A stretch of 39,929 bases of DNA from Candidatus Hermodarchaeota archaeon. Lineage in GTDB: Archaea; Asgardarchaeota; Lokiarchaeia; Sigyniarchaeales; SOKP01. A program made the translations under genes and the position numbers. The notes beneath the pieces are model-generated. The model had not been told where the DNA came from. It saw only the letters and a program-made list of their open reading frames with translations, and did not search any database. This document shows positions 1 through 39,929 of the stretch, in pieces. Positions within the stretch are counted from its first letter, which is position 1, and every line of letters begins with the position of its first letter. The stretch covers positions 1-39,929 of the forward strand of contig JBHLLO010000003.1 of assembly GCA_048885535.1 (NCBI GenBank). Direction: 5' to 3'.

Positions 1-46
1 TCGACTTGTAATCGAAAGGTCGGGGGTTCAAATCCCCCCGGGGGCT
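1..46 (+). tRNA. tRNA-Thr(UGU), 5' part outside the window
   Basis: Anticodon arm TCGA-CTTGTAA-TCGA (anticodon TGT at 7-9), variable loop AGGTC, T-arm GGGGG-TTCAAAT-CCCCC, acceptor 3' strand CGGGGGC plus discriminator T46; no encoded CCA. Confidence 0.93.
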
Positions 47-152
47 TTCATTCTAAAATAAATCTCTTTCCACGATTGTTTTGAATATTATTTTAAACAT
101 ATACTTAATATATCAAATCTTATAGAACTTAAAGACGGTATTAAAAAATAAA

Positions 153-1739
153 ATGAACAAAATTAATAGAGTAATACTATGTATCATTGACGATGTAAGT
201 TCAGAGTATTTCTTTAGTTTAATAAATAATGGATTCCTTCCAAATTTCAAAAAATTAATGATAGGTGGTACATTTTCAAAAAATTGCATAACTGATTTTC
301 CAGCAATAACTTTCCCAGCTCAAGTATCAACTATTACCGGTACTTATACAGGAGATTATCGAAGCGAATATTGCCATGGCGTCCCGATGTATGAATGGAT
401 GGACAGAAGCTATTCGCCTCCTATTTTACGATCGTATGGAACATATGGTTCTGAAAAAAGAATTCAAATCTATAATATCAATGAAGATATGGGAGATAGG
501 TGTAAAACATTAATTGAAATGATTGATGAAGGAAACTCAGTAAGCATTCCTCAATTTATTAATAGAGGGACTAACTTTTTTTTCCCTGAAAGAAAACCAA
601 AACTAATTTTATATTATCTTTTCATCAAATATTATCCAAGAATCAAAGAAATGATGGTTAGAGCGAATACAATTATAATTAAGAAATTACTTAAAACCTT
701 TGAAAATCCTGAGAATTTTTTCGAATTAAAAGAACCTCCTATTGTCTCACTTTTATGGTTTGTGACCTCTGATTTGTTAATGCATGTATTTGGTTACGAT
801 TCTTTACTTTATAAGCTAAACCTGAGACACATTGACAAAGTTATTGGTTTTTTAATCAAGGAACTTGATAAGGTAGGCTATTTAAATGATACTTTAATTG
901 CTATTACTTCTGATCATGGAAATTACAAAACAAATAAGATTGGAAGCTTAGATACTTTTTTTAAAAAAAATTGTTTAACTCAATTTCATCCTCGTAAAAA
1001 CCCAAAAGGTAATATGGATTTAGCGGAATTTGGTGGATTAGGCTTTTTTTATTTCAAGGAAAATAATCCCTACTCAAATAAAATTTGGAGACACCCTAAA
1101 ATAGAGACTCTTAGGAATTATGGTCAAAAAAAGGTGAATTTATTCCAAGAATTGTTTAGAATTGAAGGAACTGAATTAATGTATTATAGGGATTATGATA
1201 ATTCGATCGATAAGGGAAGGATTTTTCTAAAGAGAAAAAAACAGAATAATGAAGGTTTCATTACTGGATTTATCGAATATGAAGGTAATTCTAAAAATCT
1301 TAAAACAAAATACATGGTTGAAGAACATGTTGAAAAAGATATCTTCGGATACTTACATGACGAACGTGCAATAAAATTAATGGACAATAAATATCATACA
1401 ATCGATGAATGGTTAGAAGCAACATATCATTTAGATTTTCCATTATATCCTGATCTATTAGTTAGACATTTTAAAAATCCTAGAAGTTCTGATATTATTA
1501 TAAGTACGGAGGGGAGAATCGCTTATAATATAAAGCATGGTCGAAGAACAAGTAATAATTATTACTTACATGATATAGGTCTTAGAAAATGTTCTGTAGT
1601 CCCTTTAATAATATCAGGTTCTGATGAAATTCCAAATGGAGAAATAGAATACTGTAAAATAACTGATATCGTCCCAACTTTACTTAATATGTTAGGGAAG
1701 AATCCTCATGAGAGTGTCATAGGGAGAAGTTTAATTTAA
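153..1739 (+). CDS. Alkaline phosphatase superfamily protein (type I phosphodiesterase/nucleotide pyrophosphatase)
   Basis: N-terminal IIDD metal ligand, FPAITFPAQVSTITG (Thr nucleophile), DxxxH (DLLMH), TSDHG, C-terminal HD...VPLII...DIVPT. Confidence 0.85.
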   Translation: MNKINRVILCIIDDVSSEYFFSLINNGFLPNFKKLMIGGTFSKNCITDFPAITFPAQVSTITGTYTGDYRSEYCHGVPMYEWMDRSYSPPILRSYGTYGSEKRIQIYNINEDMGDRCKTLIEMIDEGNSVSIPQFINRGTNFFFPERKPKLILYYLFIKYYPRIKEMMVRANTIIIKKLLKTFENPENFFELKEPPIVSLLWFVTSDLLMHVFGYDSLLYKLNLRHIDKVIGFLIKELDKVGYLNDTLIAITSDHGNYKTNKIGSLDTFFKKNCLTQFHPRKNPKGNMDLAEFGGLGFFYFKENNPYSNKIWRHPKIETLRNYGQKKVNLFQELFRIEGTELMYYRDYDNSIDKGRIFLKRKKQNNEGFITGFIEYEGNSKNLKTKYMVEEHVEKDIFGYLHDERAIKLMDNKYHTIDEWLEATYHLDFPLYPDLLVRHFKNPRSSDIIISTEGRIAYNIKHGRRTSNNYYLHDIGLRKCSVVPLIISGSDEIPNGEIEYCKITDIVPTLLNMLGKNPHESVIGRSLI

Positions 1740-1793
1740 TTTTTAGATTTATTATTCCATTTTAAATAAAAGGCTAAATATAATATACTAAGC

Positions 1794-2720
1794 TTGACTG
1801 AAACTATTTTAATTACAGGAACGGATGGTTTCATTGGATCATATTTAAAGAAATTCTTTCTAGAAAATGGATATAAAGTTTTTGGAACTGTTTTTCTACG
1901 ACAGCCGAATGATAATGAAATCAAAATTGATTTTTGTAAAAAACAAGAATTTGAAAAATTACCCAAAAGAGATTTTAAATTTATTATACATACAATTGGA
2001 ATTGTAGATCAAACAGTTGCGAAGAAACTAATAAAAGATGTAAATGCAACTGGAACTAAACTTATTTGCAACTGGGCTTTAAACCGGAGTTGTAACCATT
2101 TTATTTTTATTAGTTCTGTATCTGCTTATGGGTATAGATTATTGGGCGAGAACCGAACAGAAAGGGAAACAAAAAGGAATTGGGGGATATTTGGAATTCC
2201 TTATATGAAATCAAAAGCAAAAGCAGAAAGATATGTCGAACAGAGTGGTCTAAATTATACAATATTGAGATTACCCCCAGTTATAGGAAAAGGAGACACT
2301 TTTCTTTCCCCAGCTATCATCCCTAAATTACTTAACGGCACCTTCTTCTTCTGTAGTAAGAAGGATCGCAAATATTCCACACTTTATATAAAAAATCTTG
2401 GCCCTATTCTTAAAAAGATCATTGAAAGCCCCCCAAGTTGCGATATATTTAATTGTACTGATTTTCAAATTACATGGAAGAGATTAGTAGAAGAATATGT
2501 GAAACACTTAGGGGTTAATTTAACAGAACAGTATAAACCCCTACTGAGTGTTTTTCGAAATTATAATGATAAGGATTATTTATTAATGATTTTTTTTAGT
2601 CGGTTTGGTTGCCAATATCCAAACGATAAATTAAAAATCAAGTACAACTTTAATCCTATTTTTTCATGGAAGGATGGCGTTAAGGAAGCAGTTGATAATT
2701 ATTTACAAAATTTAAAGTAA
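1794..2720 (+). CDS. NAD-dependent epimerase/dehydratase (extended SDR)
   Basis: ITGTDGFIG Rossmann motif, VNATGT, ISSVSAYG, YMKSK (YxxxK), ILRLP; TTG start. Confidence 0.9.
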   Translation: MTETILITGTDGFIGSYLKKFFLENGYKVFGTVFLRQPNDNEIKIDFCKKQEFEKLPKRDFKFIIHTIGIVDQTVAKKLIKDVNATGTKLICNWALNRSCNHFIFISSVSAYGYRLLGENRTERETKRNWGIFGIPYMKSKAKAERYVEQSGLNYTILRLPPVIGKGDTFLSPAIIPKLLNGTFFFCSKKDRKYSTLYIKNLGPILKKIIESPPSCDIFNCTDFQITWKRLVEEYVKHLGVNLTEQYKPLLSVFRNYNDKDYLLMIFFSRFGCQYPNDKLKIKYNFNPIFSWKDGVKEAVDNYLQNLK

Positions 2721-2870
2721 TTAAAAGATAAAATTGAAAAAAAATTCGTGATACTGTAATGTACTAAAAGTGAATTGTTATAAAGTTATAATTATATTAT
2801 TAATATTATTTCAATGAGCTAGTCTAGACTTAATAGCTTTGAGAATTATCACAAAATTGTTGTTTTATTT

Positions 2871-3488
2871 ATGGTTCAGTTAAATAAAATTATTGAACAA
2901 TTAAAAAGGATGCGAAATATAGTTCGCATAACGGTAGTGGGAGATGGAGCAGTAGGAAAAACTACATTAGTCCAAGCTATTCTTAGATTAACTCAAGATT
3001 GTGCTGATGATCCCCCCATTACAAATTTTATGGAAACAAAAAAGATAAAACGAACTCCCTTTATGGAAATAGAATCTTGGAATTATAAAGATCTATTAAT
3101 TCAGTGTTATGATTTGGCAGGGCAACGGAGTCCAGGGGCTCATCCTTTAGATATTTTGCAAAACCAAGTTATAAGCTCAATTGATATATTTATCTTTGTT
3201 TTCTCAGTTGATAGATACGAATCTTTTGAAAATCTCAACAATTGGATAACATTAATGCATTTAAATAATTCATATACAAATAAAAATAGTGGATTAATTC
3301 TTGTTGGAAATAAAATTGATCTAAATTATAATGTGTCAAAAGAATTTATTCAATCAATAGTGGGAGAAACTAAATATTTTCAATCTTATATTGAAACGAG
3401 CGCAACAAAAGGAATAGGTATCGATGAACTATTGGATGAGATTGCCAACACTGGAAAAAATCTTCTTGATGCAAACATGGGAGGCTAG
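2871..3488 (+). CDS. Ras/Rab-like small GTPase (divergent)
   Basis: G1 GDGAVGKT, G2 Thr (RTPF), G3 DLAGQ, G4 GNKID, G5 ETSAT; no C-terminal Cys. Confidence 0.9.
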   Translation: MVQLNKIIEQLKRMRNIVRITVVGDGAVGKTTLVQAILRLTQDCADDPPITNFMETKKIKRTPFMEIESWNYKDLLIQCYDLAGQRSPGAHPLDILQNQVISSIDIFIFVFSVDRYESFENLNNWITLMHLNNSYTNKNSGLILVGNKIDLNYNVSKEFIQSIVGETKYFQSYIETSATKGIGIDELLDEIANTGKNLLDANMGG

Positions 3489-3543
3489 TTCATAGATTTG
3501 AAATAATCTTTGTTGTTTAACAACTTATAGATGAAAAAATCAT

Positions 3544-5763
3544 ATGACTATAGTAAATTGCAAGCTCTGTAATGAGAAGATTAGTTTTGATCTCCAAGAT
3601 AAAGGTTCATATTTGCATAAAGTTGAATCTGGGAATCCAATGATAGGAAAACTCTTCACTGTACGCGTAAGTCATCTGACTAGTAGAGGATTATTCCATA
3701 TTAATGTAGTTGTTATTGATGAAAAAGGAGAATATCGAGCTCATAAAGATTATTATGAAGAAAAAGAACTAAAACAGAAGATTTCCGATAAATGGGAACT
3801 GCTATTACGCCAAATTCCTATAGAAATTAGGTCTTACTTAACTTTAGCAAATGATAATGAAAAAAGAATCCTATCTTCAATAGCGGACCCATTGAATAAG
3901 CCTGCTAGTGAATTATATTATAATTTAGCAAGATTTAAACTCGAAAATCCATTTAGCCAATTATTGAATTTTTTAGCCGTGAAGTGGGGCTTTATAATTG
4001 GAAAAGGAAAAATCCTTTTACAGGAGAAATATCTTTCCAATTCTTGGAGTTATCCCATATATCTACGCTTACAAGCAAGATTTTCCCCAAAACCAGAACT
4101 GGTTGAGACTATAAAAAATTTGGATTTTAGTTCATACCCAATTTTGATGCAATTAGAAGGAGCAATTGCAAAAGCTGAAATATTTCTTCGTTTAAGTGAA
4201 TATAATTTATTAGAGGAATTATATAATGATTCGCTAAAAAAATGGGGTAATGAAACATCTATTGAAATGAAAACGGGATGGATGCTAATTCAAGGTTATT
4301 ACGGATTTGGTTTTTATTTTCTAGGAAATATTAATAAAGCAATAAAATTGATAGAGCCAGTTTTTAATTTTGGGCAGATAATTGAGAATCGTGAAATCAT
4401 TAATGTTGTTGGGAACTTTTATGCGGCAGTTCTTCAATCCAGTGGGGAGTTAGAAAAAACTTTGCAGACCTATCACATTGTTTTGGATGTGAGCGAAGAT
4501 ATGGGAGATGAGAGAACAAAAGCAGTAATTTCATCAAATATGTCTGTCGTTGAATCAAAACAAGGGTTATATGATCAAGCCCTAGAGCGTCAGAGAGCTA
4601 TTTTGGAATTACCTATTGTTAAGGATGAATACTTCTTAAAGATGTCTCTTCAGGCTATTATAGCTGAAACTCTTTTCATTGCCGAGCGTTATGATGAATC
4701 AATAGAATTGTGTAAAACACTGATTTTTGACAGAAGTATGCCTACAAATTATAAGTTCGATACGCTTTCTACTCTTAAGAAGATTGCTGGTAAAACAGAT
4801 TCTCCTGAATTGTTAGAATTTGTCAGAAATCATTTGATAGATGATAGAGAATTTTTAGAATCTCCAGTAAATAAAATTTTCAATTTTGATTTACAGGCTA
4901 TTAGTACTAAGCTGCAGGGAAGCTGGCAAGAATTAATTGATTACTTGAAAAAAGAACGCGAAATAATGTTTAGTTACAATTTAATAGAAGATGCTAGTGA
5001 CATAGAAATTAGGCTTGCTGAAGGTTATTTTAAATTATATCAGCACTTTGAAAGACTTGAAGATTTGAATCATGCATATAGTCATTTAGATCTCGCTAAA
5101 ATGATTGCATTCGAACGACAGAATTATTTAGACTTATGCAGATTAGAGATTCTCAAAGGATTACTTGCGAGTGAAAGTAAAGTAATAGATCAAGCAGAAT
5201 TAAATTTTAAAAATGCATTAAAAATAGCACAGGAGCATAACTTACAAAATTTAGAAGATCAAATTGTTGAGCATCTTGATCAGCTAGAGAAAGGAATAAT
5301 AGAAAAATCAGCAAGTTCATTTTTACGAAAATTATTTAATAGGTTATCATTCAGAAAAGCTGAAGAGTTAAAACCCAAGAAGAAGGGTGTTGTCTATTCA
5401 ATATGTATAGCAACTCAAGATTCGACTTGGAAATTGGTATTACAAAATGAAAAGATGGGAACTCCTGAATATACATATTATTTATTAGGTTTTCGTGATT
5501 TATGGGAAGAGTTAAGGAGAAATAATCTTAAGCAACAATTAAATTATTTTAATGTTGATAAAGGAGCAGTTTTGGTTGAACATTCTCCTAATTTTCAATT
5601 AATTGCTATATGCGATCAAGTAGACTATTTAACAAGATTAGCGATTCAAAATATTCTACCCTCATTGGAAGATTTTTCTTTTAAGTATATTCCTGAAGAA
5701 TTATCTGAAAAGGTATTAGAACTTATAAATAATAATATCACAAAATTCATTAAAGTTGAATAG
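3544..5763 (+). CDS. Multidomain protein: N-terminal CxxC/H/H putative Zn-binding domain, TPR-like helical repeats, C-terminal longin-like domain
   Basis: CKLC...SH...FHINVVVID; TPR-like units (YFLGNINKAIKLI, QSSGELEKTLQTY, KQGLYDQALE, AERYDESIELC, DQAELNFKNALKIA); the last ~125 aa show a beta-beta-alpha-beta-beta-beta-alpha-alpha pattern. Confidence 0.7.
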   Translation: MTIVNCKLCNEKISFDLQDKGSYLHKVESGNPMIGKLFTVRVSHLTSRGLFHINVVVIDEKGEYRAHKDYYEEKELKQKISDKWELLLRQIPIEIRSYLTLANDNEKRILSSIADPLNKPASELYYNLARFKLENPFSQLLNFLAVKWGFIIGKGKILLQEKYLSNSWSYPIYLRLQARFSPKPELVETIKNLDFSSYPILMQLEGAIAKAEIFLRLSEYNLLEELYNDSLKKWGNETSIEMKTGWMLIQGYYGFGFYFLGNINKAIKLIEPVFNFGQIIENREIINVVGNFYAAVLQSSGELEKTLQTYHIVLDVSEDMGDERTKAVISSNMSVVESKQGLYDQALERQRAILELPIVKDEYFLKMSLQAIIAETLFIAERYDESIELCKTLIFDRSMPTNYKFDTLSTLKKIAGKTDSPELLEFVRNHLIDDREFLESPVNKIFNFDLQAISTKLQGSWQELIDYLKKEREIMFSYNLIEDASDIEIRLAEGYFKLYQHFERLEDLNHAYSHLDLAKMIAFERQNYLDLCRLEILKGLLASESKVIDQAELNFKNALKIAQEHNLQNLEDQIVEHLDQLEKGIIEKSASSFLRKLFNRLSFRKAEELKPKKKGVVYSICIATQDSTWKLVLQNEKMGTPEYTYYLLGFRDLWEELRRNNLKQQLNYFNVDKGAVLVEHSPNFQLIAICDQVDYLTRLAIQNILPSLEDFSFKYIPEELSEKVLELINNNITKFIKVE

Positions 5764-5795
5764 ATTATTTAATACATTACAAGAGGTTATTAAAA

Positions 5796-6812
5796 ATGGA
5801 GCCAAAAAATGCAACATCAAATGCCCTTGAATATGTTTTAGAAGCTAAACCAGGAGAATCAATACTTATAATTTCTGATGATCTAAAAAAAGAAGTTGGT
5901 CAAGCATTTGCCGAAGGAGCAATTGAATTAGGTTTATGGACACGATTGATAGTTTTGAAAACAGAATCAAATGTATTCAGAAAAGAAATACCGAGTAAAT
6001 TGGTAGAAATATTTAACTCATCCTTTAAACCAGATATTTACATTAACACTTTTAGAGATACTGCTAAAGAAACACCTTTCAGAATTAAGATAATTCAATT
6101 ACAAACTCGAAAACGTCAATCTCGACTTGGTCACTGTCCTGGTATAACAAATGATATGTTAACAGAGGGAGCATTATCACTTACACGAGAGGAGTATAAT
6201 GAAATGCAAACTAACGCTCGAATGTTATTAAGTATACTACAAGATGTTGATAAAGTGATTGTGAAGGCACCAGCAGGTTCAGATTTTGAATTAAGTGTTC
6301 GAGGTCGTACATGGTTTAGTGATACCTTTTTAAATTGGAAGGAAATGAAATGGATGAATTTACCTACTGGAGAAGTTCTTGTAGGTCCAATTGAAACATC
6401 CATGAGAGGAATTTTAGTTTGTGACTTAGCAATTGGAGGGATCGGTCCTATTAAAAAATTAATCAAACTAAAGATCAAAGATGGTCGTGTTGAGAATATA
6501 GAAAGTGATGATGATGAAATTTTAAAGATTGTTAAAGACACACAAGCTACTGACGAGATGGCAAAATATATTGGAGAATTCGCTTTTGGACTCAACCCCA
6601 AAGCCAGATTAGTAGAACAGTTTCTTGAGTCAGAAAAAGTGGGAAATACAGTACATGTTGCTTTTGGAAATAACATGGATTATCCAGGTATAGTAGCAAA
6701 TAATTCGGCAAATCATCAAGACTTTTTGATTAATAAACCAACAGTAGAAATAATCTACTCCAATGGAAATTCCAGAAGAGTCATGGAAAAAGGAAAATTA
6801 CTCTTAGATTAA
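5796..6812 (+). CDS. M29-family (thermophilic metalloprotease/AmpS-like) aminopeptidase
   Basis: NLPTGEV, IGEFAFGLNP, EKVGNTVHVAFG, HQD metal-binding motifs. Confidence 0.85.
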   Translation: MEPKNATSNALEYVLEAKPGESILIISDDLKKEVGQAFAEGAIELGLWTRLIVLKTESNVFRKEIPSKLVEIFNSSFKPDIYINTFRDTAKETPFRIKIIQLQTRKRQSRLGHCPGITNDMLTEGALSLTREEYNEMQTNARMLLSILQDVDKVIVKAPAGSDFELSVRGRTWFSDTFLNWKEMKWMNLPTGEVLVGPIETSMRGILVCDLAIGGIGPIKKLIKLKIKDGRVENIESDDDEILKIVKDTQATDEMAKYIGEFAFGLNPKARLVEQFLESEKVGNTVHVAFGNNMDYPGIVANNSANHQDFLINKPTVEIIYSNGNSRRVMEKGKLLLD

Positions 6813-6854
6813 TCGTATGCTGAAATTTTTAGAAGCTAATTCTATTTTTAAACA

Positions 6855-7961
6855 TTAAGTTTTAATTTTAGGAGGAAGGATAAATACTTCTCTATTTCCA
6901 GTCCTTTTTAATATTATTGCATTGTTTGGGCAGTGTTGTACACAGACTCCACATCCAATACATCGACTTTTATTTAGCTTAGCAATTCCATCCAATATTG
7001 ATATGGCTTCCAAGGGACATTTTTCTTCACATGTGCCACATCCAATGCATTTCTCTCCAATAACTTCAGTTAAATAGCTTGTAAAACAATGATATGGCAT
7101 TATACCCCTCCAATATAATGAAAAAATACCGCAACAACATCTACAACAATTACAAATAGCTTCTTCATCTAAATCTGGTTTTAAATGTACATGAAATGCT
7201 TTATGCACCAAACTTTCATCAGAAGCTCTGTTTATTATCCTTTTAGCGTCACCTTGAGAAATTGGACGACCAAAATTATGTTGAATAGCAAATTGGGCGC
7301 TTTTTCCAAATAGAAAGCAATTCTCTCTTTCTTTAGTAACAACACAAGATTTATTTAGCAGATCCTTTTCATGACGGCAATAACAATGGACAATTGCAAT
7401 GTCTTTATATTTTTCTACAATTTTAGATACTTCCTCATGAGGTAAAATGGTATCTACGGGAATCTCTTCAATCTTTGCTTCTACAGGAACAACTCTAGTA
7501 ATTGGAGGAAATTTTTTAAATTGTGAAACGATATGATCATAATTCCTCTGTGTTCCTTCACTCAATTCATCAAAAATTTTATCAAAGAGTTGAGCAAGTA
7601 TTTTTTTGTCTTCTCCATTCTCTCCCCTCATAAACTGCATTTCGAATAATCCGGGGTATGGTCCTAATAAGCGGTAAACCATCAATCCACTCCTCCTACT
7701 TGGGATTCCTACTACCACCCCTTTATTCATTAGTCTAGTCAATACTTCATTTAAAACAATTTCATCTAAGTCTATATTCTTCTTTATTTCATTAATATTC
7801 ATTGAAGGTTTTTTGAAAACCAAGATGAATTTGGCTTCCTCCTCAGTAAGAATCATCTTTAGTAAATTAATAAGAGTATTATTTACTACCATAGGCAATT
7901 GCCCAGCTTTAACTATTGTTCGGGCTGCTTTATACCATAGTTTTTCGATTTTTTCAAACAT
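6855..7961 (-). CDS. 4Fe-4S dicluster ferredoxin-domain protein with N-terminal HTH-like region
   Basis: CIGCGTCEEKCP and CIGCGVCVQHCP; additional Cys clusters CYCRH and ICNCCRCCCG. Confidence 0.88.
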   Translation of the reverse strand: MFEKIEKLWYKAARTIVKAGQLPMVVNNTLINLLKMILTEEEAKFILVFKKPSMNINEIKKNIDLDEIVLNEVLTRLMNKGVVVGIPSRRSGLMVYRLLGPYPGLFEMQFMRGENGEDKKILAQLFDKIFDELSEGTQRNYDHIVSQFKKFPPITRVVPVEAKIEEIPVDTILPHEEVSKIVEKYKDIAIVHCYCRHEKDLLNKSCVVTKERENCFLFGKSAQFAIQHNFGRPISQGDAKRIINRASDESLVHKAFHVHLKPDLDEEAICNCCRCCCGIFSLYWRGIMPYHCFTSYLTEVIGEKCIGCGTCEEKCPLEAISILDGIAKLNKSRCIGCGVCVQHCPNNAIILKRTGNREVFILPPKIKT

Positions 7962-8065
7962 GATCCAGCATTAAAAATGTGTTATCCCCTAATATTCTGC
8001 ATGAATAAAACTATCGCAGTTTAATTATATTACGTTTCTTTTTTAGAAACAAATTAAAAGAAAGT

Positions 8066-8500
8066 TCATAAAGGTTCTCTCACCAAGTAGTATGTTTTCT
8101 CTGAATTACATTTTGGACAGTTTACTTTACTATCTTTTGAAGCTGTAACATCTTCCCATTCTTCATTACAATTCAAGCATCCATATCCGATTAAGCCTTT
8201 TTTAATATCAACATTGCCTCCATACACTTTTATAAACTTTCCCTCCATTAAAGCTTGGGTTACTTTTTGGTGACCACTCTCTAATATTCTAGAAAAAGTA
8301 GGTTGAGATACGCCCATTTTTTCAGCAGAATCTTTCTGATTTAAATTGATATAATGTTTAAGGCGTAGGGCCTCGAACTCAGCCATACTTATAACTACAT
8401 GGTTCTCAAATGATCTGTCTCCTGTTATCCCATGAAAGTATTGATTATCAGGAGGCATTTTTATCATTCTTATTCTTGTTCGGCGTCCCATAATAATCAT
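8066..8500 (-). CDS. DUF134 (UPF0251) predicted DNA-binding protein with C-terminal Zn ribbon
   Basis: MGRRTRIR...EFEALRLKHY..LNQKDSAEKMGVSQPTFSRIL...KVTQALMEGK; CLNCNEEW...CPKCNS. Probable start at the second Met (8491). Confidence 0.88.
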   Translation of the reverse strand: MIIMGRRTRIRMIKMPPDNQYFHGITGDRSFENHVVISMAEFEALRLKHYINLNQKDSAEKMGVSQPTFSRILESGHQKVTQALMEGKFIKVYGGNVDIKKGLIGYGCLNCNEEWEDVTASKDSKVNCPKCNSEKTYYLVREPL

Positions 8501-8750
8501 TGAGAATTAATCTATATTTAAAATATTTATTCATTTAATTATTCAAAATTTTTACAATTTTAATCCTTTGGTTTTACTTTATAAGGTTTTATTATCACCT
8601 TGATGAATAATATTATAATCACCATTGAATAACAAGTCTATTATAAACATTTAATAATACAAACATCTAATCTATCTTCAATTTTAATTAAAAAAGGAGT
8701 CGATATCTATAGTCGAAAAAGAAATTGAAATTCAACATTCAAAAAAAAAT

Positions 8751-10097
8751 ATGGCTTCTTATGGTTTTGCTAAATTTTTAAGTGAATTTATTGAAATGGC
8801 TTTTACAACATGGGCTTTCGCTTATTATCAAAGTGTACTTGGATTACACCCAATTTATGTTGGAATAGGTTTTGCTATTTTTGCGATATGGAATGCTGTC
8901 AATGATCCTCTTTTGGGTTTTATAACAAATAGACCTTTCAGATTTACTAGAAAGTGGGGTCGCAGATTTCCTTGGATTATAATTGGGGGCATTCCTTACA
9001 TCTTAAGTTATACATTAATATTTTTACCTATTAATGTAGATCCTGTGTCCGATGCTTGGATACTTTTCACATGGTTGGTTTTCTCTACATGTTTATATGA
9101 TACATTTAATTCAATATTTTTCATAAATTACGTTTCTTTGTTCCCTGATAAATTTCGATCAGTTAAAGAACGTAGAACCGCTACAGCAATACAAACGCCT
9201 ATTGGAATTATTGGTATTGCTCTTGGTTTTCTTATACCTCCATTAATAGTTGATGATGCGTTTCCCTTCACCTTCATCATTCAAGCAGTGATAATTAGTG
9301 CTATAGGTCTAGGAGTACTAGCTTTAGCAATACCAGGATGCACAGAAGATCAAATAACTATTGATAGATATCTCGATAAACATAAAGATTATGCTAAAGA
9401 AACGTCATTCTTCAAATCTTTAAAAACAGCTTTGAAACAAAAAAATTTTATGATTTTTATTATTAGTTACACCCTTTATCGCTTTTTAATTATTTCAATT
9501 CAAGCATCAATTTATTACGTCGTTACATTTGTAATGGGTGAACAAGAAGAAATTATGACCTATCTTTCAGCGAGTTTTCTTATTGGTGCCTTATTTAGTT
9601 CCCCTCTATGGGCTTTATTAGCGCATAAAACAAACAATAATAAAAAAGTTATGGTCATTTCTAGTTTTATGCTTGTAGCTACTACAATTCCATTAATGTT
9701 TATTGATAACTGGGTTTTTATGCTTTTCCCAATTGTTTTATGGGGAGTAGGAGAAGGAGGATATTGGGCAATGATAGCTCCGGTATTAGGTGATGTAATT
9801 GATGAGAGTGTCACTATTACAAAAAAGAGAGAAGAGGGAGTATATAATGGATTCCTTCAGTTTTTTGGTAGACTCAGCCTTCTTATGCAAGCTGGTTCAT
9901 TTACTATTATTATGCTTATAACCTCATTTCATATCGATCCCTATTCAGGAGAGGCTCTTCTTGGAATTGATCTCTTTTTTGCAGTGATTCCTGGTATTGC
10001 AATGTTAATTGGAAGTATTATATTCCTAAAGTATTATAAACTAACTCCTAATAAAGTTAAAGAAAATCAAGAAATAGTTAAAGAATTAGGCTTGTAG
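8751..10097 (+). CDS. MFS transporter, glycoside-pentoside-hexuronide (MelB-like) family
   Basis: WNAVNDPLLG, KWGRRFPWI, DVIDE...REEGVYNG, about 12 hydrophobic segments. The true start may be ATA 8709 (see findings). Confidence 0.9.
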   Translation: MASYGFAKFLSEFIEMAFTTWAFAYYQSVLGLHPIYVGIGFAIFAIWNAVNDPLLGFITNRPFRFTRKWGRRFPWIIIGGIPYILSYTLIFLPINVDPVSDAWILFTWLVFSTCLYDTFNSIFFINYVSLFPDKFRSVKERRTATAIQTPIGIIGIALGFLIPPLIVDDAFPFTFIIQAVIISAIGLGVLALAIPGCTEDQITIDRYLDKHKDYAKETSFFKSLKTALKQKNFMIFIISYTLYRFLIISIQASIYYVVTFVMGEQEEIMTYLSASFLIGALFSSPLWALLAHKTNNNKKVMVISSFMLVATTIPLMFIDNWVFMLFPIVLWGVGEGGYWAMIAPVLGDVIDESVTITKKREEGVYNGFLQFFGRLSLLMQAGSFTIIMLITSFHIDPYSGEALLGIDLFFAVIPGIAMLIGSIIFLKYYKLTPNKVKENQEIVKELGL

Positions 10098-10316
10098 ATC
10101 CCCCTAATAACTTTTTTTTTCCTAATTGTTATAAAAATTGATAATTTTAAAAAATAATCTCATCTAAAATGATTATAAGAATTAGAAAAAATTGGTTGAG
10201 TACATAAATCAATAAACTGGTGAATTATAATTCGATATATAGAATATCAAATAATAGTTGGTGATGCTCCTCCTAAAATTATTACTGAGGAGATAAAAAA
10301 AATTGCTACTCCAGAA

Positions 10317-11333
10317 ATGAATAAATTAATTGAAGAACAAATCGAGGATATTGATAAGCAAGCAAAGTTATTTCCTAAAGGAACTATCCACCATCTTTCA
10401 ACGGAGACATTTTTCTGGAGTTTTTCTTTGGTGTATAAAGCACGTAGGTTTGATGTAATTAAATGGAAAACAGCTTTTTCTTGGAAAGAAGTTGTGAATG
10501 AAAGTGGAAGGAAAATACAAGAGATTGATAAGGGGTTATTTATTGGAGTAATTGGCGGTATTTTCTTTTTTTTAATAGATGAAAATATTGATAGAAATTA
10601 CATTAAGTTAGCTGAAATGATTGATATTTTTATTCAAAAAACTAATCAAGAAGCTCCCTTCTTAGTTTATGGTCTTCTAGAAAGTAAGCAAAAAGTTGCT
10701 GAATTAAAAACTAATTCCGAAATGTTAAAAAATCTAGCGGATATAAAATCTTTGGTTTCTAAATATGGAGGAGAATTCAAAATTGACAATTTAAAAGAAA
10801 TTAAAATGAATTTACCTCACTTAATCAGAGAGTATTCGCATTACATCTTAGTAAACTTTAAGTCTTCTTCAACCAATTACTCAGATTTAAAGTTTAATCA
10901 GGTATATTTCTTAGATTACGAAGATTTGACAGCATTAAAAGAAATTGAATTATCACTAAGCGAACAATTAGAAGCTGGTGAGACTGTAGATGAATTGTTA
11001 TCTGAATTATTTTTTAAATATTTAAAACAATATCAAGAAGAGAGAGAATTAGCTGCAGAAACAACTAAAACTGAAAAAGTTCACAAACCAATTCCTGAAA
11101 AAGCTCAAGTAATTAAGGTAATCATTGAAGAAATAAAAAAAGGCATAAGAAGGCAATGTCCTAAATGCCTAAATAATGACAGAAATAGAATAAGAGAAGT
11201 GATCGATAGAGATAATGTTATTATGGAAAACCCTAATATTTATGGCTTCAAATATATTTGTGGGATGTGTGGTCATGAATTTAGGAAAAGTGATATGATC
11301 AAAAAAGTAAAAGAAGGACAGGAGAATTCATAG
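10317..11333 (+). CDS. Hypothetical protein: degenerate Rab-like GTPase fold plus C-terminal Zn ribbon
   Basis: WKTA at the WDTAG position, GVIGGIFFFLID, APFLVYG; RRQCPKC...YICGMCGHEF. The frame is open upstream to 10224 (YQIIVGD). Confidence 0.6.
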   Translation: MNKLIEEQIEDIDKQAKLFPKGTIHHLSTETFFWSFSLVYKARRFDVIKWKTAFSWKEVVNESGRKIQEIDKGLFIGVIGGIFFFLIDENIDRNYIKLAEMIDIFIQKTNQEAPFLVYGLLESKQKVAELKTNSEMLKNLADIKSLVSKYGGEFKIDNLKEIKMNLPHLIREYSHYILVNFKSSSTNYSDLKFNQVYFLDYEDLTALKEIELSLSEQLEAGETVDELLSELFFKYLKQYQEERELAAETTKTEKVHKPIPEKAQVIKVIIEEIKKGIRRQCPKCLNNDRNRIREVIDRDNVIMENPNIYGFKYICGMCGHEFRKSDMIKKVKEGQENS

Positions 11334-11423
11334 TTCTTTAAGATTTTTATTCAAATTCAAAAAATTTTCAACTTTTTAAAGGTGTAAAAAATTAAAATTG
11401 AATTTGCAAATCGATTAGAGAGA

Positions 11424-12566
11424 TTGCCTAAATATATTTTTGCGGCTATTGAAGAGTTGAAAGAAAAGAAAAAAAAAGAAGGTGTAGATTTAATATCTCT
11501 AGGGATAGGAGATCCTGATTTGCCCACTCCAGATCTGATTATTAATGAATTAATTCAACAGGTACAAATAGCTGAAAATCAGAATTATCCCTCAAGTATG
11601 GGAGAACAGGATTTTAGAGATGCTGTTGCAAGATGGAATGAAGTAAGATATTCTATAAATTTGGATTCTGCAACTGAAGTATCCCATGTGCTGGGAGGTA
11701 AAGAAGGAGTAGCTAATATTGCTAGAGCGTTTATCAATCCAGAAGATTTAGTTTTATGCCCAAATCCTGGATATCCTGTTTATGAAAATGGAGCAACAAA
11801 GTTATGTGATGGAAAACCATACTTGCTTCCCTTAAAAAAAGAAAATGATTTTTTACCTAATATTGATTCCATTGATACAAAGATCCTGAAAAAGGCTAAA
11901 TTGATTTACTTAAATTATCCTAATAATCCTACGGGAGCAATTGCTCCACAAGATTTTTTGAAAAAAATGGTGGATTACGCTGAAGATTATAATTTTATCA
12001 TAATTCATGACAATCCATATTCTGAATTCACTTTTAATGATTATATAGCACCGTCAATATTACAATTTAGTTTAGAGCATGTAGAAATCAATAGTGCTTC
12101 TAAGATGTTCAATATGACTGGTTTTCGATGTGGCTGGATTGCTGGAAATGCAAAGATTATTGAAGGTCTAAGGAGGGTAAAATCTCAAATTGATTCAGGG
12201 GGTCCCATCTTTATTCAAAAAGCAGTAATCAAGGCACTTAATGAATACAAATCAAATAAGAAACCAGAGATTGTCGCAAAAACTATGAAGACGTATGAAG
12301 AAAGGCGAGATGTTTTAGTAAATGGTCTTAATAAGATGGGTTGGAAAACAGATAAACCAAAGGCTACTTTCTACATTTGGACTCAAATCCCTAAGGAAGA
12401 ACATAGTAGTATGGAATTTGTAAAAAAGTTGATTAATGTGGGTGTAATTGTTACACCTGGCATTGGATTTGGAAAATGTGGAGAGGGATTTATTAGATTT
12501 GCATTAACTCAACCTCTTGAGAGAATAAAAGAAGCTTTAGAAAGGATTGAAAAAGTAATAAATTAA
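11424..12566 (+). CDS. dapL: PLP-dependent class I/II aminotransferase, LL-diaminopimelate aminotransferase-like
   Basis: LISLGIGDPDLPTP, GGKEG, LNYPNNPTG, DNPYSE, SASKMFNMTGFR (PLP Lys), TPGIGFG..GEGFIRFAL. Likely start is ATT 11391. Substrate is not proven. Confidence 0.8.
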   Translation: MPKYIFAAIEELKEKKKKEGVDLISLGIGDPDLPTPDLIINELIQQVQIAENQNYPSSMGEQDFRDAVARWNEVRYSINLDSATEVSHVLGGKEGVANIARAFINPEDLVLCPNPGYPVYENGATKLCDGKPYLLPLKKENDFLPNIDSIDTKILKKAKLIYLNYPNNPTGAIAPQDFLKKMVDYAEDYNFIIIHDNPYSEFTFNDYIAPSILQFSLEHVEINSASKMFNMTGFRCGWIAGNAKIIEGLRRVKSQIDSGGPIFIQKAVIKALNEYKSNKKPEIVAKTMKTYEERRDVLVNGLNKMGWKTDKPKATFYIWTQIPKEEHSSMEFVKKLINVGVIVTPGIGFGKCGEGFIRFALTQPLERIKEALERIEKVIN

Positions 12567-12577
12567 AAATAAATAAG

Positions 12578-12790
12578 TTATTTTTTTTTTGAATATTTAC
12601 TTCTGAGATATCCTATTCTTCTCTGATCTTCACCCTCAATCTTACCTTCTGAAGAATCAGAAAAATCTAATGAAATCATAATAGGGGCTCTGTCAGAATC
12701 CCAATCTTTATAATAATCTAAGATCAGTTTAGAATCTAGATTCTCTGCAAGTTTCTTTCGCGTTTTTACCACCTCCTTTTTTTTAATCAA
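12578..12790 (-). CDS. Small hypothetical charged protein (up to 70 aa)
   Basis: ORF convergent with dapL (11-nt gap); strong SD-like AAGGAGGTG at 12778-12770; start codon uncertain. Confidence 0.5.
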   Translation of the reverse strand: MIKKKEVVKTRKKLAENLDSKLILDYYKDWDSDRAPIMISLDFSDSSEGKIEGEDQRRIGYLRSKYSKKK

Positions 12791-12847
12791 TTATCATGCA
12801 GAGAGAGAAACCCTACCCAAACCTCTTTCTTAAAATTTTGAAAAATA

Positions 12848-12976
12848 TTATGTGGAGAGAACAAATCCCTAAAAATTGTAAGAAAAAGGTCAGAAAAAGG
12901 ATTTATTCTCTCTTCATAACACTACAACTGGGATAAAGGCTCTCTTATAGCCTTCCCACGAGATTGTAGTATTATG
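12848..12976. other. Two adjacent long inverted repeats (possible structured RNA or leader)
   Basis: 12848-12868 pairs with 12899-12919 (18/21 Watson-Crick pairs). ACTACAA/TTGTAGT (12921-27/12964-70) encloses TGGGA/TCCCA and AAGGCT/AGCCTT. Confidence 0.45.
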
Positions 12977-13197
12977 TTGTGAAAATACCATTTTTAATAT
13001 GATAGGTTATTATAAAAAATAAAATAGCGTAAACTTATAAATTTACCCAATCCTTTCCCACTTGTTATATTATTCAGACAATTAACTAAACAGTTTTATT
13101 CAAATCACTTTCCTTAAGAATTCATTAAATGAATTAACTTTTTTATAATATAATATTATTTTATTTATTCTAATTGTAAAGTCTAAATTAGGAAATT

Positions 13198-14517
13198 ATG
13201 GAAAAGAGGATTGTTTTAGTTGGAGCAGGTAGTACATCTTTTGGACCATCTACATTAACAGATTTATTCCATAGTAAAGTATTGACAGGATCTACTATAG
13301 TATTGCATGATATCAATAAAGAACATTTAGAAATTATTTATAGATTAATATATGCTGAAAATGAGAATCTATACCATAAGTTTGAAATTGAATATACAAC
13401 AGATAGATCTAAAGCTTTTAAAGACGCAGATTTTATAATTAACTCTATAGAAGTTGGAGACCGATTTAAATTATGGATGGAAGATTACCAAATTCCAAGA
13501 AAATACGGATCAACACAGATTTTAGGTGAATGTGGCGGACCTGGAGGCACAATGCATGCATTTCGAATAATACCTCCAATTATAGAAATAGTAAAAGATG
13601 CTGAAAAAATTTGCCCAAATGCCTTTTTTATAAATTACTCAAATCCTTTAGCCCGAATTTGTTTAGCAATTAAGAGAGCTACCAATAGTCTGAAGTTCAT
13701 TGGACTCTGTCATCAAATAGGATTCTTAAACAAACATTTGCCTAAAATATTCAACAAACCCGTGGAGAAATTTAAGATAAAGGTAGGAGGTTTAAACCAT
13801 TTCGCTTTTTTATTGAATCTGGAGGAAATTGAAACTGGAAAGGACCTTATGCAAGAGTTCAATTTGAATGCATTTAATTATTTTAAACAAAACGAAGACC
13901 GATTTGAATTTTCAAATTTAACTTTTGAAGTGTATAGAAGATTTGGGTACTTTCCCTATGTGGGAGATAACCATTTAGGTGAATATCTTCAATTTGGTGA
14001 AGAGTTTACCAAAAGAGAAGATATGATTGATTGGATTAACCATACTGAATATCACAGAAGGATTGTTTTCGAATATTTTAAGTGGAGATTTAAAAAACTA
14101 AAGGAGGGTAGATTCCCGAAAAAAGGGATACTTCCTAAAATTCCTTCAGATGAGAGAGCAATTCCAATAATAGAAGAAATGCTTCAAAATGAAAGCAGTT
14201 ATGAAGCAGCTGTAAATATTCCCAATGAAAATATTATCGAAAATTTACCTAAAGATTTAATTTTAGAATGTTCAGCGATTGTAAATAAAAATGGAGTTCA
14301 AGGAATAAAAATAGGGAAATTGGCAAGACAAATTGCTGCACTTTTAAATATAGAGGCAATAATCCAAGATCTATGCGTTGAAGCCATATTGAAAAAATCT
14401 AGAGATTTAGCAATAACATGTTTAGCAATAGATCCTAATGTAGGCAATTTTGAAATGGCAGAGAAGATTTTTAATGAAATGAAAAGTAAGTATAATTTTT
14501 ACGATTATTTTAAATAA
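13198..14517 (+). CDS. Glycoside hydrolase family 4 (NAD+/Mn2+-dependent alpha-glycosidase)
   Basis: VGAGS, GECGGPGG, INYSNP, GLCH, GGLNH, VNIPN...NLP, DP motifs. Confidence 0.92.
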   Translation: MEKRIVLVGAGSTSFGPSTLTDLFHSKVLTGSTIVLHDINKEHLEIIYRLIYAENENLYHKFEIEYTTDRSKAFKDADFIINSIEVGDRFKLWMEDYQIPRKYGSTQILGECGGPGGTMHAFRIIPPIIEIVKDAEKICPNAFFINYSNPLARICLAIKRATNSLKFIGLCHQIGFLNKHLPKIFNKPVEKFKIKVGGLNHFAFLLNLEEIETGKDLMQEFNLNAFNYFKQNEDRFEFSNLTFEVYRRFGYFPYVGDNHLGEYLQFGEEFTKREDMIDWINHTEYHRRIVFEYFKWRFKKLKEGRFPKKGILPKIPSDERAIPIIEEMLQNESSYEAAVNIPNENIIENLPKDLILECSAIVNKNGVQGIKIGKLARQIAALLNIEAIIQDLCVEAILKKSRDLAITCLAIDPNVGNFEMAEKIFNEMKSKYNFYDYFK

Positions 14518-14613
14518 CCTTTATAGATTAATTTCTTAAGCTTTTTTATGGTTTCAAAATTAAGATTAAAAAACACTAAACATTTATTTAGTGATGTTTC
14601 TATATAGTAGCTC

Positions 14614-17600
14614 ATGGAATCCAAAAAATCTAATGGGAGAATTGAACGGGCTACTACTTTTCTTACAAAATTGTGGTGGTTTTTTGCTTTCTTAATTGGG
14701 ATTCCAATAACTATTTCTACTATTAGCTTCTATGTTCTCAACTTTATTATTAGAGATATTTATATCTCCATCGGTCTTTCAGTGATTGTCTATTTATTTT
14801 CAATCTTCTTTTTTTACAAAAGTTTTGATCAATATAGAAATAAACCTTTCTTTTTTAATAACATAAATAATCTCAACGCCAGGATTCATACTTTTTTTAT
14901 AATTAGTAGTATTGCTTTGATTGTAACCCCAATATTTGTTTTTATTGCTCCTGAAGGATATTATTTTGAATTTCTTCCTTTAATTTCTTATTGTATTTTA
15001 TATAACATCATTTATTATTATTTTTTTTATAAACCTATTGAAGATTTTGATATCTCTAAATGGAGATTCAAAAGTGGTGTCAGTTTTAAATCATCATTAA
15101 AAGAATTGCATAATCTAGTAGTCATCTTGAATTATATAATTCATATTTTTTTCTTAACCTACACCTATTATACGAAGTTATCTTGGTTATTTGCTTTAGT
15201 ATCAAATTTAGTTTTTTACATATACACTATACTATCTACAAGATATTTAAGAAAGAAATTCAAAATAACTACCAAAAATGTTGAATCTATTCCTAATTAT
15301 TTAATCAAATTTAAGAAAAAGTTTACTCTATCTATTGTTAGCCTTTGCTTTGTGCTTTTACTTCAATTGCCATTTGATTTTTATCTTGTAAATGTCTTAT
15401 CTGGTGCTATTTATACCTATTTTGATTATATCATGATCAGCTTTGTATCAATGATATTCTTGTTTTTATATTTCAAGCTAAGGTTATACATTTCAATATA
15501 TTACAAGAAGGAATCCTCTAAGTTAATTAATAACGGATTAAACGATGCACGTAAAGATTCTTCGGAGTATCTAATAAAATATCAAAAATGGAATATGATA
15601 ATATCCTTACTTTTTAGCATTTTTATCCTTTTATTTTCATTAGGGATTAATTTGCCCATAATAATCATAATTATATTCCCAGGCATTATGATTGCTACTT
15701 ATTATGAGCAAAAAGCTAACTTTTGTCCAAAGAAATATAGTCGTTACATTTTTTTATTTACTAGTATTGTCATTTTAAGTTCATTAATATTTCTAATAAT
15801 TTTTTCTCTTGAACTTCAAATAATCATATTTCTAATAAGCATTTATTTGGATTTACAAATTTTTGCTTATTATGAGTATTTTGATAAAAATAAACTTATT
15901 TTTTCTCAACATTTAATAGCTTTTACATGCTTTTTAGTAATTACTTATCTATTTTATCCATTCATTTCGATAGTCTATTTAGAATTTCCAATTGACCTTT
16001 TATTATTAAATTTTATAAACCTTCTCATCTATGCCTTATTAGTAAGCTTAGCTCTATTAGGTACATTCTATTATTTATATTTCCGCTATTTTAGGAAGAA
16101 CAAATGGGCGCGTTTCAGTTTAATCTTAAACATTGTCATAATCTTAGTTGAGATTCTTTCATATACTCTTATAAATCTATATACCCTTTTTTCCACAGAA
16201 TTTAATATATTTATTATTTCTATTTTAATAAGCACTGTATTTTTACCATTAATATTTGATGTATTTATCGGATTTAACTATATTCTTGGAATATCTTCGA
16301 AAAAAAAAGCTTTAAAACAATTATACTACTCAAGTTGGATTTTAGTTTTAACAATTTTTAGTTTTGTTTTTTATATTTTCCTAAACAATTATATCTTCTT
16401 AATAGCCGATTTATTATATCTCTCTATTTTTTCGCAAATTTTAATTAAATTTGGAGAGAAAATTGAGCAAGTAAGTACTAAAACTTACAAAAAATTTGTG
16501 AATTTTAACTCGATTTTTATCCTAGTAGAGCTTTATTGCCTAATATTCTCAATTATGCTTGAAACTCTTACTTTTATCAATATCTTTGGCAATGTCTTGC
16601 TTTCTTCCTATATTTCATTGATTTCTATTGCGATTTTAATTAATATATTTTTAAGGAGGATGATTTCGAAAGTAGCAATAAAGGTTATTAATCTGGTTAG
16701 TCTGTTGTTTTCCACAGGCTTAATTTTTTATTATTTGTATACCTACACCCTTGAATCTTATTTTATTCTTATTATTCCAAGTTTGTTTTCATGCCTTTTC
16801 TTCTATATCTTCATTTTTTATCTAAAGTTATTAAGGTATGAAATATTACCAAAAGTTCTTTTCTTGATAAATTCAATTATAGTTTCTATCTCTTTATCTC
16901 TTATACCATCGTTTTTGGCATTAGAGAGAATTAAATTAGGTCTTACCATAGATTTTTTCACAGTGTTTAACTTGACTCTTTATATTATTATGGGAATATT
17001 ATTTATTATTAGCACTTTCTCACAACGATTAAAAATTAGAGAGGGAAGGAAAAGATTTACATTATTTATGCAAATTCTTGGACTTTTCGTTATAGCGGGA
17101 ACTACAGTGTTCTATTATTCAAATCTAATTTTAGGAACTACTTTTTTTGGAATAATTCCCATTCCTTTAATCGCAACATCTACATTTCTTTTCATCCCTT
17201 TTATATTACTATATAAATTTCAATTTTTTAAAGTCAAGACTAGTAAGATCCTCATCTTTTTAAACTACCTCTTCCTCTGGGGGACGATAATATCAATCCC
17301 AATCGTTTTTTGTATAGAATTCATAAGATTAGGCAATTATATTGAAATTTATATGATGGTAACGTTAATAATTATATTTCTTTATGGTTTCTTAAAATCT
17401 CTGACCCCCATATCAGAAGTCTTCAAAATAAAAGAGTATATTAATTATACAATACGAGTAATGCAAATAGGCATATGGTTTAGTATAGCGACGATGGTTT
17501 CACTAATTATACCTCTTTTCTTTTTATTCCAACAATATTATTGGTTAAATCTATTAATAATAAGCTGTGCATTAATACTTTTTTTCATGTTGAATATTGT

Positions 17601-20600
17601 AAATCTATTTCAATTAGAGAGTTTTAAGCAAAAAGTTTTTGAAAATAAAAGAAGCAAATTAGATTTTTATAAAATTTACAAAATTTTTGAATATCATAAA
17701 AATATCATTTACTTTGGATTAGTTCTTTCAATATCTCTCTTATTTTATTCGTTCTTCCAAGCTTTCAATCTTATTTATATAATTTTCCAGTCAACTGACA
17801 TATTATTAACGAGTTGCTTTAATCTAGCAATCTTCTTGATCATTACCATATTACTGTTGCATTTTACCAGTAAGATACTTAGCATAGAATTTGTTAAAAC
17901 AAGAGATATAGCTGAATTATTAATTTGGTTATGCATAAAATTCAATATTTTGTTGTTGTTCTACTTATTTCCCTTTCAAATTTCAGTTTCTAATAGAACT
18001 TTTCTAATACTTCTAGCTTTTGCCATTCAAAGCCCAATTACCATTTATTATATCAACAAACACATGATGTTGTTAGAAAGTACTGTATCGTTTATGAAAA
18101 AAGTTGTAGGATTGTTTTTCTTTATATCTATTCTTGGTCTTTTTGCGGAATATATTTGGAATGTTAACATTAGTATTTCATATTTTACTGAAAACATCTT
18201 AATTTTTATTGGCTTTCTTTTTTGTCTAATTTATCTATTTTCTAATCATTATATTATACATTTTAGTGAATTTATCCAAAAGAGAAATGTATTTAGAATA
18301 TATAGATTGTATATAATTTCCTTTATGTTATTAGGTCTCTTTCTCCTAATGAATATGCAATTTAATTTAATCTCTTTATTTGCTATATTGGTTATACTTT
18401 TTCGAAAACGGAATAGAAATGCAATCTGGCATTTACTTAATTATGTAGTAATTAGTTTTCTTAGTTTAATTGAAATAAACCTCTTTATAATAAAATATAG
18501 CTTTCTCTCTATTACTTATATTCATCCTGGATTTTACACATGGATATATTTTATATCATTTATTTCGATTTTATTTATTTCAATTATTTTTAACTTCAAG
18601 AAAATAAATGTCCTTGAGGAATTATTATTAGACTTTTTAATTCCTTCTTTAATTTTTATGACAATTTTTATTTTCTTTCCGGTTCCTATTTTCTATAATA
18701 TAACAATTTCTATTACTATTCTACTTTTTTTAATAAGTTTCTTCTTTTATCGTAAAAAAGATGAAATATATATTTGGTTTATACGTCCATGCGCCATTTT
18801 ATTTCTATTTAACCTGATAAGTATTGGTTCTTATTTCGCAATATTCAGTATTCCCCTTTATCGTGAATTCAATCTGATATTAAGCTCTACCCTAACTTTT
18901 AGTGTTATAGGATTTTGTTTCGCTTTATTTTATCACAATTTGGAAAAGAAATTTAAAAGTAAAATAATATCACTTATTCTCATTTTAAGTGTCATTAGTT
19001 CTTTCATATTTTCGTACCTCTTTATAGAAATTACGTTTATATTAAATTTTATTTTTCCATGGTTGATTGCTGGAAATATCGCAATAATTTTATCATATTT
19101 ATCTATTGGAATTTATCAGTGGAGAATTTCATGGGCAATCTGGAAGTCAGGATATTGGCTCTGGATATTTGTTCCAATTCTTAATTACCTATTAATAGCT
19201 CAATCATTTGCAGGAATCGATATCTACACAAATGCTCTAAATTTCTTTGGTTTAAATATTTATGGTTCATATTTGATTACACTTGTCATTTGTTTATTGT
19301 TATCACTACCCTTCTGGTATACTTGGATTAAAGACCATTTTAATATAGTTTTATTTATCTTATGGGGTTTTAGTTTGTTTTTAATATTTTGGTTTAGTCA
19401 AAATGCCTTTTTTGGGTTTGATATTTTGATTTATTTATCATTTTTGGGAATTTCTATAATATTTCTTATGCCAATTTTCTATAGATTAGGCTTTTGGAAA
19501 ATTCTATCAGTGTTATGGCTAATATTCACTTCACTATTAACCATTTTCATAACATTCATTTTATATGGAGTTGGTTTCTTTTTGAACCTAATCATATCCT
19601 TAGATTTAGTCTTAGTTGGATTCCTTTTCATAATATTCTCCTTTTTTCCAAATTTGAAAGCAATGAAAAACATAATATTAATAATTGCTTACTCTATAGT
19701 CATAATTGGACTTTTTTCGATTATCTTAATCTTAATGATTTCAATAACCTATAATGTTCCAATTTCGATCAATATTTCTTTCATAATAGTTGCATTTAGT
19801 TTGTTCACTTCCCGTATATTGAAATTAAACAGGAAATTATTCAATTTCTTAATATCTATGATTTTGACTGTTAACTTTTCACTTTTAACATTCTTTAGTT
19901 TTCTTATGATCCCGAATTTCGAATTTTTCGCTCTATTTTTGGCTATAAGCGTCTGTGGAGGATCTCTTCTTGTATTTAATCGATATCGAATGTTTTCTCC
20001 CATTAAAATGATTATTCCCTTATCGATCTTATCTATAGGAATCTCCTTAACAATCTCTACTTTGATATATATTTTTCTACCATATTCTTTTTTTCTTATA
20101 TCTACTGCGTTTGTTTCTATAATATTATTGATAAATTACCCTTTTCTTAAATATTTCCGTCACATTCTATGGTACTCTATTCCTGTGCCTTTTTGTTTGT
20201 TTATTATGCACTTTTTATCATTATTGGAACTGTTCCAATCAATATTTAATTTAATCTTAATCGGTTTGATTTTATATACTTCAATATTTCAAATTATTAC
20301 AAATTCAATTTACGGAAATATTAAAAGTATAAATCTTTTAGCTTTTGTTCTAAATTCTACTTACATTTCAGTATTTATAGCAATTCTTAGCCCTTTATTT
20401 ATATTCTATAAGATTCTTGAATTTTTAATAATCTGGTCCATTTTAATCTTGTTATGTATTAAATATATTGAGAAGAAAGGGCAAGAACTTTTCAAAAGCA
20501 AGACAATCGTTATAATAGTGAAAGTAAGTAGTTGTATCGCATTACTCCTCTACTTTGAAATTTCACTACTAACTACAATTATTGTCAATGATTTTATAAT

Positions 20601-23088
20601 AACTGAGTTCACAAGCACTATTTTAACATTTTTTGGAATTTTATTTTTAGGATCACTATTAGATATTATTCTTATTAAGAAAGTCAGCAGCAGATTAATA
20701 TTTTTAATTAATGTGAGTTGTTACATTTTAATTTCAATTTACCTATTTATATTTCTAAATCGCTTTTTAGCTATTGATGTTCAATTTATTTTCTTAAATC
20801 TGATAGTATTATTGGTAATGCAATTTTATACCATAAAAATCATATTTTCTCTTCTAAAGCAATTAGATCGTTATGATAACGAAAAGTTAATTTCATCACG
20901 AAAAATTGTACAAACGATTCTATTGAATATAATTTTCTTTATCATTAGCTTATTTGGATCCTCTTACTTCACATCAATACTCCTAAATGTATCATCATTA
21001 CTTAGTGGATCCCCGGCTATTCTATTTTTCTTAATGATTTTTAGTTTTTTAATGTTTAACTTGAATCAAATAATTAATGTTAAATTTAAAGATAAAGTGT
21101 TAATTGTATATTATGTAATATTTATGGTAAGTTTTCTTTCTTTCTTTACCTCGTATATGATTAGGTTCAACCTTATTAATTTATTACACCTTAGTTTAAT
21201 AGCGCTTATCATTACTACTTTATTATCTTACTTCATTTACTTACTAAAAAAAATATATATTGAGAAATTAGGGACTGAGATTGTTGAGAAAATTTATTCA
21301 TTATTACAATTTTTTCTTTACCTAGAAATTTCGTTAATAATTTATAGCCAACTTTCCGTTTATTTGAATATATTCGAAGGCATTCTAATATCTCAATTAA
21401 TCCTATGTTTGATTACATTAATCGAAATATATTTTATTAAGAAATTAAAGATTAAATACGGTTTTATGCTTCACACTATTAGCTACTTCAATATAAGCTG
21501 GGCTCTATTTTTTGTAGTATTTCAGTTTACTCACAATTATTTTGGTTTAAATATTGTTCTCTTTACATTTATGCAGTTTTATACTAACCATTCATATTTT
21601 ATAACTAGATCTAAATTTAATCCAAACAAAAGACCAGATTTTGAGAATTGGAAATTAATAAGAAAAAAATTGGTTGGATCCTTTTTCTATTTTACGTTAT
21701 TATCATATATTGTCCAATATTTAATTCTACTTATCCCTGATATTCAGTTAGTCATTTTAATTTCGAGTATATTAATTCATGGATTAATGTATCTTGATAA
21801 ATATGTATTTAAATTTTTAGCTAATTTGTCGAAATATTTAATCTTGTTATCCATTGTCTTAATAGCAAGTGTGTCTATTTTGTATTCTCTGGGTTGGATT
21901 TTAACTATTTCAATACAAATCATTCCTTTAACAATACTCATAGTTTTACTTGAAATAACTTATTTTATAAGGTTATTACACCTTTGGAATATTTTAAAAA
22001 GCGAATTTTCCAAAAATCGAAATTCAATTATTCTCTTATTCTATTTGAATTTTGTAATTTGGCCTCTTTTTTATTTATCCTTGGAAACTATTATTATTCT
22101 GAATATATTGTTGATATGTATTATTATATTGATCATAATTTCTCTACTTGATATCCGGATAAAAGCAATTAAACAGAATTTAAGAATAAGGATCTTTAAA
22201 TTTGCGTATGCTATTTTTGGGATAATATTATCAATAGATATATTTACATTATTAGAGTATATAATTCAACCTAATTTTCCATTAAATTTTTCTGTAGCAG
22301 GTTTAATATTTATCATTGTAATTGGATTTTTAGTAAGACCTTTTAAAAAACATAGAGCTATTTCTTTTTTCTATTGGTTATTAGTATATCTATTTATTAG
22401 CCTAATTATATTTTATGCCTATTTGAATATTTGGAGTTTTACTATACTGATATTCGGAGTATTATTATATCCATTTATTTTCATGCTTGAGGAGTTGAGA
22501 GAATTATTTAATCATTTCTTAGATTATCTTCGTAAGTTGATATCAAAAATTAAGTATATAATAATAACTGGTTATAAAAAATTGATTACGTTTCTTAGAA
22601 CACACTTTAAGGTAATTCGAATTTTTATTTGTTTAATTATTGGAATAATGACAGGATTTATCTTTTCTGAGTTTGTTTTAGCTATTTTAGACCTCTATCA
22701 TTCAATACTATTAGCTCTAGCTACTTTTGGAATTACTTATGCTTTTACAGATTATTTATGGTACCATTTCTATATTAAAAACCTTGAGGATTTAAAACAA
22801 ATCTTTAGACACAAGTTAAAAATATTTATCATTATTTGGATAAGCTTCTCTTCTTTTATTTTTGCATTAATATTACCTTATGTTAATTCAGTGCTTTATC
22901 AACTATTTCTTATTCTAATACCACTTTGGGGATTAGGGTCAATCTTAATCTGGGTTGTAAATAGGAAAGAAGCAAAAGAAAAAATTTCGGTGAAAACCCG
23001 ATTTTCTATAACATTATCTACAATAGTTTTATTTATTATATGGATAGCTATTATCTTGATTTGGTTCTTCTTTGAAGTTCGTGTCTAA
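14614..23088 (+). CDS. Giant polytopic membrane protein (2824 aa), function unknown
   Basis: Uninterrupted 8.5-kb ORF; about 85-90 hydrophobic segments by manual count, separated by short loops that are often K/R-rich; internal repeats. Confidence 0.88.
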   Translation: MESKKSNGRIERATTFLTKLWWFFAFLIGIPITISTISFYVLNFIIRDIYISIGLSVIVYLFSIFFFYKSFDQYRNKPFFFNNINNLNARIHTFFIISSIALIVTPIFVFIAPEGYYFEFLPLISYCILYNIIYYYFFYKPIEDFDISKWRFKSGVSFKSSLKELHNLVVILNYIIHIFFLTYTYYTKLSWLFALVSNLVFYIYTILSTRYLRKKFKITTKNVESIPNYLIKFKKKFTLSIVSLCFVLLLQLPFDFYLVNVLSGAIYTYFDYIMISFVSMIFLFLYFKLRLYISIYYKKESSKLINNGLNDARKDSSEYLIKYQKWNMIISLLFSIFILLFSLGINLPIIIIIIFPGIMIATYYEQKANFCPKKYSRYIFLFTSIVILSSLIFLIIFSLELQIIIFLISIYLDLQIFAYYEYFDKNKLIFSQHLIAFTCFLVITYLFYPFISIVYLEFPIDLLLLNFINLLIYALLVSLALLGTFYYLYFRYFRKNKWARFSLILNIVIILVEILSYTLINLYTLFSTEFNIFIISILISTVFLPLIFDVFIGFNYILGISSKKKALKQLYYSSWILVLTIFSFVFYIFLNNYIFLIADLLYLSIFSQILIKFGEKIEQVSTKTYKKFVNFNSIFILVELYCLIFSIMLETLTFINIFGNVLLSSYISLISIAILINIFLRRMISKVAIKVINLVSLLFSTGLIFYYLYTYTLESYFILIIPSLFSCLFFYIFIFYLKLLRYEILPKVLFLINSIIVSISLSLIPSFLALERIKLGLTIDFFTVFNLTLYIIMGILFIISTFSQRLKIREGRKRFTLFMQILGLFVIAGTTVFYYSNLILGTTFFGIIPIPLIATSTFLFIPFILLYKFQFFKVKTSKILIFLNYLFLWGTIISIPIVFCIEFIRLGNYIEIYMMVTLIIIFLYGFLKSLTPISEVFKIKEYINYTIRVMQIGIWFSIATMVSLIIPLFFLFQQYYWLNLLIISCALILFFMLNIVNLFQLESFKQKVFENKRSKLDFYKIYKIFEYHKNIIYFGLVLSISLLFYSFFQAFNLIYIIFQSTDILLTSCFNLAIFLIITILLLHFTSKILSIEFVKTRDIAELLIWLCIKFNILLLFYLFPFQISVSNRTFLILLAFAIQSPITIYYINKHMMLLESTVSFMKKVVGLFFFISILGLFAEYIWNVNISISYFTENILIFIGFLFCLIYLFSNHYIIHFSEFIQKRNVFRIYRLYIISFMLLGLFLLMNMQFNLISLFAILVILFRKRNRNAIWHLLNYVVISFLSLIEINLFIIKYSFLSITYIHPGFYTWIYFISFISILFISIIFNFKKINVLEELLLDFLIPSLIFMTIFIFFPVPIFYNITISITILLFLISFFFYRKKDEIYIWFIRPCAILFLFNLISIGSYFAIFSIPLYREFNLILSSTLTFSVIGFCFALFYHNLEKKFKSKIISLILILSVISSFIFSYLFIEITFILNFIFPWLIAGNIAIILSYLSIGIYQWRISWAIWKSGYWLWIFVPILNYLLIAQSFAGIDIYTNALNFFGLNIYGSYLITLVICLLLSLPFWYTWIKDHFNIVLFILWGFSLFLIFWFSQNAFFGFDILIYLSFLGISIIFLMPIFYRLGFWKILSVLWLIFTSLLTIFITFILYGVGFFLNLIISLDLVLVGFLFIIFSFFPNLKAMKNIILIIAYSIVIIGLFSIILILMISITYNVPISINISFIIVAFSLFTSRILKLNRKLFNFLISMILTVNFSLLTFFSFLMIPNFEFFALFLAISVCGGSLLVFNRYRMFSPIKMIIPLSILSIGISLTISTLIYIFLPYSFFLISTAFVSIILLINYPFLKYFRHILWYSIPVPFCLFIMHFLSLLELFQSIFNLILIGLILYTSIFQIITNSIYGNIKSINLLAFVLNSTYISVFIAILSPLFIFYKILEFLIIWSILILLCIKYIEKKGQELFKSKTIVIIVKVSSCIALLLYFEISLLTTIIVNDFIITEFTSTILTFFGILFLGSLLDIILIKKVSSRLIFLINVSCYILISIYLFIFLNRFLAIDVQFIFLNLIVLLVMQFYTIKIIFSLLKQLDRYDNEKLISSRKIVQTILLNIIFFIISLFGSSYFTSILLNVSSLLSGSPAILFFLMIFSFLMFNLNQIINVKFKDKVLIVYYVIFMVSFLSFFTSYMIRFNLINLLHLSLIALIITTLLSYFIYLLKKIYIEKLGTEIVEKIYSLLQFFLYLEISLIIYSQLSVYLNIFEGILISQLILCLITLIEIYFIKKLKIKYGFMLHTISYFNISWALFFVVFQFTHNYFGLNIVLFTFMQFYTNHSYFITRSKFNPNKRPDFENWKLIRKKLVGSFFYFTLLSYIVQYLILLIPDIQLVILISSILIHGLMYLDKYVFKFLANLSKYLILLSIVLIASVSILYSLGWILTISIQIIPLTILIVLLEITYFIRLLHLWNILKSEFSKNRNSIILLFYLNFVIWPLFYLSLETIIILNILLICIIILIIISLLDIRIKAIKQNLRIRIFKFAYAIFGIILSIDIFTLLEYIIQPNFPLNFSVAGLIFIIVIGFLVRPFKKHRAISFFYWLLVYLFISLIIFYAYLNIWSFTILIFGVLLYPFIFMLEELRELFNHFLDYLRKLISKIKYIIITGYKKLITFLRTHFKVIRIFICLIIGIMTGFIFSEFVLAILDLYHSILLALATFGITYAFTDYLWYHFYIKNLEDLKQIFRHKLKIFIIIWISFSSFIFALILPYVNSVLYQLFLILIPLWGLGSILIWVVNRKEAKEKISVKTRFSITLSTIVLFIIWIAIILIWFFFEVRV

Positions 23089-23145
23089 AAACACGATTTG
23101 GATGTTATTCAAATGAATTCATTAAAAATTAGTCAAGCAATTGGA

Positions 23146-23304
23146 TTAAAGATTTTTTTCTTTCCACTTTTTTAAATAGCCTTTGAATTCTTCATCTTTC
23201 ATGCCAATTGCATTTATTTCATCTATACTGCTTGGAGAATTATGATTGGGAGCATTTTTCTTAAAATTTAATGTCCAATCATAATATGATACTGCTTTTG
23301 ACAT
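23146..23304 (-). CDS. Small hypothetical protein, 52 aa (not in ORF track)
   Basis: ATG 23304 to TAA 23146 gives MSKAVSYYDWTLNFKKNAPNHNSPSSIDEINAIGMKDEEFKGYLKKWKEKNL; it fills an otherwise empty gap. Confidence 0.55.
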   Translation of the reverse strand: MSKAVSYYDWTLNFKKNAPNHNSPSSIDEINAIGMKDEEFKGYLKKWKEKNL

Positions 23305-23454
23305 AATTTAACAAGTAACTTATTCGGAAATAAATTAGAAGAGAGTGTTAGATTTCTAAATATAAGAAGTTCAAAAACAAAAGTATAAAATCTAAAAAGA
23401 ATGTTTTATTGATTTTAAAATATATAATTTAAAAAAATTGGATAGCGAAATATT

Positions 23455-24000
23455 ATGGGAGAGCAACAAAATAACACGAAAATTAATGTGAGAGATTGGA
23501 TTATTCTTAGTACCACTATGATAGGGGCTGTTTTAACAATTCTAGCTTTAATATGGCAATTTAAACCTACTTATGGAATTATAACTGTGACTTTTCTTTT
23601 ATTACTTTCATTTATATTATTTGTGAATTCTGTTTCAGCGAATTCAAAAGCAAATTTTGAGATAAAGGCAAAGAAAATGCCAGAAAAACAAATCTTCAGA
23701 TTTGTTACTTTTGCTGAATATACTTTTGGTCTCGGTTTTACTCTTGTAATAACTGGATTTTCTATACTTGGGTATAAATATTTTTTAGATTTCGCAGGAC
23801 GGACTTTAATAGCATTAATTCTGCCAACTAGTTTTATAATCGTTACCTGGTTAATGATCCTTATCTATAATACTATTAACTATTCTGGAAGACCATTTAA
23901 AACTATTAGAAGTTTAAAGAGAAATTTATGGATAATATTGGAATTAATATGTCTTGTTTCTATAGGATTAGATTTCTTTGAATTTATATTAATTCCATAA
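23455..24000 (+). CDS. Hypothetical membrane protein (about 5 TM)
   Basis: Five hydrophobic stretches; followed by a poly-T tract. Confidence 0.75.
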   Translation: MGEQQNNTKINVRDWIILSTTMIGAVLTILALIWQFKPTYGIITVTFLLLLSFILFVNSVSANSKANFEIKAKKMPEKQIFRFVTFAEYTFGLGFTLVITGFSILGYKYFLDFAGRTLIALILPTSFIIVTWLMILIYNTINYSGRPFKTIRSLKRNLWIILELICLVSIGLDFFEFILIP

Positions 24001-24001
24001 A

Positions 24002-24012
24002 CTTTTTTTTTT
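24002..24012 (+). terminator. Archaeal-type oligo-T terminator
   Basis: T10 run (24003-24012) just after the stop at 24000, between convergent genes. Confidence 0.45.
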
Positions 24013-24022
24013 AAGCTTGTTA

Positions 24023-25024
24023 TTAACCAATAATAGAGTAAACCCGCTTGGGTCTCCCTACTTTATCACTTTTTATTAATTCCTCTTTTAGAAAGCCTTG
24101 TCCAATTAAAAATTCAAGAATTCCTCTTAATTTTGCGCCTGATAATTTAGATTTTATACTTAATTCTCGTGTATTGATGGTTTCTTGTTCTTTGATTATA
24201 TCTAATACTTTCTGGATTGGATCGGGATTGATTTCCACAGATTTGATACATGTTTTTGCTTCAAGCATTTTACGTACACTTATTGCCATATTTGGCATAT
24301 AGAACCCATTGAAATGAAAATAAGAATCTTCTATAAATAAAACTGAATTAAAATAATAGTCAATCAAAATTACTCCCTCATTTACAATTAAATCATTAAA
24401 TCTTACGAATCGACAAGTCTTTTCATTTGTTTCGATAATTTCTACTTTAATATCTTTCAGAACATCAGTTATAAGTCCAAAGTAGTTAGGTATTGTGTCA
24501 AAGTCTAGATTTGAATAAAATAATTTAATTTCTATTCCTTTAAGCCATGCTTTATTCAATGCTCGCTCTATTTTCTTTATAAAGGAAGGGGGAAGAGAAG
24601 ACAGCAAAATTTCTTCTTCCGCTGTATTAATTAATTCATATATGTATTCAAGTCCAATATTAACATCAGAATGATGATAAAAAGTAATATTTCTTGTACA
24701 TATCCCTTTATCACTTTCATTTGCCTGAATTGTTTCTTCAAGCTGATTAATATTTTTCAGAATTTTTTCATTTTTTTGCTTCAGTACCTCAGTTAAAGCT
24801 ATTTTTGGATTATTTCGGAAATACATTTTAGGTTTTCCATCTGAAGATGTGACTAAACTATGCTTCTCCAAATTCCTTAAATTTTCTCTTATTTGAGTAT
24901 AAGAATAATGTAAAGCTTTTTTGATTTGCTGGATTGTTCCAAATTGATTTTTAAGTAAATAATCGTAAATTTTGAGTTGTATATCAGATATCCCAAATTC
25001 CCGGAGAAAGTCTAAATTATACAT
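24023..25024 (-). CDS. TrmB-family transcriptional regulator with a second C-terminal wHTH
   Basis: LREFGISDIQLKIYDYLL...LRNLEKHSLV..SDGKPKMY...P (TrmB HTH); ELINTAEEEILLS effector domain; C-terminal wHTH ending VGRPKRVYS. Confidence 0.82.
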   Translation of the reverse strand: MYNLDFLREFGISDIQLKIYDYLLKNQFGTIQQIKKALHYSYTQIRENLRNLEKHSLVTSSDGKPKMYFRNNPKIALTEVLKQKNEKILKNINQLEETIQANESDKGICTRNITFYHHSDVNIGLEYIYELINTAEEEILLSSLPPSFIKKIERALNKAWLKGIEIKLFYSNLDFDTIPNYFGLITDVLKDIKVEIIETNEKTCRFVRFNDLIVNEGVILIDYYFNSVLFIEDSYFHFNGFYMPNMAISVRKMLEAKTCIKSVEINPDPIQKVLDIIKEQETINTRELSIKSKLSGAKLRGILEFLIGQGFLKEELIKSDKVGRPKRVYSIIG

Positions 25025-25058
25025 TTTAATTATTCTCGTTATATCTAGTGTTATAGTA

Positions 25059-25125
25059 ATTTGTGACAGCTTTTATCAACAATTCATATAATCATTATTT
25101 ATATTAGGTCACAAATAATATCACT
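25059..25125. promoter_or_regulatory. Candidate operator in the TrmB / Fe-S-GyrI divergent promoter
   Basis: Perfect 9-bp inverted repeat ATTTGTGAC (25059-67) / GTCACAAAT (25108-16), with adjacent TATCACT (25119-25). Confidence 0.5.
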
Positions 25126-25165
25126 TTATAATATATATAAAAAAAATAAATATATAAATTATGAG

Positions 25166-25306
25166 ATGAGCAAATTGGCTCAATGTAAAGATTGTAAATT
25201 TTATAAACCAATTGATGAAACGAAAGGGGATTGTTTCGGTCATGAGGTTCCAGCAACTTTAGATGTAAATAATTGTCCAGCGCAAAGCTTTCAACCAAGA
25301 GAATAA
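25166..25306 (+). CDS. 46-aa Cys4 miniprotein, HpdC/BssC-like putative [4Fe-4S] protein (not in ORF track)
   Basis: MSKLAQCKDCKFYKPIDETKGDCFGHEVPATLDVNNCPAQSFQPRE; CxxC-x12-C-x13-C; stops 12 nt before the GyrI-like gene. Confidence 0.75.
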   Translation: MSKLAQCKDCKFYKPIDETKGDCFGHEVPATLDVNNCPAQSFQPRE

Positions 25307-25318
25307 GGTTATATAATT

Positions 25319-25942
25319 ATGCCTGTGAAAAAGGATTTTAAAAAAGAAATGAAAGAATTCTATCAACCTAGTGCAAAAGAGCCTAATTTAATCGATGTAC
25401 CTGAAATGCAATTTATAATGATTGATGGGATGGGATCACCAGGTGATTCCCAAGAATATTCTGATGCGATTGGAGCTCTATATCCAATAGCATACAAGTT
25501 AAAATTCTTAAGTAAAGGGATGGGTAAAGATTATGTTGTTCCTCCACTTGAAGGTTTATGGTGGGCTGATGATATGAAAGATTTCACAAAAGGAAATAGA
25601 GCCAAATGGAAATGGACCATGATGATCATGACTCCAGATTGGAACAGCACTGAAATGTTTAATCAGGCTAAAAAATCAGCGTTAGAAAAAAAACTTGACC
25701 TTAAAGAAAGCATTACTAGAGTACGACTTGAAAAATACCATGAAGGTAAGTCAGCGCAAATTATGCACATTGGACCATATTCGGAAGAACATCCTACAAT
25801 TATGAAACTACACAAATATATCGAGGATCAGGGGGGTAGTTTTGATGGTCTTAAACATAAGCATCATGAAATATATATTAGTGATCCAAGAAAAACTAAT
25901 CCCGCTACAATGAAAACTGTAATAAGACAACCTTTTGAATAA
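25319..25942 (+). CDS. GyrI-like small-molecule-binding domain protein
   Basis: VPPLEGLWW, WKWTMMI, QIMHIGPYSEE, HHEIYISDPR, KTVIRQP. Confidence 0.9.
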   Translation: MPVKKDFKKEMKEFYQPSAKEPNLIDVPEMQFIMIDGMGSPGDSQEYSDAIGALYPIAYKLKFLSKGMGKDYVVPPLEGLWWADDMKDFTKGNRAKWKWTMMIMTPDWNSTEMFNQAKKSALEKKLDLKESITRVRLEKYHEGKSAQIMHIGPYSEEHPTIMKLHKYIEDQGGSFDGLKHKHHEIYISDPRKTNPATMKTVIRQPFE

Positions 25943-25957
25943 ATTTTATTTGAAAAT

Positions 25958-25979
25958 CTTTTTTTTTTGTTCTTTTTTC
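25958..25979 (+). terminator. Oligo-T terminator after the GyrI-like gene
   Basis: T10 run followed by further T-rich sequence, 15 nt after the stop. Confidence 0.45.
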
Positions 25980-26578
25980 TTATTATCTAAACAGGATTGT
26001 ATCGTAAGAACTTAGATGGGTTAACAAAATAAATTCATAAAGAGAATTTTAAAAGGTAAAAGGTTTCGAGAAGCTGCAACGACTATCAAAAAGTTTTCCG
26101 GACAACCAAAAGATTATCATTGCGTGGTAATGCTTCCGATCCTAGGTTTGGAAATCTCGATACATTATCGATTTATTAAGTTAGGTTGCGTTATGAAAAA
26201 AATCTTTATCCATAAATATAATCACTTATACCTATGAATGGTCTTATCGTTTGATAAGTTTACCAATTCGTTAGAATCGGCAAGATTGAACATCAAATAC
26301 AAACCGTAAAGCTTGTATTTTAAGTTCTGGTTATGCTTTTTACACATAACTACTTTTCATATTGCTATTAACTTTTTTTAGTACCAATGCATTGAGGTTA
26401 CATTACCTCTTCTCGATGTTCACACCACTTGATATGAACAAGTATTAGTGTGATAAATTGATATTTAAATAAACCTATTAAGGGGTTATTAGAAAATATT
26501 GCTAATATCGAAAAAGTATTTTTTTAGTCGGCTTAGAGTTTCATTTTCAATTTTACCTTTTTTTACTTAAATCCCCTT

Positions 26579-28987
26579 TTAGCCAATAAAGCAATTTAAA
26601 TCTTTTTGGGTGGATTTCTTGTTATAATCTCTTTTTAATAGCTCATTGAGTTCAGGAAATTCGAAAGGGAATATATTTTCGAAGGCTCTCTTTAATAGTT
26701 CAACATATTTTTTTTTATCATAATGATGTATCTTATTATCATAGAGATCAGAGATAATCACCTTTCGTTCGGGGAAATCAGGGTCGGCTTCGGCATTAAG
26801 AATAATATATCTGACATTTTTTCCTGGTGTTACCATAATGCCAGACTCTTCCAATTGTCTAGCAGCAATGGCTTGATATGAATTTACTTTATAAGCTGAT
26901 GGTTTGCGAGAAATTCTTTGCCTAATTGTGAGGTCTTGCTTTGAAATCTTTCCCGAATAAATTCTATCAGTGAATTTGTGAAGTTTCTTTTTTGCTAGTG
27001 GAATTCTTTCAATAAACTCATTAACTGTTTTTGTACCCTGAAAAACATCAATAAAGGCAAATTGGGCTTCCTTCACGATAGTAGGCATATCTCTACGTCG
27101 TACTTCAATGCCCCGAACTTTAATTTCGCCAGAACTTTTTATACCCCAGTAGTGACTAAGAGCTGGAACTTCTGGTTCTGCTTTAGAAGGAAGAAATACA
27201 ATTATATTATATCGACCCTCCCAACTCATTGGAACATTAGTGTGTTCTGAGATTCTATTGGCAATTTCTTTTGATATATTCTCAAATTCTTCTGTTGTCC
27301 TTCCCCTTGTATCTTGAAGCCAGATGGAATCAACAATACCATGAATGATTTTACAACCGTATTCTTCGGCAATCTCAACTGCACGCAAAAGAAATTCACG
27401 TGCAAATGCACATACTGTCTGATGAGCTTCTATCCTCCCAAAACGTGCGTTTTTAAAGCCTAGATATCCAAAACTTACTACAAGAACCCATTTCAAGGCG
27501 ATATCAGTAAACTTATAGCGAAGATTTCCAGTCTTCCGAACAAATTCCTTATATTTTAGTCTTTTTGAAAGAGGAAGCTTTATAGATTTTGCGATAATTC
27601 CTTCTCTTTTTGAGCAGATATGAAAATCCAGCCCCGGTACTTTTATACCTGTCCCATCATCCTTGCAACATTTACAATTGAGAGTTTCGGAGGAAATGTT
27701 ATAATTTGCCATTACGGAGGGATACATTGAAGAGAAATCCAGCTCAACAACATTGTCGAAGACACCAATCAGGGGTTCGAAGATGTGTCCTCCCCGATCA
27801 CTCTTTATCAAATCCATTGCTGAATTGAATCCTTCAGGGCTCTTTTTGAATGGAGCAATCAGGTGATCAAGTTTATAAGCATTATAATACTGGATCGACT
27901 GAAGTGCTCCTCCGATTGTTATTCGAGATAGCCGCTGTAAGGAAACTCGAGAAATCCGAGCAACTTCAATAACTCCGGGAATATTACCTTCGGTGAAATG
28001 AAGGCTTGCGTACGAGGCAGTATCTAAATGAAATCTCCCTGTGAAATATACTTGCGTTTTGGAGCGATGGAATATAATGCCGTATGACATATAGTGACTT
28101 GACCCTCCTGTGAGATTGAAAAGGCTCTTTTCTAAGGGGGTTTTGTCTCGGGAGAAATATAGTTTCCTCGATACTCCGTTTAGTGATGCTCGAGCAGCTA
28201 GATATGGAAACATAAATTCATCCCCATTTTGTGTGAGAATTATATCGGGATCAAGCATTTCAATAATTCTGCTTAACTGCTCCAACTTTTCTGATTCGTC
28301 ACCTCGATTTAATAAGATGGTTTTCTTTTTATATCCATCTGCTCGAGGAACATTATTCTCATCATTTTCTACAATACTAATCTCAATATAGTCAAGTGGA
28401 TCATTGTAATAAGGTCTTATTCCTTGATATTGGACCTTAACTTCAAGCCATACAGCTTTTAGGGGAGGCAAGTCATAGAATAGTTTTTCATTGTCATCTT
28501 TCAATTCTAAAGAAACCAATTGTATTATAGGACTCTGTTTTTTTCTTAATTTATCTGCTTTTGTCCTAAAATGACAGAAAGACATTGGAAATAAATCATT
28601 AACGTAGTAATACATTTGGGCAATAGGTAAATCAGTGTTGTATAAGGTAAAAAGATCAATTTCATCAATTTCATGAATTGCTTTCTTAAATAGCGAGGGT
28701 TTTTTTACTGAAACCCCTAAAACTTGAGTTTTCTTTTGGTCCTCTAATTTCACATATTTGCTACAAATTCTCACTTTTTTAACGTTATCATTTTGCTGAA
28801 TAATGTGTTTTAATCTTTCAAAATCATTTCCCACACTTGCTTTTGGCACTGCAAAGAACTCGGGATTAAAATCATGATACAACTTTATAACCTTTTGCTC
28901 TCTAAAGGGTTTTACCCAAAGAATTACTCCATCACTAAATGTTGAAACATCCAAAAGCCAACCATCAAAACTCTTTTTCGAAATCAA
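26579..28987 (-). CDS. polB2: Family B DNA polymerase, PolB2 (Dpo2) group
   Basis: Motif A LDFSSMYPS, motif B LKWVLVVSFGYLG, variant motif C HGIVDS, KVRGIEVRRRD, NCKCC..C Zn-like motif, degenerate exonuclease domain, C-terminal QKDLNCFI. Confidence 0.92.
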   Translation of the reverse strand: MISKKSFDGWLLDVSTFSDGVILWVKPFREQKVIKLYHDFNPEFFAVPKASVGNDFERLKHIIQQNDNVKKVRICSKYVKLEDQKKTQVLGVSVKKPSLFKKAIHEIDEIDLFTLYNTDLPIAQMYYYVNDLFPMSFCHFRTKADKLRKKQSPIIQLVSLELKDDNEKLFYDLPPLKAVWLEVKVQYQGIRPYYNDPLDYIEISIVENDENNVPRADGYKKKTILLNRGDESEKLEQLSRIIEMLDPDIILTQNGDEFMFPYLAARASLNGVSRKLYFSRDKTPLEKSLFNLTGGSSHYMSYGIIFHRSKTQVYFTGRFHLDTASYASLHFTEGNIPGVIEVARISRVSLQRLSRITIGGALQSIQYYNAYKLDHLIAPFKKSPEGFNSAMDLIKSDRGGHIFEPLIGVFDNVVELDFSSMYPSVMANYNISSETLNCKCCKDDGTGIKVPGLDFHICSKREGIIAKSIKLPLSKRLKYKEFVRKTGNLRYKFTDIALKWVLVVSFGYLGFKNARFGRIEAHQTVCAFAREFLLRAVEIAEEYGCKIIHGIVDSIWLQDTRGRTTEEFENISKEIANRISEHTNVPMSWEGRYNIIVFLPSKAEPEVPALSHYWGIKSSGEIKVRGIEVRRRDMPTIVKEAQFAFIDVFQGTKTVNEFIERIPLAKKKLHKFTDRIYSGKISKQDLTIRQRISRKPSAYKVNSYQAIAARQLEESGIMVTPGKNVRYIILNAEADPDFPERKVIISDLYDNKIHHYDKKKYVELLKRAFENIFPFEFPELNELLKRDYNKKSTQKDLNCFIG

Positions 28988-28989
28988 CT

Positions 28990-29274
28990 TTAGATCATAC
29001 TTGTTATTTTTTCTTCTAGTTCTTTTATGCTATTCTCCAATAACTCAATCTTTTTTTCTTGTTCTATGGCAAAAGACATGAAGAGAATCTCTGAAAGCAT
29101 TGGGCGACCTCCTAAACTACCAGCATCAGCATGAATTCGAGCATGATTCATTAATCTGTCAAAAATCTTTCGTTCTTCTGGTCTAAGCGCTCTTTTGAAA
29201 TCTTTCCAACTCTCTATTTCTTGTTCTAGCGCAGGCCGGAACGAAGGCACAGTTCTACCCATTTTTTTAACCAA
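28990..29274 (-). CDS. PolB2-associated small alpha-helical protein (arCOG07300-like)
   Basis: MGRTVPSFR.ALEQEI..W..F.RALR...F..L...AR.HA signature; 2 nt from the polB2 start. Likely start is ATG 29262. Confidence 0.85.
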   Translation of the reverse strand: MVKKMGRTVPSFRPALEQEIESWKDFKRALRPEERKIFDRLMNHARIHADAGSLGGRPMLSEILFMSFAIEQEKKIELLENSIKELEEKITSMI

Positions 29275-29451
29275 GGCTTTGTTTTAAATCCTTAGAAGGG
29301 AAGGAATTCGCATAATTAAAAAGAAGATACTTTAATTATTTACTGATTTTTTACTCCTTTGTTAAAATGAGTTAAAATGGAAAAAAAATTTTTAGGAGAA
29401 GAATAATTGAGAAAATATATTTAAAGTAAATTAAAGAGAAAAAATTGTTAT

Positions 29452-29859
29452 ATGTCATTAGAACAACATGCTCCTTGTGGAATTTTCTGCCCTAGATGCC
29501 CTGGAGTAAAGTTTTATAATTGTAAAGGATGCAGAAAGCAGAAAGGTCAGATAAAGAGTTTTCCTGTTTGCAAGACTTATGAATGTGTTACAAGTAAAAA
29601 CTTTAACTTTTGTTATGAATGTGAAGAGTTTCCATGCGAAAAGCTGCAACCTATAGTTAATTTTGAGATATTTATACCGCATAATTCTAAAGTATATAAT
29701 CTTCTAATGATAAAAAAATTGGGAATAGATAAATGGAATGAAATCTGTGAAAATAAATCGAATTTATATTACAAAGGACGAAAAGTTCGCTATGGAGGCG
29801 ACCCATTAACTCTTAAGGAAAAAGATCCAAAAATGTACGAAAAGAAAAAAGAAGAATAA
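29452..29859 (+). CDS. DUF3795-like Cys-rich protein
   Basis: APCGIFCPRC...CKGCR...C..YEC...FCYECEEFPCEKL. Confidence 0.82.
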   Translation: MSLEQHAPCGIFCPRCPGVKFYNCKGCRKQKGQIKSFPVCKTYECVTSKNFNFCYECEEFPCEKLQPIVNFEIFIPHNSKVYNLLMIKKLGIDKWNEICENKSNLYYKGRKVRYGGDPLTLKEKDPKMYEKKKEE

Positions 29860-29886
29860 ATTTGGGGGAATTAAGAAGTTTCTATA

Positions 29887-30672
29887 TCAAGATAACCAAC
29901 AATCTAATGATTTAGTTCTTGTGGCGTTCATAAGACTTCTCTTAGGCCTTCGAGGCTTCCATTTCAAAAGGCGTCTTTCTGGTAGAAATGGATGCTGAAC
30001 AAGAACATATTCTACATATCGTTCCTCATCATTTATAAGAACCAATACATTTCCAAAGTGGGAAATAATTTTTCCTCCCTTGGGACGAAATGAGCTGTAC
30101 TCGTTCAAAGGAGCAGTTATAACGATTAATGGTTTTGTTTTTTGTAGAATCTTTTTAATACCATGTATAGCTTTTAATAAATCTTCGAAAGTCTGTTTTT
30201 CATAATTTTGAAGCAATGAGGTTATACCCGAAATTAGAACAACCTTAACTTCTTCGATATTTGATAGTTTATGCTCTAAAAGCTCAATCATTTGCTCCCA
30301 AGTAAAAGCACGTGCAATTAAAATATTTTCTAAAACTATACGAGGCGATAAGTTCTGGGATACCGCAAACTTACTCACATTATAGGGATTGAACCGATTA
30401 TTCCCATCAATAAAGGCTATCTTTACATTGTTTCCTCTTAAACCCCCATGTGCGTATGATTTCTGTGATATCACTGATGTCGTTAGTAAAATATTGGTAG
30501 TCGCCACTTTATCTCCATAAAGAAGATAAACCAGATCTTTATGAAACCCCCCTCCTCCCAATAATTCATCTAGCGTTGAATCTCCACTTGACACAAGCGG
30601 AATTTCCCGATTCTTCCTGTAAAATTTGAACCCCGAATTGAATGACATCAAATAATGGATTTTTTTCTTCAA
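29887..30672 (-). CDS. Inactivated RecA/RadA-like ATPase of the PolB2 cassette
   Basis: VSSGDSTLDELLGGGGF, degenerate Walker A (LYGDKVATT), AFIDGNNRFNP, NILIARAFT..Q, GGKIISH; Walker B Asp is absent (VLISGI). Confidence 0.85.
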   Translation of the reverse strand: MKKKIHYLMSFNSGFKFYRKNREIPLVSSGDSTLDELLGGGGFHKDLVYLLYGDKVATTNILLTTSVISQKSYAHGGLRGNNVKIAFIDGNNRFNPYNVSKFAVSQNLSPRIVLENILIARAFTWEQMIELLEHKLSNIEEVKVVLISGITSLLQNYEKQTFEDLLKAIHGIKKILQKTKPLIVITAPLNEYSSFRPKGGKIISHFGNVLVLINDEERYVEYVLVQHPFLPERRLLKWKPRRPKRSLMNATRTKSLDCWLS

Positions 30673-31002
30673 AAAAAAAGTGGGTTACTCCGACAATTTT
30701 CTAAAATGCATCCTCTTAAAATTAATTGTTTATCAAAATGAGCTTTGATTAAGAATGGTTTTACTCTTAAGGGTATTTCTATTCCATAGAGACAGGGAGG
30801 GGTGATTAAAAGTAAAAATAAATCATATTAAGAATCCCATTCTTAAATTTTTACATTTTTTTAAAAGTTAGAATTTATGGATTTTTAATAAATATTTTTA
30901 ATAAAAAATAGCTTAATTATTATCACAATTCAATTTGAATACTATTGAATTCAATAATATTGAAAAATAACGAATTAAGTAAAAATAAAAAGTGAAAGTA
31001 AA

Positions 31003-32715
31003 ATGGAAAATCCATATGAAAGTCGTTTCTGGCGTAAGAGTTGGGATGACGGTCTGAAAGATTTAGATCCAAGTCTTTGGGAAACATCTTATAGTGATGC
31101 AGTGAGAGATACATTTGAAAAATTTCCGGATAAAATGGCATTAGCATATCAAGGTTTAGAAATCCCGTATAAGGATGTTGACATATATTCTAATCAATTT
31201 GCAAATATGCTAATCGAAAATGGATTTAAAAAAGGAGATGTTGTGGGAATTAATTTACCAAATATTCCCGAATATGTTTATGCGCTTCTTGGTACTCTAA
31301 AAGCAGGATGTGTTGTCTCTGGGGTTAGTCCGTTAATGTCTGATGTTCAAATGCATTATCAATTAAATGATTTAGGTAGTGGTGGTAAAAATGTTGCTCT
31401 AGTTACACTTGATGCTATTTTTCAACATAGATTGAAAAATGTTGCTGATAAATTACCACAACTTAAATTAGTTGTAGCGACTAGTGTAATTGGATCTTTT
31501 GATAAAGAGTCAAGAGAGAAGATAAGAGCAGTAAGAGAGATTCCATTTGGTGAAGTTACTCCTTTAGAAGGTAAAACTGTCTTTGATTTCCAAGATGATG
31601 TTCTAGTTAATAATTCAAAAAACTTACCTAATGTCAATGTAACTCCCGATGATATCGCCTTTATTCAATACACAGGAGGGACAACTGGACCACCTAAGGG
31701 AGCAATGCTAACTCACAGAAATTCTGTATCTGATTTACTCATTGTCCAAACATGGATAGATATGGAAAGAGGAACAGGTGTAGCCTTATCTGGATTCCCC
31801 TTTTTCCATATTGCAGGAACGTTTTTCTTACAGAATTGTGTTTACTTAGGTTGGAGTCAAATTTTAATCCCAAATCCTCGAGATGCGCTACATATATGTA
31901 ATGAAATCAAAAAATATAAGCCAAATTATTTAGTAAATGTACCATCTTTATATCAGATTTTAATTAACTTTCGTAAATTTGGGAGACTAGATCATTCGAG
32001 TTTAGAAGTGTGTATTTCAGCAGCATCTCCTTTCCCCATTGAATCTCAAAAAGCATTAGAATCAATTGTAGGTGAAGGAAAACTATTAGAAGTTTATGGA
32101 ATGACTGAATGTTCACCATTGACAACTATGAATCCCAGGAAAGGTGAACGTATGTTGGGATCAATAGGGCTACCCTTGCTTAATACAGAACTTAAATTAA
32201 TTGATCCTGATACAGGTGAAGAAGTTCCTTTGGGTGAGCCTGGTGAGATTTGTGTTAGAGGACCGATGGTAATGAAAGGTTATTATAATAAGCCTGAAGA
32301 AACTGAAAAAGCTATTGATAAGGATGGATATATGCATACTGGAGATGTAGCATTAATGGATGAGAGAGGATATCTAAAAATTGTCGATAGGACAAAAGAC
32401 ATGATTATTGTAGGGGGTTTCAAAGTTTTTTCAAGTAAAGTTGAAGATATTCTTTCTAAACATCCCGCAATAGGGATGATTGCACTTGTAGGTGTACCAA
32501 ATCCAGATAGACCAGGTTCAGAGTTTGTGAAGGCTTTTATTCAATTAAACCCTGATTTTGATTATGATGGTAATGAAGAAGCCTTACGGGAAGATATTTT
32601 AAAATTTTCTAAGGAAAACTTGGCTCCTTATGAAGTGCCAAAGTCTATTGAAATTATGGAGGAACTTCCACTCACAGTCGTGGGAAAAGTCGACAAAAAG
32701 ACGTTAAGAAAGTAA
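31003..32715 (+). CDS. Long-chain fatty acid--CoA ligase (AMP-forming acyl-CoA synthetase)
   Basis: QYTGGTTGPPKGA, PFFHIAG, EVYGMTE, GEICVRGPMVMKGYY, HTGD, DRTKDMI, PLTVVGK. Confidence 0.93.
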   Translation: MENPYESRFWRKSWDDGLKDLDPSLWETSYSDAVRDTFEKFPDKMALAYQGLEIPYKDVDIYSNQFANMLIENGFKKGDVVGINLPNIPEYVYALLGTLKAGCVVSGVSPLMSDVQMHYQLNDLGSGGKNVALVTLDAIFQHRLKNVADKLPQLKLVVATSVIGSFDKESREKIRAVREIPFGEVTPLEGKTVFDFQDDVLVNNSKNLPNVNVTPDDIAFIQYTGGTTGPPKGAMLTHRNSVSDLLIVQTWIDMERGTGVALSGFPFFHIAGTFFLQNCVYLGWSQILIPNPRDALHICNEIKKYKPNYLVNVPSLYQILINFRKFGRLDHSSLEVCISAASPFPIESQKALESIVGEGKLLEVYGMTECSPLTTMNPRKGERMLGSIGLPLLNTELKLIDPDTGEEVPLGEPGEICVRGPMVMKGYYNKPEETEKAIDKDGYMHTGDVALMDERGYLKIVDRTKDMIIVGGFKVFSSKVEDILSKHPAIGMIALVGVPNPDRPGSEFVKAFIQLNPDFDYDGNEEALREDILKFSKENLAPYEVPKSIEIMEELPLTVVGKVDKKTLRK

Positions 32716-32749
32716 TAAAACATTTTTTTCCTTTTTTATTTATAAAAAC

Positions 32750-33529
32750 TTACTTTGATTTAATGAGCTCTATTTCTACAATTTCCACAATTCTAGGTAA
32801 AACATCACCAATTTTTTCATGAACTACTACTTCAGCATAATTATCCATATCAGTTCGCTGGATGTTAATAATAGCTAATTTTGCTCCTTTTGAGAGCACT
32901 TTTCTGGGATAAAAAGCGGCAGGATATACTAGAAGACTGCTTCCAAGGACAAGTAATAAATCACAATCTGAGATCATCTCATCTGCTAGCATTAGAGTTT
33001 CAGAATGTAAAGGTTCTCCAAAAAATATTGCATTTGGTTTTAATAAACCACCACAAACTTCACAGGAAGGAGAATAAAATCCTTTCAATACTTGATTTAT
33101 CATTGTAGTTATTGGATAGATTTCTTTACATCTCATACATATTGCCTCATTTACAGTTCCATGAAGCTCAACTACATTTTTAGTACGAGCTTTGTGGTGA
33201 AGTCCATCAATATTTTGTGTTAAGATTCCTTTTAATTTACCTAGTTTTTGAAGTCTTGTCAAAGATTTATGCCCTTTGTTCGGCTTTGCTTTGAATATAT
33301 TCATCCCCATTTCTAACATAAATTTTAGATTCTTTTGTGTATTAGATACATAGGAATGAATACTTGCAAACTCATTAGGGTCTACTTTTTCCCACAAACC
33401 AGTTCCAGGACTTCTAAAATCGGCAATTCCAGATTCAGTACTCATTCCAGCCCCTGTTAATACCACAATTTCTTTTGCATTTATGATTAGTTGAGCAAAT
33501 TTCCGTGTTTTTTTTTCTAAATCATTCAT
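32750..33529 (-). CDS. cobB: NAD-dependent protein deacylase (Sir2/CobB family)
   Basis: TGAGMSTESGIADFR, TQNIDGLH, ELHG, CMRC...CEVC, FGE, GSSLLVYPAA, IIN. Confidence 0.93.
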   Translation of the reverse strand: MNDLEKKTRKFAQLIINAKEIVVLTGAGMSTESGIADFRSPGTGLWEKVDPNEFASIHSYVSNTQKNLKFMLEMGMNIFKAKPNKGHKSLTRLQKLGKLKGILTQNIDGLHHKARTKNVVELHGTVNEAICMRCKEIYPITTMINQVLKGFYSPSCEVCGGLLKPNAIFFGEPLHSETLMLADEMISDCDLLLVLGSSLLVYPAAFYPRKVLSKGAKLAIINIQRTDMDNYAEVVVHEKIGDVLPRIVEIVEIELIKSK

Positions 33530-33719
33530 CGATATTTTTCCCCTAATTCATCTGAAAATTGCTACAAAAAATAGAAAAAATATTTAATATTATTATTTTT
33601 ATTTATTGATTATAATATATATTATTATGATTCATTAAAATAGAACATTATAATTTTTTTTGATTAGATCTATTAATATAAGAGGTATTTATTAATACAC
33701 ATAAAGGAGATAATCTGAA

Positions 33720-34274
33720 GTGTTGAATGGGCAAATTTCTAAGTCTTATATATACAAGATTTGTGTAGTTGGAAACGGAGGTGTAGGGAAAACCTCAATG
33801 GTATTACGTTATTGTGAAAATACCTTTAAAGAAAATTATATTATGACTATTGGGTCTAATTTTTCTACTAAAACTGTTGATTTACCAAATTATCCGCAAT
33901 TACAAGTGAAATTACAAATATGGGATCTTGCAGGACAGAAACATTTCAGCTTTGTACGCCCACCATTTTATCGAGGAGCAACAGGAATCATCTATGTGTT
34001 TGATTTGACTAGAAGATCATCATTTTCCGATCTAATTGAATGGAAAAGTGAAGTAGAAAAAGTTGTAACTCAAAAACCAAGTTTATTAGTTGGTAATAAG
34101 ATTGACTTAGCTAAAGAGGGCAAAAGAGAGGTTTCGTTTCAAGAAGGAGACGCCCTAAAATCTGAACTAAATGCAAATAAATATTTTGAAACAAGTGCTA
34201 AAGAAGGAGATTCTGTGGAAGAAGTCTTTAAGCTTCTAACCCTAGAAATTTTAAAAACCTCTGGTAAGATTTAA
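33720..34274 (+). CDS. Rab-like small GTPase
   Basis: GNGGVGKT, YIMTIGSNF, KLQIWDLAGQ, FYRGA, GNKID, FETSAK; SD-like AAAGGAG upstream. Confidence 0.95.
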   Translation: MLNGQISKSYIYKICVVGNGGVGKTSMVLRYCENTFKENYIMTIGSNFSTKTVDLPNYPQLQVKLQIWDLAGQKHFSFVRPPFYRGATGIIYVFDLTRRSSFSDLIEWKSEVEKVVTQKPSLLVGNKIDLAKEGKREVSFQEGDALKSELNANKYFETSAKEGDSVEEVFKLLTLEILKTSGKI

Positions 34275-34356
34275 TATTTAATGTATTATAATAATTAAAT
34301 TAAAATTAAGTATAATATTTTTACAAATAATCTTTAGATATTTTTAGGTTATAAAT

Positions 34357-35073
34357 ATGTTTGGTGGAGGCCAAGTTAAGTATGATCGTGCGCTTACTGT
34401 GTTTAGCCCAGAAGGGCGCCTATTTCAGGTAGAATATGCATTAGAAGCTGTTAGGCGAGGAACTCTTGCAGTAGCTGTGAAATCTGGCGATGCAGTATGT
34501 CTTGCAGCCCAAATTAAGATTGCTTCTAATTTAATGGATGCAGATTCTATAGATAAATTATTTCAAGTTGATGAGCATATAGGAGTAGCCATTTCGGGTT
34601 TACATGCTGATTCCCGAATTTTAATCAATTATGCTCGTGTACAATCACAATCATTTCGCTTGACTTATGATGAACCCGTCCGTCTTAGTATGTTAGTAAA
34701 AACTCTTGCAGATATTATACAGCAATACACCCAGTTCGGAGGAATACGTCCTTTTGGCTGTGCCCTCTTCTTTATAGCAGTTGATCCAGCAGGAACTCAG
34801 ATTTACACGACTTCACCGAGTGGAATCTATCGTTCATTTAGAGCATATGCTTTAGGAAGCGGAGAAGCTGCTGCTAGAGAATATTTGGTTGCAAATTATA
34901 AAGAAAACATGCCTTTCGAAGAACTAATTAAGTTAGCATTAAGAGCATTGAAAGAATCTATTGATGAAGAAGCAACAAAGGAGAACATTCGGTTAGCTTA
35001 CATTAAATCTGATGACAAAAAATTTCACATGTGTTCGAAAGAAGAAATTGAGAAATACTTATTGGAATTATAA
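34357..35073 (+). CDS. psmA: 20S proteasome alpha subunit
   Basis: YDRALTVFSPEGRLFQVEYALEAVRRG, SGLHAD.R.L, YTQFGGIRPFG, PSG, ALGSG. Confidence 0.96.
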   Translation: MFGGGQVKYDRALTVFSPEGRLFQVEYALEAVRRGTLAVAVKSGDAVCLAAQIKIASNLMDADSIDKLFQVDEHIGVAISGLHADSRILINYARVQSQSFRLTYDEPVRLSMLVKTLADIIQQYTQFGGIRPFGCALFFIAVDPAGTQIYTTSPSGIYRSFRAYALGSGEAAAREYLVANYKENMPFEELIKLALRALKESIDEEATKENIRLAYIKSDDKKFHMCSKEEIEKYLLEL

Positions 35074-35126
35074 AAAGGAAGTTTAAAGTTTAATTAATAT
35101 ATTTATTATCTCTATTTCTTATGTTT

Positions 35127-38090
35127 TTATTGAAATACTAGAATTAATCCTACTGAAGATTCATATAGGATCTCGTTATTAACAATTAAAATCCATTTGT
35201 AGAAGATAATAATATTTCCTTTTGATGTGTTTAAGAATCCTGTTAAAGTGATCCCTTGTCCAAAATAGAGAGTTGTATCTACAACTGTGAAATTCGTATA
35301 AGTATATGGATCTACTATATAAGTTGTATTTTCAATAGGATACATATTAGGAGGTAATATTAAACTAAAATTGACATTATTGGTTGTTGAGGTGTAGACT
35401 GTTAAATTTACCATGACGTTTAATCCAGGAGCTGAAAAATTTGTATCTAAATTTTGTAAGTTTATAGAAAATCTTGCAGGATCATTAGGGAATGTTATTG
35501 ATGATTCTATCTCAAATTCATAAGATAGTGATATATTTGAAGGTGGAACTTCACCTGAAATATTAAGATTATTATATGCAATCTCAACATTACTTCCATA
35601 ACCTACTTTTCGAGTAAACGCATCAACAAATCCAACTAATTTTAGTTGTTGTAGATCTCCTGCTGTACTATAAGTTGGTATATAATAATAAATTGAATCT
35701 CCAAGAGGATATAACAGTATATTGCCACTTCTAGCACCGGAAATTAAAGTTATTTCTTGGGTTGCTTCGGAGAGATAGGTTTCATTAGCTGATTTTGGAC
35801 CAATTAAAGTTTTATCAGAATTTCTTGTCGCATAGAATATTGCTTCTCCAAAATGGTTTCCATGCCTGACAACATACATCCCGGCAAGCACTATTGCTGA
35901 ACGTCCTTTATATTCAACTAGATCTAATCCAACATATTCAATACCCTCACCTAAATCAGTTTCAATATAAAACAAATCTCCTTTAATTGGCCTTTCATGA
36001 AAATCATCTTCTCTTCTCCATGTTGTAGGGTTTTGGACATGATATATATAATTAGCTTCTAATTGTAATTCGAATAGATCTTCTGGATATCTCATTTGTT
36101 CTCTCAACCAGAGAGGAGCGTCTTGCCAATCATATTTAGCAATAGAAGTATATATTCTCCAAAGAGCATAAGTAGGATCATTGCTAGTGTTTAAACTGGG
36201 ATTTCTATAAAATTCTAATTCCCCTGTTTTAACGTCTATTAAACACACACCTAAAAATCTTAATATTGGAAACTTTGCATAGGACCCAATATTGATATGA
36301 GTATATATTGAAACAGCATAATACATCTTTCCTTTTTTAATATCAAAAACTAAATATGGATCAGTATCAATCTTAAGATTTGGAAATAAGGTATTTCCAA
36401 CTCGTGTCTTAACATTTCGATTAATCAAATATTCATGTAATTCTTGGGTTGAATAAGCTAACAAACCTAGATTTAGTGTTTTCCAGAAACCTTCTAGACC
36501 AGTAAGTACTCCATCAGGGGCACCATTATAAAGAAATTCGTTATTTGGGATCCCTTCAGCCCATTCGGTTCCTAGCAAAATATCTGAATCGTAAGCCCCT
36601 AAGGATCCTTCTTCGTAATAACCTTGAGTTCTTTCTAAGAATTTTCTACTTTCACTTTCACCGAAAAATATAGGGTAGTTCTCCGATATATTGAATATTA
36701 ACGAGACATTAACTAAATTACCAGAAAATGTATCCATTGCTAAGAAACCTTCAACATGATCATATAACTCTGTATTTGTCTGCACAGGATCTCCTGTTAT
36801 TTGAGAAAATCTAATAGTTTTAGGAGCTACCCAATATTCACTGGTATGGTTCGTGTAAGGATTTCTAATGTAAACTATATCTGAATCTGCTAAACCTTCA
36901 AAAGTAGATCCTATTGAAGCGGCCAAATATTGAACAGCAAAATCTTGATCGAACTGTCTAATATTTGATCTAATAGTAGCATCGTCAGTTATAGGTGATT
37001 CGGTGAAATTTTCAATTGTACGTTCCTTAAACATATTTAGTCCAGCACAATCTCTTGTCCAATCAATTTCTCTGCGAATCTTTTTATTCCACTCCTGTTC
37101 AATCCATACATCAGTATTATTTAGGCTAAGTGCTGGTCCAATACTAATCAATAAAGGTACAATAATAAAAATTATGATTACTGCACCTATTACGATTATT
37201 TTCCTCCTCATTTGTCTTGGAAGAATGTAATTCTTAGAATTTTTACGATATAAGAGCCTTCCATATATATAAATAAGAATACCTAAAACATTTAAGACTA
37301 TGAAGGCAAATATTACGGACCACATTTGAATGAGGTTTATCCCATTTAATGCCTGCGTAGGTAGAGAAAAGAACCATATCCCAAAAAGCAAACCACCTAT
37401 TATAAGTGCGTTTGCTGTTATATAAAAATCATTTCTCCTAAGATAAAGATTTTTTGCTATATTTAAAATTATTCTAAAAATAAGTATGCAAATTGTAAAA
37501 ACAATAATTGGAAATATTAGATTTCCATAAATGAAGATGCTTATAAAATCCTTACTGTTTTCATCCAAAATTACCCTAAATGCATCAATTATAATATTAG
37601 GACTCAGTTGGATTTCCCCTTTTTCAATTAGATAAGCTGTCCAAGCGAAAGATTGACCATTAATATTGAGGGTAAAACCTAATAAATAGAAAATAATAAA
37701 ACCAACAGTCCACCAAAAAACAAGTGATTTAATATAAGAGGGTTTTCCAAATCTTAAACGTGTACCAATTATCGTTAATAGGATCCTATCTGGAGGGATA
37801 CTCATAATAATACATCCTATCAAGGCTCCAATTAAAGAAGTCCAATTAAAAAAGAAATTTGAAGACCAAAAATTTATAAAATGCACGTCTAAGAAATTAG
37901 TATGTGCTTTTGATTGATAAAGCTGAATCTGAAGATTAATTGGTCCAATCCAAGAGGGCCATAACCAGAAAATTATTAAAATAATTAAAATTCCAACTAT
38001 GATTAAAGAGCCTAATAATAGCTTTTTTAATCTAGGTTTTTTTTGGAATGGGTTATACTTAAACCTTGAAGACTTAATTTTTTCATTCAT
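35127..38090 (-). CDS. UPF0182-family membrane protein
   Basis: N-terminal multi-TM region, EIDWTR..AGL, YDHVEG, PIFFGE, DTDPYLV, MRYPEDLFELQ, GNILLYP; beta-rich C-terminal tail. Confidence 0.8.
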   Translation of the reverse strand: MNEKIKSSRFKYNPFQKKPRLKKLLLGSLIIVGILIILIIFWLWPSWIGPINLQIQLYQSKAHTNFLDVHFINFWSSNFFFNWTSLIGALIGCIIMSIPPDRILLTIIGTRLRFGKPSYIKSLVFWWTVGFIIFYLLGFTLNINGQSFAWTAYLIEKGEIQLSPNIIIDAFRVILDENSKDFISIFIYGNLIFPIIVFTICILIFRIILNIAKNLYLRRNDFYITANALIIGGLLFGIWFFSLPTQALNGINLIQMWSVIFAFIVLNVLGILIYIYGRLLYRKNSKNYILPRQMRRKIIVIGAVIIIFIIVPLLISIGPALSLNNTDVWIEQEWNKKIRREIDWTRDCAGLNMFKERTIENFTESPITDDATIRSNIRQFDQDFAVQYLAASIGSTFEGLADSDIVYIRNPYTNHTSEYWVAPKTIRFSQITGDPVQTNTELYDHVEGFLAMDTFSGNLVNVSLIFNISENYPIFFGESESRKFLERTQGYYEEGSLGAYDSDILLGTEWAEGIPNNEFLYNGAPDGVLTGLEGFWKTLNLGLLAYSTQELHEYLINRNVKTRVGNTLFPNLKIDTDPYLVFDIKKGKMYYAVSIYTHINIGSYAKFPILRFLGVCLIDVKTGELEFYRNPSLNTSNDPTYALWRIYTSIAKYDWQDAPLWLREQMRYPEDLFELQLEANYIYHVQNPTTWRREDDFHERPIKGDLFYIETDLGEGIEYVGLDLVEYKGRSAIVLAGMYVVRHGNHFGEAIFYATRNSDKTLIGPKSANETYLSEATQEITLISGARSGNILLYPLGDSIYYYIPTYSTAGDLQQLKLVGFVDAFTRKVGYGSNVEIAYNNLNISGEVPPSNISLSYEFEIESSITFPNDPARFSINLQNLDTNFSAPGLNVMVNLTVYTSTTNNVNFSLILPPNMYPIENTTYIVDPYTYTNFTVVDTTLYFGQGITLTGFLNTSKGNIIIFYKWILIVNNEILYESSVGLILVFQ

Positions 38091-38236
38091 ATTAATTTCG
38101 TTTGAAACGGATATATCTATGAAATTATTATACTTCTTTACTTAAAAATAAAAACATCAAATTATATTTAGATTATAAAATGCTTTAATAATTAAGATGA
38201 TTACCATTATTAAGGATTTTTGTTATAAGATTTAAG

Positions 38237-38641
38237 GTGATATTAATGGGCAAAAAGAAGAAAATTCGGGAAGAATTTGAAGAAGTCTTTAAAAGTGGTA
38301 ATGAAAAAGTTATTAAGAAAATGTTAGACAAATATCCATGGCTACTTGATGAAGTTTCTACAGAAATGAACAAAGTAATGGGAGATCAACACCAAGTCAT
38401 TTCTGCTTTAGGAATTATGGAAGATGAACTTGGTAGCTCCGTACCTATCGATGAAATTGCATTTTCTCTCAAAACTGATTTCGATATTCGTATGAGTGAG
38501 GAGGAAATACTCAGAATTTTGACTGAAGTTGAAGAGCTTGGATTAGTGAGAAAAGATGTAAACGGGTGGTTATTAACAAGTGAAGGGGGAAAAATTTGTG
38601 ACGACTATCTTAACAAAAATCTTAACAGATTAGAATCTTAA
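38237..38641 (+). CDS. Hypothetical protein with C-terminal winged helix
   Basis: VPIDEIAFSL...EEEILRILTEVEELGLV...WLLTSEG wHTH pattern; likely start is ATG 38246. Confidence 0.7.
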   Translation: MILMGKKKKIREEFEEVFKSGNEKVIKKMLDKYPWLLDEVSTEMNKVMGDQHQVISALGIMEDELGSSVPIDEIAFSLKTDFDIRMSEEEILRILTEVEELGLVRKDVNGWLLTSEGGKICDDYLNKNLNRLES

Positions 38642-38760
38642 TAAAACCTGAAGAATTAAAGATAATTCTAAGGTTAAAATGATTTTTTAAGTAAGTATTA
38701 AATTGAGTTTATATATTTTAATTATTTTATGATAACTTGTAGAATTCTTTTTTTAATTTG

Positions 38761-39929
38761 ATGATTATCATGAATGAACAAAACAAAGATTCAAGAGGTG
38801 ATTTTGACGATAAGGATACTGAAATTCGAAAAAGTGATTTTGATACTTTCTTTGATGATTTAAACAATGTAGAGGAGGAAGTATTATCTGAAGCTTATGA
38901 TTTAGTAGTTCATGCCTTATCGTTAATCGAAGGGCATTACTATGATGACGCAATAGAGATATTACGCCAAGCAATAGGTTTATATAGCCAAATTAATAGA
39001 ATTGCTGAAATTGAAGCTCTTAATAACAAAATATCAGAGATCTATATATTAAAAGAGCAATTTTTTCGGGAAACTGTCTCGAAACCAATAGCAAAACCAC
39101 CACCGCAAGTGGATGAAGAAAATGAAATCTATAAATATGCAAAAGATTTGATTAGTAAAGGTAAAGAGCTTTTAGAGTCTGAAAAATTTGATGAGGTACT
39201 TGACAATTATGATGAGGCTATCATGTTATTTAAGGACTTGGGAGCTTCCGACGAAATTGAAAATGTAAATAAATTAATTGAGGAGTGTTATAACAAGAAG
39301 GCAGATTATCTTAAAAGAAGAAAGGAAAAAGCCCACCCTGTTCAAGAAGTTGCAAAAACTAAGGAAGCGGAGGAATTAAATGAAGAAGAATTAAAACGAC
39401 AGCGATTAAAAGCGTTTGAAGAGGCTAAAAAACGTGAGGAAGAGATTTCAAACAAGGCTTTCGAAATAATAGGTAAAGCTTCTGATCTTGCTGAGATTTA
39501 CCAATACGAACAATCTATAAACCTGTATCTAAGAGGTATAAAACTTTTTGAAGAAATTAATTGGGTGGATGAAGCTAAAAAAATTCAGACAACAATTGAA
39601 CAAATTGAAAAATTAAAAATAAAATATGAAAAAGAAATGGAACAACTAAAATTCCAAGAAGAAAAGACAAGGTTATTGCAAGAACAAGCCTCAGCGCAAA
39701 TGATGGAACAACCTCAAATGAAGCAAAATATGGAAACTCAAATTCAAGCCGAAAAGTTATCAGAAATGACAAAAAGGAAAAGTGAGGAAGAATCTTTCAG
39801 AAATATAATTACAGAAATGATTGACAAAGCGGAAAAATTAGCTCGAGAATACGATATAGAAATGAAAAAGGTCATTAAAAAAGGATATTTATTGGAAGAC
39901 TGTGTTTACCCAAAGGTTATTGCTATATA
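38761..39929 (+). CDS. Large helical-repeat/coiled-coil protein, runs off the 3' end (not in ORF track)
   Basis: Open frame from ATG 38761/38770 to the window end: EAYDLVVHALSLIEGHYYDDAIEILRQAIGLY..., AKDLISKGKELLESEKFDEVLDNYDEAIMLF..., KAFEIIGKASDLAEIYQYEQSINLYLRGIKLF, joined by E/K/Q-rich linkers. Confidence 0.88.
   Translation, partial: MIIMNEQNKDSRGDFDDKDTEIRKSDFDTFFDDLNNVEEEVLSEAYDLVVHALSLIEGHYYDDAIEILRQAIGLYSQINRIAEIEALNNKISEIYILKEQFFRETVSKPIAKPPPQVDEENEIYKYAKDLISKGKELLESEKFDEVLDNYDEAIMLFKDLGASDEIENVNKLIEECYNKKADYLKRRKEKAHPVQEVAKTKEAEELNEEELKRQRLKAFEEAKKREEEISNKAFEIIGKASDLAEIYQYEQSINLYLRGIKLFEEINWVDEAKKIQTTIEQIEKLKIKYEKEMEQLKFQEEKTRLLQEQASAQMMEQPQMKQNMETQIQAEKLSEMTKRKSEEESFRNIITEMIDKAEKLAREYDIEMKKVIKKGYLLEDCVYPKVIAI

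Follow-up and report, generated by a model that had tools for sequence, protein, structure and literature searches.

What does a single archaeal gene of 8.5 kb encode when nearly all of its product appears to be hydrophobic, and is that product a real protein? The question arises from a 39,929-nucleotide stretch of DNA (the window) from a Candidatus Hermodarchaeota archaeon, a member of the Asgard archaea, the prokaryotes closest to eukaryotes. A preliminary description of the window had singled out one open reading frame with no recognisable soluble domain. This frame (P0001; Table 1, coordinates exact) is uninterrupted over 2824 codons, and the whole product matched no family in Pfam at E <= 1 and none in NCBIfam at E <= 0.1.

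A long open frame in AT-rich DNA might be a product of chance or decay, its hydrophobicity stemming merely from T-rich codons. The gene is indeed just 24.6% G+C with a T-rich coding strand, and a shuffled version of the protein retains ∼61 hydrophobic windows. However, stops are expected every ∼14 codons at the gene's own composition, the probability of 2824 stop-free codons arising by chance is ∼1e-93, and the remaining five frames across the region contain 150–350 stops. Frames are intact in all 20 of the 20 orthologous loci fetched (2541–4908 aa), 508 alignment columns are well conserved, and the architecture persists in a relative whose gene is 53.7% G+C, where the hydrophobic character is retained as 71 segments in 2978 aa. 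The alternation of K/R-rich loops also far exceeds that of shuffled sequences. In a comparison that the preliminary description had proposed, dN/dS was 0.18 against a 77%-identical ortholog (0.09–0.11 for three adjoining genes), a value at which the gene is, to judge from its substitutions, under purifying selection. These conservation data contradict a non-functional gene, an account to which we assign practically no probability. The gene is single-copy in its own genome, and we conclude that it encodes a genuine integral membrane protein, conserved across an undescribed family.

A greedy, non-overlapping Kyte-Doolittle count with a 19-residue window found 82, 79 and 69 segments in this protein at thresholds of 1.6, 1.8 and 2.0. 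Isoleucine, leucine and phenylalanine make up 18.4, 16.5 and 12.6% of its residues, and 200 shuffles reached 61.5 ± 3.1 segments (maximum 71), so composition explains much, but not all, of the count. The loop pattern is stronger evidence than the number of segments. High and low K+R content alternates in 73 of 81 inner loops, versus a mean fraction of 0.52 and a maximum of 0.69 in shuffles (n = 200). AlphaFold2 (AF2) models were made for aa 563–1097 and 1216–1958, 1278 of the 2824 residues, and their helices were counted as membrane spans after merging kinked helices and excluding three of 4–7 residues. The models contain 16 and 26 such spans, 42 in 1278 aa. Alternate loops between them hold 25 versus 3 K+R in the first model and 32 versus 1 in the second (57 versus 4 when pooled), which argues that every helix crosses the bilayer. 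Extrapolation to the whole protein gives ∼93 helices, and we put the predicted total at 80–93. The ∼89 hydrophobic segments of the preliminary description lie within this range (Kyte-Doolittle 79–82, AF2 extrapolation ∼93), its alternating K/R-rich loops are borne out, and the counts do not drop to far fewer spans. The modelled helices are hydrophobic, membrane-spanning and 20–36 residues long, outer-side loops between helices measure 2–14 aa and hydrophobic segments are never absent for more than 94 aa. The giant protein is thus almost wholly membrane-embedded, with very short loops between helices.

Table 1. The giant open reading frame, its parts and its neighbours, by position in the window
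Feature	Position	Strand	Basis or remark
Class I/II aminotransferase	11424-12566	+	upstream context; Pfam
GH4 glycosidase	13198-14517	+	upstream context; Pfam
Giant ORF (P0001)	14614..23088	+	2824-aa polytopic membrane protein, predicted about 80-93 TM helices
N-terminal module, aa 1-310	14614..15543	+	separate gene in some relatives
N-arm repeat region, aa 563-1097	16300..17904	+	AF2 model; 16 TM helices in four adjoining units of four
Repeat unit copy, aa 576-679	16339..16650	+	iterated HMM (E 8e-16, fourth iteration)
Repeat unit copy, aa 697-810	16702..17043	+	hhalign, HMM, motif
Repeat unit copy, aa 826-939	17089..17430	+	hhalign, HMM, motif
Conserved core, aa 1216-1958	18259..20487	+	alignment A1, AF2 model; 26 TM helices
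Conserved core loop, K/R-free (outer) side, aa 1524-1550	19183..19263	+	AF2 secondary structure
C-arm repeat region, aa 1948-2568	20455..22317	+	hhalign
Conserved K/R-rich loop preceding last helix, aa 2786-2797	22969..23004	+	homolog conservation
181-aa membrane protein	23455..24000	+	downstream context; sub-threshold family matches only

The giant protein is a repeat protein of tandem four-helix units, ∼125 residues each. Self-BLASTP detected no internal repeats at E <= 1e-3; profile-profile comparison alone exposed them. With hhalign, 20 of 325 window pairs scored at least 30, versus none of 143 reversed controls (maximum 26.8), and the related windows were offset by ∼128, ∼250 and ∼1075 aa. 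For example, residues 694–796 matched 822–927 (probability 98.9%, E 1e-17), 1948–2100 matched 2207–2351 (98.9%, E 3e-17) and, across the two arms, 919–1094 matched 2001–2165 (95%). Units of the C arm are related to one another at offsets of ∼250 aa and to the N arm at ∼1075 aa. A unit HMM recovered three N-arm copies and had no matches in a reversed database; sixteen rounds of iteration shortened it from 127 positions to 88, and at most four copies turned up in the giant protein. The N-arm AF2 model (md4f7a98c4562; pLDDT 87.0, pTM 0.69) has four helices per unit, and VIA-align matched the units to up-down four-helix bundles with a Z of 10.2 over 102 aa, where Z below 13 denotes a common arrangement for helical models on the tool's own scale. 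Unit 697–810 has a Pro-kinked third helix (P765) followed by a conserved E..LG...D turn, and unit 826–939 has the same kink (P896) before an E..LG...E turn. No stand-alone proteins of 140–448 aa related to two units (aa 694–949) were found at E <= 1e-3.

Between the arms lies the core (AF2 model m868c952dbd33; pLDDT 83.7, pTM 0.59), in which F1411, W1510, P1521, N1524, P1566, W1584, F1599, P1620, W1628, W1635, F1645 and P1679 are invariant across the 60 sequences of alignment A1. Its conserved residues are aromatic, Pro, Gly, Asn or small and polar, a set that suggests helix packing, and none is a charge in hydrophobic context. Many invariant Trp, Tyr and Phe lie close to helix ends. In the model, the conserved outer loop consists of a pair of short helices plus a small beta hairpin, with D1536, G1546, G1551 and S1552 conserved in or near it. 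A two-copy complex prediction for aa 1380–1800, a cut-out TM fragment, scored 0.00 against a mark of 0.42, a result that counts neither for nor against an oligomer. Across the whole protein, the conserved polar or charged residues in hydrophobic context are E639, K1109, H2696 and, in the C arm, which holds most of the charged ones, D2017, E2238, E2255, E2447 and D2542. Some of the C-arm acidic residues occupy repeat-equivalent positions, some pairs being ∼250 aa apart, and the conserved acidic residues of the repeat units sit on the outer side.

Across 21 loci, the core measures 743–815 aa, the N-terminal flank 1078–1886 aa and the C-terminal flank 733–2279 aa: species differ in arm length by increments of roughly one unit, while core length is constant. 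In four of the 21 loci, the N-terminal module is a separate upstream ORF of 312–314 aa, 33–50% identical to aa 1–310, and it runs into the beginning of the main gene: stop and start codons overlap in these split loci, and GGAG-like motifs lie upstream. The giant chain is naturally divisible after residue 310. At the opposite end, E2786, S2792, K2794 and R2796 of the loop before the last helix are each kept in 80–84 of 84 homologs.

The family extends well beyond this genome. Conserved long homologs number 89 (1570–3754 aa), all except one with an Asgard label, which removes the concern of the preliminary description that the protein might have no homologs. The source names of these homologs are consistent with a Lokiarchaeia-type host, as the preliminary description implied in pointing to cultured Lokiarchaeia. 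The largest relatives reach 4908 residues and 115 hydrophobic segments. A search of 1.84 billion proteins with the core profile found 65, each either a long member of the family or a fragment of one, and the signature of the family is a ∼750-aa core with W1510, P1521, N1524, W1628, W1635 and P1679 flanked by TM-repeat arms. As for the distribution that the preliminary description had proposed to survey, 118 of the 400 genomes examined for the phylum contain matches, which with one marginal exception fall into four families of a single order. Some near-complete genomes of the same family lack the gene (present in 0 of 2 in genus g7, at 96% completeness, and in 2 of 10 in g11), which is therefore dispensable in some lineages. 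Sequence of the giant gene was found in five DNA sequencing runs, all sediment metagenomes from two studies, one of which may be the source; no RNA runs were among the matches listed, which has no bearing on expression. Three of the genomes with a homolog are closed single contigs, so cryo-ET localisation and membrane proteomics are open as direct tests.

Known proteins offer few points of comparison. The preliminary description had named no characterised relative, and none emerged from Pfam, NCBIfam, the PDB or the 1.84-billion-protein profile search. The weak Pfam matches of 60 A1 and 37 A2 members include no transporter, GT-C, Wzy or MOP-like family, and the sole row of a PDB sequence search with the core profile (E 1.1) is chance. 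Fold searches with both AF2 models, following the earlier suggestion to combine AlphaFold fragments with Foldseek, covered the 1278 modelled residues and produced no significant match: the top Foldseek rows were alpha-solenoid repeat proteins (E 0.09–1, TM-score 0.1–0.2), and the matches listed by Foldseek and VIA-align were generic helical ones. An ESM Atlas search with the core gave a best score of 0.89 to unnamed clusters, a lead only, with a recognition value below the tool's mark. Our literature search on the family and on giant polytopic Asgard proteins found nothing, although supplementary lists of proteomes, transporters or novel families may mention members.

Three groups of proteins are nonetheless similar in outline. 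Soluble alpha-solenoids (TPR, HEAT and designed tandem repeats) likewise consist of many tandem antiparallel helix units and vary in length by unit gain or loss. TPR and HEAT solenoids, however, are water-soluble with units of two or three short helices, unlike the membrane-spanning helices seen here; membership in a TPR-like class was rejected on Foldseek values of E 0.09 or worse, the low TM-scores and the lack of a Pfam TPR match. NuoL/M/N and MrpA/D share long rows of TM helices, intramembrane conserved charges and broken helices, with weak, local VIA-align matches at Z 7.7–7.8. These antiporter-like subunits of complex I and Mrp are 14-TM modules with two inverted five-helix repeats, whereas the repeat period of the giant protein is four helices and no partner subunits are encoded nearby. 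Membership was rejected on this period, on Z values at the level of a common arrangement and on the absence of a Pfam match, Proton_antipo_M being what we take to be the family of these subunits. Bacterial DUF2339 (PF10101) also has many TM helices and few loops and, like the giant protein, no assigned function. It was the nearest Pfam-bearing cluster in the protein-language-model (Atlas) search, carried by 13% of members at a score of 0.81, a level that is often chance by the tool's scale and lies below its mark for more than a lead. DUF2339 proteins are far smaller than the giant protein, and membership was rejected because no match was found at E <= 1, including among A1 and A2 members.

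The most instructive comparison is with Piezo. In PIEZO1, as summarised in PMC12377734, 36 of 38 TMs form nine repeated transmembrane helical units that make up a curved blade. The giant protein is likewise very large and polytopic, its bulk consists of tandem four-TM units, and its repeat arms vary more than the non-repeat module to which they are attached; the likeness is one of design and is no sign of homology. Members of the giant family have 80–115 helices versus 38, two to three times more, and to our knowledge no characterised protein has near that number in a single chain. The giant protein lacks large soluble parts and has no loop the size of a cap, in contrast to Piezo with its cap, beam and long loops. 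The conserved module sits in the middle, with an arm on either side, rather than at the C terminus, and the giant family is archaeal and confined to one order. No sequence relation to Piezo was detected at E <= 1 or in the weak A1 and A2 matches against Pfam-A, which presumably contains Piezo family models, and Piezo structures were not among the 50 matches listed by each of the four Foldseek and VIA-align searches with the two models, each longer than 400 residues.

What, then, might the protein do? The preliminary description had suggested a mechanosensor, a membrane-curving or protrusion protein, a lipid handler or a large pore, each still a hypothesis. Our best guess, drawn by analogy and held tentatively, is an intramembrane structural element working on the Piezo blade principle. 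Its packed helices would form a long plate or ribbon that stiffens, shapes or senses the bending of the cell membrane; the footprint of the four-helix-unit array would impose or report curvature, the core could be a hub that fixes geometry or contacts partners, and changes in arm length may tune the size of the footprint. This scaffold is favoured by the absence of a soluble domain together with the short outer loops, by core residues that suggest packing without conserved charge in hydrophobic context, by best (weak) Foldseek rows that are alpha-solenoid repeat proteins and by the lack of any relation found to transporter or enzyme families. Against it stand the absence of Piezo among the listed fold matches and in Pfam, the dispensability of the gene in some lineages and its neighbours, which serve sugar and amino-acid metabolism and transport and include no cytoskeleton or envelope genes. 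The C-arm acidic residues in hydrophobic context also fit ion binding or transfer better than a passive scaffold, and they support a machine that conducts ions or solutes. This could be a channel of very large size, perhaps mechanosensitive, with its pore lined by the core, or a chain of ion-translocating modules on the same general lines as the antiporter-like subunits in complex I and Mrp. E639, K1109 and H2696, the ∼250-aa spacing of some pairs, so like the repeat offset, the Pro-kinked helix and following conserved Glu of the N-arm units, the invariant outer core loop with its hairpin and the local matches to complex I and Mrp subunits all point the same way. Nevertheless, we consider conduction doubtful: sequence searches of Pfam, NCBIfam and the PDB connected it to no channel or transporter, the Z values fall under 13, the most conserved part of the protein is the one without conserved charge in hydrophobic context, and eighty helices far exceed the needs of any known conduction path.

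A scramblase, lipid-ordering platform or reservoir that organises archaeal ether lipids would exploit the enormous lipid-facing surface, the lack of a soluble domain and the many invariant aromatic residues at head-group level. It is a speculative and very unlikely reading: the family searches linked the protein to no known scramblase or flippase, and nearby genes include none for lipid synthesis. The neighbourhood instead raises a slim chance that the protein assembles surface glycans or the envelope, as a membrane platform or an enzyme, with a functional tie to the sugar genes upstream. The aminotransferase and GH4 genes lie directly upstream on the same strand and recur in 15 and 12 of 21 loci, the window also encodes an MFS sugar transporter and a TrmB regulator, and the outer acidic residues of the repeat units would fit. 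However, the linkage is limited to one genome family and absent from five distant loci (L045, L048–L051), and no GT-C, Wzy or MOP-like Pfam match was found. Background synteny is high, since a DNA polymerase B gene with no connection to the giant gene also lies nearby in 8 of 21 loci. Synteny was rejected as a functional clue on these grounds, the polymerase being nearly as frequent; the downstream 181-aa membrane protein is present in 7 of 21 loci.

Whatever its function, the family represents an architecture class, a bilayer-internal repeat protein with no Pfam model, NCBIfam model or solved relative, and its extreme helix number belongs to a whole conserved, selected family of one Asgard order. 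Any function, be it scaffold, sensor, conductor or lipid organiser, would amount to a new kind of membrane machine, and the protein is a natural model for the insertion and folding of very long helical membrane proteins. A bolder form of the scaffold reading, which we regard as unlikely, is that the protein is the first example of an intramembrane solenoid, with two arms of about ten units each radiating from a hub to impose or sense curvature. Were this true, it would be a prokaryotic use of the principle behind the Piezo blade, arrived at independently or through very ancient kinship, with arm length tuned via unit gain or loss in proteins of 2500 to 4900 residues. Cultured Asgard members are described as bearing thin membrane protrusions in the accounts given by PMC7015854 and 10.1101/2025.11.30.690169. 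Working from inside the bilayer, such a solenoid would play a part parallel to that of the cytoskeleton and help to shape the wall-less membranes of this Asgard order and their thin protrusions.

The giant gene in the window is real and conserved. Its 24.6% G+C (flanks ~30%) would place a stop every ~14 codons and leave 2824 codons open by chance at ~1e-93, and each of the other five frames holds 150-350 stops. Against a 77%-identical ortholog, dN is 0.125 and dS 0.704 (ratio 0.18), with three neighbouring genes at 0.09-0.11. Among 5.8 billion proteins, a word-seeded search picked out 89 homologs (1570-3754 aa), the nearest groups at identities of 77%, ~61% and ~40%, and all 20 loci fetched from other genomes carry intact frames (2541-4908 aa, 70-115 hydrophobic segments). 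The reading of the ORF as an artefact is excluded for practical purposes. Nor is the family's hydrophobicity a by-product of AT-rich DNA, since one relative's gene has 53.7% G+C yet encodes 71 segments in 2978 aa.

The preliminary description had proposed an almost entirely transmembrane protein with a positive-inside pattern, and both points hold. I, L, F and V make up 52% of the residues and K, R, D and E 11%. Greedy Kyte-Doolittle counting of non-overlapping 19-residue windows yields 82, 79 and 69 hydrophobic segments at thresholds of 1.6, 1.8 and 2.0. Composition alone yields many hydrophobic windows (61.5 +/- 3.1 in 200 shuffles, maximum 71), and the segment count by itself is therefore weak evidence. 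Decisive evidence for membrane spans comes instead from the loops: of 81 inner loops, 73 follow an alternation of high and low K+R content, whereas the shuffles average a fraction of 0.52 and never exceed 0.69. When the helices of two AlphaFold2 models are taken as spans, alternate loops carry 25 versus 3 K+R in the N-arm model (aa 563-1097, 16 helices) and 32 versus 1 in the core model (aa 1216-1958, 26 helices). It follows from this alternation that each modelled helix crosses the membrane, the loops on one face of it being short and free of K/R and those on the other K/R-rich. These 42 spans in 1278 residues extrapolate to ~93, and we estimate 80-93 for the whole protein. All 90 family proteins (the 89 homologs, and the query with its identical database copy) are similarly built, with 2.4-3.1 segments per 100 aa and no segment-free stretch longer than 138 aa.

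The giant protein is a membrane-embedded repeat protein, in which four-helix units of ~125 residues form two variable arms around a constant core. Self-BLASTP did not reveal internal repeats; profile-profile comparison of 200-aa windows scored at least 30 in 20 of 325 pairs, whereas none of 143 reversed controls rose above 26.8. The best pairs reached 98.9% probability and E 1e-17. An iterated unit HMM found copies at aa 576-679, 697-810 and 826-939, later rounds added 2485-2568, and a reversed database gave none. In the N-arm model (pLDDT 87.0, pTM 0.69), aa 563-1097 form four consecutive sets of four long helices. In units 697-810 and 826-939 a conserved Pro (P765 and P896, respectively) kinks the third helix, after which comes a conserved E..LG..D/E turn on the K/R-free side. 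Across 21 loci the core spans 743-815 aa, the preceding part 1078-1886 aa and the following part 733-2279 aa, with lengths clustering in steps of roughly 125-140 aa; length therefore evolves as arm units are gained and lost. Stand-alone proteins of one to three units were not found.

The N-terminal end can also be a gene of its own. In 4 of the 21 loci the first ~310 residues are encoded by their own ORF (312-314 aa; 33-50% identity to aa 1-310), whose stop overlaps the start of a main gene of 2541-2718 aa, with a GGAG-like motif upstream. In these relatives the giant protein is naturally encoded by two genes, which accounts for the limited coverage of aa 1-300 among homologs (57%). Two of three checked members (P0084, P0086) carry a zinc ribbon at aa 168-190, within an N-terminal loop of ~120 aa (sub-threshold, Pfam E 2.5e-5 to 3e-4); the motif is absent from the corresponding place in the window's protein.

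Positions of the genes, separate ORFs and repeat-related stretches
Feature	Position	Strand	Remarks
Giant gene	window 14614-23088	+	one ATG-to-stop frame, 2824 codons
Ras/Arf-like small GTPase	window 2871-3488		205 aa
Protein after GTPase gene	window 3544-5763		739 aa; sub-threshold TPR_12 (28.5 bits, cut-off 30.1, E 1.8e-6)
Hydrophobic protein downstream of giant gene	window 23455-24000	+	181 aa
Large uncharacterised protein	window 35127-38090	-	987 aa; UPF0182 match, E 5e-14
Separate N-terminal ORF	L034:5112-6050	+
Separate N-terminal ORF	L036:5081-6022	+
Separate N-terminal ORF	L046:5094-6038	+
Separate N-terminal ORF	L035:13495-14439	-
Members from genome family f3	L048:4112-15934, L049:3979-18705, L050:3856-16746		3940-4908 aa; 103-115 hydrophobic segments
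Flotillin-like SPFH/Band_7 protein	L048:2607-3842	same as giant gene	411 aa; directly upstream of giant gene
Related stretches	aa 694-1016		offset ~128-131 aa
Related stretches	aa 1948-2568		offset ~247-259 aa
Related stretches	aa 906-1171 with 1988-2235; 1334-1492 with 2402-2568		offset ~1070-1082 aa

Conservation is concentrated in the core. A MAFFT alignment of the 89 proteins has 508 query columns in which occupancy and identity both reach 70% or more, densest at aa 1320-1900. In a 60-sequence core alignment (fragment numbering + 1215), F1411, W1510, P1521, N1524, P1566, W1584, F1599, P1620, W1628, W1635, F1645 and P1679 are invariant. In the core model (pLDDT 83.7, pTM 0.59) a single loop on the K/R-free side, aa 1524-1550, stands out as longer; it is predicted to form a pair of short helices plus a small beta hairpin, and D1536, G1546, G1551 and S1552 in or beside it are conserved. 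Of 33 conserved charged columns (D, E, K, R or H), seven lie between hydrophobic flanks (E639, K1109, D2017, E2255, E2447, D2542, H2696); two more, E2238 and a consensus Glu at 2200, come near that criterion. The C arm holds seven of these nine positions and the core none.

The family is confined almost wholly to the window's own order. The 60-sequence core profile matched 118 of 400 genomes of the phylum (115 with core aa 1300-1900 as single query): 101/134, 1/1, 12/14 and 2/4 in the order's four families (f1-f4), and 1/246 in the other 29 families, a marginal match (18 bits, E 7.7e-4). Most genomes have one match, and the window's own genome (91.6% complete) one copy; the gene is missing from some nearly complete f1 genomes, among them both of one genus (g7, 96% completeness), and is matched in 2 of 10 of another (g11). 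Named homologs carry labels of hypothetical proteins from Promethearchaeota or Lokiarchaeota, a few from Thor- or Sigynarchaeota and one from a bacterium. The latter (P0064, 1892 aa, 36% identity; Nanopelagicaceae) looks like a binning or labelling error, because all other named homologs are labelled Asgard. Three f3 members sit in closed single-contig genomes; in one genome, G138, the gene is present twice (open frames of 4920 and 3151 aa).

Known families and folds offer no relative. The giant protein matched zero Pfam families at E<=1 and zero NCBIfam families at E<=0.1, and neither collection has a model for the family; precomputed Pfam domains are absent from all 89 homologs, two giants (4908 and 4296 aa) had no Pfam match, and each member of the core alignment and of a second one (37 sequences) gave no consistent family. 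When the core profile was run with HMMER on 1.84 billion cluster representatives, only 65 proteins passed E<=1e-3 (63 of them E<=1e-10). All are long family members or their fragments, and the family is thus without relatives at profile sensitivity. With Foldseek, neither model matched a PDB entry at E<=1e-3, and the highest-ranking rows were soluble alpha-solenoids and designed tandem-repeat proteins (E 0.09-1, TM-score 0.1-0.2). VIA-align against 48,161 representative chains peaked at Z 8.8 over 54 residues for the core; for the N arm the peak, with a designed four-helix bundle, was Z 10.2 across 102 residues. All matches were local hairpins or bundles under the Z of ~13 that marks common arrangements in helical models. 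The core profile drew one row from PDB sequences (E 1.1), and neither sequence nor fold searches of PDB found a solved relative. The literature surveyed yielded no description of the family; supplementary tables may list members. To our knowledge, the helix count is unmatched.

Gene neighbourhoods appear inherited. On the 5′ side, on the same strand, lie an MFS sugar transporter, an unknown 338-aa protein, a class I/II aminotransferase and a GH4 glycosidase; on the 3′ side lie the 181-aa membrane protein, a TrmB regulator, a GyrI-like protein and DNA polymerase B. Across 21 loci the aminotransferase recurs in 15, the glycosidase in 12, the polymerase in 8 and, in another genus, a Liv-type ABC transporter in 7. 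In the five loci from more distant relatives no neighbour is shared. The overall pattern is attributed to inheritance of gene order and not to an operon. The 181-aa protein is kept downstream in 7 loci and may be a small partner; its matches are all sub-threshold (DUF443, E 0.003; tandem five-TM protein, E 0.004). The flotillin-like neighbour was seen once, in one of the five distant loci. Ras/Arf-like small GTPases, one of which lies elsewhere in the window, are typical of Asgard genomes.

What the protein does can be proposed only tentatively. A structural role inside the bilayer fits best, because the protein lacks soluble parts, its core conservation is of a packing type, its arms change length by units, and no link to a transporter or enzyme emerged. 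It may form a plate or ribbon within the bilayer that would stiffen or shape the membrane or sense its bending. The likeness is to the Piezo blade, as a design principle of arrayed four-TM units; according to PMC12377734, that blade comprises 36 TMs in nine repeated four-TM units and is highly curved, while the pore arises by trimerisation of the last two TMs. The main rival, an ion- or solute-conducting machine, draws on the kinked helices and on the embedded, conserved carboxylates of the C arm; it is a doubtful reading, set against that same want of a transporter link. Lipid handling is improbable, and a platform for glycans or the envelope equally so; functions beyond these readings take up the remaining probability. 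Under any of them the architecture is new, and specialists in membrane proteins and Asgard cell biology should find the family highly interesting.
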